From NCBI GenBank assembly GCA_043716655.1, contig JAYSYF010000092.1, forward strand, positions 1 to 48,089: a stretch of DNA of 48,089 nucleotides, given 5' to 3'. Source of the stretch: Bdellovibrionales bacterium (GTDB lineage: Bacteria > Bdellovibrionota > Bdellovibrionia > Bdellovibrionales > JAMPXM01). Of the stretch, positions 1 through 48,089 are shown in pieces (the stretch's first letter is position 1; each line of letters opens with the position of its first letter). The notes beneath the pieces are model-generated. The model saw only the letters and a program-made list of their open reading frames with translations. It was not told where the DNA came from and did no database searches. The position numbers and the translations under genes are program-made.

Positions 1-81
1 AGTCTCGGCTTCGAGCGGCTTCACCTTGCGGTGAAAACCGAGTCCTTCATTGATGGGCTTAAAATCGAATTCGTTGTCCAT
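1..81 (-). CDS. hypothetical protein, 5' fragment only (gene runs off the left edge)
   Basis: A minus-strand ATG at 81..79 opens a frame (MDNEFDFKPINEGLGFHRKVKPLEAE...) that stays open to position 1. It lies 34 nt downstream of the rsmE stop on the same strand. Too short to name. Confidence 0.3.
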   Translation of the reverse strand, partial: MDNEFDFKPINEGLGFHRKVKPLEAET

Positions 82-115
82 CAGGTACCCCCGGAAAAAG
101 AAACTCGCACAATCC

Positions 116-910
116 TTAGCGCATGAGATCTAGCTCGTACTTTAGGACGCTGACCAGGGCCACGCAAGCCGTTTCAACCCGTAAAACTTGGCGCCCCAGA
201 GTCGCAGGCATCAGGCCCGCCACTTCAAACGCTGCCGCTTCCTCGCGAGAAAAGCCACCTTCGCCACCAACAAAGATCCAAATAATTCGCGGCGCTTGTG
301 CTCGTATAGCCTGCCCGAGATCGCGAATAGGCACTTTGCCGATCTCATAAGCAAATAGACCCGCTACTTGGCCATTCTGGTTAATTTCAGACTTAAGAGT
401 GCTCAGGAAGTCTGCGAGCTTTTGCGGAGGTTCAAGGCGCATTTTCTCCCCACGCCCACACTGCTGCGTTGCACTTTGTATGATTTTTTCGAACCGGCTC
501 TCTTTTGCGCCCCACGTGTCGGTCGCCGTACGAATGAAGCTATTGTCGCTGAAAAGCGGCTGCACGCTTTCGACGCCCATCTCGACGAGCTTTTCCAGAA
601 CGCTCTCGAGGACATTGAATCGTGGAATGGCGAGGGCCACACGCACGCGTGGGAAAGGAAGCGGTTCGATCGTTCGGACTTCACGAATAATCGCACTCAG
701 TTCCCGTTTTTTTTCACTGACGACTTCGACAAGAAAAGCGGCTCCGTCATAAAGAACCTCGAAGTGATCGCCAACCGTCTGGCGACAGACATCGCGAATG
801 TGATGAAGCGAATCGCCCTCGATGCGAACCGCAGTTCCGACCATCGCCTCGGGATTCGTTTTGGTTACATCAGTTACGAACGATTCGCGCTCGAGCCAAT
901 AACGTCGCAT
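116..910 (-). CDS. rsmE: 16S rRNA (uracil1498-N3)-methyltransferase RsmE
   Basis: ORF 116..976 has RsmE-like organisation and the C-terminal SPOUT-type motif IWIFVGGEGGFSREE. I place the start at the internal ATG 910 (MRRYWLE...), which removes the overlap with prmA (stop at 915). Confidence 0.85.
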   Translation of the reverse strand: MRRYWLERESFVTDVTKTNPEAMVGTAVRIEGDSLHHIRDVCRQTVGDHFEVLYDGAAFLVEVVSEKKRELSAIIREVRTIEPLPFPRVRVALAIPRFNVLESVLEKLVEMGVESVQPLFSDNSFIRTATDTWGAKESRFEKIIQSATQQCGRGEKMRLEPPQKLADFLSTLKSEINQNGQVAGLFAYEIGKVPIRDLGQAIRAQAPRIIWIFVGGEGGFSREEAAAFEVAGLMPATLGRQVLRVETACVALVSVLKYELDLMR

Positions 911-914
911 CTCT

Positions 915-1898
915 TCAGACCTCTTTGATCCAGCTCGAAGCGCACCATTCGCCCATGCGAGTTCGACCGCGTTCAATCAAACCAGTTTTCTTCGCAAAAT
1001 CGATGTGAAAATCATCTTCGCGATCTGTCAGGATTCCCGAAAGCACAAGTGTCCCGCCCGGTTTTACTGCTTTCGCTAAGTCGTCGGCCAAAACTAAAAG
1101 TACGCCGTCGATAATGTTTGCAATTACGAGGTCAAAGTATTCCCCGGTTGCGGAACACTCCCGCGCGATTTCTGAAATGTCGCGTTCATTGATTTTCGTC
1201 GCAACCGATTTGTTGAGTTCAAGATTTTCACGCGCGGTTCGACGCGCTTCTGGGTCGATGTCGAGACCGATGGCCGAAAAAGCACCCATACGTTCTGTGA
1301 TCAGCGCAAGAACGCCCGTGCCTGTTCCGACATCAAGGACTCGCGCACCGCCATCGCGCGCGCGAAGTTCCGAACCTTTCGACTTCATCCAGCCAACGAT
1401 CAACCCCGCAGCCAGCTTCGTCGTTTCGTGTGTTCCCGTACCGAACGCCATACCCGGATCCATCAACAAGACATGCTTTGGAGTGCTCGCGACAGCTTCA
1501 GGAATCGGACACCACTTTGGCACAATCCAGAAAGGGTCTGCGAACAAGAAGGGAACAAAACCTTTTTTCCACTCTTCGAGCCAGTCTTTGTGACTTTCAA
1601 GTACAACCGAAAAACGAATCATTGAATCGAGCGCTCGCAACTCTTGCTCGAGCGCGAGGCGCGCAGATTCACTTGGAAGCTCCGTGAAGTAAGCTTTGAG
1701 CGTTACTTCTGCTGTCTCGACAATTTCTGGATCGTAGCGAAGATCTTTTTGAACGAACGGAAGATCTTCTGACACACCTTCAGCGCCTGCGCCGAAAAGC
1801 AATGCAGTCACCTCGTCTTCAAGCGTGCGTGAAAGTTTTTGCACCAAAACCACCGCGAACTGCAGTGGCGCATCTGTGTTTTTACTGTTTGGGCTCAT
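915..1898 (-). CDS. prmA: ribosomal protein L11 methyltransferase PrmA
   Basis: 327 aa with the SAM-binding motif VLDVGTGTGVLAL and a PrmA-type N-terminal domain. It sits immediately upstream of rsmE. Confidence 0.9.
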   Translation of the reverse strand: MSPNSKNTDAPLQFAVVLVQKLSRTLEDEVTALLFGAGAEGVSEDLPFVQKDLRYDPEIVETAEVTLKAYFTELPSESARLALEQELRALDSMIRFSVVLESHKDWLEEWKKGFVPFLFADPFWIVPKWCPIPEAVASTPKHVLLMDPGMAFGTGTHETTKLAAGLIVGWMKSKGSELRARDGGARVLDVGTGTGVLALITERMGAFSAIGLDIDPEARRTARENLELNKSVATKINERDISEIARECSATGEYFDLVIANIIDGVLLVLADDLAKAVKPGGTLVLSGILTDREDDFHIDFAKKTGLIERGRTRMGEWCASSWIKEV

Positions 1899-1902
1899 GC
1901 CC

Positions 1903-2664
1903 TTAAGCTGTAGGCGGTGGAACCGGCTGTGTCACTCTTTGAGGTGCGGAAGAACGCTGAGGCTGTGTCGATGTGGGCTGAGGCTCAGCTAAAGAAGGCT
2001 GCGGCTGTGCCGCCGTGTCACTTTTTACAGGTACAGCGACAGCTGGAACCGTTGCGGATTCCTTAACAGGAGCCGGAACCGTCGTCGATTCGACGTTCAT
2101 CGTCGCAAGGACTGGTGTCGAAGCTTCTTCAACCGCTGCCGTTTTCTTTTTCTTCTTCGTCGATTTAGGAGCTTCCGTCGTAATGCCGCGCATGTCGACG
2201 CGGTCGCCGATCATAATCGCTTCGTATTCAAGCGTTGGCCGCTCGTCATCGCCGAGTTCGCTCGCAAGTCTTGCGACTGCCATGTTTCGTTCAACGTGAA
2301 TGACTAAAACTTTTCCAACCGGAACTGTCAGAATCCCCTGCTGCTTATTTTGCACGGGATCATGAACTGGAAGCGCGCGGCTTACGGGAAGGTATTGACC
2401 CTTCTTGAATCCAACTTCGACACCAGCATTGATATAAAAATCGTGGAACGTCGGATCCGTCGGCTCCATTGGAAGCGACTTTCGAACGTCGAAAATAGTT
2501 GGAGTATCGTCACCCGCAACGTTCTCGCGCGGAGTTCCCTGCGCTTGCGCTGATTCCGCAGCGAGCGTTATTACGAATAGAAAAAATGGGATCACTGCTG
2601 AGATGACCGACCGGCTGATTAATTTCACTGGCATGTCGAGACGCCTTTCCTTGGCGGGCACCAT
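1903..2664 (-). CDS. hypothetical exported protein with a K-run and a Pro/Gln/Ala-rich C-terminal tail
   Basis: ORF 1903..2727. The best start is ATG 2664 (MVPAKERRLDMPVKLISRSVISAVIPFFLFVITLAAESAQA), with GGGAGG 5 nt upstream. It has a signal-peptide-like N-terminus. I recognise no family. Confidence 0.6.
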   Translation of the reverse strand: MVPAKERRLDMPVKLISRSVISAVIPFFLFVITLAAESAQAQGTPRENVAGDDTPTIFDVRKSLPMEPTDPTFHDFYINAGVEVGFKKGQYLPVSRALPVHDPVQNKQQGILTVPVGKVLVIHVERNMAVARLASELGDDERPTLEYEAIMIGDRVDMRGITTEAPKSTKKKKKTAAVEEASTPVLATMNVESTTVPAPVKESATVPAVAVPVKSDTAAQPQPSLAEPQPTSTQPQRSSAPQRVTQPVPPPTA

Positions 2665-2767
2665 CCTGGCCTCCCTAGGAAATAAGCCATTCTGGCTCAC
2701 ACATCTCTTCGGCTTTTGAATTTCCAATATTGAGACTAGCTGCCCTTATCGCGACCCGACTTTGGTA

Positions 2768-3775
2768 CTAGTATTTCGCGGCCTCGAATTTTACCTGGAT
2801 GTTGGTGCCGGATGGTTCTGGCTTGAGGTCGATGTCTTTCGCAAAGATCAGTGCGTTTCGGCTCGGATCAAAGACCCAGCCTTTGTGGACGTCGTTCGGA
2901 ATCGTCTGCGAACCGAATGTCACGACGATCGTATCCTTCAGAGGTGGACGTGAAAGATAGAGAACTGTTCCGACCCGTTCGATCACGTCATCGGCGAGAG
3001 CGGCGAGTTTTTTTCCAAAGTCGACATCGCAAAGACTAAAAGTTTTGGCCTTCGCCTCTTTGAAAAGTCCCTCGAGAATCCCGCGCTGTACGTCTCCATA
3101 GGGACATTTCTTGTCTGTCGACGAAACGTACGCCGCATAGACGATGACCTTATCCGGATCGCCCCCTTTGAGGCCCAGCAAAAACTTATAAAAATCGAGA
3201 CCCGTGACGTGAGAAAAATCGTCGGTATCGGTCACGATAATGATGACGAGTGTGGCATCAGGTCGGAAAAAATCTTTATTCACACCGTTCACGAGTGGCG
3301 CAGTCAGCGCGGCGTGAATTGGATCGTAAAAACGTTCGACGCCATCGCCGGTGCTTCCAGGCTGCAGATTTTTCCGCAGAACATCTTCACGGAACGGAGT
3401 CGTCCGGGTCACAAATTTAACAGCACCGTGCAATTTACCGCCGACGCCATATTCAGGCTCAAATCTCGGGTTCATACTCGAGGTCGTCACACCGATGTGA
3501 AAGTCGTAACCTTGATTGTTGAAAATCGCTTTTGTAAAGAGATCGGCGTTTCGTCCTAAGTTTGCTTGGTCATCTCCCATCGAACCCGAATCGTCGACGA
3601 CAAACAAAATGTCGACATCGCGACTGAAGCTAACAACCTCGGTTGTGTCTTTCACAATCTCGGGAACTTCAGTGTGCAACGGAGCAAGCTTCGGCGCTTC
3701 CGCCGAACACGAAAGCACCGCGAGACCGATCGCGATCACTGCGATCGGCTTAAATAAATTTGATATATGTGCCAC
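2768..3775 (-). CDS. von Willebrand factor type A (VWA) domain lipoprotein
   Basis: Lipobox LAVLSC follows a hydrophobic N-terminus. MIDAS-type motif DILFVVDDSGSMGDD. Confidence 0.8.
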   Translation of the reverse strand: MAHISNLFKPIAVIAIGLAVLSCSAEAPKLAPLHTEVPEIVKDTTEVVSFSRDVDILFVVDDSGSMGDDQANLGRNADLFTKAIFNNQGYDFHIGVTTSSMNPRFEPEYGVGGKLHGAVKFVTRTTPFREDVLRKNLQPGSTGDGVERFYDPIHAALTAPLVNGVNKDFFRPDATLVIIIVTDTDDFSHVTGLDFYKFLLGLKGGDPDKVIVYAAYVSSTDKKCPYGDVQRGILEGLFKEAKAKTFSLCDVDFGKKLAALADDVIERVGTVLYLSRPPLKDTIVVTFGSQTIPNDVHKGWVFDPSRNALIFAKDIDLKPEPSGTNIQVKFEAAKY

Positions 3776-3874
3776 GGGTAAAGCAGATCACGGTTCAATT
3801 GTGGCGGCTACGACCGATCTTCAAAGCCTGCGCTTTTCGTTCCAACAGGCAACGCCTCGAGCTCTAAATTAAAA

Positions 3875-3901
3875 AAAGACCAGGATCGCTCCTGGTCTTT
3901 T
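3875..3901 (-). terminator. rho-independent terminator ending the flagellar/csrA-fliW transcription unit (bidirectional shape)
   Basis: Stem GACCAGGA / TCCTGGTC (3878..3885 and 3890..3897) with a 4-nt loop. The minus-strand reading is followed by TTTTTTTAATTT. It lies 47 nt past the fliW stop. Confidence 0.7.
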
Positions 3902-3947
3902 ACTTTATAAGCTTAGCGCTTTCGCTGGACCGAACTTGTCGGACTAA

Positions 3948-4493
3948 CTACATCGTCGCTTCGGGTTCGTTTCCGCGGACTGGAAGTTTAACGGCAACTC
4001 CCCAATTCGCAGCCTGAGTTTTAATTGGAGTCTGAGGATTTTGAACAACACGGCTTTGCAGTTTTGCAAAAATCGGTTCGCGAATCGCGAGGTTGTTATC
4101 CTGAAGAACGATTTGGCGAGCCGAACGTTTTTCGATATTGATCACGATCGGAGCTTTGAGGTTCGCCGTCATCTGTGTCGCATCTTCGGGAACTGTGATG
4201 ATTGCGAAAGATCGAGTGCCTGCTGATTTTTTAAGATCGAGGCTCTCGAGATCGTGCTTCGTGAGATTCAGCTGATAGTTCGTCGTGAAGAGTTCTGGCT
4301 CGAGAACTGGAAAAGCGATCTGCGGAATTTCGCATGACTGGAGCCACGCGAAAATTTCGTCCGACGGATCATCGAGAAGAACAAACTTCCGAAGATCCGC
4401 GAAACCGAGAATGCCCTCAGGGAAAAGGATTAAATCCTCGTCCTGACATTGAACATGCCCGAAACGCGACGTCTGTACTTGTATTGCCGCCAT
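3948..4493 (-). CDS. fliW: flagellar assembly factor FliW (CsrA antagonist)
   Basis: FliW family pattern: ...LILFPEGILGFADLRKFVLLDD...FAWLQS...TANLKAPIVINIEKRSARQIVLQD. It carries about 40 extra C-terminal residues. Confidence 0.9.
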   Translation of the reverse strand: MAAIQVQTSRFGHVQCQDEDLILFPEGILGFADLRKFVLLDDPSDEIFAWLQSCEIPQIAFPVLEPELFTTNYQLNLTKHDLESLDLKKSAGTRSFAIITVPEDATQMTANLKAPIVINIEKRSARQIVLQDNNLAIREPIFAKLQSRVVQNPQTPIKTQAANWGVAVKLPVRGNEPEATM

Positions 4494-4783
4494 CTGACCC
4501 CCTGGAACCTAGACACTACGAAACCCTGATTCGGTGAATTAAGAGTCTTAAACTGATTTCGACTCGAATTTCGCCGGACCTAAGCCCCGACCCTTATCTA
4601 GAGCGTAGTGATGAGCATTTCCTCGGTGCAAGCGAAATACACGCGACGTGGACAAGTCTGTGTGAAAAGACGGGAAAACCCTCGGTTTTTCGAGCTGCCT
4701 GACAGGAGAAGCGCCAGTGGAGCGGCGTGCGAGCGTATGTGCGGCGCGTAAGGAAACCTTACGGCTCTATGAGGAAAAATGCC

Positions 4784-5011
4784 TTACGGCTTGAGTAGCT
4801 TGGCGACGGCGCGGGTTGATTCACTAGTCGTGTTCACCGATTCGGTATTCTGACTCTGAATCGCCAGATAGACTTCTTCGCGGTGAATCTTAGTGTCCTT
4901 TGGTGCTTCTATGCCCAACCGAACTTGCTTGCCCTTTATTTGGACAACACGAATCTTGATGTGATCATCGATCGCAATCGATTCGCCGAGTTTTCTGGTT
5001 AATACCAGCAT
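4784..5011 (-). CDS. csrA: carbon storage regulator CsrA (flagellar-type)
   Basis: [48 protein letters not shown] is near-canonical CsrA. Start at ATG 5011, with AAGGAGA 6 nt upstream. The longer ORF to 5131 is an artefact. Confidence 0.92.
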
Positions 5012-5152
5012 TCGGGTCTCCTTCAACGTCCTGGTCAAAGTTTGTCTGCGAAGTGGCAGACGTAATTTACTAACAAAATTCACTAACGAGGTCTGCCGGA
5101 AGGCAGTTTTCGGCAGAGCCGAAAAATACACAAACCGACCGCTTCGTAATCC

Positions 5153-5180
5153 TTTACGGCATTAACGAAGCGTCGCTTTA
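5153..5180 (-). promoter_or_regulatory. candidate sigma28 (FliA)-type promoter upstream of csrA
   Basis: Minus strand reads TAAA-N16-GCCGTAAA; the consensus is TAAA-N15-GCCGATAA. The spacing is off by one and two -10 positions differ. It overlaps an alternative RNA-hairpin reading. Confidence 0.25.
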
Positions 5181-5190
5181 GCTATTCTTG

Positions 5191-6252
5191 CTACTTAAGG
5201 AAGTCAAGAAGGCTCGGTTGAATCAATTTGCCTGATGAGGCGAGTGAAGCCTTTAAGGTGCTTTCAGATTTGTTCAAATCGGATACCAGTTCAAAGTTGT
5301 CGACGTCTTCCAGACTCGACGCTAACGACTTCGTATCGATCACACCCTTGGTTAAACTCTCGAGCGAACTCTGCAGCGTTGATGTGCGTGAACCGATCTC
5401 TGCGCGAGCGAGCACGACCTGCGCCAAAGCCTCGTCTAGCCTATCTAACGAACCCTGCACGCCTTCCTTAGAGTTAGTTCGAAGGCTTACTTCAAGGTCC
5501 GACAAAACACCGAAAATATTCGTTCCATCATTTCGCCAAGTTGCCGAAAGACCGCTGGCTACAGGCATCTGACCTGGCTCAGAGGGCTCGCCTGCTGGGC
5601 CGCGAATTTGCGCTTCATTTTTAAGCTCTGTCGCATTTTTGGGATTGATATTTCCTGGAGTTGAATCGGATGGCGCATCACTCCTAACGCGGCCCGATCT
5701 AATTCCAAGCCCAAGAAAGATGCGACTGCCGGGAACGTTCAACGAAACGTCGGACTCTTTGCTGACGGCAACGCGCATCTCGCCATTGTCGCCCTTGTAC
5801 TCGCCGTCGTTCGTAAACGGTGGATTCGTCGTCTTGAAGCCACCGAACAAAAATCGGTCGCCAAGTTTTCGATTACCAACCTGTACAGTTTGATTGAAGA
5901 GTTGACTCACTTCCGTCGCCGATACCATTCGTGAAGTGACGTTCGCTCCGCCATCGGTCGATTGAGAAATAGCCAATTCTTTTGCTCGCGTCAGAACTTC
6001 CGTCATTTCACCAAGCGATTGATCCGAGAACTCGAGAAACGTTTTTGCCTGATTGATGTTTTTGATGAACTGATTGTCGGCATTTACACTCGTGCGCGCA
6101 CTGAGCACGCGAGTTGCCGCGAGCGGATCGTCGCTGGGTTTATTCACGCGCTTTTGCGTTGCTGCTTGGTTCTGCAAATCAGAGAGATCCGCGCGATTCT
6201 TTTGAATCGACGAGTTCACTTGATTGTAGGCCATTTTGTCAGCGATCCGCAT
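5191..6252 (-). CDS. flgL: flagellar hook-associated protein 3 FlgL
   Basis: Flagellin-like N-terminus (MRIADKMAYNQV...) and C-terminus. Position immediately after flgK. Confidence 0.85.
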   Translation of the reverse strand: MRIADKMAYNQVNSSIQKNRADLSDLQNQAATQKRVNKPSDDPLAATRVLSARTSVNADNQFIKNINQAKTFLEFSDQSLGEMTEVLTRAKELAISQSTDGGANVTSRMVSATEVSQLFNQTVQVGNRKLGDRFLFGGFKTTNPPFTNDGEYKGDNGEMRVAVSKESDVSLNVPGSRIFLGLGIRSGRVRSDAPSDSTPGNINPKNATELKNEAQIRGPAGEPSEPGQMPVASGLSATWRNDGTNIFGVLSDLEVSLRTNSKEGVQGSLDRLDEALAQVVLARAEIGSRTSTLQSSLESLTKGVIDTKSLASSLEDVDNFELVSDLNKSESTLKASLASSGKLIQPSLLDFLK

Positions 6253-6272
6253 TGCTACTTAACCCTTAATCC

Positions 6273-7697
6273 TTAAAGTCGTTTCAAATTCAGAACGGTA
6301 TCGAACATTTCGTCGGCGACACGAATCAGTCGCGCGCTCGCATCGAAAGATTTCTGATACTCGATCAGTTTCGTCGCTTCTTCGTCGAGGCTTACGCCGC
6401 TGACGCTCTCGCGAAGATTGTTCATCTGCTTCACGATATCTCGTTGAGTCGTGCTCGCAGTTTCTGCACGTCGAGCCTGAATGCCGACTTTGCCTACGAC
6501 GCTATTATAAAATTCGTCGAACGTGTGCTCGCCGCCGCCCATAGCTTTTGTACTTTGCAGCCGCGCCATTTGCAGTGCGATACGAGAGTCGCCTGGCGAA
6601 CCTGGCGATGCTCCCGTCGCGATGCGACCGACGTCATCAATGATGTCCTGATTCACTTTCAGGTTCGCAGACGCGTGTCGAACATCGGCAGGCAATTCAA
6701 AAAACTTTCCGCCGGTCTGATTGTAGGCGTTGAAACCTTTTTGATGAATCTCGTTCATGTTGGCCGCAAAGCCGTACGCCATTTTGTCGACGTCGGCCAA
6801 GAGTTCCGTCACGACTCGATCGCGCACGTCGAGAATACCGCCTACTTTACCACCAGTGATTTGCTGGGTGACGTTGATTGGCTCGGCACGCTCACTGTTG
6901 AAATAGAATATGTCGACGCCGCCTTCACGCTTTGTTGCGGTTTCGGACGTCGGCTTGGCAGCGAGCGTTTTTGAATCGTTGCCAACGACGAGCAGCGCCG
7001 AACCGGACGACACTGTGACACTCGTATCTGCGCCCTCAGCCCAGCGAATGTTAATTCGATCGCCGACTTGCTTCAGCAGAAGCTCTCGTCGATCGCGCTC
7101 GTCGTTTGCATGGCCGCCGGACATTTCGACCGCTTGGATCTTGTCGTTGAGCGACGCGATCTCTTTTGTCATGCCGTTCACTTCATCCAGACTGCTGACG
7201 ATCTGCTGATCGAGATCTTTCGTAATTTCGTTCAGCTGCGTGTGTACGCGCTTGAAGTCTTTCGTCAGAAAGTCTGCGGTTTCACGGACTTGGGTTCGAG
7301 TCGCAAGACTCTCGGGGCTATTCGCCATCTCTTGTACCGAACTAAAAAAGTCCGACACGAATTGGTTTAGACCTTTGTTCTGCTGTTCGTTGTAAACTTG
7401 CTCGACTCGTCCCATCGCTTCGGCTTTACCATCGTAAAAACCGCCGAGAGATCTTTCGTTGCCGAGTTGTCGTTCGAGGTAAGGATTGTTCGTTCGAGTA
7501 ATCGCCGCCGTTTTTGAACCGGTGCCGTATCGATTTTTGCCTTGGCCGATCGGTTGCGCCGTTTGAAGTTCAACGCGCTGACGAGAGAAACCTTCGGTGC
7601 TTTTATTTGCAATGTTATGGCCGGATGTCTGCAGCGCGGTCTGATTATTCATCATCGACCGCTTCCCGATGTCCATCATCAAGGAAATTTTAGACAT
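6273..7697 (-). CDS. flgK: flagellar hook-associated protein 1 FlgK
   Basis: N-terminus MSKISLMMDIGKRSMMNNQTALQTSGHNIANKSTEGFSRQ and C-terminus LDEEATKLIEYQKSFDASARLI are typical FlgK rod/hook-family ends. Confidence 0.9.
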   Translation of the reverse strand: MSKISLMMDIGKRSMMNNQTALQTSGHNIANKSTEGFSRQRVELQTAQPIGQGKNRYGTGSKTAAITRTNNPYLERQLGNERSLGGFYDGKAEAMGRVEQVYNEQQNKGLNQFVSDFFSSVQEMANSPESLATRTQVRETADFLTKDFKRVHTQLNEITKDLDQQIVSSLDEVNGMTKEIASLNDKIQAVEMSGGHANDERDRRELLLKQVGDRINIRWAEGADTSVTVSSGSALLVVGNDSKTLAAKPTSETATKREGGVDIFYFNSERAEPINVTQQITGGKVGGILDVRDRVVTELLADVDKMAYGFAANMNEIHQKGFNAYNQTGGKFFELPADVRHASANLKVNQDIIDDVGRIATGASPGSPGDSRIALQMARLQSTKAMGGGEHTFDEFYNSVVGKVGIQARRAETASTTQRDIVKQMNNLRESVSGVSLDEEATKLIEYQKSFDASARLIRVADEMFDTVLNLKRL

Positions 7698-7705
7698 AAC
7701 GACCT

Positions 7706-7742
7706 ACATCCTGTTCTTTTCGTGATCGCATCCTGCGATCAC
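7706..7742 (-). promoter_or_regulatory. flgK 5' leader: two CAGGATG elements (candidate CsrA binding sites)
   Basis: Minus strand: hairpin GTGATCGCA-GGA-TGCGATCAC (7722..7742, perfect 9-bp stem with GGA at the apex). ACAGGATGT (7706..7714) lies 8 nt before the flgK ATG. The GGA centres are 22 nt apart. Confidence 0.45.
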
Positions 7743-7748
7743 GTAACT

Positions 7749-7788
7749 GGAATTCGGGTATACCGGTTAACTGGTATACCTGAATTCC
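7749..7788 (-). promoter_or_regulatory. long inverted repeat (16-bp stem) between the flgN stop and the flgK leader
   Basis: GGAATTCGGGTATACC-GGTTAACT-GGTATACCTGAATTCC. There is one non-Watson-Crick position: G-T on the plus strand, A-C on the minus strand. No U-tract follows. The structure is certain; the function is unknown. Confidence 0.4.
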
Positions 7789-7792
7789 GGTA

Positions 7793-8356
7793 TTAAGCTT
7801 CCCGACTAACCAGCGCTCCGCCCTCAGGCTTACCGCTCATTGAACCTTTTTGTCCGTACGTTGTCTGTGGAGCCAATCCGTCTTTGATTGCTTCCATCGC
7901 ACCAGTGATCGATCGCAGTGCCGACTGTACGAGTTCTTCATTTGTCTTGTTCACTTCTGAAACGCGACGAACGAGAAGTTCCAGTACCGCGTGCATATTG
8001 CGCAAACGATCGCCTTGATCTTTCGGAAGATTCGCCGCGAGTTCGAGCAGGCGCGGTTGTTCAACATCCGAAGACGTCAACGCCGCGAGATCGCGAGCCA
8101 GTTTCGTACGGCCGTTCTCGAGTGAACGAATACGCACGAGCAGCGTGTCTTTTGCTCTATTGTTTTCATTGAGTTCGTCGAGTCGACTCTCAACTAAAAT
8201 TTCTTTTTCTTTTCGAACCACTTCGAGAAGTGATCGATAGATTTTTACGAGGTCGTCAAGATTGGCGAGAAGCTCTCGATAAACTGTATCGCGATTGCTT
8301 GGAAGCGTGGCTTCAGCGGCGCCTGGCTTTTCTGTGAATTTGCTAAACAGACTCAT
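7793..8356 (-). CDS. flgN: flagellar chaperone FlgN-like protein
   Basis: 187-aa helical protein between flgM and flgK, the conserved flgN slot. It has coiled-coil-like E/L/K/R-rich sequence. The call rests mainly on context. Confidence 0.7.
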   Translation of the reverse strand: MSLFSKFTEKPGAAEATLPSNRDTVYRELLANLDDLVKIYRSLLEVVRKEKEILVESRLDELNENNRAKDTLLVRIRSLENGRTKLARDLAALTSSDVEQPRLLELAANLPKDQGDRLRNMHAVLELLVRRVSEVNKTNEELVQSALRSITGAMEAIKDGLAPQTTYGQKGSMSGKPEGGALVSREA

Positions 8357-8427
8357 TTTGCTGCCTTTCTTCCTTGAGAGGCTCGTACATCGTCGAGAAA
8401 AAATCTAAATCGAAACTGCTTGTTTCG

Positions 8428-8751
8428 TTATTCGTTCATTTTCAATTGTTCGCTTACAAGTCGCTCGGCAATTGCATCCGAATCAACTTTGTAAGATCCG
8501 CTATCGATCATCGCCTGAAGACGCGCCACTTTTGCTTGGTCGATATCACCGCTTGGTGTCGACATTTCTTTTACGCGTTTCATTTCTTGTGCGCGCGAAG
8601 AGACATTCACATTCGTCGATGAACCAACGGTTGCGCCAAGCGCTTCAGCCGCTGACGATTTGCCGTTACGTGCGGACTTCGCCACGTCAGCGGTCGTCGT
8701 TGGCGCTGCATTTCCGGCCACATTCTTTGGGCCTGAGTTCGAGACTTTCAT
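8428..8751 (-). CDS. flgM: anti-sigma-28 factor FlgM
   Basis: 107 aa, with a disordered N-half and the C-terminal motif IDQAKVARLQAMIDSGSYKVDSDAIAERL typical of FlgM. Confidence 0.9.
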   Translation of the reverse strand: MKVSNSGPKNVAGNAAPTTTADVAKSARNGKSSAAEALGATVGSSTNVNVSSRAQEMKRVKEMSTPSGDIDQAKVARLQAMIDSGSYKVDSDAIAERLVSEQLKMNE

Positions 8752-8835
8752 GAAACCTCCACCACTGAAAAAACCAGGGCTCTATAAAAGTGTATCACAA
8801 TGAGACAAGAATCCACGAGCCCATAAGACCAGAAA

Positions 8836-9831
8836 TCACATATCTACGCTAGGGAGCGCTTTATCCGCTTCCTGGACCAAAGTCTGCCGTAACAGGATCC
8901 CTCGTGCGCCTCGTCCGAGGTGGCCAACGGTTTGGCCCGCCTTCACAACGTCACCTTTGTTAACCTGAAACGTCACTCCATCAAACGCCAGCTCGACTTT
9001 ACGAGCGGGCTCCGACTTCTCCGCAACGTACGCGGCTTTCGCGTCTACGGTTGAAGACTCCTTAACCTCGATTGCAGTTTCGAGGCCTATGACAACCTTG
9101 CCGTCAGCGGATTCGAGCTTCGTGATTCGCCCGCTCCACGGGCTACGAACCGACTCGGGTCCATCTGCCGCGCGGGCCGTGCTTTTTTCGAGAGAAACCA
9201 AAACGGTTTCGATCGTGGAGGCGCCACCAGCGCCCTCAGTTTTAACTCCTGGAAGTTTGCGAACCTTCAATACATCGCGATCCGTCAGAGCCATCGGTGT
9301 TCGCACTTTACCCTTGGCTGCTTTCATCGCAAGCCGCCGCATTTTCATCATCTCGGCTTTGCCGATTAATTCGTCGTGAATCATATCTGCGAGTCCGATG
9401 CCCCCGCGCTCGCCCCACGTGTCGACATATTGATCGTCGAGCTGGTCGCGATAGATTCCTTCACCCATCGATTGTTTTTCAAGATCCGATCGATGCACCG
9501 TCGAACGCATGGCCTTCATCATCTGACCCAAGAAATATTTTTCGTACATCTTGGCGGCGTCGAGCACGCGCTTGTCGCGAACCATCGGCGGCGGCGCAGT
9601 CGCAGTTTCGGGCACGGCCGTTGGATTCGCAGCGGAAGATTCTGTCTGCGGCACTTTTGTTAAATCCAATTTCTGCAGCTGCTGTTCTGCCGGCTTCTCT
9701 ATCATCTGCAAACCGGTTTTCATCATCTGAAGTTGCGACGCGACTGCGGGCAACGAAGTCGCAAGAAGTGCGACGAAAAAAAACGGGCCCCAAGAAAAAA
9801 ACGGGTAGGTGGATCGGAGCATTACGCGCAT
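8836..9831 (-). CDS. flgJ: rod-binding (FlgJ N-domain) protein with a LytM/barrel-sandwich-like C-terminal domain lacking metal-ligand histidines
   Basis: Rod-binding motif DAAKMYEKYFLGQMMKAM...WGERGGIGLADMIHDEL. A Sec-type signal peptide begins at MRVMLRSTYPFFSWGPFFFVALLATSLPAVA-SQ, so the start is probably ATG 9831 or 9822. The ORF stays open up to GTG 10170, but that stretch uses AGA/AGG/CTA/ATA codons that are absent from the rest of the gene. Confidence 0.75.
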   Translation of the reverse strand: MRVMLRSTYPFFSWGPFFFVALLATSLPAVASQLQMMKTGLQMIEKPAEQQLQKLDLTKVPQTESSAANPTAVPETATAPPPMVRDKRVLDAAKMYEKYFLGQMMKAMRSTVHRSDLEKQSMGEGIYRDQLDDQYVDTWGERGGIGLADMIHDELIGKAEMMKMRRLAMKAAKGKVRTPMALTDRDVLKVRKLPGVKTEGAGGASTIETVLVSLEKSTARAADGPESVRSPWSGRITKLESADGKVVIGLETAIEVKESSTVDAKAAYVAEKSEPARKVELAFDGVTFQVNKGDVVKAGQTVGHLGRGARGILLRQTLVQEADKALPSVDM

Positions 9832-9838
9832 CCTGCGC
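9826..9838 (-). promoter_or_regulatory. GGA-apex hairpin at the flgJ-like start (candidate CsrA site)
   Basis: Minus strand reads GCGCA-GGA-TGCGC. The 11-mer CGCAGGATGCG is identical to the core of the flgK leader hairpin. Its AGGA lies 8 nt upstream of ATG 9822. Its internal ATG is the alternative start 9831. Confidence 0.3.
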
Positions 9839-10059
9839 TGTTTACAGATAAAGCCTAGTGTAGTCGCCAATCCTAGCGTGCTGACTCTTTGCTCCTGTTT
9901 CCTGCTCGAAACGTCTCTGCTCTTAAACCATCCTTGGTTGAACAAACTCCAACCCACCGTACCCCAGGGAAGCGACATCCATGTTGCCTCCCATTCTATA
10001 ATTTTATGTTCACATGTCTCAGATCGAAACACTTTCGCGGTCGAGGCCAGTTCCGTTTT

Positions 10060-10075
10060 GGCATTTCTGGTCCCA
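10060..10075 (-). promoter_or_regulatory. candidate sigma54 promoter inside the flgI / flgJ-like spacer
   Basis: Minus strand reads TGGGAC-CAGAA-ATGCC. The GG-N10-GC spacing is correct and 9 of 11 consensus positions of TGGCAC-N5-TTGCW match. Confidence 0.3.
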
Positions 10076-10210
10076 CTAGAGCCAAGCGCGCTCGACTTAC
10101 AACCGCTGTCGCCAGACTTTTTCTCAGCGGCGAAATCCATTTCGCTCACTGAACCACAAACTACCGACACTGGTCCTGCTCTCCCCGGTTAGAAACCGAA
10201 AACTAAACCG

Positions 10211-11239
10211 CTAAAGAATTTCGAGTTCGCCCTGTAAAGCGCCTGCTGCCTTAATGTTCTGTAAAACCGTAATCAAATCGCGAGGGCTTACACCAATCTG
10301 ATTGAGCGAGCGAACGAGATCGCCCACGCTTGTTCCCGAATCGAAAAGTGCGACGCGGTCGCCGTCTTTGCCTTTCGATTTTCCGCCATCGACTTTTACA
10401 GTCAGGTCGCCGTGACTGATCGCCACGCGCGAAATTCGAACGGTGTCGCCGATGACGACGGTTCCCGTCTTTTCGTTCACGATGACTTTTGCGCGTGTGT
10501 CAGGTGTCACGTCGAGAGATTCAATACTCGCAAGCAGTTCGACGGCGCGGCCTTCATAGGAGAAAGGTACGATAATATCCACTGTGCCCGCGTCTTTGGC
10601 GGAAGCATATTTGCCCGACAAATCCATATTAATTCGCTTCGAAAGACGAGCGGCCGTCGTGAAGTCGGGATTATGGAGCGTCAGACGAAACATTTTTCGC
10701 GAAGTGAAATCTTCAGCAACGTCACGTTCGATGATGGCACCGTTGGGAATACGACCGACTGTCGAGTGGCTATCGGCACCCGTTCCGACGAGAAGCGAAC
10801 CCTGCGCAACAGCGTAAATATTTTGATCGGCCGCACGCAGAGGCGACTGAATTAAAGTTCCACCAGCGAGCGACGAAGCATCGCCAATCGAATTCACTGT
10901 GATATCCAATTTGTTACCAGCGCGAGCGAATGGAGGTAACGACGCCGTAATAACAACCGCCGCGACGTTTTTCGACGCGATGTCTTTATCTTCTACCTTC
11001 ATCCCAAGCTTATCGAGCATGCGCACAATCGACTTGTTTGTGAATTCTGCCTTCGAGTCGCCTGTGCCCTTAAGGCCGACAACCACGCCGTAACCGATCA
11101 ACTGGTTGTCGCGAACCCCACGTACGTTCGCGATGTCTTTCACGCGTGCCGCTTCGGCGAAGCCTGCACTGAAAACCGCAATGGCCGCGATCAATGCGAT
11201 CAACAGTGGAGTATATATGTTTCTTGCCTGATTTTTCAC
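10211..11239 (-). CDS. flgI: flagellar P-ring protein FlgI
   Basis: Signal peptide followed by RVKDIANVRGVRDNQLIGYGVVVGLKGTGD, a canonical FlgI N-terminus. C-terminus ...LQNIKAAGALQGELEIL. Confidence 0.95.
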   Translation of the reverse strand: MKNQARNIYTPLLIALIAAIAVFSAGFAEAARVKDIANVRGVRDNQLIGYGVVVGLKGTGDSKAEFTNKSIVRMLDKLGMKVEDKDIASKNVAAVVITASLPPFARAGNKLDITVNSIGDASSLAGGTLIQSPLRAADQNIYAVAQGSLLVGTGADSHSTVGRIPNGAIIERDVAEDFTSRKMFRLTLHNPDFTTAARLSKRINMDLSGKYASAKDAGTVDIIVPFSYEGRAVELLASIESLDVTPDTRAKVIVNEKTGTVVIGDTVRISRVAISHGDLTVKVDGGKSKGKDGDRVALFDSGTSVGDLVRSLNQIGVSPRDLITVLQNIKAAGALQGELEIL

Positions 11240-12018
11240 AGCGAAGCTCCTTTACGCGAACTCACAATGTCGAACTGCGAATCCAGAAGTTTCGACGATT
11301 CAATTCCCGCGTCATCAAAATCTTCCGGACGGACGACACCTGTGACGATGACTTTATATTCACGCTTACCAATCATGAATGGCTGCACACCCTTCACGCG
11401 GTAACTTCCATCCTTCAGCTGTTCAACAATTCGAGTAGGAACCGTTTGAATGGTGCCGATCGGATCTTTAGGATCGAATTTTTCTGCGGCGGCTTTGTCA
11501 GCTCCGCCCGCCTTCGCAGCAGCGCCGGCCTCGGCAGCATCTGCGTCGGGCTTAGCTGCAGCTTCGGCGGGTGCACCTGCCCTTGCGGCTTGTGTCGGCG
11601 TCGAAGCGGGACCACGAAGTGGTGCGTCCAATCGCTCGAGCAATTTTGAAATTACTTTTACTTTGCTGCTCAATTGCGAACGAGGGCTGCCCTCAACACG
11701 CACGTTGAGCAAATCGCCCATGACGCGAGTTTGGTTCTGAGCAAAGAGATAAGCACCTTGCCCCTCCATCACCCAAAGCGAACCCGCTTGCGCGTTCACT
11801 TCCGCTTCGTCTTCGAACTTGTTTTTGTTCATGCGACGATATTTGCGATCCGATTGAAAACGAAGATTTTCCTGGTCCGAGTATTTTGTGACCTTCGGAC
11901 GATCGTCTTTGACTAGCCGAGTGAGGCTTCCGCAACCGGTCATGGCGGCAAATACCGCTAAGCAAAACGCCATGAGAGAAAGTTTCCAAAATGAGTATCG
12001 ATTATTGGATTTCAACAA
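11236..12018 (-). CDS. flgH: flagellar L-ring lipoprotein FlgH
   Basis: Lipobox AAMTGC and the GSLWVMEGQGAYLFAQNQTRVMGDLLNVRV motif. An Ala-rich low-complexity insert is present. 4-nt overlap with the flgI start. Confidence 0.9.
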   Translation of the reverse strand: MLKSNNRYSFWKLSLMAFCLAVFAAMTGCGSLTRLVKDDRPKVTKYSDQENLRFQSDRKYRRMNKNKFEDEAEVNAQAGSLWVMEGQGAYLFAQNQTRVMGDLLNVRVEGSPRSQLSSKVKVISKLLERLDAPLRGPASTPTQAARAGAPAEAAAKPDADAAEAGAAAKAGGADKAAAEKFDPKDPIGTIQTVPTRIVEQLKDGSYRVKGVQPFMIGKREYKVIVTGVVRPEDFDDAGIESSKLLDSQFDIVSSRKGASL

Positions 12019-13042
12019 GACCCTTCTCCTTCAAAATACCAGAAACGAGCTTCTGAGATTTTCCTACTTTAACCCGAACCGTTTCCCCAAGTGCGGCTGC
12101 ACCTTGAGCAATTCCATCTGTCGTTACGCTCCAAGTTTCGCCGCCGCTTTGAACGCGAACCGGATCGCCGAAACGTACTTGTTGTTCACGACGAAGAGTC
12201 GATTTCCAAATGGGCTCGCCCATAGGAAGACCGCGTGCTGCGATACTGTCTTCGAAATCTTTTGCCGTTGCAGGGGCATCAAGAATGTATGAGATGTTTC
12301 TACGTTCTGTTTTAAAGTCAGATGGCTGCATTTTTTCGCCAGCCTGAATTGCTCGCTGAGCCACTGGTACTTGCGCGAAAAATTCGACCTGCCCAGAAAC
12401 AAGAAGTGTCTTCTTTGCGGCATTTCCCTCACCGACCAATTCGAACTCAACCGGAACTGAAAAACTTCCGCGAGGACGGTCAGATCTAAAGGCGAGACGC
12501 CACGAGACGACTTTCAGTGCTTCGGTTACGGGCCAATCGATTTGTTTGATTACGACATCGCATCCACCACATCGTGAAGAAAATTCGTCTTTGATCTGCT
12601 TCAACGCAGCTTCGCGAACAAAGTCGTTCTTACGAGAAACGTGAGTCCGCCGTGGAATCTTCCATTCGACAGTGAAACCAGCAGCCTCAAGTCGCCGCGA
12701 AGCCTCGCTGACAATCGCCTCGAGACCGGCCTCAGTAAACGTTCGCTCTTCACCGACGTCGGGACGATCGGTAAGTACGATCGACTTCAAGTGTCGCATC
12801 ACAGCTTCGCGATCCGCGGCGGTGATCGTTGCCGGGTCGACGATTTCAGCTAGCGTCAGTTCATCCTTCTGATCTTTCTGGTCGCCGTTTGATCCGGCCC
12901 CAAGATTGACGGCAGGACGAATAACGATCGTCACCGAGTGGTCTTCAACCGCCACTTGACCTGCTGGCCAAGCGTTCGGTCCCGACAACATCGCGGCGAG
13001 GACGGTTACAACTAGGAAGAACGCCTGAAGAACAATGGTCAT
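12002..13042 (-). CDS. flgA: flagellar P-ring assembly chaperone FlgA (long form)
   Basis: Signal peptide and a C-terminal SAF-like segment ...FGDPVRVQSGGETWSVTTDGIAQGAAALGETVRVKVGKSQKLVSGIL. Position between flgG and flgH. Confidence 0.8.
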   Translation of the reverse strand: MTIVLQAFFLVVTVLAAMLSGPNAWPAGQVAVEDHSVTIVIRPAVNLGAGSNGDQKDQKDELTLAEIVDPATITAADREAVMRHLKSIVLTDRPDVGEERTFTEAGLEAIVSEASRRLEAAGFTVEWKIPRRTHVSRKNDFVREAALKQIKDEFSSRCGGCDVVIKQIDWPVTEALKVVSWRLAFRSDRPRGSFSVPVEFELVGEGNAAKKTLLVSGQVEFFAQVPVAQRAIQAGEKMQPSDFKTERRNISYILDAPATAKDFEDSIAARGLPMGEPIWKSTLRREQQVRFGDPVRVQSGGETWSVTTDGIAQGAAALGETVRVKVGKSQKLVSGILKEKGLVEIQ

Positions 13043-13061
13043 AGATCCTTTAACGGTTCAT

Positions 13062-13847
13062 CTACCGAAGCTGGTTCACGGACTGCAGCATCTGATCTGA
13101 TGCCTGAATGACTTTCGAATTAGTTTCGTAAGAACGTTGCGCCGTAATCATGTTGACCATCTCGTCGACGATATTGACGTTCGATGCTTCGACTTGCCCT
13201 TGAGCAAGTTCGCCGAGACCGTTTTGTCCCGGAGCACCTTGCACCGGAAGTCCGCTCGCGCCCGACGGCATGAACACGTTTTTTCCCATCGAACGTAGGC
13301 CCGCTGGATTTACGAAGTTCACGATTTGAATTTGGCCAATCGACTGCGGAGCAATCGAACCCGATGCCATAATAGTCACTTGTCCGTTTGCCGCGATGTC
13401 GACGCCGACGGCGTTCTGCGGAATCACGATTTCTGGCTGAAGCGCGTTGCCATTTTTGTCGACGAGCTTTCCAGTCGGATCTTTTTTGAATTGGCCGTCA
13501 CGTGTGTAACCGATCTGACCATCACCAGTCTGCACTGGGAAAAATCCTGGTCCTTCGATTTGAATATCGAGCGGATTCTTTGTGATCTTCGCCGCACCGA
13601 ACTCAAAATCTTTTTGAATCGCAGCCGTGCGAACGCCGAGACCGGTCTGAACTCCGGTCGGAGAAATGGAATTCAATCCTGAAACGGCGCCCGGTTCTTT
13701 CAACGTTTGATACATGAGATCTTCAAACTCGGCGCGCGATTTCTTAAAGCCCGTCGTCGAAACGTTCGCAAGGTTGTTGGCAATCACGTCCATGTTTGTC
13801 TGTTGCGCCTGCATTCCAGTCGCGGCTGTCGTCAGCGATTTAATCAT
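13062..13847 (-). CDS. flgG: flagellar distal rod protein FlgG
   Basis: MIKSLTTAATGMQAQQTNMDVIANNLANVSTTGFKKSRAEFEDLMYQ ... VDEMVNMITAQRSYETNSKVIQ; 261 aa. Confidence 0.95.
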   Translation of the reverse strand: MIKSLTTAATGMQAQQTNMDVIANNLANVSTTGFKKSRAEFEDLMYQTLKEPGAVSGLNSISPTGVQTGLGVRTAAIQKDFEFGAAKITKNPLDIQIEGPGFFPVQTGDGQIGYTRDGQFKKDPTGKLVDKNGNALQPEIVIPQNAVGVDIAANGQVTIMASGSIAPQSIGQIQIVNFVNPAGLRSMGKNVFMPSGASGLPVQGAPGQNGLGELAQGQVEASNVNIVDEMVNMITAQRSYETNSKVIQASDQMLQSVNQLR

Positions 13848-13900
13848 CGGTCATCTTTCTGGTGAGCACTCTGGCTCAACCTACTGGTTAGCCGTTACGC

Positions 13901-14695
13901 CTAACCCTGATTGAGCTTTGGAACTTCGTTGACTACTTTGCCAGCCATCTGGTCGTAGGCCTGAATTGCTTTTTGAGTACTTTCGAATGTTCGCGTCGCA
14001 GAGATCATATCCGTCATTTCACGAACGATGTTCACGTTGCTGCCTTCGAGGAATCCCTGACTCAACTTCGCTTCAACGGCTTGACCCATTTTCGCATCAA
14101 TATTATCTTTGAGCGTGAACAGGTTTGCGCCTTGCTTAAGAAGAGCGTCCTGATTTTCGAACTTCACGAGCGACATTTTGCCGATGCTCTCGTTGTTTTC
14201 AAAAACTTCGCCTGTGTCAGAAATAGAAACGTTCGTGCCTGTGAAACGGAACTCACCGCCGCCTTGTTTTTGAACCGGAAAACCCTGTTTCGTTACAAGT
14301 CGGCCATCACCGTCGACAGCGAAATTTCCCGCGCGCGTAAATCGAACGCCTTCCGGAGTCGCCACTTCGAAAAATCCTGAGCCTTCTATTGCGACGTCTA
14401 GTTTGTTTCCAGTTGGACGCAATGTTCCCTGAGAAAAATCTGAAAATGTTCCGTCGAGGTCGACAAAAGATTTATCGCCGCCATTATGCGTGTAGAAAGA
14501 TTCGATCGACGCAGGGATGCGTGGAACTTCTACCGCTCCGGGTTCTTTATTGTAAGAAGTCAGATACTCACGAAAGAGTTGGCCATCACGCTTAAACCCC
14601 GGCGTATTTACGTTTGCGAGATTGTTCGCAACCGTATCCAATTTCGCCTGTTGAGCCATCGCACCGCTCACTGCGGTAAAGATGCCTTTGCTCAT
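13901..14695 (-). CDS. flgF: flagellar proximal rod protein FlgF
   Basis: MSKGIFTAVSGAMAQQAKLDTVANNLANVNTPGFKRD... Start at ATG 14695 with AGGAGG 4 nt upstream. The ORF extension to 14818 (TTG) is leader sequence. Confidence 0.9.
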   Translation of the reverse strand: MSKGIFTAVSGAMAQQAKLDTVANNLANVNTPGFKRDGQLFREYLTSYNKEPGAVEVPRIPASIESFYTHNGGDKSFVDLDGTFSDFSQGTLRPTGNKLDVAIEGSGFFEVATPEGVRFTRAGNFAVDGDGRLVTKQGFPVQKQGGGEFRFTGTNVSISDTGEVFENNESIGKMSLVKFENQDALLKQGANLFTLKDNIDAKMGQAVEAKLSQGFLEGSNVNIVREMTDMISATRTFESTQKAIQAYDQMAGKVVNEVPKLNQG

Positions 14696-14720
14696 GCGTC
14701 CTCCTGACGTTCGTCGAGTC

Positions 14721-14741
14721 GAGCCGCCATCCTGGCGGCTC
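14721..14741 (-). promoter_or_regulatory. GGA-apex hairpin in the flgF leader (candidate CsrA site)
   Basis: Minus strand reads GAGCCGCCA-GGA-TGGCGGCTC, a perfect 9-bp stem. It lies between the sigma54 promoter and the SD (CAGGAGGACGC-ATG), which carries further GGA motifs. Confidence 0.4.
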
Positions 14742-14780
14742 GCGAGTACCGTTCCCCAACACTGTTCCATCTTCAAGCAC

Positions 14781-14796
14781 AGCAACAGTGGTGCCA
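14781..14796 (-). promoter_or_regulatory. sigma54 (RpoN) promoter for the flgF-G-A-H-I operon
   Basis: Minus strand reads TGGCAC-CACTG-TTGCT, an exact match to the -24/-12 consensus TGGCAC-N5-TTGCW. The -12 element lies about 86 nt upstream of the flgF ATG. Confidence 0.6.
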
Positions 14797-14980
14797 CCTC
14801 GACGAAATCACGACTCAAGTTTTAAAACGAATAAACGCAGACAACGACGTGATCTAAACGATTTAGATTTTCGAAACTCGACGAAAGCACCGCCAAGAAT
14901 TCGACCAGAGTCCGTCAAAAGATGATCTCGACATCAAAACCTTGTGGCCGCACACTGACCAGACGAAGGCGAGGTCAACG

Positions 14981-16216
14981 ATGACCGTTCGATCTACATT
15001 GATCGCTGTATCTCTTTTGAGTTTGTGCACAGCATGCACAACGACCACGATTCGTTCGTCGAAAACGGGATGGTCTGTTCCGGGACAGAAACCGCAAGGC
15101 CAGCAGGGGCAACCTAAGCAGCGACGAGCAAAGTCGCCGACACCTAGCGAGACGCCACTTTTGAACGAGTCGAATAAAACTCCTGCTTCCGTTCGCGATG
15201 AGGCAGCTTTCATACCAGTAAAATCAAAGTCTCCTGCGATCAATTCTGCTCTCGCGACAACGTTGACGGCGAACCCGATTGAAATCGTTGGACCGCGATC
15301 ACCTGCAATAAAACCTTCTGCTGAACTCGCACCGAAAATCGTGATCGCACCGGTTGAAAAAGTTCCTTTGAAAACAAAGATTGCGCGAGCGCACAACGAA
15401 GCGCATCTCATCTTTGATTTCCCGGTGACCTACAATGCTCGGGTTCGAAAATGGATTAAGTATTTTCAGACCACGGGACGTCCCTCGTTCCGCACTTGGC
15501 TGCAACGCTCGACGCGATACATTCCACAGATTCAAGATGAAATGCGCCAGGCGAACCTTCCGCTCGATCTCGCCTATGTCGCAATGATCGAAAGCGGGTT
15601 TTCCTCAGTCGCGCATAGCCACGCGAGTGCGATGGGAATGTGGCAGTTCATTGCTCCGACCGGGCAACGCTATGGTCTTACCATCGACTGGTGGATCGAC
15701 GAGCGTCGCGATTTCGAAAAGTCGACAAAAGCGGCCATCGGCTACATGACCGATCTCTTCGAGCAATTCGGCTCGTGGTACTTGGTCGCGGCAAGCTACA
15801 ACATGGGTGAAAATGGAGTGCGACGCCTGATCAAGCGTCACAAAACAAATAGCTTCTGGGATCTCGCCGATCGTGGCGCACTCCCTGAAGAAACTCGCGA
15901 CTACTTGCCAAAGATGCTCGCTGCGATGTTGATCGCCAAGGCTCCGGCACTTTACGGATTCCGCGGCCTCGAGTTTCAAGCACCCTACGCCTATGAATCG
16001 CTCGAAGTACCGGGCGGTACCGATCTTATCAACCTCGCAAATCACCTGGGTGTCAGCGAACGAGCGCTTACCGAGCTGAATCCCGAGTTGCTCAAAGCAT
16101 TTATTCCTCGCGAAGTTAAAACCCATCGAATTCGTATTCCCAAAGGTTCGAAGATTGCCGTCTCCCAATTCGTAAGTGGACAGTACGTGAACAACCCAGT
16201 TCGTACGATCCAGTAG
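14981..16216 (+). CDS. MltD-like membrane-bound lytic murein transglycosylase (SLT domain plus LysM-like C-terminus), lipoprotein
   Basis: Lipobox LLSLCTAC after ATG 14981. SLT motifs AMIESGFSSVAHSHASAMGMWQF...YNMGENGV. The C-terminal segment is LysM-like. Confidence 0.8.
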   Translation: MTVRSTLIAVSLLSLCTACTTTTIRSSKTGWSVPGQKPQGQQGQPKQRRAKSPTPSETPLLNESNKTPASVRDEAAFIPVKSKSPAINSALATTLTANPIEIVGPRSPAIKPSAELAPKIVIAPVEKVPLKTKIARAHNEAHLIFDFPVTYNARVRKWIKYFQTTGRPSFRTWLQRSTRYIPQIQDEMRQANLPLDLAYVAMIESGFSSVAHSHASAMGMWQFIAPTGQRYGLTIDWWIDERRDFEKSTKAAIGYMTDLFEQFGSWYLVAASYNMGENGVRRLIKRHKTNSFWDLADRGALPEETRDYLPKMLAAMLIAKAPALYGFRGLEFQAPYAYESLEVPGGTDLINLANHLGVSERALTELNPELLKAFIPREVKTHRIRIPKGSKIAVSQFVSGQYVNNPVRTIQ

Positions 16217-16223
16217 GAAACAA

Positions 16224-17540
16224 GTGACCTCGAGAGACACACGCGCAACTTCAACCACGTCGAGCCCAATCTTGACTTCGGCACCAGACTCAGTGCCGCT
16301 TGTCGTACAAAAATACGGCGGCATGAGTTTAGCGACACCCGAAAATATTCGAGCTGCAGCAAGACGCGTTGCGATCCTCCGCGCGAGTGGAACAAATGTG
16401 ATCGCCGTGGTCAGCGCGATGGGTGCTGCAACCGACAGGCTGATCGAACTTGCCTACTCGGTCAGTCCAAAACCGAATCGCCGCGAACTCGACATGTTAT
16501 TGTCCACCGGCGAACGCGTTAGCATGGCACTCTTTTCGATGGCGCTCACCGATGCACTTCTCGAACTTGCACCAATGGCGAAGGCCATCAGCTTCACAGG
16601 TTCCCAAGCGGGAATTTTGACGGACGAAAATCATTCGAACGCGCGAATCATCGATGTGAAATCCATTCGCGTGCAGCAAGAACTCACGCGCGGAAACGTT
16701 GTCATTCTCGCAGGCTTCCAAGGTGTTTCTCCGATCACAAAAGAAATTACAACGCTCGGTCGCGGAGGAACAGACGTGACCGCCGTCGCACTTGCCGCCT
16801 CATTCAAGGCAACTCGATGTGAAATTTTAAAAGAAGTTCCGGGCGTGCTTTCGGCAGATCCTAAAATCGTTCCGAGCGCCCGACCGCTAAAAAATCTTAC
16901 GCACCTGCAGTTGCTCGACATGACTTTTTGGGGCGCCAAAGTTTTGCACTACCGAAGTGTTGAACTTGCCTCGACACATTCAGTGCCGCTCACGGTCGGT
17001 CTTGCTCATACGGGTGAGACAAACAGCAGCGTCACACAGGTTTTTACGAAGACGACCACTAACGAGAAGCGAGAAAATATGGTGAACGAGACGACCCCAA
17101 ATTTTGAAAACAGCTCGATACTCGCGGTTACCAGTCACGCCGACGTCCGAACGTGTGTCATAAGTGCGAACTCGATCGCAAAAGGTATCGCAGTCCTTCG
17201 ACAAACGCTAAGTCGACAAAATCTGCCTTCGCCACAAATTCTCGACGTCTCTTTGGAGAAAGACGCCGTCCTCATTCTGCTCACTGCACCTACCGAAGTG
17301 CTCGAAGCGCAAACGACAGCACTTAAAACCAACGCGTCGTTAAAAATGGATGGAACAAAACGGTCGACAGTGACCGTCACCTGCCAAGGCGCCTATGCCT
17401 CGAACATGATCGACACGCTTGTGCAAAAGTTAGAACAGAAGAATATCTCACCACAAAAAGTTTTAGCGGGCGCCCTTAGCGTCACATTCCTCGTAAACGA
17501 AGGCCAAAGAAACGAAACTGTCCAAACCCTGCACGGCTAA
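16224..17540 (+). CDS. lysC: aspartate kinase
   Basis: VVQKYGGMSLATPENIRAAARRV...VVSAMGAATDRLIELA and C-terminal ACT-like halves. GTG 16224 has AGGA upstream. The in-frame GTG at 16293 is an alternative start. Confidence 0.9.
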   Translation: MTSRDTRATSTTSSPILTSAPDSVPLVVQKYGGMSLATPENIRAAARRVAILRASGTNVIAVVSAMGAATDRLIELAYSVSPKPNRRELDMLLSTGERVSMALFSMALTDALLELAPMAKAISFTGSQAGILTDENHSNARIIDVKSIRVQQELTRGNVVILAGFQGVSPITKEITTLGRGGTDVTAVALAASFKATRCEILKEVPGVLSADPKIVPSARPLKNLTHLQLLDMTFWGAKVLHYRSVELASTHSVPLTVGLAHTGETNSSVTQVFTKTTTNEKRENMVNETTPNFENSSILAVTSHADVRTCVISANSIAKGIAVLRQTLSRQNLPSPQILDVSLEKDAVLILLTAPTEVLEAQTTALKTNASLKMDGTKRSTVTVTCQGAYASNMIDTLVQKLEQKNISPQKVLAGALSVTFLVNEGQRNETVQTLHG

Positions 17541-17588
17541 AGATACCGGTTCTTTCCGCAAAAACGTCGCGACAGAATCACATCACGC

Positions 17589-18677
17589 CTACTGAACAGC
17601 TGTTCGTATCCAGTCGCTAAGTAAACTCACGAATGCCGGAACTTTATCAGAGTCGAACGTTGCGCTCACAAGTTCGTGTCGACGAGCCTCAGGTAGGCTG
17701 ACCGTCTTCGACTGCTCATTACTAAATGATTTTCCAATCTCGACAGCTCTCGAAGTGTCGACGACATCATCGAATTCGCTGTAAACGGTGAGTACCGGAA
17801 CGATGATCTTCGAAAGATCGAGTTTTTGCATAATGGCGACGGTTTGCTGCATGGCGAACAATCCTTCAACCCGATAACGCGAGGTCCATCTTTCGGCATG
17901 CATTGGATTCGACGTCGCAAATTCGCGCTCGTTGCCAACGATGAGCCGACCAATACTCCCGGCAAACGGCCCACCAAGAATGCTCGCACCACGCGCGAGT
18001 ACTTCGTAATTCGGTGACAGCAGCACCAGGGCAGCGACTTTTTTCGCCGATGGTAAATTCAAATTGCGAACTACATTCTCTAAAACTAGCGGTGCCCCCG
18101 TCGACATACCCACAACAATCACGCGCTCACCAATCTGTTGGCCGATCGCGATGGCTTCTTCGACATCCACCGCCCAATCGCGAGCATGGACAATCGCGAA
18201 ATCTTCGCCTTTCGTCAGACCGTGCGCCTTAAGCCGCGTAAAAAAAACGTTCGCACCTAAAGCAGTAGCAGTTTTGCTAATGACCGGATCAATCTCGAGA
18301 CGACTCGCCGAAAATCCGTGAATATAAACGATCGAAAGCGGAGTTTTGAACTTATCGCCCGCCCACATTACAGATTTCCGCTGATCTTTTTTAATTAATA
18401 TTTGGCGCAGTGAAAGTCGCTTCTCAACGTCGAGTTCGCGCGCTTCAATCCAAGCATCCATCGACGGCCGGGTGTTCAATTCCCGAATTTGATTGGTCAA
18501 TGGCTCGGCTCGAACCGCTATTTTTTCGCGATCGAACTGGGCACGTACGAGGCGGTCCGACTCGGAAAAGTGCTCATAGCAAAGTGCAACCAACACCAAC
18601 GCCAGCACCACCAAAAAGGCGAGGACAGTAAGTAAAACACGGCTTTGCCAAGCTGATTTAGAGTGTGGAATTTTCAT
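17589..18677 (-). CDS. membrane-anchored alpha/beta hydrolase (lysophospholipase/esterase-like)
   Basis: N-terminal TM helix and a GxSxG nucleophile elbow (VVGMSTGAP). Confidence 0.75.
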   Translation of the reverse strand: MKIPHSKSAWQSRVLLTVLAFLVVLALVLVALCYEHFSESDRLVRAQFDREKIAVRAEPLTNQIRELNTRPSMDAWIEARELDVEKRLSLRQILIKKDQRKSVMWAGDKFKTPLSIVYIHGFSASRLEIDPVISKTATALGANVFFTRLKAHGLTKGEDFAIVHARDWAVDVEEAIAIGQQIGERVIVVGMSTGAPLVLENVVRNLNLPSAKKVAALVLLSPNYEVLARGASILGGPFAGSIGRLIVGNEREFATSNPMHAERWTSRYRVEGLFAMQQTVAIMQKLDLSKIIVPVLTVYSEFDDVVDTSRAVEIGKSFSNEQSKTVSLPEARRHELVSATFDSDKVPAFVSLLSDWIRTAVQ

Positions 18678-18792
18678 AGATGCTTCTTAAACCTCGTTAA
18701 CTCGCGCTCCCGTTAAGGGCCATCGACGGCCTTTGACCTGAGCTCACCGCAACACTACTCGTACCTGCTAGCAAATCATTCTCGGAGGCCTC

Positions 18793-19701
18793 TTGAAAAG
18801 CACTCTCTTCGTCTATGTGATTCTACCGGTTTTGATGCTCGTCGCGCCAGTCCTCGTGCACGCGGCGTCGCCGCTGACGTGCAAAGATGTCGAAGACGCG
18901 GCACGCGAAGAATACTTCACGACGACGACTAAAAAAGTCATCGACCCCGCTTATCAGGAAAGTCTGATTCGTAAATCCGCTGCGATCTTTCTTGGAATCG
19001 ACACTTCAAAGATTTCGATGAAAAAACTCGAGAAGCTTGCCGAAGACCCCGCAACTGACGTTGTCGAAGATCCACTCGGCCGAACATATGCCATGGCGCA
19101 AATCGGATTCGGTGGCGGCAACTCGATCAATTATTATTACAAGTTCGGCAACCTCGAACTTCTGCCTGTCGCGCTCTACGATGGAGACTGCATCGAACAA
19201 GGTTCTGACGAATCATTTCCGTTCGAAGTTGATCGAGTCGATTTTGACGGTACGGCGCTGATGACCTGCACCGTTGCGGATCCAGAGTCTCCGGTCAGCG
19301 ACTACACGATTCGAATCAACACCGAAGCCGGAAACTACACAGGCGACAAATCCTCTGTGACTGCGACACTCAACCCGGATTTCGAAAACCTGACGGCACT
19401 CGCAAAAGCACAGAGCTTGCGCCGAAAATTGAAGCCGACACACGTGAACTTCAATACGAAGAAGTTCGGCAAGAGCATGAACGTTTCTCTGCGTTTCAAT
19501 AATCGCCAGGCCGGCGAGCGCGTGATCGAACTTCATCTCACGGCCCGCGACAAAGCCGAAGCCAGCGTCTGGGGCAAAGTCTATATGAACAAAGTCGGCG
19601 GCCATCATGCGGACGATTCGTACGAGTTCAATTATCCTGCGACATGTGCGTTCACTGGCACTCTCACTGGCAAAATCTTTAAACGATTCATGAAGTACTA
19701 G
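18793..19701 (+). CDS. hypothetical exported protein (orphan), upstream partner of the barstar-like gene
   Basis: TTG start with GGAGG 4 nt upstream. Signal peptide MKSTLFVYVILPVLMLVAPVLVHA-AS. I recognise no family. The C-terminus has weak barnase-like echoes only. Confidence 0.6.
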   Translation: MKSTLFVYVILPVLMLVAPVLVHAASPLTCKDVEDAAREEYFTTTTKKVIDPAYQESLIRKSAAIFLGIDTSKISMKKLEKLAEDPATDVVEDPLGRTYAMAQIGFGGGNSINYYYKFGNLELLPVALYDGDCIEQGSDESFPFEVDRVDFDGTALMTCTVADPESPVSDYTIRINTEAGNYTGDKSSVTATLNPDFENLTALAKAQSLRRKLKPTHVNFNTKKFGKSMNVSLRFNNRQAGERVIELHLTARDKAEASVWGKVYMNKVGGHHADDSYEFNYPATCAFTGTLTGKIFKRFMKY

Positions 19702-19702
19702 A

Positions 19703-20086
19703 ATGAAATCCGCGTTGCGAATCCTGCTAACGACTTCGACGATTGGGCTGCTCTTGGCCGGTATTGCCGTCATGGGTCCGTCGTCGGATGCAGCAGATAG
19801 CAGCCTGAGCCAAGCAGAACTCACTCACTTTGTGTTCACATGCGAAACTCGCGAGCGCGATTTTTATGATTGGATTGAAGCGGTACTCTGGAAAAAGCCA
19901 CGCCACTTCGGTCGCAATCTCGACGCAGCCATCGACGCCCTTGTCTCTGAGCCAAACTGGACCATTCGCATAGCGGATCAAACCTGCAAAACCGATACGA
20001 TTCCGAAGAGCCGCCGCGAAGCTTTGTACTTCATGATCGACGACGCCCACACCGAAGGTGCCGGCAAAATTCTCTACGGGCGCTAA
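19703..20086 (+). CDS. barstar-family (RNase inhibitor-like) domain protein with an N-terminal signal/anchor segment
   Basis: HFGRNLDAAIDALVS compares with barstar YYGENLDALWDCLTG. EALYFMIDDAHTEGAGKILY compares with ESVLQVFREAKAEGCDITIIL. The N-terminus is hydrophobic (MKSALRILLTTSTIGLLLAGIAVMG). The ATG is 1 nt after the upstream stop. Confidence 0.65.
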   Translation: MKSALRILLTTSTIGLLLAGIAVMGPSSDAADSSLSQAELTHFVFTCETRERDFYDWIEAVLWKKPRHFGRNLDAAIDALVSEPNWTIRIADQTCKTDTIPKSRREALYFMIDDAHTEGAGKILYGR

Positions 20087-20160
20087 GAAGCTAAACGGTT
20101 CTCATTTCGAGACACGATCCTCGTCTCGCCGAATTCCTGTCGGAACCCGATAAGAATAGC

Positions 20161-21837
20161 GTGCAACGTCGGGTTTTCACTTTCTTTATATTCCTAGGTT
20201 TCATTGCAGTAAATGCGGCCGCCGCCATTGCGGCGACGTCCGTGCCGATTGAAGTTTCACAGGTCACTAAATGTGACATCGAATTCGCAAACCTCGGCGC
20301 GCAAGGCATTTTGACCGCAAAATCTGAACTCATCGCCCGCTATCTTCACCGGAGCTTCGCGACCATTCGCGAAAATCGAAGGTGGATTCGTCTCGCCAAG
20401 GAATCTGACGAGAAATCAGGTGTCGTGTTTGGCGACACAGAATTCTCAAACCTTCAAAAGGTCAACACGCTAACGAATGACAAGAATTTCGCAACGAGCG
20501 TTTCCAATAAACACAAAGAGCTGACCGTCGAGATGCTAAAAACCATTCGAGACAGGCACAAAGGTTTAGTCGACATCGTTATCTATTCGGATTTTAAATC
20601 GGTTCGTTATGCAATCGTTGGCAAGAAACCTCTGAAAGCGGTGCCTGCGCAAGCGCTTGAAGAAATAACTAAGAGCCTTGAAGCCGGCTTTTTGAACGTG
20701 AATGCGCTCTTCGAAACATACATTGTCGAAAACGGATTGGACGTTGCCGAGGCGGGAGCCCTGGGACAATGGTTTCGCGGTGGCCTTGGACACACAGCCG
20801 ACCAGGCCAACTTTGCAGCCAGAACTTCGCGCGATATGGGGGGCGGCAATCCGCTACGGAACTTCAGCGATCCTGAAATTCACCGAAATCTTTCTTCCTA
20901 TCATAAATGGGCGGAGCAAATGCGCACCGATGATCTTTTGCCCGATCCAGCAATGGGACCACTGGTAGATAAAGGGTTTATCCGCGATGACGTTCTCGAT
21001 TTAATCAAAAAGACGCCCGATCTAAGCGCGGCGCAAGAACGGATTCGGTCCAAGTACGGCACTACGCTGAACGACGATCAAATTCAACGACTTCAGATCT
21101 ACAACGAAATCATCGACAAATTCAGCCCCGGCATTTTTGTAGCTGAACGCAGAGTGGCGTCGCTTGAGGACGCACACCTCGGCGGCCTGTCGGCTGACTT
21201 CTCGGGCCTCAGCGCCAAAAACCGTGGCGCCACCGCACGAGCAATTGCAGAAGGAAAAAACTTAGAAGATGTTTTGGCGCTTGCCCGCAAGAATGAACAA
21301 GAGCTCACCAAGGTGTTCACAAAACTTAGTCGGGCATTTACCAAAACCGTCGGTCGCTACCTGTCGGCAACTGTTTCTTCGGGTGATGATTTTGTTGGGC
21401 ATGCCGCTAAGGTTTGGACGCTCGAGAGCAAACAGAGGCTCACTAACGACGTCGCAAAGCTCGAATACTTTCGAATCATGAGACTTTCAGAATCGGAAAG
21501 TCCAACGCTTCCGCGCATTGCGTTCATTGGCCAGGGCGTGGCCATGAAAGATCGAAACCTGCTAGCGGCGCACGGCGAGGCGATTGAAAAAGAACTGCGC
21601 AAAGAACTCGAAGGAAAGATCTCGAACGGGAAATTAAACCAGCTCATCTTCGGAATCGATATGCACGGCAAAGCCGCAAGACAAGGCGACGTCAGCCTCT
21701 TCGTAGGAGAAGGGTCGCAAGGCTCACTGAGTCCGACCGAACGCGGGGTGATCGAAACAGCATTCAAAGCGGCCGTCCCTCGCTTCAACAGTCGGGCGGA
21801 TTCTGACAACGCACTCTCAGACTATTTAGCGAAATGA
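20161..21837 (+). CDS. hypothetical exported protein (558 aa orphan)
   Basis: GTG start. Signal peptide MQRRVFTFFIFLGFIAVNAAAAIA-AT. I recognise no family. Confidence 0.6.
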   Translation: MQRRVFTFFIFLGFIAVNAAAAIAATSVPIEVSQVTKCDIEFANLGAQGILTAKSELIARYLHRSFATIRENRRWIRLAKESDEKSGVVFGDTEFSNLQKVNTLTNDKNFATSVSNKHKELTVEMLKTIRDRHKGLVDIVIYSDFKSVRYAIVGKKPLKAVPAQALEEITKSLEAGFLNVNALFETYIVENGLDVAEAGALGQWFRGGLGHTADQANFAARTSRDMGGGNPLRNFSDPEIHRNLSSYHKWAEQMRTDDLLPDPAMGPLVDKGFIRDDVLDLIKKTPDLSAAQERIRSKYGTTLNDDQIQRLQIYNEIIDKFSPGIFVAERRVASLEDAHLGGLSADFSGLSAKNRGATARAIAEGKNLEDVLALARKNEQELTKVFTKLSRAFTKTVGRYLSATVSSGDDFVGHAAKVWTLESKQRLTNDVAKLEYFRIMRLSESESPTLPRIAFIGQGVAMKDRNLLAAHGEAIEKELRKELEGKISNGKLNQLIFGIDMHGKAARQGDVSLFVGEGSQGSLSPTERGVIETAFKAAVPRFNSRADSDNALSDYLAK

Positions 21838-21852
21838 AATTCCCGAAAAACA

Positions 21853-21878
21853 AAAAGGAGACCTCGCGGTCTCCTTTT
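21853..21878. terminator. bidirectional rho-independent terminator shared by the 20161..21837 gene and recA
   Basis: AAAAGGAGACC-TCGC-GGTCTCCTTTT is an 11-bp stem flanked by A-runs and T-runs on both sides. Confidence 0.75.
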
Positions 21879-21949
21879 CATTGTTCTCATCAGCAGTTTC
21901 TTGATTAGTCGATCAGAACCGAGCCTGCGAAGGGCCCGAAATGTTAAAA

Positions 21950-23320
21950 TTAGTTCTTCTTAGAAGCCGGCATCGCTGCCGTCTTTTTATCGTCCGACGC
22001 TTTCTTCAAAGCTTCTTTCGACGCGGATGGCATCGCGGCTGGTGCAGGCGGTTTCGCCGTAGCTGCTGCCACCGGCGGAACTGCTGGCATAGCTGCAGGT
22101 TTTGCTGCCATTGCACTTGGTGCAACCGTTGCTTTACCAGCAGCAGTAGCGCCGACTGGCATCTCTTCGTCTTCACCATCATCAAGCTTCGCATTCAGAT
22201 CTACATCTGGTGCGATAACGCCGATTTTGTGAAGCTCGAGAATTTTCTTACGAAGCTGTTCGAGCAATGGCTTGTTGTCTTTCAGGTATTGTTTCGCCTG
22301 ATCGCGGCCTTGACCCATACGTTCACCGTTGTACGAATACCAAGCGCCCGACTTCTCGATGATGTTGTGTTGTGCGCCGAGATCGACGACATCACCTTCA
22401 AGCGAGAAACCTTCGCCGTACATCAGATCGAATTCTGCTTTTGCGAACGGCGGAGCCATTTTGTTTTTCACAACTTTGACGGCCGTGCGGTTACCGACAA
22501 CCTCTTCACCGTTTTTGATCGCGCCGATGCGGCGGATATCGAGACGAACCGAAGAATAAAACTTCAACGCGTTTCCACCGGTCGTTGTTTCTGGGCTTCC
22601 GAACATCACACCGATCTTCATACGGATCTGGTTGATGAAGATAACCATCGTTTGGCTGCGAGCGATCGCCGACGTCAGTTTGCGAAGTGCCTGCGACATC
22701 AAACGCGCTTGCAGTCCCATGTGACTATCGCCCATGTCGCCTTCGATTTCCGCGCGAGGTACCAACGCCGCGACCGAGTCGATGACGAGTACGTCAATGG
22801 CGCCGGATCGAACGAGTGTTTCTGTAATTTCGAGAGCCTGCTCACCGGTGTCCGGTTGAGAAATCAAAAGATCTTCCGTGCGAACTCCGAGCTTTCGAGC
22901 ATAACCGATGTCGAGCGCGTGCTCGGCGTCGATGAATGCCACGACTCCGCCCAATTTTTGCGCCTCGGCGATCACCGAAAGACACAACGTTGTTTTACCC
23001 GATGATTCTGGTCCATAAATCTCGACAATCCGGCCCTTTGGCAGTCCGCCAATTCCGAGCGCGATATCTAATGAGAGGGAACCGGTCGACACGACTTGAA
23101 CGTCACGAACGAGTGGTTCACCCGCGCCCAAACGCATGATCGAACCCTTGCCGAATTGTTTTTCGATCGCACCAACGGCGAGTTCGAGAGCTTTGCCTTT
23201 TTCAGCGAGAGCTTTTACGTCTTGTGCGGCTTTTTTCTCGTCGAGTGCCGACATCTTCGCGCCAGTCGCCTTCGAATCAGCCTTCAAATCGTTTTTCGTC
23301 TCAGTCATTTGTGTTGCCAT
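21950..23320 (-). CDS. recA: recombinase RecA with N- and C-terminal extensions
   Basis: [14 protein letters not shown]...[13 protein letters not shown]...FIDAEHALD...[25 protein letters not shown]. The protein is 456 aa, against about 350 aa typical. AAGAGGAA lies upstream of ATG 23320. Confidence 0.97.
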
Positions 23321-23423
23321 GTTTTATTCCTCTTGTTGCGTGCAGGCCCTTCCCCGCGCGCTCTTGTTGTGAGCCCATTCAGTACCCGTTTTTCGAAATG
23401 TACAACTTTTATTTACACTAAAC

Positions 23424-23939
23424 TTACACTTCGGACGAAGTACGGAACCTTTGGTCGAGTCCCTCAATTCCTTGGTCTAGCGCGAGACTCAGCGCATCGA
23501 CCACGAACTTTGCGGACTGATCTTGAATTGCCGCACGGTCTCCATCGAAGTGCTGAACAGTCGACCATTCAAGACCGGGACCCACTATAGAAAAGCAAAC
23601 TGTGCCGACTGGTTTGGCGGGACTGCCGCCGCTCGGACCGGCGATTCCAGTGATGCTGGCTGCCCAATCCGAACGCAAAACTTTTTTAGCGCCACGCGCC
23701 ATCTCGCGTGCGACCGCAGTCGAAACCGCGCCGAGCTGCCGAATTAAAGAGAGCGGTACACCCAAAACTTCGGTCTTCACTTCGTTGGTGTAACAGACCA
23801 CGGCTCCGCAAAAAACATCAGACACACCGGGAAGCGCCGCCATCCGCGACGAGACAAGACCGCCCGTGCAACTCTCGGCAAACGCAACTCGATGTCCACG
23901 CGCACGCAACCCGGTCGCGAGCTTTTCGATGGAGCTCAC
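23424..23939 (-). CDS. pncC: CinA C-terminal-domain protein / nicotinamide-nucleotide amidohydrolase PncC
   Basis: VAFAESCTGGLVSSRMAALPGVSDVFCGAVVCYTNEVK. I place the start at GTG 23939, preceded by GGAGG. It overlaps the pgpA stop as GTGA. Confidence 0.85.
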   Translation of the reverse strand: MSSIEKLATGLRARGHRVAFAESCTGGLVSSRMAALPGVSDVFCGAVVCYTNEVKTEVLGVPLSLIRQLGAVSTAVAREMARGAKKVLRSDWAASITGIAGPSGGSPAKPVGTVCFSIVGPGLEWSTVQHFDGDRAAIQDQSAKFVVDALSLALDQGIEGLDQRFRTSSEV

Positions 23940-24430
23940 AAGCCGCCTCCGAACGCACCGCCGCTGAGCCACGTCGTTTTACTAACCACGAATTGCAGAA
24001 TTATGTTCGCAATGAGGCCCGCCGCAAGATCGTCGACGACGACTCCCAGACCGCCCTTCACTTTCTTATCGAGGACCGAAATCGGATACGGTTTTACGAT
24101 ATCAAAAAAGCGAAACAAGACAAACGACGCAACGACCGACATCCACGTCACCGGCAGCCAAGCGAAAGCCACGAGGTAGCCGACGACTTCGTCGATCACG
24201 ATTGTTTTTGAATCGTGCGAGCCAAGTTTTCGTTCGTGAAGTTCAGAAATCCAAATCGAAAAAGCGATGAGAACCGTCGTCGCGGCCAGATAGAAATTCG
24301 GACCGACGGACGCCAGTAATAATGCGATCGGAATCGCGACGAGAGTTCCGAAAGTTCCCGGTGCCTTCGGAATCAATCCGACGAAGCCAGCAGTAGCGAA
24401 AAACTCGATCAAACGTGGATGCAGTTTCAT
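23936..24430 (-). CDS. pgpA: phosphatidylglycerophosphatase A
   Basis: GFVGLIPKAPGTFGTLVAIP...IVIDEVVGYLVAF...FRFFDIVKPYP are PgpA family motifs. Confidence 0.9.
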   Translation of the reverse strand: MKLHPRLIEFFATAGFVGLIPKAPGTFGTLVAIPIALLLASVGPNFYLAATTVLIAFSIWISELHERKLGSHDSKTIVIDEVVGYLVAFAWLPVTWMSVVASFVLFRFFDIVKPYPISVLDKKVKGGLGVVVDDLAAGLIANIILQFVVSKTTWLSGGAFGGGL

Positions 24431-24566
24431 GATGCCCGACGTTCGCCCGGCGATGCGATGAAGTCAAAACCAGGTTCGGCTAGTTTGGGTCGGGCTTTAA
24501 ATCTCGGAACTGCCGACAAACCGATCCGCGCGCTAAGATAAACATGACGTTGGGAGTCTAAAGCTC

Positions 24567-25763
24567 ATGGCCTTGTCGCTCAGAGAAATTCTTGAAATGG
24601 CTGTCACAAAAGAAGCCAGCGATATCCATTTGAAAGCGGGGCTTGTCCCCGTCATTCGCAAGCACGGAAAACTGCGTCCGCTAAGCCAAGGACTCGTTCA
24701 GCTCAGCGCACAAGATGTCGAACGTATGGCGAACGAAGTTTTAGATGAAGAACAACGAACTCATTTTCTGAAGTTCAAAGAAGTCGACTGCGGTTATGGA
24801 GTTTCGGGCCTCGGACGTTTTCGCGTAAATATTTTCCGCCAGCGCGGCTCTGTGCGAATGGTGATTCGAACTATTTCTCAGTTGGTTCCGTCGGTCGACA
24901 GCCTGAATCTGCCCCCGGTCGTGAAAAAAATCGCCGAGTTCGAGCGCGGCCTCGTTCTCGTCACCGGCATCACCGGTTCTGGAAAAAGTTCGACGTTGGC
25001 TTCGATCATCAACGAAATCAACAATACGAAAAACAAACATATCCTGACGATTGAAGATCCGATCGAGTATCTGATTCGCGACAAGAAGAGCATCATCTCG
25101 CAGCGTGAAATCGGACAAGATACGACGACATTCTCGCACGCACTTCGCGCGGGCCTTCGTCAAGATCCCGACGTCATTCTCATAGGAGAAATGCGCGATC
25201 GTGACACGATGGAAATCGCGCTGACCGCCGCCGAGACTGGCCACTTGGTACTCTCGACATTACACACATACGACGCTCAAGAATCGATCAGCCGAATTCT
25301 TTCAGTCTTCGATCATTTTCAACACGATCAAGTCCGAAGGCAGCTCGCGGGAGTTTTAAAAGCCGTCGTGTCTCAACGTCTGTGCCGACGAAAAGACAAA
25401 AGCGGTTTCGTTCCGGCTGTTGAGATTCTTTTGGTGAATCAGCGCGCACGCGAGTGCATCGAAGACGCAGAAAGAAATGCGTCGCTTCGACTCATCATGG
25501 AAGAAAGTCGCGATAGTTTCGGGATGCAAACGTTCGATCAAAGTCTGTTTGATCTTGTGAACCAAGGTCATATCGACTTTGCAGAAGCGATGCGCATGTC
25601 CACCAACCCTGATGACTTCCAGCTGCGATTCAGCGGTGTCTCAGCTGGCCAAGACCAGTGGTCGAAAAACGGAGAATCGACGCAAGGCGGAGACGGATCG
25701 CCGTTTGAACTTGAACTCGACGCCTCGTCGGATGACCGTAGTGCCAATGGAAACGACGACTAA
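24567..25763 (+). CDS. pilT: type IV pilus retraction ATPase PilT family
   Basis: Walker A motif GITGSGKSSTLAS; also ILTIEDPIEY, ILIGEMRD and TGHLVLSTLHT. It carries about 40 aa of acidic C-terminal extension. Confidence 0.9.
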   Translation: MALSLREILEMAVTKEASDIHLKAGLVPVIRKHGKLRPLSQGLVQLSAQDVERMANEVLDEEQRTHFLKFKEVDCGYGVSGLGRFRVNIFRQRGSVRMVIRTISQLVPSVDSLNLPPVVKKIAEFERGLVLVTGITGSGKSSTLASIINEINNTKNKHILTIEDPIEYLIRDKKSIISQREIGQDTTTFSHALRAGLRQDPDVILIGEMRDRDTMEIALTAAETGHLVLSTLHTYDAQESISRILSVFDHFQHDQVRRQLAGVLKAVVSQRLCRRKDKSGFVPAVEILLVNQRARECIEDAERNASLRLIMEESRDSFGMQTFDQSLFDLVNQGHIDFAEAMRMSTNPDDFQLRFSGVSAGQDQWSKNGESTQGGDGSPFELELDASSDDRSANGNDD

Positions 25764-26331
25764 GCCACGCCGTAACAAGCGCCCACCAAGAATGCCTTCG
25801 ACGAGAACTGCTTACGATCGCATGGTCGACTTACTTTCTCGACGCGATCATTCGATACTCGAACTCAAGACCAAGCTGAAAAAAGCCGGTCATCTTCCCG
25901 AAGAAATCGAAAGCGCCCTCGAGACCGCACATCTGCACAAGTGGCTGCCGGATGAAACCGTTCTCGCGACACGCGAAGCCGGCCGTCTGGCTCGCGCCGG
26001 AAAATCACCTTCGCAAATTAATTCTTGGCTGAAGAAAAAGGGTCTCCCGACAAAAGGTATCATCATCGAAGAAGACGAAGATGAAAGTGCCTATAAGGCG
26101 GCCATGAAATCGTGGTCCCGACTCGTCAGGACTGCGGTCCGCGATGTCGAAAAGGCAGCGAAAAAAAAGGCGTCCGGCGCCAAAAGGAGCAGTTGGGGCT
26201 ATTCGGCAGGGAGCGGAACCGTCGAAGGTTCGCTAAAAACTCGACTTATGAGGCTCCTCATCAGCCGAGGGTTCTCTAGTTCGACGGCGCAGAAGGTCTT
26301 TTCTCGCCTCTTGAGTGAAAATCCGCTTTAA
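25732..26331 (+). CDS. recX: RecA regulator RecX
   Basis: AYDRMVDLLSRRDHSILELKTKLKKAGH... is a repeated three-helix RecX-like pattern. It sits directly upstream of alaS, as in many genomes. Start is ATG 25732 or 25747, both overlapping the pilT 3' end. Confidence 0.7.
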   Translation: MTVVPMETTTKPRRNKRPPRMPSTRTAYDRMVDLLSRRDHSILELKTKLKKAGHLPEEIESALETAHLHKWLPDETVLATREAGRLARAGKSPSQINSWLKKKGLPTKGIIIEEDEDESAYKAAMKSWSRLVRTAVRDVEKAAKKKASGAKRSSWGYSAGSGTVEGSLKTRLMRLLISRGFSSSTAQKVFSRLLSENPL

Positions 26332-26340
26332 TAGCGGACT

Positions 26341-29055
26341 ATGAAATCACGTGAAATTCGCCAGCTCTATTTCGACTATTTCGTAAAAAACGGCCACCAA
26401 CAGGTTGCCTCGAGTTCTCTCGTTCCCGACAACGATCCGACGTTGCTTTTTACCAACGCCGGAATGAACCAATTCAAAAACATGTTCTTGGGTCTTGAGA
26501 AGCGATCTTACGCGCGTGCCGTGACTTCACAGAAATGCGTTCGCGCCGGCGGTAAACACAACGATCTCGAAAACGTTGGCTTTACGGCCCGTCACCACAC
26601 GTTTTTCGAAATGCTTGGCAATTTTTCTTTCGGCGAATATTTTAAGAAAGATGCAATTCGTTTTGCGTGGGAACTTCTCACGAAAGAATTGCAGATCCCG
26701 AAGGATCGCCTTTACGTCACCGTTTTTGAAACGGACGACGAAGCGGCAGACATTTGGCACAAACAAGAGGGCGTTCCTCGCGACCGCATCTATCGTCTCG
26801 GCGAAAAAGATAACTTCTGGAGAATGGGCGACACCGGGCCGTGCGGACCTTGCTCGGAAATATTCTACGACCACGGACCAGAGGCCGATCTCGATCCCGC
26901 AAATCCATCGGTCATGGGTGGCGAGGGCGATCGCTTTGTCGAAATTTGGAATAACGTCTTCATGCAATACAATGAAAGTGCAACCGGACGCAGTGAACTT
27001 CCGAAACCTTCGGTCGATACCGGCGCCGGTCTCGAACGCTGGGCAGCCATGCTTCAGGGGCGACCGAATAACTATGACACCGATCTGTTCATGCCGATCA
27101 TTTCTAAAGCGGCGCAGATTTCCAAAAAAGATTACGTCAGCGACTACAAAGTTTTAGCAAAACACAAAGACATCGCCGAGCAAGTGGCTGCGATGCGTGT
27201 TCTTGCCGATCATTCGCGCGCAACGGCGTTCCTCATCACTGATGGCGTTTTGCCTTCGAACGAAGGACGCGGCTATGTGCTTCGTCGAATCATGCGTCGA
27301 GCGATTCGTTATGGCCGAAAACTTTCGGGCGATTCAAGTCTGTTCGTTCAGACGATTCAAGTCGTAGTCGATGAGATGAGCGACATTTATCCGGAATTGA
27401 AACGCAGTCGCGATCACGTTCTAAAAACAGTGAAAGATGAAATCACGAGATTCCTGACAACACTCGATTCGGGCACCGAGATCTTAAACGACTCTTTAGC
27501 AAAACTCGGCAATCGCGGAGTGAAAACTCTCGATGGCGCAACCATTTTCAAGCTTTACGACACGTTCGGTTTTCCTATGGATCTGACGAAGTTGATGGCG
27601 ACCGAAAAAGGATTCGCAATTGATGAAGCTGGTTTCGAAAAACATATGGATGAAGCGCGCGACAAAGCGCGTGGTGCCGGCGGATCGAAGTTCAAAGCTT
27701 CGGTCGATGCTGCGCACATCGTGAAGATCGCGCAGGAAGTGAAATCTAAGTCCGGCGCGACGCCATTTACTGGCTACACCTCGACAAGTGGAAACGGAAA
27801 AGTGCTGCTCCTTTCAAACGGCAAAGCTCAAGTGAAGTCGTTGAAAACCGGAGACGAAGGTTTCGCGATTCTCAGCACAACTTCATTCTATGGCGAAAGC
27901 GGCGGACAAGCTGGCGATCGCGGTGTGCTGACAACTGCGAAAGGCCTGAAGGCCGAAGTTTTTGAAACGACAAAACAAGACGACGTCGTTCTTCATCACA
28001 TTCGTGTCGCTGCCGGTACGATTGAAGAAGGTGCCGACACCGTTCTCGCGGTTGAAGAAAGCGCCCGTCGCGCGACTGCGAACAACCACTCGGCGACTCA
28101 CCTTCTGCATGCAGCACTGAGAAAAGTTCTGGGCTCGCACGTGACTCAAGCGGGAAGTCTCGTCGACTCGGAACGCCTGCGTTTCGATTTCACTCACGGC
28201 AAGGCTCTCACTCGCGAAGAACTTCGCCAAGTCGAAGACCTCGTGAATCTTGAAATCGGTGCTGCTCGTTCTGTCGAAATGAATGAAATGTCGCACAAAG
28301 ATGCGATGGCTAAAGGTGCCATGGCGTTGTTCGGTGAAAAGTACGGCGACCGCGTTCGCGTGATTCGCATGGGCGATTTTTCGACCGAACTTTGCGGTGG
28401 AACTCACGTTGCGAACACATCGCTCATCCGACTCTTCAAGATTCTAAGCGAAGGCGGAGTTTCTGCAGGTGTCCGTCGTATTGAAGCAACGACCGGCGAA
28501 AAAGCTTTAAACTATTTGATGGATGCGACTTTTGAGAATCTGCAAGCACGCGAAGTTGCGGGTCTTCAGGGTACACCTGGTACCGTTGCACAATTCATCG
28601 AGTCCATGCGCGATAAAGTAAAAGAGCTCGAACGCGAAGTTAAGAAGATGAAGGGTTCTGCTATCGACGCCGACCAGATCTTGAGCGGCGCTCGTCCGTT
28701 CTCGGTCAAAGGACCAAAGGGCGATTCGAACGGAAAATTCATTGCGGCGTCGGTTGAAATTGACGATCGCGATGTACTCTCGCAACTCGGAGACAAACTG
28801 CGCGACAAACTCGGAAGCGGCGTCGTTGTCCTCGTCGGACGCGGGCCCGACGGCGCAGCGGGTGGCAAACATCCGATCATCGTCACGGTCTCGAAAGACC
28901 TGACGGCGAATTTGTCTGCCGGAAAGATTCTGGCTGAAGTCGCGAAAGAAATGGGCGGCAAAGGCGGCGGTCGTCCCGACTTTGCACAGGGCGCCGGCGA
29001 GACATTGTCGAAAACAAACGACGCTTTTGCCAAAGCCGCAGCCATGTTGTCTTAG
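26341..29055 (+). CDS. alaS: alanine--tRNA ligase
   Basis: 904 aa: FTNAGMNQFK, KCVRAGGKHNDLENVG, the editing-domain HSATHLLH...CGGTHV motif, and a C-terminal DHHA1 domain. Confidence 0.98.
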   Translation: MKSREIRQLYFDYFVKNGHQQVASSSLVPDNDPTLLFTNAGMNQFKNMFLGLEKRSYARAVTSQKCVRAGGKHNDLENVGFTARHHTFFEMLGNFSFGEYFKKDAIRFAWELLTKELQIPKDRLYVTVFETDDEAADIWHKQEGVPRDRIYRLGEKDNFWRMGDTGPCGPCSEIFYDHGPEADLDPANPSVMGGEGDRFVEIWNNVFMQYNESATGRSELPKPSVDTGAGLERWAAMLQGRPNNYDTDLFMPIISKAAQISKKDYVSDYKVLAKHKDIAEQVAAMRVLADHSRATAFLITDGVLPSNEGRGYVLRRIMRRAIRYGRKLSGDSSLFVQTIQVVVDEMSDIYPELKRSRDHVLKTVKDEITRFLTTLDSGTEILNDSLAKLGNRGVKTLDGATIFKLYDTFGFPMDLTKLMATEKGFAIDEAGFEKHMDEARDKARGAGGSKFKASVDAAHIVKIAQEVKSKSGATPFTGYTSTSGNGKVLLLSNGKAQVKSLKTGDEGFAILSTTSFYGESGGQAGDRGVLTTAKGLKAEVFETTKQDDVVLHHIRVAAGTIEEGADTVLAVEESARRATANNHSATHLLHAALRKVLGSHVTQAGSLVDSERLRFDFTHGKALTREELRQVEDLVNLEIGAARSVEMNEMSHKDAMAKGAMALFGEKYGDRVRVIRMGDFSTELCGGTHVANTSLIRLFKILSEGGVSAGVRRIEATTGEKALNYLMDATFENLQAREVAGLQGTPGTVAQFIESMRDKVKELEREVKKMKGSAIDADQILSGARPFSVKGPKGDSNGKFIAASVEIDDRDVLSQLGDKLRDKLGSGVVVLVGRGPDGAAGGKHPIIVTVSKDLTANLSAGKILAEVAKEMGGKGGGRPDFAQGAGETLSKTNDAFAKAAAMLS

Positions 29056-29169
29056 TCGATAAGACTCAGATTGTAGTGCCACAGTTTGTGAGCTGCGAAC
29101 TGGTTTAAAGTCGTGCGGAAAACCTGATTGCCGACAGGGCTCTCAGTCTTTGTGCGATGCTGATCACGC

Positions 29170-30012
29170 ATGAAGACAAAAAGTAAACACAGCGCTGGTT
29201 TTTCTCTCGTAGAAGTCATGATTGCCGTCGGAATCTTGGGCGTCGTCTCGGTTGGAATGGCCTCGCTGTTCACCACTCAGCAGCAAGAATTTAAGGCGCT
29301 GGCGCAAAAAGCAGACACCATCGAGCTTCGAAATCGTGTGATGAACAATCTGATGCGACCCGCAGTCTGTGCGTGGCAGCTTGCAGGAAAAGTAATTGAT
29401 CTCTCGACGACAACAACGACGGTGCCTAGTCCGACCGTTATCGATTTTGGCGTGGTCCCATTGTACGAAGGACTGGATGCAACTTCTGGCATCCTCGCGC
29501 AATCTGGAAACACAGTTATGTACACGCACGGTGGAATTGTCGTCGACAAAGTTCTGTTCAAGGACATTCTCTCGACAGGAATTCCGAACGAATACAACGG
29601 CATCATCGAGATTCAATTTCAATCGACGTCGATGATCCGGCCACTGCGCCCAATTCAGATCCAGCAAAAAATTACGACGAACAACGCGACGGCCACCGCA
29701 ACCATCACGACTTGCGGAACCGTTCTCGCCGGCAACAGTTCTTGGGTTCCGATTCCACTTGTCGGTGCTACGCAAGCGGCTACATACATCAGCTATATAT
29801 CTGGCGGCGGCCAACCCAGCGTCATTTGTCAAAACGCAGGTTTTCTTACGTTCGCAGGCGCCTGCCGATTCATAGATGCAGCGGCTCGAATGCACGAGGG
29901 CACGGTCGTGGCTAACACCGTTTCAGGTTACTGGACCCTGAGCTGCCATTACGGCGGCAACTCGTTTTATTTTTCAACCACAACCATGTCGGAAATTCTT
30001 TGTCTAAGATAA
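29170..30012 (+). CDS. prepilin-type N-terminal cleavage/methylation domain protein (type IV pilin / pseudopilin-like, 280 aa)
   Basis: MKTKSKHSAGFSLVEVMIAVGILGVVSVG is a class III signal sequence (G/FSLVE). The C-terminal half is Cys-rich. Confidence 0.75.
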   Translation: MKTKSKHSAGFSLVEVMIAVGILGVVSVGMASLFTTQQQEFKALAQKADTIELRNRVMNNLMRPAVCAWQLAGKVIDLSTTTTTVPSPTVIDFGVVPLYEGLDATSGILAQSGNTVMYTHGGIVVDKVLFKDILSTGIPNEYNGIIEIQFQSTSMIRPLRPIQIQQKITTNNATATATITTCGTVLAGNSSWVPIPLVGATQAATYISYISGGGQPSVICQNAGFLTFAGACRFIDAAARMHEGTVVANTVSGYWTLSCHYGGNSFYFSTTTMSEILCLR

Positions 30013-30016
30013 CGAC

Positions 30017-33000
30017 CTAGTGGGCAGCGGCTACTTTCGGAATTTTTCCGAACGATTCGATGCACGAAAATCCGCGCGCAACTCCAGCCTTCACAGTTTC
30101 GACACCCTTCTCGACGACGAAGCGCACTTTGTCGCCCGTCGAGAGATTTACATTCTTTCCGAACTCTTCTGCACGCGCCGTCGCAAGCATCGTCAGTCGG
30201 TCACGTGGGCTCCTAAAACTCGCCGTCATTAACTCGGGTGCGTTCTCTTTAATAACTCCGAGGTATTGGTTGTGCTGCACGACGGCTCGAGCGAAGTCGA
30301 AGTACTGAATCGACATCGGGTGCCCGATTTCTTCGAGCGCCGATAGCAACGAGTAGTAAGACGCCAGTGGCGATCGGTTGGTCGCCGGATATGATTTCGC
30401 CAATAGCTTTCGCAGCAGTGAACTTTTCGCCACCGGCAACTCGAGCTTTTCTAAAATAAGTTTGGCTGCCCAGTCGGTCGAGCCATAGCGGTCCATGATT
30501 CCCGAGATAGCAAAAAGGTCCACCACTCTGTCACGTTCGGCTCTCGTGATTTGAAGCACTTGTCCAAAATCGATTGGTCGAAACGTGAGTTTACCGGACG
30601 GATCCGCGTGAATTTTAAAGTTACCGGGATGTCGGTCGGGATCGAACGTAATCACGTCTTGATCATTGAAAAGATTGTCACCTTCGATTTGCATGATTCG
30701 AAGTGCCGCACGACCTTTCGCTTCGGGCATCAAGTCATGAATCGAAGTGCCGTCGGCGTATTCAGATTTGATCATAGTTGCATCGACCAACTTTTCTTTT
30801 GGAACTTCGAAATCACTCAGTTTCGAGTACACCTCGCGTGTCGCATCGGCCGAGTTTCGCACTTCATTGTCCAACTTCAACTCGCGATGGATCGCTTCGC
30901 GAGACGCACGAATGATTGACCTCAGAACCGAGTACTTTGATCCATGTTGCTTCTTCAAGATGTCTGCCATCCCGTTCAGTCGATCGAACTGTTGATCGAC
31001 AGTGGCCGAAGCTTCCGCTCGAAGCACTTTCAAAACAAACGGATGTCCATCGTCGAGATCCAGCGCTTTCGCCGCATACTTGACCGACGCGGCTCCTAGC
31101 AAATCATCAAGTTTCCCAGGAATCGCTTCACCGTGCATGGCTTTCGAAATATCGGCGTACATTCGAGAACGCTTCGGTTTGTTCGCTTGATCCTGAAGTG
31201 TGCGAAGTGTCGCGTTGTCACTTTCAGGCAAAATATCCGCAGCGACGATGAACTGACCGATCTTCACGCCCGAAGCGCCCATCGCCTCGAGTACTTGTTT
31301 GAGGACGCGACCGTTCGACCCATCGCCGCCTTTCGACGCAAGCATATACGAGAGCACGAGAGTGCGTTGCGCTTTGTTGCCGGTTCCTCCGTCGAAGGAA
31401 CCTAAATAAGCTTCTAGAACTTCGCGCGCAATGGCTCTCGATTTCTCTCCCTCTTTACTCGCGGTTTTTCCGCCGCCAACGAGGTAGTCGACGATTGTTT
31501 TTCCCCACCCGTCTTTGACTGTGCCCTTCGGCATCAAGCCCGTACTCGAGTCGAGAATGTTATCTAAGAAGACGGCTTTTTGATATTCCGGCAACAGACT
31601 ATAAATTCGCTGAACGCGATCAGACCCGATGACGGGAAAGAGATCTTCAACAGTTTTGTTAGCGGGACGTTCGCCGCGGAGCCAGAGAATCATTTGCCAC
31701 TTTTCCTCTTTCGACAATCTCTGCACCGCTTCACTCAACGATGACAGAGTCCGCGTAGTCACATCGGCCTGGCCAACTCCGGTTGGTCCACGATATCGAT
31801 CGAGAAATCTTTCTTCAAACTGGCTCGTCTTCGCTTGATCGGCCACTTTTTCGATCATCGCATTGTATTCGGGACCGCGGCCCGAGAATTCAGCTTCAGA
31901 AAGGCGCGCAACTTCGCGAAGCGCCTTGGCCCGCTCGAGCTGAAGGTCACGGCTTGGCCGCAGTTCATTTGCCGTCTCAGCGAGAAGTTTCATTTCTTTC
32001 GTTCGATCCAGCCGCACCTTCAGCGTTTTCGCACGCAGCTGAGGCTCCCACAGCCGACCTTTTGTTAATCCGGATAGTCGAAACTTTTCGGCAGGATCCG
32101 CTGCGCTTTCAAAAAGTTTTCCGAACATTTGATCTGTCGTGTTCGTTACTCCGCGCCCAACAAATTTTTGCCACAACACCAGCTCGCCGGATCTATCCGT
32201 TGGCATAATTCCGAGCGATGACATCTTCTCGAGAATGCGTTTTTGAAGTTTCTCGGAATATTCTGGACGATACTCCCAGAGTTTTCCGTTCGCCTGCATT
32301 GTGGATTGTAGCGATTCGACGAGCACTCGGTCCAACTTGGTGTTGCCAGTGCCCATCGTATTCCAATAGTAGGGTCGGTTGAGCAGTAAATCGATGTCGT
32401 CTTTTGTTTGCAAAAGTCCCGGACGTTTTTCGATCCACTGATACAAATCCTTGAAAGGCCAGTCGGTCGGCTTAAGACCTTGGCGCTCAACAAATTCGGA
32501 CTGGATGTACGCATCCAATTCTTTTACGCTTTTGAATTTTTCTAGAGATGCCCAAAGTTTTGGATATGGATTTATCGCATCTCGGGTTTTCTGAAACACG
32601 GCTCTTTCTTTATTCGAAACCGGAGCGGGAAATGCGATCGTTCGCTCGAGGCTCATAATTCTAATTTTCGCAGGTTCTCCGCGATTTTCCGCAAGTGAGC
32701 TGATTGTTGACGATTGAAGGCGTCTCATTTCCTCGGCAGTTAAAACTTCCCGAGCGCCCATGAGTTCCGTGTGCGTGCGCCTGAAGAGTTCCGCCGCGCG
32801 CTCACCTCGAGCGCCTGGTTCTGCCGCAGCCGCCACCCACTGTTCAACGTACGGTTCGGTCATCTGAAAAAGTTTTCTGATTTGCGGGCCATGAATGCCT
32901 TGCTCAGTAACCTTTAACGGTTTCATTCGCGGCAGCGCACCGTCCGCAGGCTTGTCTAATAGCGGAGTCCGCGCAATTCCACGCATCAATTCTTCCGCCT

Positions 33001-34798
33001 TCACCATGATCGAATCGAGCGATTCTGTCGTCGACTCGACGGCGGTACGCGCGATCGAACTGTCAGTGCGGCTCTGCGCGAGCAACGCACGCTCGATCGA
33101 CGTCGAGAATCGCATGGTCGGAAATTGCTTTTTCGAGCTTGAAGCGAGTGACTCCATGGAATCGCGAAGCTCAGGGCCAAGTAGCATACTTTGCGGAATT
33201 TTTTCGATTTGCTTCACGATCGCAGTCATTTGTGCGTTTGGAATTCGAGGCATGAACTCTTCGACCAGTGTGTGCAAAAGTTTTTGCCGTGCCAGCGCCT
33301 CTTCACGCATTGGCTGAATAATTCTTGATTGAATGAGTTCCGCGGGAAAACCAGCGTCTTTTGCGATGTAAGCTAGGCTATCGACATGCTCAAAAGCCTT
33401 CAGAACCTTAGCGTTCATTTCCAGTGCGTTTGCCAACGAGCCGGTGCGATCGAATACACCTTTGCCTGCAAACTCTCGCTGAAGTGCGATGACGCGAGGG
33501 ACTCGACCTTCTACTAATTTTAGCACTGGATAATGTTCCGCCAGTAGCGCTCGCACTTTGCCAATCAGCTTATCCTCTTTCGATTGTCGGTATTTTGAGT
33601 GTCCCCATTTTAGACCGGCCGTTGACGACGCAAAAAGTGCTACGATTTGCGCGGCTTTCTCTGCGGGCATTTCTTTTAGAATCTGAATCAATTTAACAGC
33701 GCCGTCGGGAGCTTGACTGAGAAGTTCCCAAGCGGATGCGGCAATTGGCCCGACCGTATTTAAGCTGGCGTGAAAAATAGCGGCAAGCTGTGACGACTCT
33801 GGCGACATGAACAGTGCGAAAATCGCATCGCCAGCTGCGGCCGCCGTCGCGTACATGATGGGTTTGTAAATGTACGAGCGACGAAAGTACGGATTACCCA
33901 TCGCCTGATAAGTCATCATCTTCAGCTGCAGTGCTTTCATTCCGCCAGTGAACTCGGACTTTTTGCTTAAGACGTTCGAGAGATTTTCTGATTGCTGACG
34001 AAGTGTCACATACGACTTCATCGCGCTCATTCGAAGTTCCGAATCCGGATGCGAACGGACGAACGCCTTTAGATTCGCCATTCGCCTTTCCTCATTTGTA
34101 TAATTCATCGTTCTGCCTTCGGCGTGCATCGCCGCAATCCGTTTCATGGCGTCGTAACCACCCCACGGGTTGTAACCAGCTTGGATCAATCGATGTACCG
34201 ATCCGAGGTCAGCTCGCAATTCTTCGATATGTCCATTTCCCAGACTTGACGGCAATTTACTTAGAATTTCTTTTACACGGGCCGGATCTTTCGGAAGTTT
34301 GAACAGCGCGGAGTTCCCGTGTGTCAATTCATGACCCAAGATGAACGCGAGTTCATCTTCATTCCGTACGAGGCCAAGGAGTCCCGCGTTGATTTCGACT
34401 TCTGCGACTCCCGCAACAGTACGAATCGATGCATTGACGACAGGAGACGCATTGACGGTGACTTTGATTTTGGTTGGATCGCCCTCGATACCGAGACGAG
34501 TAAGTATCTCGATCACTTTCGCTTTGAGCTGCTTTCCGTGCCCTGCCATCAGCGCCCGCGCCGTTCGCGTTTGGATAACTTCGATTTCTAATTCAGGAGT
34601 AACCTCAGCGAGCGCTTTGAATTCAGCGGTTGGATTTACATCAGTCGAAGTAACTTCGACCGCAACGGGCGGAAGAAAGGATACTGCTTCTTCGGTCGCC
34701 GGTTTCACATTTGGTTCAACGGCCGGATCCGCAGCATGTGTGTTCGACGCGAACACGAGAGAGAAAATCAAAGTGAGATTCGTGAAGTATTTCATCAT
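30017..34798 (-). CDS. 1593-aa exported multidomain protein: N-terminal M48-like metalloprotease domain and C-terminal ABC1/UbiB-type atypical kinase domain
   Basis: Signal peptide MMKYFTNLTLIFSLVFASNTHA-AD. HELTH at 34319..34333, followed by EELRADLGSVHRLIQAGYNPWGG (M48 pattern). ABC1 motifs are VKIGQF...LRTLQD (about 31250), LLGAASVKYAAKA, VLKVLRAE, DRHPGNF (about 30620) and IDFGQV (30557..30574). Confidence 0.85.
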   Translation of the reverse strand: MMKYFTNLTLIFSLVFASNTHAADPAVEPNVKPATEEAVSFLPPVAVEVTSTDVNPTAEFKALAEVTPELEIEVIQTRTARALMAGHGKQLKAKVIEILTRLGIEGDPTKIKVTVNASPVVNASIRTVAGVAEVEINAGLLGLVRNEDELAFILGHELTHGNSALFKLPKDPARVKEILSKLPSSLGNGHIEELRADLGSVHRLIQAGYNPWGGYDAMKRIAAMHAEGRTMNYTNEERRMANLKAFVRSHPDSELRMSAMKSYVTLRQQSENLSNVLSKKSEFTGGMKALQLKMMTYQAMGNPYFRRSYIYKPIMYATAAAAGDAIFALFMSPESSQLAAIFHASLNTVGPIAASAWELLSQAPDGAVKLIQILKEMPAEKAAQIVALFASSTAGLKWGHSKYRQSKEDKLIGKVRALLAEHYPVLKLVEGRVPRVIALQREFAGKGVFDRTGSLANALEMNAKVLKAFEHVDSLAYIAKDAGFPAELIQSRIIQPMREEALARQKLLHTLVEEFMPRIPNAQMTAIVKQIEKIPQSMLLGPELRDSMESLASSSKKQFPTMRFSTSIERALLAQSRTDSSIARTAVESTTESLDSIMVKAEELMRGIARTPLLDKPADGALPRMKPLKVTEQGIHGPQIRKLFQMTEPYVEQWVAAAAEPGARGERAAELFRRTHTELMGAREVLTAEEMRRLQSSTISSLAENRGEPAKIRIMSLERTIAFPAPVSNKERAVFQKTRDAINPYPKLWASLEKFKSVKELDAYIQSEFVERQGLKPTDWPFKDLYQWIEKRPGLLQTKDDIDLLLNRPYYWNTMGTGNTKLDRVLVESLQSTMQANGKLWEYRPEYSEKLQKRILEKMSSLGIMPTDRSGELVLWQKFVGRGVTNTTDQMFGKLFESAADPAEKFRLSGLTKGRLWEPQLRAKTLKVRLDRTKEMKLLAETANELRPSRDLQLERAKALREVARLSEAEFSGRGPEYNAMIEKVADQAKTSQFEERFLDRYRGPTGVGQADVTTRTLSSLSEAVQRLSKEEKWQMILWLRGERPANKTVEDLFPVIGSDRVQRIYSLLPEYQKAVFLDNILDSSTGLMPKGTVKDGWGKTIVDYLVGGGKTASKEGEKSRAIAREVLEAYLGSFDGGTGNKAQRTLVLSYMLASKGGDGSNGRVLKQVLEAMGASGVKIGQFIVAADILPESDNATLRTLQDQANKPKRSRMYADISKAMHGEAIPGKLDDLLGAASVKYAAKALDLDDGHPFVLKVLRAEASATVDQQFDRLNGMADILKKQHGSKYSVLRSIIRASREAIHRELKLDNEVRNSADATREVYSKLSDFEVPKEKLVDATMIKSEYADGTSIHDLMPEAKGRAALRIMQIEGDNLFNDQDVITFDPDRHPGNFKIHADPSGKLTFRPIDFGQVLQITRAERDRVVDLFAISGIMDRYGSTDWAAKLILEKLELPVAKSSLLRKLLAKSYPATNRSPLASYYSLLSALEEIGHPMSIQYFDFARAVVQHNQYLGVIKENAPELMTASFRSPRDRLTMLATARAEEFGKNVNLSTGDKVRFVVEKGVETVKAGVARGFSCIESFGKIPKVAAAH

Positions 34799-36072
34799 TT
34801 ACAACTCTTCGTAGGGCGGCGAGTTTGAGTCACGGCGATGCATTCGATATCTCGCAAAAGCAAATCGATTGGAGACGGCTCGCCCGACCTCATCGGCGTT
34901 GCGTACGGGGGAGCAAAACTCCGTCCAGCTGTATTCCGAATGAGCGCTTCGCGAACGGCCTGTCCGGCCGCAGCAAGAGATCCTGACTTCGCTTCGACAG
35001 AACTCACCGCTCCAGTTTGTTTCATGTGATCGAGCATTTCGTTAAACACACTTTCGTTGTAACCATGCAAATACGGCGAGCGCGCATCGAACACGATCGA
35101 CGGAGTGCCTGCCAATGTCGGTTCCGCCAAGTTGACTGCGCCGGCAACGACATTCAGATCTGAAGCGGCATACACGACATGCATTCGACCTTGGACATCG
35201 TTGATCGCGATAAGTCGTTTCAAAGGATCCCTTGGTGTGATTCCGAGCTCACTCAATTTCAAAACTTGAAATTTTTTGTCACCGAAGTTTTTTTGAAAGG
35301 CTGTGTAATCGATATTTTCGAAAATATCGGATTGGCTAATGATCAGCGCATCCACCGGCTCTTTCATTAAATTCGCAGCCAGCTCAGCGACTTGATCGGC
35401 GCTGTTATAAATCGAATTGTTCAGCGAGACGATTTTATGACTTTCAGTAAATCCGAGTGCGTCTCTAACCGATTTGCGATCTGCGGGTGGTGCGCCTGGA
35501 TTTGCAAGTTTCAGTCGCGACATCTCGAGCACTGTATTACTTCGCTCAATTCCCGTTTCAGCCCGATCTTCGATGGTGAGTCGAACACGTTCGGTTCCCG
35601 GCGCAGCCGGCTTCATTGTCGGCGACGTCTCTAGAATTTTAGCTTCGGGAAAAACTTGCTTCAAAAGACGTACGACGAATGCCGCTTGAGTCGATTCTCC
35701 GAGTAGCTTCGGATCTAGAGTCGCCGCCTTCAATCTTTCAGCATCATGGTGAACGACGACGAACTCGAGATCCGCGCCGTTTCCAAAAGTATTTTTGAGC
35801 GAAGCGAATTGCGGTGAAGCACGCACGTGACTTAGAAACTGCGGTGACAACTCGTCGGCAATCGATGTTCTGAATCGGTAGATCGGAGCCTGACCCAACT
35901 TTCCAAAATCCGTTGGGCACGGACCGGTCAGCAAGAGCATTTCAGAAGGTGCAAAGTGAGATTTCAATCCCCGCGCACTCGCTGCGAAGAGTTCAACGGG
36001 CCGGAAAAAAGACGCGGTTAAAAACGCGCCGGTCCATACTGTTAAAATGAGAAATCGCGAGCAGAGTTTCAC
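34795..36072 (-). CDS. hypothetical exported/anchored protein; C-terminal half weakly resembles a GT-B (Kdo-transferase-like) glycosyltransferase half
   Basis: GTG start and hydrophobic N-terminus. Its stop overlaps the start of the 1593-aa gene (ATGA). The segment INDVQGRMHVVYAASDLNVVAGAVNLAEPTLAGTPSIVF is only loosely GT30-like. Confidence 0.55.
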   Translation of the reverse strand: MKLCSRFLILTVWTGAFLTASFFRPVELFAASARGLKSHFAPSEMLLLTGPCPTDFGKLGQAPIYRFRTSIADELSPQFLSHVRASPQFASLKNTFGNGADLEFVVVHHDAERLKAATLDPKLLGESTQAAFVVRLLKQVFPEAKILETSPTMKPAAPGTERVRLTIEDRAETGIERSNTVLEMSRLKLANPGAPPADRKSVRDALGFTESHKIVSLNNSIYNSADQVAELAANLMKEPVDALIISQSDIFENIDYTAFQKNFGDKKFQVLKLSELGITPRDPLKRLIAINDVQGRMHVVYAASDLNVVAGAVNLAEPTLAGTPSIVFDARSPYLHGYNESVFNEMLDHMKQTGAVSSVEAKSGSLAAAGQAVREALIRNTAGRSFAPPYATPMRSGEPSPIDLLLRDIECIAVTQTRRPTKSCK

Positions 36073-36170
36073 CCTTGCTTTTCGGTTGCAGACGCCACTC
36101 CGTTAACCAGGCCTAGGACCGGGTTCCCCTAGCTACCGCGATCGAATTCATCGGCAAAGACGGCGATGAA

Positions 36171-37175
36171 CTATTCAGCCATCAGGCCGATCATTTCGAA
36201 GACCGCATCGAGCGCGGCAAGCGATGTAATGTCGGATACGTCGTAAGGCGGATTGACCTCGACCACGTCGGCACCGACCAGATTTTTAACGCGAAGTCCG
36301 CGAAAAATCTGCTGCACTTCGTAAGTCGAGAGACCGCCCGGCACTGGTGTGCCAGTTCCTGGAGCAAAGGCTGGGTCAAGGCAGTCGACATCGTACGAAA
36401 TGTAAACGGGATCTTTTCCGTAGTCCGGCAGCGACTTCACAAAGGACTGTATTCCCTTGTCTCGAATTTCATCGATCGTCGCAATTCGAATGCCGTGTTT
36501 CTGCGGAAACTCCAAATCACTTGTGCCCGCAAGTGGTCCACGAATTCCGATTTGAATAGAACCTTTTGGATCGATCAGTCCTTCTTCAACCGCGTGGCGC
36601 GCGAACGAACCATGATGATACTCCTGGCCCCAAGCTGCGGGATAGGTGTCAAAATGCGCATCGAAGTGAATCAAGCGCACAGGTTTACCGACGGCTTTTC
36701 GAATTTCTCGCAAAATCGGCAGTGTGATCGAGTGATCTCCCCCAACCGAAATAAACCTTTTTTTCAAAGCGAGACCTTGGCGAAAAAACTTTTCGATCTT
36801 TTCGTAGGTTGCATCAAGATTCACAGGAACTGTCGGAACGTCGCCGACGTCCGCAACTTTTATTTTTTCGATAAACGAAGCCATGCGTCCCATATGAAAT
36901 ACGCGGCCGAGCGATGAAACGTCGCGAACCCGTGCTGGAGCAAAACGTTGCCCCGGGCGATAGCTCGCGCCGCCGTCGAAGGGAACTCCGACAATGCCGA
37001 CATCGTAATCGTCGTTGATCGCAACATACGGCAATCTAAAAAAAGTTTTAATTCCTGAATAGCGTGGGAATTCGCGGCCGTTGATCGGCACATATTTGTG
37101 CGACGCTTTGTCAGCAGTGGCCGGCTTCGCAGCCTTTGATTTGGGAGCAAGCTTCGAATCTTTTTTCTTCGCCAT
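36171..37175 (-). CDS. speB: agmatinase / ureohydrolase family
   Basis: GVPFDGGASYRPGQRFAP, GGDHSITLPILR, IHFDAHFDTY and YDVDCLDPAFAPGTGTPVPGGLS are arginase-fold Mn ligand motifs. Start at ATG 37175 (MAKKKDSK...), after the upstream stop at 37189. Confidence 0.85.
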   Translation of the reverse strand: MAKKKDSKLAPKSKAAKPATADKASHKYVPINGREFPRYSGIKTFFRLPYVAINDDYDVGIVGVPFDGGASYRPGQRFAPARVRDVSSLGRVFHMGRMASFIEKIKVADVGDVPTVPVNLDATYEKIEKFFRQGLALKKRFISVGGDHSITLPILREIRKAVGKPVRLIHFDAHFDTYPAAWGQEYHHGSFARHAVEEGLIDPKGSIQIGIRGPLAGTSDLEFPQKHGIRIATIDEIRDKGIQSFVKSLPDYGKDPVYISYDVDCLDPAFAPGTGTPVPGGLSTYEVQQIFRGLRVKNLVGADVVEVNPPYDVSDITSLAALDAVFEMIGLMAE

Positions 37176-37188
37176 GCTCAGAACGCTA

Positions 37189-38052
37189 TCAAAGCCGTTC
37201 CATCCTGTCGAATTCTTCGAGGCCCAGGCGCAAATGAAGTGCGAGCTTCGAACGAACCGGCGCCTCGGCCAATATTTTAGCGAAGGAGTTTCGGTTTTCA
37301 TGCGTTATAAACGGTAAAATCTCTGCCGCGACTGCGTTACGAACGTCCCAGCCACCCGTCTTCAACACGTCCCTTAACGTTTTGTCGACGAGTTCTGGAT
37401 TCGCGGACCTCGATTGGGCCATCAGTCTTATCGCTTGCGTCGTGAGCGGACCGCTGACGGTGGTTCGAAGTGCGCGCGAGGCTATTTCAACGGTCACACT
37501 CGCATCTCGGCTCGGCAGTAGTGCCGCGAGTCCAAGCGCTTGTTCGCGCACGTTGTCGTCTGGATGTTTTATGTAAGCGGTCGACAGGCTTAACAGCGGT
37601 ATTTGTGTATCTCCGCGGTTCTGCATGTCATCCATCGCGAGTGCTTTGAGGAAGGCCAACTCACTAACCGTCTCTTCTGCAAGTAATTGATGATATCCGG
37701 CAGGATCGCTTTTCGCCATGAGACTGCCGACGGGACAATCGCTCGATTCAACTTTTTCGCATTTTCGAAGGCTCTTTAAACGGTCAATCGCTGCGACGTC
37801 AGCGGCCTTCGCGGGCACCTGATCTTTTCCGAGTGTGGCTTGTTCGGTCGCCTTCGCGATTCCGACCCGAGCCGTTGCACGAAGTGCGACCGCATCGGAA
37901 TCGACATTCGCAGGAACTGTCGGAGCATCCTCGGCCGGCTCATTGCCTAACGACTCACTCGATTGTTCTAGTGCCGGAGACGAGCCCGAACGGAAGTGAA
38001 CCAGAGCTGCGCCAGCCAAGAGGCTGACGAGGCAGACTGAGCCGACTTCCAT
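37189..38052 (-). CDS. hypothetical membrane-anchored helical-repeat (HEAT-like) protein
   Basis: ORF 37189..38172. ATG 38052 (MEVGSVCLVSLLAGAALV...) avoids overlap with the upstream gene. No RBS is evident, so the start is uncertain. Confidence 0.55.
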   Translation of the reverse strand: MEVGSVCLVSLLAGAALVHFRSGSSPALEQSSESLGNEPAEDAPTVPANVDSDAVALRATARVGIAKATEQATLGKDQVPAKAADVAAIDRLKSLRKCEKVESSDCPVGSLMAKSDPAGYHQLLAEETVSELAFLKALAMDDMQNRGDTQIPLLSLSTAYIKHPDDNVREQALGLAALLPSRDASVTVEIASRALRTTVSGPLTTQAIRLMAQSRSANPELVDKTLRDVLKTGGWDVRNAVAAEILPFITHENRNSFAKILAEAPVRSKLALHLRLGLEEFDRMERL

Positions 38053-38072
38053 CGCGAGTCGTTTTAAAGATT

Positions 38073-39713
38073 TCACTGACGTACCGTCACCCATTGATCG
38101 ATGGTCGAAGAAGGAAACGTTCTGCCCGCGTAAATGTAACCGCGTTGTGTAGGTGTTTTCACCTTCAACCAAATTTCGTTTGCGGCCGCGATGATTTGAA
38201 CGTCCTCAACTTCAACAACAGTACCCTTCTCGAGTACCTCGAGCGTTTCGGTCTTCACACCATCCGCCTCGCGAGTGAGAAGCAACTTCGAACCGTCGGT
38301 TTTTGAAATCTGAACCTGACCGCCGATAGCTGGCAGAAATTGCGTTACGCCCTTTGGAACGGCGTTAAACGACAGCTTCGTTACAGTCGCGATTTTATCC
38401 GCCGTTTCACGTGTACCACCTGAAATCCAACCTTCGAGTTTGTTCGGCAGTCGAATTCGATACTGGCGTGCACGTGCCTCATCCAATTCAACTTCAATGT
38501 CGAGAACCTGAAAGGCCTGCTGTTTTTTAGTGAAACCAATCGTGCGTCCGCCGGTCTCGGCTTTGATCGCGACAGCAACGTTCGTCGTTACGACATCGCC
38601 AATCGATGCGACCTCGGGAAATGCGTTCTGACAAAGCTCGAGTCTGTTTTCAACCATGGTCCGAGGCATACCCATGACTTGTCGATCGGTCGATTTAATC
38701 TTCAAAGGAGTCGCCATCGCTACTTCATCAGACAAACCGGCCAAGCATGTGAACACGCGGACATCGCGCGCGCACTGAAGCGATTTTCCGTCAGCAGTTA
38801 CGCAGGTCGTACCGTTCTCCATTACAAGAGGACGACTCGCGATGTATTCGTTCAAACGTTCTTTTGCGACCGCGCAAAAGTCGTCGCCCGAACGAACGCA
38901 ATCGAGATCGACCTTCAATTTATGATTCTCGTCGCGAACGAACTCGCTCCAATCGCGACTTTTCAATTTCTTGAAATAGTTTTTGTCGTTCTTCGCCCAA
39001 GCGTGACCTGGATTCGTCCATCGGCAAATAGCCCCCGGTCCGCCGTTGTAGGCAGCGTATGCAGCGCGCGTGACGTTCTCGAGGGTTTGCTCACGCTTCT
39101 GATTCTTCACACGCATGATGCATCTCGCCTTCAGCGCCGATTCCCACTCACTAAAATAGTGTTCGATGCCGAAGCCGACGTTTCCGACGATGTCGAACGA
39201 ACGGTCTTGCTCGCGAGACGCATGGTATCGCTGATTGATCTGCATCATTCCATGACTGATGTTTCGGTCGCCTGTGGACAGCTTGTATCCGCCCTTCGCG
39301 CCGATTCGGTAGTGCGACCAAAATGTTTCTTGGTGAGCAACGGTATGGATCGCGTTTACAAATGCGGCCACTTCGTCGTCTTGTACGTCGGGACGTCGAT
39401 CGCGAATGTATTTCGTCGCAAGGTCGCGCAGCAAAGCGTTGACGTTAGTGACATATTCTTTGCGTTGATCGCCATCGGTCGCCGCCGTTCGATCGTAAAC
39501 GAATTCTGAAAATATATACTTGATGCGCGAGACGCTTCCGTAACGTTTTGCATCGCAGCCGTCCGATCCCTCGCCGAACTCCCAAACACCAGGGTCTTTA
39601 CCTTGGCAGTCGCGGATATATGGAACACCCGACAGAGCTTGCTCGGATGCTATCACTGCGATCGCGCCGAGCGTCGCCAGTAGTAAAGTCAGTAACCCCA
39701 TCTTTTTGGACAT
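38073..39713 (-). CDS. exported lytic transglycosylase-like (SLT) protein with SH3-like C-terminal repeats
   Basis: Signal peptide. SLT-like motifs VAHQETFWSHY, SHGMMQINQRYH and AYAAYNGGPGA. The C-terminal beta-rich segments are SH3b-like. GAGGGGAA lies upstream of the ATG. Confidence 0.75.
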   Translation of the reverse strand: MSKKMGLLTLLLATLGAIAVIASEQALSGVPYIRDCQGKDPGVWEFGEGSDGCDAKRYGSVSRIKYIFSEFVYDRTAATDGDQRKEYVTNVNALLRDLATKYIRDRRPDVQDDEVAAFVNAIHTVAHQETFWSHYRIGAKGGYKLSTGDRNISHGMMQINQRYHASREQDRSFDIVGNVGFGIEHYFSEWESALKARCIMRVKNQKREQTLENVTRAAYAAYNGGPGAICRWTNPGHAWAKNDKNYFKKLKSRDWSEFVRDENHKLKVDLDCVRSGDDFCAVAKERLNEYIASRPLVMENGTTCVTADGKSLQCARDVRVFTCLAGLSDEVAMATPLKIKSTDRQVMGMPRTMVENRLELCQNAFPEVASIGDVVTTNVAVAIKAETGGRTIGFTKKQQAFQVLDIEVELDEARARQYRIRLPNKLEGWISGGTRETADKIATVTKLSFNAVPKGVTQFLPAIGGQVQISKTDGSKLLLTREADGVKTETLEVLEKGTVVEVEDVQIIAAANEIWLKVKTPTQRGYIYAGRTFPSSTIDQWVTVRQ

Positions 39714-39953
39714 TCACATTCCCCTCGTGAAAGATAAAACAGATCTCTCCAGGACTATCCTGGTTGCAAAATGGGTACGGCCTCCCGCGACCCGAAATCA
39801 TTGTAGATGTTGGAACTCTCGCACAGAATCTGCCTCGTCTTTCAATCACTTAGCCCTTTTATAAAAGGGACACTGTTTTGAAATCTCGATCCGTGAAGGC
39901 AAGTTCTTCCGAAAACGTGACAAGAATTGTCAGCGGCAATAGGGTCGAGAACA

Positions 39954-41036
39954 ATGGCAAGAGTGTCCACACTAGTAAAAACCGAGAACTTTTTTCCTCG
40001 TGATGAAAAATCCACGCGCGATTTTGATGAACTCATATCGCAGCTGATTCCCTGGTATCTCGAAGCGAAGCGGCCACTTCCATGGAGAATGAATCGCGAT
40101 CCCTATCGCATTTGGATTTCCGAAGTGATGCTGCAGCAAACGACGGTGACAGCTGTCATCCCGTATTACGAACGCTTCATGAAGCGATTTCCGAATCTAA
40201 ATTCATTAGCAAAAACCGAGTTGGGTGTCGTCCTCGAGTATTGGGCGGGCCTTGGATATTATTCGCGTGCCCGTTCGCTTCATAAATCGGCGCAGACATT
40301 ATCTGAATTCGGAAAATTTCCTCAGACATTCACCGAGCTGCTCGAACTTCCTGGTTTTGGGCCTTACACCGCGCGCGCCGTTTCGAGTCTCGCTTTCGGA
40401 GAAAAAGTTGGCGTCGTCGATGGCAACGTGATCCGCGTATTGTCGCGAGTGTTCGATCTCGATCTTGAATGGTGGAAACCTGTCGATCGAGATGTCGTTC
40501 AAATTCAAGCCGACCTTTTAGTGAACGGAAAGAATGGTAAGCGCTCGGTAGACGCGAGTGATACGAATCAAGCGTTGATGGAGCTCGGTGCGACGATTTG
40601 TACTCCGCAGTCCCCGACCTGCATGCTGTGCCCATGGAGTCGAATGTGCCTCGCTCGAAAAAACGACACGATCCCGCTTCGACCAAAATCAAAACCGAGA
40701 CGCGAGACTGAACTATGGGCATGGAATCCGACACTTCATCTTCGCGCTCGCGATAAAAGTTTTTTGCTCGTAAAAAACGACTACGCCCCGTTTTTGAAGG
40801 GCCATCTCGTTCCGCCAGGAACGGCCGTGCGTCTCAAGAAAAAACCAAAGGACTTCGACTACCGAGGCTCAGTCACTCATCACGAGATTTATGTGACAGT
40901 TTCCCATGGAACCGGCGCAGCGACGCCAAAGAAGCCCAAACCTGACGAATGCCACTGGATTGCCGCTGAGGAAATAAAGTCGAAAGTTCCGTCTTCGTTG
41001 ATTCGCAAAGCACTCGACGCACTAAAAAAGTCCTGA
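39954..41036 (+). CDS. mutY: A/G-specific adenine DNA glycosylase MutY
   Basis: PYRIWISEVMLQQTTV, YWAGLGYYSRARSLH, LPGFGPYTARAV and the 4Fe-4S cluster CTPQSPTCMLCPWSRMC. The ORF opens at TTG 39927; the first ATG is 39954. Confidence 0.9.
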   Translation: MARVSTLVKTENFFPRDEKSTRDFDELISQLIPWYLEAKRPLPWRMNRDPYRIWISEVMLQQTTVTAVIPYYERFMKRFPNLNSLAKTELGVVLEYWAGLGYYSRARSLHKSAQTLSEFGKFPQTFTELLELPGFGPYTARAVSSLAFGEKVGVVDGNVIRVLSRVFDLDLEWWKPVDRDVVQIQADLLVNGKNGKRSVDASDTNQALMELGATICTPQSPTCMLCPWSRMCLARKNDTIPLRPKSKPRRETELWAWNPTLHLRARDKSFLLVKNDYAPFLKGHLVPPGTAVRLKKKPKDFDYRGSVTHHEIYVTVSHGTGAATPKKPKPDECHWIAAEEIKSKVPSSLIRKALDALKKS

Positions 41037-41049
41037 CACACTGACTTGC

Positions 41050-42228
41050 ATGAGTCGCAAATCGGTTTTCTGCATATTTTCATTTTCTGCCCTCGCATTT
41101 TTCTGTGTGGTCGGTATCTCGGGTTGCGGATCAAAAGAACGAGTGACGCTTCCAGCGGCTCCAATCGGACCCGGCGATTCGAAAGTAGACCTTGGAAATT
41201 CCGAGACCGCGCCCGGTGCACAAACGTTCAGAGAACGCGAGATCTCGGGCAAAGCATTTTCGATCGATGGAGCCGCCGTTCAAGCGCGCGCCATCATTAC
41301 GAACGGCGAAAGTCGACGGCCGATATTTCTTGATGCGACGTCGATCGCTTACGCCACGAGACGAGCGAGCGTTGAACGCTGGCAAGTTTTCGCGGCCGAT
41401 CTTACGAAAAAGGTCGAACGCCGAGTTTCATTCGATGCCGGCGATGCTGAACCTGTGGCAATTCTTGGTCAGCGTCTCGTCATCGCTTCTTCGAGTGACG
41501 AACGTAAATCTGGTGAAAGAACGCTTGGGCGCTATCAAGAAATCTTTATTCCGAAAGATCCCGACCAGGCGAAGCCGTTAAGTGCAGACAGCTCGATGCA
41601 ACAACTCATGCTCGAACATCCGGCGTTGGGTCGCAAAGGAACCGAGTGGAATCGCATTTCCCACGTTCCGGCACAACAGTGGATCTTCAGCGTCGATCGA
41701 GATTTGAAACAGGCACTCGTTTTGGCAAACGCTGACGAAGCGTCGCAAGTTTTCAAAGTGACGATCATCGGTCGTCCTGGAGATCCGTTGACCCGACAGT
41801 GGTCACCGATTCAAGTCGCGATGCCAGCCGGGATCACTGGTCGAATCACTGATGGACGGATTTTTCCAGACGGACAACGCGCCGTCTGGAGCAATGGCTC
41901 GGTTCTATGGACCACGACTCTCAAAGGCACAGAGCCTGTGCGAATCGGTGACGATTCAATTCCGGCTGCAACATCGGTCACGCTCGATCCGAGCGGTCAG
42001 TGGATCGTCTTTTCGAGCCCAAGCAAATCAAAAGGTTTAGGCCTGATGGCCGTTCATCATACTGGACGTTGTTTGAAAACTCTGACCGAGCTTCCAGGAG
42101 ACGAAACGGAACCTTCGTTTTCTCCAGACGGTCAGCTTATTTTGTTCATCCATAAGCAGGGCGATAGTAGTGCTGTGGCCCAGATTTCTTTCGGTACACC
42201 CGCTTCAATCGCTGCTGGCTGTCCATAG
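41050..42228 (+). CDS. TolB-like beta-propeller lipoprotein (PD40/WD40-like repeats)
   Basis: Lipobox ISGCGS and PD40-type repeats (e.g. EPSFSPDGQLILF). Confidence 0.7.
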   Translation: MSRKSVFCIFSFSALAFFCVVGISGCGSKERVTLPAAPIGPGDSKVDLGNSETAPGAQTFREREISGKAFSIDGAAVQARAIITNGESRRPIFLDATSIAYATRRASVERWQVFAADLTKKVERRVSFDAGDAEPVAILGQRLVIASSSDERKSGERTLGRYQEIFIPKDPDQAKPLSADSSMQQLMLEHPALGRKGTEWNRISHVPAQQWIFSVDRDLKQALVLANADEASQVFKVTIIGRPGDPLTRQWSPIQVAMPAGITGRITDGRIFPDGQRAVWSNGSVLWTTTLKGTEPVRIGDDSIPAATSVTLDPSGQWIVFSSPSKSKGLGLMAVHHTGRCLKTLTELPGDETEPSFSPDGQLILFIHKQGDSSAVAQISFGTPASIAAGCP

Positions 42229-42288
42229 GCCTTGCGGAATCTAAAAATTGAGATAGCTTTAGAAATGGTGCGCATGGAGGCGAACGTC

Positions 42289-42873
42289 ATGACTTCATTT
42301 CGATTTAAGCTTTTTCAGATCGCGGCCTCTTCAGCCGTCGTGATTTCATGTTTTTTCAGTACCTCACTTTCGCCGTCGACGGCGTCAGCCTCTCCGCATC
42401 CCGCGACAGCAAGTTCGCGATTGATTGCTCCCCGACTCGGTTTTTATCGCTCGCCAGATGGATTCCGACTTCATTCCGGCGATTCTGGGTGGCTGCAGGC
42501 TGCGCCCCCACGTGGAAACCAAACTATTTTGACCGTGTATCGCAGTCCTCGAAACGAATCGAAAGCTTCGCTGACGGTTCGAGTCGACCAACTCGCGCGC
42601 GGAACAAGTGCCGATCGTTACATCGGTCGTTGGGTAAAAGAATATCCGCGTTTTGGTTTCGATGTTCTCGGTTCACAACCGTTCTCGCAAAGCGGAGTTC
42701 GCGGACACGTCATCGATCTGATGAATCGCGATTCGAAAATGCAACTGCGCCAAGTTGTGTTCGTCAGCGAACAACGAAAACGTGCCGCGATTCTCACTTG
42801 CCGTGATGACGCGACAGATTTCGCCAGCACGCTCCGCGCTTGTAATTCGATCGTCAAAACATTCGAGTGGTAA
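42289..42873 (+). CDS. hypothetical exported protein
   Basis: ATG 42289 with GGAGG 8 nt upstream. Signal peptide MTSFRFKLFQIAASSAVVISCFFSTSLSPSTASA. The ORF opens earlier at TTG 42232. Confidence 0.55.
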   Translation: MTSFRFKLFQIAASSAVVISCFFSTSLSPSTASASPHPATASSRLIAPRLGFYRSPDGFRLHSGDSGWLQAAPPRGNQTILTVYRSPRNESKASLTVRVDQLARGTSADRYIGRWVKEYPRFGFDVLGSQPFSQSGVRGHVIDLMNRDSKMQLRQVVFVSEQRKRAAILTCRDDATDFASTLRACNSIVKTFEW

Positions 42874-43326
42874 ATGACAGCTCCAATACGCAAAATCAGA
42901 ATTGTTGATCGCAGTGTTCAGTATCGCCTCATCGGTGTTGTCGCCGTTTCCGGCGCCTTGATCTGCCTGATGGCGGTGTTTGGTGTTCGAATGATTTCGA
43001 GCGAAATCATGAACGTGTTGATCGACAACGACGTTAATCAAACGGTGGTGATCGAACTTTTGAGTAAGTTGAATAAGATCTCGCTCTATCTCGTTGTCTT
43101 TATATCGGCGACTCTCGCATGCGCATGGACGGCGGCGACCTACCTCTCGAACCGAGTGGTCGGACCGATCTTCAATATCGTTCGCGCCTTGGACGAATAC
43201 CTCGACGGAAATAAAGCGCGACGAATTGTCACCCGCAAACACGACTTCTTCGATCCGCTCGTCGACAAAATCAACGCGGTTCTCGAAGAGAAAAGCCCGC
43301 TTGGCGAGAAGTCGCCCGGCGGCTAA
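42874..43326 (+). CDS. small two-TM membrane protein with a HAMP-like linker and no output domain
   Basis: TAAATG junction with the upstream gene. Two hydrophobic helices, then a HAMP-like pattern: LSNRVVGPIFNIVRALDEYLDGNKARRIVTRKHDFFDPLVDKINAVL. Confidence 0.55.
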   Translation: MTAPIRKIRIVDRSVQYRLIGVVAVSGALICLMAVFGVRMISSEIMNVLIDNDVNQTVVIELLSKLNKISLYLVVFISATLACAWTAATYLSNRVVGPIFNIVRALDEYLDGNKARRIVTRKHDFFDPLVDKINAVLEEKSPLGEKSPGG

Positions 43327-43355
43327 GCGACTGTTGAGAGTCCATAAGCAAGAAT

Positions 43356-43437
43356 CACTTTCGTTGACGAAAGTGTTTTGGTTTTTCACTTTCGTTGACG
43401 ATAGTGGTCCCGCTCTTCACTTTCGTTAACGAAAATG
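43356..43437. repeat. three tandem copies (31-bp period) of a 20-bp palindromic element CACTTTCGTTGACGAAAGTG
   Basis: Copies are at 43356..43375 (perfect), 43387..43406 (1 mismatch) and 43418..43437 (2 mismatches). Each has an 8-bp stem CACTTTCG/CGAAAGTG and a TTGA loop. Confidence 0.85.
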
Positions 43438-43464
43438 GACCCTTCCGCCTCTCGGACTACGCTT

Positions 43465-43492
43465 AAAAAAAAGGAGCGTCTTACAACGCTCC
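43465..43492 (-). terminator. rho-independent terminator of the DEAD-box helicase gene
   Basis: Minus strand reads GGAGCGT-TGTAAG-ACGCTCC followed by TTTTTTTT. Confidence 0.75.
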
Positions 43493-43520
43493 TCAATTCT
43501 CAAATCGTTTTAAACGCGAT

Positions 43521-43540
43521 CACTTTCGTTGACGAAAGTG
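43521..43540. repeat. fourth copy of the CACTTTCGTTGACGAAAGTG palindrome (perfect, stem extendable to 10 bp)
   Basis: ATCACTTTCG-TTGA-CGAAAGTGAT. It lies in the helicase 3' UTR, between the stop (43582) and the terminator. Confidence 0.85.
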
Positions 43541-43581
43541 ATTCAAGCCCGGCCTGCTCGGCGTACCGAGCAGAAGCTTTG

Positions 43582-45474
43582 CTATTTTCCGCCGAACAAG
43601 TTTTTGAAGAAACCAGAAACTTTTTGGCCGATCGACTTTTGTGAGCCGACTGGAATTGGACGGCTTCCGCCTTTTTGCGGTTTGCCACCTTTGCGATGCT
43701 TATCACCACCGCGTCCGCCCGCTACATGTTTCCCGTTGCCGTTTGCATGCTTCGCGTTTTTATCGGGACGTCCGCCGCCTTTTTCAGGACGACCGCCAGC
43801 CGCGCGCTGTGGAATTGGAGCATTCGGATCACGTGGAGTGATTGGACTTGGACCACGTGCTCCCGATGGAGTTGGTGTTGGGCGTGGACGTTGTTCGCCA
43901 CCAGCATCCGCTGACATTGCGCCTTCGCGTCCGCCGCCACGTGGACCGCGTCCACCGTCACGACCACCTTCTGCTCGACCGCCGTCACGTCCGCCGCGTC
44001 CAACGCCGCCAGAACCACTACCAGATCCGCGTCCGCCGCCGTCACGTCCACCGCGACCAGCACCTGGTCCACCGCGTCCGCCGCCATCGCGACCTCCGCC
44101 GCTAGAAGAACGACCTTCAAATTCGCGCGAGAAATCTTTTTGCGAACGATCTGACTGCATCTGTTTGTAGTCTTTTGGAATCTTGTCTTCTTCGAGGAAA
44201 TCCACGTTTACCTTGTGTTTCAAATAGCCTTCAACTCGGCTAAGCGCATCGACATCGCGATCGCTGACGAGTGAGAACGCGAGGCCTTTTGCTCCCGCGC
44301 GGCCCGTACGACCGATTCGGTGTACGTAGTTTTCTGGGTCATCTGGCAATTCGTAATTCACGACCATGTCGACACCCTTGATGTCGAGACCGCGAGCCGC
44401 AACATCCGTCGCGACGAGAATGTTCTTATCGCTGTCGCCTTTGAACTGCTCCATCACGCGCGTGCGCTGCGATTGAGTCAAAAGCGAAGAGATTGCGACC
44501 GCGGGAAAACCGTTGTCGTTCAAGAACTGAGACACGCGAGGAACGTTCATCTTGTAGTTCGAGAAGATGATCGCCTGGCGAGGAGAGTGCAATTTCAGCA
44601 AAGCTAAAAGATGTGCGCCTTTTTCGTCTTGGCCCACATGCATGATCTTGTCGTCGACGTTTTCAGCTTTTGGCTGATCGCGCGAAACGTTGAATTCAAC
44701 TGGGTTCGCACCGAATTGATAAGCCGTGTTCATCACATCAAGGTTCAACGTTGCCGAGAACACCATGAACTGACGCTCTTTCGGAACGCGAGTCAGGATG
44801 TACTTCATGTCATCTTTGAAACCCATGTCGAACATGCGATCCGCTTCGTCGAAGACGATTGCGCGGACTTGTTTCAAGTCGACGAGATTGTCTTTGTAGA
44901 GATCGAGCAAACGTCCCGGAGTTGCGATTACAAATTCGACGCCACCGCGAAGTGCCTCTTTTTGTTTCTCGTAGGCGACGCCACCGTAAATCGAAACGGC
45001 GCGAAGACCGGCACTGGCGCCAAACTTAACGGCATTTTCGTAAACCTGTTCGCAAAGCTCTCGCGTTGGTACGAGTACCAAGCAGAAGTTCATCGGAACC
45101 CATTCATGAAATCCGCGGTTCAAAAGTGGATCCGTCGAATGCGTGACCTCGGAGTCGACGACAGTTGCGACTTCACCTTCAGCCGAAGCTGCCATTCCCG
45201 CATCATACTGACGATCGAGAATTTGTTGTTCGGTGAGTTTAGGAGCAATCGTGACTCCGGCTTTCTTCGCATCTTGCGCGCGAAGAATTCTTTCCATCAG
45301 TGGCAATAAGAAGGCTCCGGTTTTTCCGGTTCCTGTTTGAGCGAGGCCCGCAACGTCTTTGCCGTCGAGAATTGCGGGGATAGTATGTTCTTGGACTGGT
45401 GTGCACTCGTCGAAACCAATTGATTCTAAGGTGCTCTGAAGAAGGGGATGTAACTCGAATTCTGTAAACTTCAC
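43582..45474 (-). CDS. DEAD-box ATP-dependent RNA helicase with an RGG/Gly-Arg-rich C-terminal tail
   Basis: F..TPVQ Q-motif, AQTGTGKT, PTRELC, DEAD, SAT and HRIGRTGRAG. GTG start with GGAG upstream. About 178 aa of GGRDGG/RGG-rich tail. Confidence 0.93.
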   Translation of the reverse strand: MKFTEFELHPLLQSTLESIGFDECTPVQEHTIPAILDGKDVAGLAQTGTGKTGAFLLPLMERILRAQDAKKAGVTIAPKLTEQQILDRQYDAGMAASAEGEVATVVDSEVTHSTDPLLNRGFHEWVPMNFCLVLVPTRELCEQVYENAVKFGASAGLRAVSIYGGVAYEKQKEALRGGVEFVIATPGRLLDLYKDNLVDLKQVRAIVFDEADRMFDMGFKDDMKYILTRVPKERQFMVFSATLNLDVMNTAYQFGANPVEFNVSRDQPKAENVDDKIMHVGQDEKGAHLLALLKLHSPRQAIIFSNYKMNVPRVSQFLNDNGFPAVAISSLLTQSQRTRVMEQFKGDSDKNILVATDVAARGLDIKGVDMVVNYELPDDPENYVHRIGRTGRAGAKGLAFSLVSDRDVDALSRVEGYLKHKVNVDFLEEDKIPKDYKQMQSDRSQKDFSREFEGRSSSGGGRDGGGRGGPGAGRGGRDGGGRGSGSGSGGVGRGGRDGGRAEGGRDGGRGPRGGGREGAMSADAGGEQRPRPTPTPSGARGPSPITPRDPNAPIPQRAAGGRPEKGGGRPDKNAKHANGNGKHVAGGRGGDKHRKGGKPQKGGSRPIPVGSQKSIGQKVSGFFKNLFGGK

Positions 45475-45619
45475 TGCGGACTCCGCTAAGGATAAAAACG
45501 CGTCGATATGATCACGAGGAGAATTAATCTTCGGGTGCTACACGCTCATTTGCGGTCGCCGAACCCTATACTGAGAATCTTGACGCTATATGTTAAACAC
45601 TTGATTAAACTCCGAACAA

Positions 45620-45648
45620 ACTTATCTTTGCGAGGGCCCTTGAGTCAA
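45620..45648 (-). promoter_or_regulatory. candidate sigma70-type promoter for the helicase (long 5' UTR)
   Basis: Minus strand reads TTGACT-N17-ATAAGT, about 145 nt upstream of the GTG start. Confidence 0.25.
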
Positions 45649-45683
45649 AAGCCGAGTTGGGGCTCAAGCACTATTGCTATGCG

Positions 45684-46565
45684 TCAGACGAAATCGCCAG
45701 CCGCGTTTCCGGCTAAAAAATCGGCGACAGCCTGATTGAACGCTTCGGGTTGTTCGCTGTGCACCCAGTGCCCTGCTCCCTTGATTTCAATGCCTTCGAA
45801 AGATGGGTTTTCTTTGAGCATCCGTTCGAAAACTGCGGGCGGCAAATCGCGCGAGTATTCGCCTCGAATCAACAAGGTGGGAGCTTTGACGGCTCGAATT
45901 GTGTCCCAGCGCTCAACTGTGTGACCAGCGACGACAGCCGCGCGAACTCCATCTGCATGAAATCGCCAGATCGCGCGTTTCTGTAACCCACCCTGCTCTT
46001 CCTCGGTGATATTGGCGTAAAGCCAAGCGCCGAGTGCTTGGGCATTACCCAAATCTTTGAATGAAATCGGGAACTGCTCGTCGAACCAACGCTTCGCTTC
46101 GCGTTTATCTGGAAAAGGCACCGGGACTTCACTCAAGATGCGGGTCACAGTGGAGGAATTTAGCGGACTCATGTTCGGGCCGATGTCTTCGATGACTAAA
46201 CTTCGAACACGTTCGGGATGCGCTGCTGCGAACGTATATGCAACGCGCCCACCCATCGAATGCCCTACGAGATGCACTTTGTTCCACCCAAGGTCGTCCA
46301 AAATTTTGCGCAAATCTTCAGCAAGGCTTTCTGGCGTATAGGCGGCAGGCGTTTGCGCGAGATCCGCGTGTACCGAACGACCGTGCCCGCGGCTATCAAA
46401 GGCCAACACTTGAAAACGGTCTTCGAACGCCTTCGCGACTCTTCGCCAGTTGAGGGCGTATCCCATGACACCATGTAAAAGCACGAGCTTCGGAGTCGGC
46501 CGACCGTCGGGAGTTAGGTTCGGGCCCGTGATTTGAGTGAAAAACTGGTCAACGAAACGTGCCAT
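45684..46565 (-). CDS. alpha/beta hydrolase (esterase, YbfF-like)
   Basis: LVLLHGVMGYALNW, nucleophile elbow LVGHSMGG and C-terminal GHWVH. Confidence 0.8.
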   Translation of the reverse strand: MARFVDQFFTQITGPNLTPDGRPTPKLVLLHGVMGYALNWRRVAKAFEDRFQVLAFDSRGHGRSVHADLAQTPAAYTPESLAEDLRKILDDLGWNKVHLVGHSMGGRVAYTFAAAHPERVRSLVIEDIGPNMSPLNSSTVTRILSEVPVPFPDKREAKRWFDEQFPISFKDLGNAQALGAWLYANITEEEQGGLQKRAIWRFHADGVRAAVVAGHTVERWDTIRAVKAPTLLIRGEYSRDLPPAVFERMLKENPSFEGIEIKGAGHWVHSEQPEAFNQAVADFLAGNAAGDFV

Positions 46566-46587
46566 GCGTGGCTATACTGCCGACTGA

Positions 46588-48060
46588 ATGCCAAAGACGC
46601 AATCTGACACGCAACTCTCAACTGGAACGGTACCGAAGATTATTCGGAAACCGAATCTGCATGCCGACTGGATCGATCCGCATGCGATCGGCATCGTCAA
46701 AGCGCTGCAAAAGGCCGGGCACACGAGTTACCTCGTCGGCGGTTGCGTGCGTGATCTGCTGTTGGGAATCTTCCCAAAAGATTACGACATCGCGACGGCG
46801 GCTCACCCACCGCAAGTAAAACGATTGATCCACATGGCGTTCATCATCGGAAAACGTTTCCGACTTGTTTTGGTGAAACGTGGTGAACATCAATACGAGG
46901 TCGCGACTTTCCGAAAAGAATTCGACCCCTCGCACTTTCCAATCGAGGAATACCCCGATGGACCACCGTCCGTAGACAATATCTTCGGAACTCCCGAAGA
47001 GGACGCGCGCCGCCGCGACTTCACGATCAACGCGTTGTTTTACGATCCAATCTCTGGAGAACTCATCGATTACGTCAACGGACGTGCCGATATCGAGGCG
47101 CGAGTTTTGAGAATGATCGGCGATCCAGATGTACGTTTGGCGGAAGATCCAATTCGCACACTTCGCGCACTTCGATTTTCACACAAACTCGGTTTCGTTA
47201 TCGAGCCGTCACTACGCGAATCGATGGGTCGACACGCGAGCCTTTTACAAAAAGCGGTTTTGCCTCGTCGACGCGAAGAGCTTTTGAAGTTGCTTCGACT
47301 CGATAACCCGATGGCCGTTCTTATCGAGTGTTATGATCTCGGAGTTTTGCGCGAAATCTTTCCGACTCTCGAGCGCATGTTCGAAAACCCGGAACGCCAA
47401 TTTACTTTCTTAACGCTGCTCGAAAACTTGCAATCCTCAGTCACAGATACGAATGACACGGGTCAGGTTTTTGGCTGGTTGCTTGCGACCATCCTCGAAA
47501 CGCTCAACGAAGAAAACGCATATCTTGAAGAAGACGAGTTAAACGCGCTACTGCGCGACGAGCTTGGAATGTACAAGTTCGAGCAATCTTTGGTTTTAGA
47601 TGCTCTCAAATTGCGCCGCACTTTCGAGAAAACTGAAGAGCATCGCCGCAAAGGTGAACGCCGCCAAACGAGCGTCGTAAAGCGGGAAGGTTTTACGTTA
47701 GCCCTGCGCCTCGCTGTTGCCGATCACCGAGTCTCGGCTTCCGATCTGCAGTTCTGGACAGAAGTCTATGATCGTATTCGGCCTGAAATTGAAGAGGCAC
47801 GCCGCGAGCGTACCGCACGACGATCCGAACGTCCGCCTCGACGGCGAAGAGAACGTAACGGTGAACGCGGCCGCCCACCTCGCAACGACGAGGCGAACGG
47901 ATCTGAATCTAATGAAGATGCCGACGCTGACGACCTGGGTGACGGACTACAGGCAGAACGCCCGTTGGCGCGCAATACAGTGAAAGAGACTTCGTCTATA
48001 AACGCTTCTGAGACTTCGTCTATAAACGCTTCTGAGACTTCGTCTCAAGACGAGACTTAG
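46588..48060 (+). CDS. pcnB: poly(A) polymerase I (PcnB) / tRNA nucleotidyltransferase family with an Arg-rich, repeat-bearing tail
   Basis: YLVGGCVRDLLLGIFPKDYDIATAAHP, GKRFRLVLV...EVATFR and RRRDFTINALFYDP are PcnB-type motifs. Only 22 bp separate it from the divergent hydrolase gene. Confidence 0.85.
   Translation: MPKTQSDTQLSTGTVPKIIRKPNLHADWIDPHAIGIVKALQKAGHTSYLVGGCVRDLLLGIFPKDYDIATAAHPPQVKRLIHMAFIIGKRFRLVLVKRGEHQYEVATFRKEFDPSHFPIEEYPDGPPSVDNIFGTPEEDARRRDFTINALFYDPISGELIDYVNGRADIEARVLRMIGDPDVRLAEDPIRTLRALRFSHKLGFVIEPSLRESMGRHASLLQKAVLPRRREELLKLLRLDNPMAVLIECYDLGVLREIFPTLERMFENPERQFTFLTLLENLQSSVTDTNDTGQVFGWLLATILETLNEENAYLEEDELNALLRDELGMYKFEQSLVLDALKLRRTFEKTEEHRRKGERRQTSVVKREGFTLALRLAVADHRVSASDLQFWTEVYDRIRPEIEEARRERTARRSERPPRRRRERNGERGRPPRNDEANGSESNEDADADDLGDGLQAERPLARNTVKETSSINASETSSINASETSSQDET
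47986..48045 (+). repeat. perfect 24-bp tandem repeat (2.5 copies) inside the pcnB 3' end
   Basis: gagacttcgtctataaacgcttct occurs twice, followed by gagacttcgtct. It encodes ETSSINAS-ETSSINAS-ETSS. Confidence 0.9.
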
Positions 48061-48089
48061 CCTTCAGTCTAAGAGGGTTTGTACCGAAA

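Follow-up and report, generated by a model that had tools for sequence, protein, structure and literature searches.

A large, so far unnamed protein family combining a predicted export signal, an M48-type zinc protease module and a UbiB/ABC1-type kinase-like domain

Profile and structure comparisons confirmed that a single predicted protein of 1593 aa, encoded in the 48,089 nucleotides of Bdellovibrionales DNA analysed here (the window), joins an M48 zinc protease to a UbiB/ABC1-type kinase-like domain behind a putative export signal (30017..34798; this and all other features given with coordinates below lie on the minus strand). The residues of both catalytic centres are present in the predicted product, which belongs to a large and so far unnamed family with a fixed order of parts, consisting of a Sec signal peptide, an M48 module like those of BepA and 3C37, a helical region, the ABC1/UbiB-type domain and a tail. 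In an exhaustive profile search with a threshold of E≤1e-30, the family comprised at least 229 clusters at 50% identity, mostly of 1400-2100 aa, which does away with the rarity implied by an earlier, sequence-only reading of the same DNA; word-index homology searches, which returned 3, 6 and 3 matches, badly undercount it. With a probability of roughly 0.45, the domain content, composition and predicted topology point to an exported, bifunctional enzyme acting on membrane surfaces outside the cytoplasm of the producer, probably as an effector.

The protease module was located at residues ~78-269 (33992..34567) by Pfam, profile and Foldseek matches. The Peptidase_M48 family (PF01435) was recognised at residues 89-160 with 36.3 bits, above the gathering threshold of 20.3 (E 6.5e-9), and the nearest structures were those of 3C37 and BepA, so that the M48 assignment made from the letters alone was borne out. 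Family profiles matched the M48 peptidase 3C37 in the PDB at 1.1e-10 to 7e-14 and BepA at 9e-6, and a Foldseek search with the AF2 model (core pLDDT 70-83) retrieved 3C37 (E 2.4e-5, prob 1.0) followed by BepA (6AIT), with TM-scores that were low (TMt 0.40) because the confident part of the model is confined to the core. The stretch AFILGHELTHG (residues 151-161) contains the HExxH zinc-binding and catalytic motif (H156-E157-L-T-H160, 34319..34333), whereas the segment EELRADLGSVHRLIQAGYNPWGG (residues 192-214) carries the predicted third zinc ligand, E193, and the conserved D197 in the order E-x3-D (EELRAD, 34208..34222), followed by GYNP at residues 208-211. H156, E157, H160, E193 and D197 were invariant in alignments of 6 and 28 sequences, and E193, D197 and GYNP align with the E-N-Q-A-D ... 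GYNP segment of 3C37, as HExxH does with its counterpart there. Across the family, 84 of 112 M48 modules have kept the zinc site (HExxH plus downstream Glu), which has thus been lost in ~25% of them.

HExxH, the Glu in E-x3-D, GYNP and a signal peptide are all shared with 3C37 (Geobacter Q74D82), E. coli BepA/YfgC and LoiP. As in other soluble or periplasmic M48 enzymes, the zinc ligands are not separated by transmembrane (TM) helices: hydropathy analysis detected no hydrophobic segment from the signal peptide up to residue 312, and nothing hydrophobic between HExxH and E193, which lie 33 residues apart. A protease of the membrane-embedded type (HtpX, Oma1, Ste24) was therefore rejected, given the lack of TM helices around or between the catalytic motifs. 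BepA is a protein of 487 aa in which the protease is followed by a TPR domain, whereas in the window protein the protease precedes ~1300 aa that include the kinase-like domain.

At the opposite end of the protein, the matched core of an ABC1/UbiB-type atypical kinase-like domain spans residues 1154-1429 (30512..31339). Pfam assigned residues 1247-1429 to ABC1 (PF03109) with a score of 49.7 bits (gathering threshold 22.9; E 3.4e-13), and the TIGR01982 UbiB profile aligned over its positions 40-318 with residues 1154-1429 (E 7e-21). The ordered series of motifs (KxGQ, Ala-rich loop, Lys, Glu, D-x-H-P-G-N and DFG) is complete, in agreement with the domain call made from the sequence alone, and the motifs then quoted for the whole protein are all present in the translation at the positions given. 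They comprise VKIGQF (1178-1183), including the KxGQ signature K1179-I-G-Q1182 (31253..31264; Q in 153 and K in 136 of 153 family representatives); LRTLQD (1198-1203); LLGAASVKYAAKA (1233-1245), in which the Ala-rich loop G1235-A-A-S1238 takes the place of a Gly-rich loop; VLKVLRAE (1255-1262), with K1257 (31028..31030) as the equivalent of the ATP-binding Lys in the alignment columns; ELKLDNEVRN (1306-1315), opening with the alphaC Glu, E1306; DRHPGNF (1388-1394), within the catalytic loop D1386-P-D1388-R-H-P-G-N1393 (30620..30643; D1388 in 148, H1390 in 146 and N1393 in 150 of the 153); and IDFGQV (1409-1414), with the DFG-equivalent metal-binding motif starting at D1410 (30563..30571; 150 of 153). 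Indeed, Q1182, E1306, D1388, N1393 and D1410 are each kept in 146-153 of the 153 representatives. The position of K1257 is more variable (K in 54, R in 86), the window protein having the canonical Lys, whereas most family members have Arg at this position and GSGS for the Ala-rich loop.

The KxGQ motif, the GAAS loop, the Lys/Glu pair, D-x-H-P-G-N and DFG are features of UbiB, COQ8 (ADCK3/4) and plant ABC1K proteins. COQ8B and COQ8A structures were matched by the family profile at 5e-4 to 5e-3, and only in this way, since a single-sequence phmmer search of the PDB with the kinase region gave no match. An identity as UbiB proper was rejected on score (TIGR01982, 74.2 bits against an equivalog cut-off of 487.55; PRK04750, 51.4 against 667), on length (1593 aa against about 500-550 aa) and on the absence of the C-terminal TM helices in hydropathy analysis. 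Known ABC1 members have ~400-700 aa and occupy lipid droplets or the membrane face turned towards the cytoplasm, matrix or stroma. Unlike them, the domain described here ends a signal-peptide protein of 1593 aa with a protease at the opposite end, and is preceded by a family-specific "pre-kinase" region of ~350 aa.

Approximately 850 aa of helical sequence without family matches separate the M48 module from the ABC1 domain, comprising a weakly hydrophobic region and an all-helical middle (residues ~399-1153, 31340..33604) defined from AF2 models and profile searches. The middle, which had been described as helical and unassignable from the outset, was not matched by any family in Pfam, NCBIfam or PADLOC; its AF2 model is all-helical, at low confidence (mean pLDDT of the AF2 models, 52-54), and its PDB matches were designed helical bundles only, because of composition. 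Conservation increases along this region, as identity to the close homologue P0002 rises from ~20-30% at residues 400-750 to 50-66% at residues 800-1150. The last ~350 aa, the pre-kinase region, align with the family in the exhaustive profile search, the best stretches beginning at profile positions 60-180. A Foldseek search with the AF2 model of residues 760-1593 (pLDDT 52, pTM 0.27) gave nothing significant, with kinase folds and alpha-solenoids dominating at E≥0.06.

Between the protease and this middle, the presence of hydrophobic segments (residues ~315-390) noted in the sequence-only reading was upheld as regards the existence of the region, which is Ala/Gly-rich and extends over residues ~312-398 (33605..33865), with candidate helices at 312-333, 338-356 and 382-398 in hydropathy and AF2 analyses. 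Nevertheless, it is only weakly hydrophobic, and a maximum Kyte-Doolittle (KD) mean over 19 residues of 1.48, together with an internal Asp, means that these helices cannot be assumed to span the membrane. The crude Hessa-scale sum is +4.5, the AF2 model is helical at pLDDT below 50, and the length of the region differs among close homologues. Some relatives in the clade of the window protein have stronger TM-like segments at the same place. In relatives such as P0110, P0089 and P0102 these segments are strong, with KD values exceeding 2 and Hessa sums as low as -1.7, and are followed by K/R-rich flanks, and in the window protein a basic stretch, KWGHSKYRQSKEDK, follows the last candidate helix after residue 398. 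No overall positive-inside bias was found around the region (K+R 2.0 against 2.2 in the two flanks).

The N-terminus shows the n/h/c layout of Sec-type signals, as had been proposed, with a predicted signal peptide at residues 1-22 (MMKYFTNLTLIFSLVFASNTHA, 34733..34798) and an inferred cleavage site before ADP. Of 109 full-length family members, 84 have a signal-like hydrophobic N-terminus and 79 (~70%) have no further strongly hydrophobic segment by crude hydropathy. The homologues at loci L001 (with its start extended) and L003 likewise start with signal-like sequences. A second family-wide property is the scarcity of cysteine. Only one of the 1593 residues of the window protein is a Cys, compared with 0.71% Cys in the other ORFs of the window (binomial P=1.5e-4); the family has 0.17%, and depletion is equal in members with TM-like segments (0.069%) and without them (0.085%). 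The single residue, C1579, begins the C-terminal tail CIESFGKIPKVAAAH (30020..30064). Cys counts and alignments showed that 119 of 153 members have a Cys within the last 30 residues, against ~5% expected, with the consensus C-x3-[LF]-x2-L, in a tail that is amphipathic (mean muH 0.44 vs 0.31, P=1e-9) and net positive. A "cysteine switch", with the C-terminal Cys capping the M48 zinc, is unsupported as the sole role of this residue, since members whose zinc site is degenerate retain the Cys in 20 of 28 cases and those with an intact site in 69 of 84 (odds ratio 1.8, P=0.28).

The gene lies in housekeeping chromosomal surroundings, with recA, alaS and flagellar genes, and the flagellar L- and P-ring genes in the window imply that an outer membrane is present. 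Its upstream neighbour, an ORF of 425 aa (34795..36072), ends in a TGA that overlaps the ATG of the giant gene (ATGA), suggesting that the two are probably co-transcribed. This ORF has no match in Pfam or PADLOC and is not conserved beside the homologues, and is therefore probably not an obligatory partner. Promoter and terminator scans yielded sites no more frequently than in shuffled sequence. Neither in the window nor in 26 locus records (L001-L026, two of them from one contig) was a recurring neighbour gene family, immunity gene, linked secretion-system marker or chaperone found. A polymorphic or interbacterial toxin with cognate immunity was accordingly rejected, as no conserved adjacent immunity gene or linked secretion marker occurs in the window or the 26 loci. 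An origin in a mobile element was likewise discarded, given that no relatives were found on plasmids or viral contigs and that PADLOC defence models matched neither the giant protein nor either of its neighbours.

Two functional readings had been offered from the sequence, a protein spanning the envelope and a secreted effector. Wholly exported or secreted proteins fit the family-wide data better, whereas the trans-envelope arrangement emerged weaker, neither topology being proven. The exported reading is favoured because most members combine a signal peptide with the absence of TM segments and because Cys is depleted over the full length. In such a scheme, the entire polypeptide would cross the inner membrane of its producer, a flagellated diderm resembling Bdellovibrionota. 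The C-terminal amphipathic helix might anchor it to membrane surfaces, together with the Ala/Gly-rich hydrophobic region in the clade of the window protein. Given that the kinase-like domain depends on ATP and has strongly conserved catalytic residues, the site of action would most likely be an ATP-containing compartment other than the cytoplasm of the producer, namely a target cell or prey, or the permeabilised envelope of either. Membrane lipids, quinones or proteins could there be substrates of the ABC1 module, with the M48 module cleaving envelope proteins. The unique Cys would probably serve one specific chemistry, for example acylation or the formation of an intermolecular disulfide, and its avoidance elsewhere would allow the protein to tolerate an oxidising route. 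A prey-directed role cannot be generalised to the family, as it has members in Elusimicrobiota and Pseudomonadota, phyla not known for predation. Two observations weigh against export of the whole chain: the hydrophobic region after the protease in this clade, with its basic flank, fits a type I topology with a putatively cytoplasmic kinase, and no secretion system, chaperone or immunity gene that would account for passage out of the periplasm, or for access to ATP, was found linked to the gene.

A possible but less probable arrangement is precisely this type I topology, in which the signal would be cleaved, the M48 module would be periplasmic, one or three of the helices at 312-398 would span the inner membrane, and the helical region and ABC1 domain would be cytoplasmic, so that periplasmic proteolysis or substrate binding and cytoplasmic kinase or ATPase activity would be coupled, in either direction. 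Besides the hydrophobic region that follows the protease in the clade, the strong segments with K/R-rich flanks in P0110, P0089 and P0102, and the similarly placed KWGHSKYRQSKEDK, are consistent with it, and the supply of ATP to the kinase-like domain would be solved. Nevertheless, it is weakened because the region is weak in the window protein, with the KD, Asp and Hessa values given above and a variable length, and is missing in ~70% of the family. The kinase domain of these members, with a signal peptide and no TM segment, must be exported. Moreover, the 1200 aa that would be cytoplasmic are as depleted of Cys as the members that lack TM segments, which a cytoplasmic location does not explain, and the overall lack of positive-inside bias also argues against this topology.

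It is rather unlikely that the protein is instead a resident envelope maintenance factor that stays in the periplasm or at the outer membrane of the producer and works on the producer's own envelope, its protease being of the BepA-like quality-control kind and its other module handling lipids or quinones as UbiB does, possibly without ATP or with another phosphoryl donor. The closest solved relatives of its protease are indeed periplasmic or soluble M48 enzymes, BepA among them, ABC1/UbiB proteins are associated with lipids and quinones, and ABC1 kinases share cyanobacterial and plastid lipid droplets with an M48 protease (PMC12223511); the housekeeping context, without a linked secretion or immunity gene, would also suit such a role. 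In contrast, the near-invariance of the residues that bind nucleotide and metal favours a reaction dependent on ATP, which sits poorly with a periplasmic location. ATP is not known to occur in the periplasm. Furthermore, family members are sporadic singletons in metagenomes, unlike a core envelope function.

Finally, an artefact in which an M48 protease gene and an ABC1 kinase gene were fused by a sequencing or assembly error, suggested by the odd length and new domain pairing alone, has a negligible probability and was rejected, because the ORF is unbroken and matches the base composition of the remainder of the window, homologues align end to end in independent assemblies, and both modules recur in the same order in 112 of the best 153 proteins with an HExxH-to-KxGQ spacing of ~1020-1170 aa. 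The ORF, complete in the ORF list and in translation, opens with an ATG that is the furthest upstream start following a stop, and the product aligns end to end with P0002 (46% identity across 95% of the query) and with the ORF at L003 (42% identity). The merger of two genes, named in the sequence-only reading as one of the findings that would undo its proposal, is thus ruled out by these nearest homologues and by the module order repeated in more than 100 independent clusters. Pfam searches on 28 sampled members detected M48 in 23, ABC1 in 16 and no other domain. The closest genome match is a Bdellovibrionota metagenome-assembled genome (MAG), and the members named so far come from MAGs of uncultured Bdellovibrionota, Elusimicrobiota and Pseudomonadota; cluster look-ups gave names for 3 of the 28 family clusters queried. 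Literature searches retrieved no published description of the M48-ABC1 architecture, in line with the original impression that none existed, and database names are generic ("hypothetical protein", "M48 family metalloprotease", "AarF/ABC1/UbiB family"). The family marks a clear annotation gap, as hundreds of proteins of 1500-2000 aa are labelled hypothetical or named after a single domain.

With respect to known systems, the window protein resembles LegK, YpkA, NleH/OspG, MARTX and large clostridial toxins in being large, Cys-poor and multi-enzymatic, with a kinase fold that would need the ATP of the target, and in having a hydrophobic or amphipathic element that is a candidate binder of target membranes. 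No sequence relationship to these secreted effector kinases or large toxins was found, and no ABC1-family effector appeared among the effector-kinase papers retrieved. Effector kinases and large toxins have T3SS, T4SS or T1SS signals, or receptor-binding and translocation domains, whereas a Sec signal peptide heads the window protein, and its gene showed no linkage to a secretion system. It can tentatively be proposed that these proteins are the first UbiB/ABC1-family enzymes acting outside the producing cell, as Sec-exported effectors that are cysteine-free up to an amphipathic tail headed by Cys (perhaps acylated or in a disulfide), would use this tail to dock to a foreign or extracytoplasmic membrane and would couple an ATP-driven lipid/quinone or protein-kinase activity to an M48 protease, with the fusion providing genetic evidence of an ABC1-M48 pair. 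Should predatory or competitive bacteria indeed deploy them as effectors, the repertoire of secreted kinases would gain a new enzymatic class.

The biochemical role of UbiB/ABC1 proteins has long been debated, and kinase, ATPase and lipid extractor functions have been proposed. A large natural family in which the ABC1 domain has a defined partner enzyme and an export signal, and has kept its catalytic residues, provides testable hypotheses on this role, and raises the questions of whether the protease and the kinase-like domain share a substrate, whether the latter can function outside the cytoplasm and what purpose the conserved Cys serves. The co-residence of ABC1 and M48 proteins on plastoglobules and in mitochondria hints at a functional pairing, for which the fusion could be a "Rosetta stone" linking the two families. 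The closest parallel at the level of enzyme families is that of the ABC1K kinases and the M48 protease PGM48 (sll1280), which act together on the surface of plastoglobules and cyanoglobules (PMC12223511). The same two enzyme families are combined in the window protein, but whereas the plastoglobule pair consists of separate cytoplasmic or stromal lipid-droplet proteins, here they are predicted to form one exported polypeptide.

The giant protein of the window is encoded by a single open reading frame (ORF) of 1593 codons at 30017..34798 on the reverse strand, which begins with the first ATG to follow a stop codon and whose base composition is like that of the rest of the window. Two Pfam families, each over its curated threshold, were found in the translation: Peptidase_M48 (PF01435) at residues 89-160 (36.3 bits, cut-off 20.3) and ABC1 (PF03109) at residues 1247-1429 (49.7 bits, cut-off 22.9). 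ORF, translation and Pfam scores thus bear out the fusion of an M48 zinc protease and an ABC1/UbiB-type domain proposed in a sequence-only reading, all of whose motifs are present at the positions assigned to them, including HELTH at residues 156-160 (nt 34319..34333, reverse strand). The UbiB equivalog model TIGR01982 (NCBIfam) also aligned to residues 1154-1429 (E 7e-21), and its score of 74 bits, far under the 487-bit equivalog cut-off, places the domain in the ABC1/UbiB superfamily and indicates that the protein is not UbiB. Every sequence feature tested for the two superfamilies was found, whereas the protein did not classify as UbiB proper, a membrane-embedded M48 protease, or a member of defence systems or toxin-immunity modules. 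Its order is a Sec-type N-terminus, the M48 module, a helical linker of approximately 850 aa whose final 350 aa or so are conserved across the family, the ABC1 module, and a basic amphipathic tail.

A word-index search alone pointed to near-uniqueness of the protein, returning P0002 (46% identical) and P0003 (1917 aa); on inspection, the latter carries an N-terminal GHELEH module and a C-terminal kinase-like domain, and its use as query yielded a few further members. This impression did not survive when 1.84 billion cluster representatives were searched exhaustively with HMMER, using a profile of residues 760-1593: there were 5334 matches at E<=1e-3, 1665 at E<=1e-10 and 229 at E<=1e-30. The best 150 matches are mostly 1400-2100 aa long and align at their C-terminal end, the aligned part taking in a region, specific to the family, that precedes the kinase core. 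Among the 153 best family representatives, on which the module and residue counts are based, 112 have the protease module close to their N-terminus according to an M48-core HMM built from the family, the remainder being mostly short fragments. The spacing from HExxH to KxGQ is similar throughout (1023-1169 residues), and Pfam analysis of a sample of 28 full-length members found M48 in 23, ABC1 in 16, and nothing else. A mis-assembly of two genes is ruled out by the recurrence of the same architecture across the family.

The named members are proteins of metagenome-assembled genomes (MAGs) from three phyla, Bdellovibrionota (a homologue at locus L003 that shares 42% identity with the window protein), Elusimicrobiota (P0016 and P0156) and Pseudomonadota (P0075), and no relatives were found on plasmids or viral contigs. 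P0007 (3167 aa) and P0075 (2635 aa, NCBI MFH0800699.1) have approximately 1000-1500 extra N-terminal residues before M48; P0007 is strongly hydrophobic around residues 1090-1130 and has no obvious signal peptide. Database names for family members read 'hypothetical protein', 'M48 family metalloprotease' or 'AarF/ABC1/UbiB family', and a full-text literature search found no published description of the architecture, in agreement with the earlier reading. What is undescribed, as far as checked, is not the domains but their architecture, the family, and the export and cysteine features of that family.

A profile built on the N-terminal regions of six family members matched the Geobacter soluble M48 peptidase (PDB 3C37, E 1.1e-10) over both the HExxH and the E-x3-D...GYNP segments, and a profile from 28 members matched 3C37 at 7e-14 and BepA at 9e-6. 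An AlphaFold2 model of residues 24-420, confident in the core only (pLDDT 70-83 for about residues 83-253), gave the same order in Foldseek, with 3C37 on top (E 2.4e-5, probability 1.0), followed by BepA. H156, E157, H160, E193 and D197 are invariant in the family alignments, and the stretch between the zinc ligands of the window protein contains no hydrophobic segment, which makes the M48 module one of the soluble BepA/LoiP/3C37 type rather than of the HtpX/Oma1/Ste24 type, with an intact active site. The zinc site is intact in 84 of the 112 members; the other 28 have lost HExxH and/or the Glu ligand and kept the fold signature and the kinase residues (apparent pseudo-proteases include P0034, P0037, P0044, P0060, P0062, P0109 and P0118). 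Thus, in about a quarter of the family the protease seems to have turned into a pseudo-enzyme.

The complete set of ABC1 hallmarks is present in the window protein: KxGQ (K1179-I-G-Q1182), the A-rich loop G-A-A-S (residues 1235-1238), the Lys of VLKVLR (K1257, nt 31028-31030, reverse strand), the alphaC Glu (E1306), the catalytic loop D-P-D-R-H-P-G-N (residues 1386-1393) and DFG (residues 1410-1412). The family profile matched the COQ8B and COQ8A structures weakly (5e-4 to 5e-3) and a single-sequence search of PDB with the kinase region gave no match, which makes the domain a distant branch of the ABC1/UbiB superfamily. Among the 153 representatives there is near-invariance at Q1182 (153), E1306 (146), D1388 (148), N1393 (150) and D1410 (150), so that, given the degenerate zinc sites, the kinase-like domain is the constant enzymatic core. 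The ATP-binding Lys column is the exception, with Arg in 86 and Lys, as in the window protein, in 54; moreover, the A-rich loop of most members reads G-S-G-S, where AAS is canonical. Much of the family may accordingly differ in its nucleotide chemistry or consist of true protein kinases. Judged from its residues, the window protein has both catalytic sites intact.

The window protein contains exactly one Cys (C1579), 15 residues from the C-terminus, in a tail encoded at 30020-30064 (reverse strand), a clear depletion compared with the 0.71% average of the other window ORFs (P=1.5e-4). The family average is 0.17%; P0002, P0003, P0006 and P0008 each contain just one Cys, at the corresponding position, and 119 of the 153 members have one within the last 30 residues, against about 5% expected. 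The tail (consensus C-x3-[L/F]-x2-L, then basic residues) is net positive and significantly amphipathic (mean hydrophobic moment 0.44 vs 0.31, P=1e-9). Disulfide formation, acylation and zinc capping are candidate chemical roles for this Cys.

A signal-peptide-like hydrophobic start was found in 84 of 109 full-length members, some of the others having mis-called starts, as in P0002, and 79 of the 109 have no further strongly hydrophobic segment. The window protein's clade does carry a hydrophobic region of 100-200 aa after the protease, with convincing transmembrane (TM)-like segments (Kyte-Doolittle mean above 2) and basic C-flanks in some members; a type I trans-membrane topology with a cytoplasmic kinase therefore retains substantial weight for this clade. 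However, the hydrophobic segments previously read at residues 315-390 proved to be an Ala/Gly-rich region of weak hydrophobicity (top 19-residue mean 1.48, Asp mid-segment, crude Hessa-scale sum +4.5) and of variable length among close homologues, and flank charges around the hydrophobic region show no overall bias. Furthermore, about 70% of the family lacks the region yet keeps the signal peptide, and the Cys content of the C-terminal 1000+ residues is equally low whether TM-like segments are present (0.069%) or absent (0.085%), an agreement not easily explained if one group had this part in the cytoplasm. The evidence thus favours a protein exported as a whole.

No conserved neighbour gene was found in the window and 26 locus records (L001-L026, of which two come from the same contig). 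Upstream, a 425-aa ORF whose N-terminus is hydrophobic (34795-36072, reverse strand) ends in a TGA that overlaps the giant gene's ATG (ATGA); neither Pfam nor PADLOC gave a match for this ORF, and giant-gene homologues have no equivalent of it beside them. On the other side, a convergent gene (29170-30012, forward strand) encodes a 280-aa pseudopilin-like protein with an N-terminal prepilin-type methylation motif, the two stop codons lying 4 bp apart with no convincing terminator between them. A 546-aa protein (38073-39713, reverse strand) with sub-threshold Pfam matches to SLT transglycosylase (21.1 bits, cut-off 21.3) and SH3_3 (21.8 against 27) has 10 cysteines (1.8%), contrasting with the Cys-depleted giant protein. 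The RecA ORF (21950-23320, reverse strand), 456 aa as called, is about 100 aa longer than typical RecA, its Pfam RecA domain starting at residue 43 and about 90 residues following RecA_C, and may have an over-extended start or a real extension. The flagellar cluster (3948-14818, reverse strand), comprising fliW, csrA, a flagellin-like/FlgL ORF, flgK, flgN, a rod-binding FlgJ-like ORF, flgI, flgH, flgA, flgG and an flgF-like gene, shows that the host is motile and, through the L- and P-ring genes flgH and flgI, a diderm.

With whole-protein export, we infer that the polypeptide would cross the inner membrane unfolded, avoiding mis-oxidation because it has no Cys pairs, and would bind a membrane surface via its C-terminal tail and, in the window protein, also via the hydrophobic region. 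It would act beyond the cytoplasm of the producing cell, where ATP is available, the most plausible site being the inside or the surface of a target or prey cell, which fits the Bdellovibrionota affiliation of the nearest relatives; since MAGs of Elusimicrobiota and Pseudomonadota also encode family members, a role directed at prey should not be extended to every member. At its site of action, the ABC1 module might work on membrane lipids or quinones, by modification or extraction, or as a protein kinase, and the M48 module might cleave envelope proteins or the giant protein itself.

The window protein resembles a fusion of a BepA/3C37-type protease with a COQ8/UbiB-type domain. The lipid droplets of cyanobacteria and plastids harbour both ABC1 kinases and an M48 protease (sll1280/PGM48) as separate proteins (PMC12223511), whereas in the giant protein ABC1 and M48 are fused, a fusion that could be a Rosetta-stone sign of cooperation between the two.
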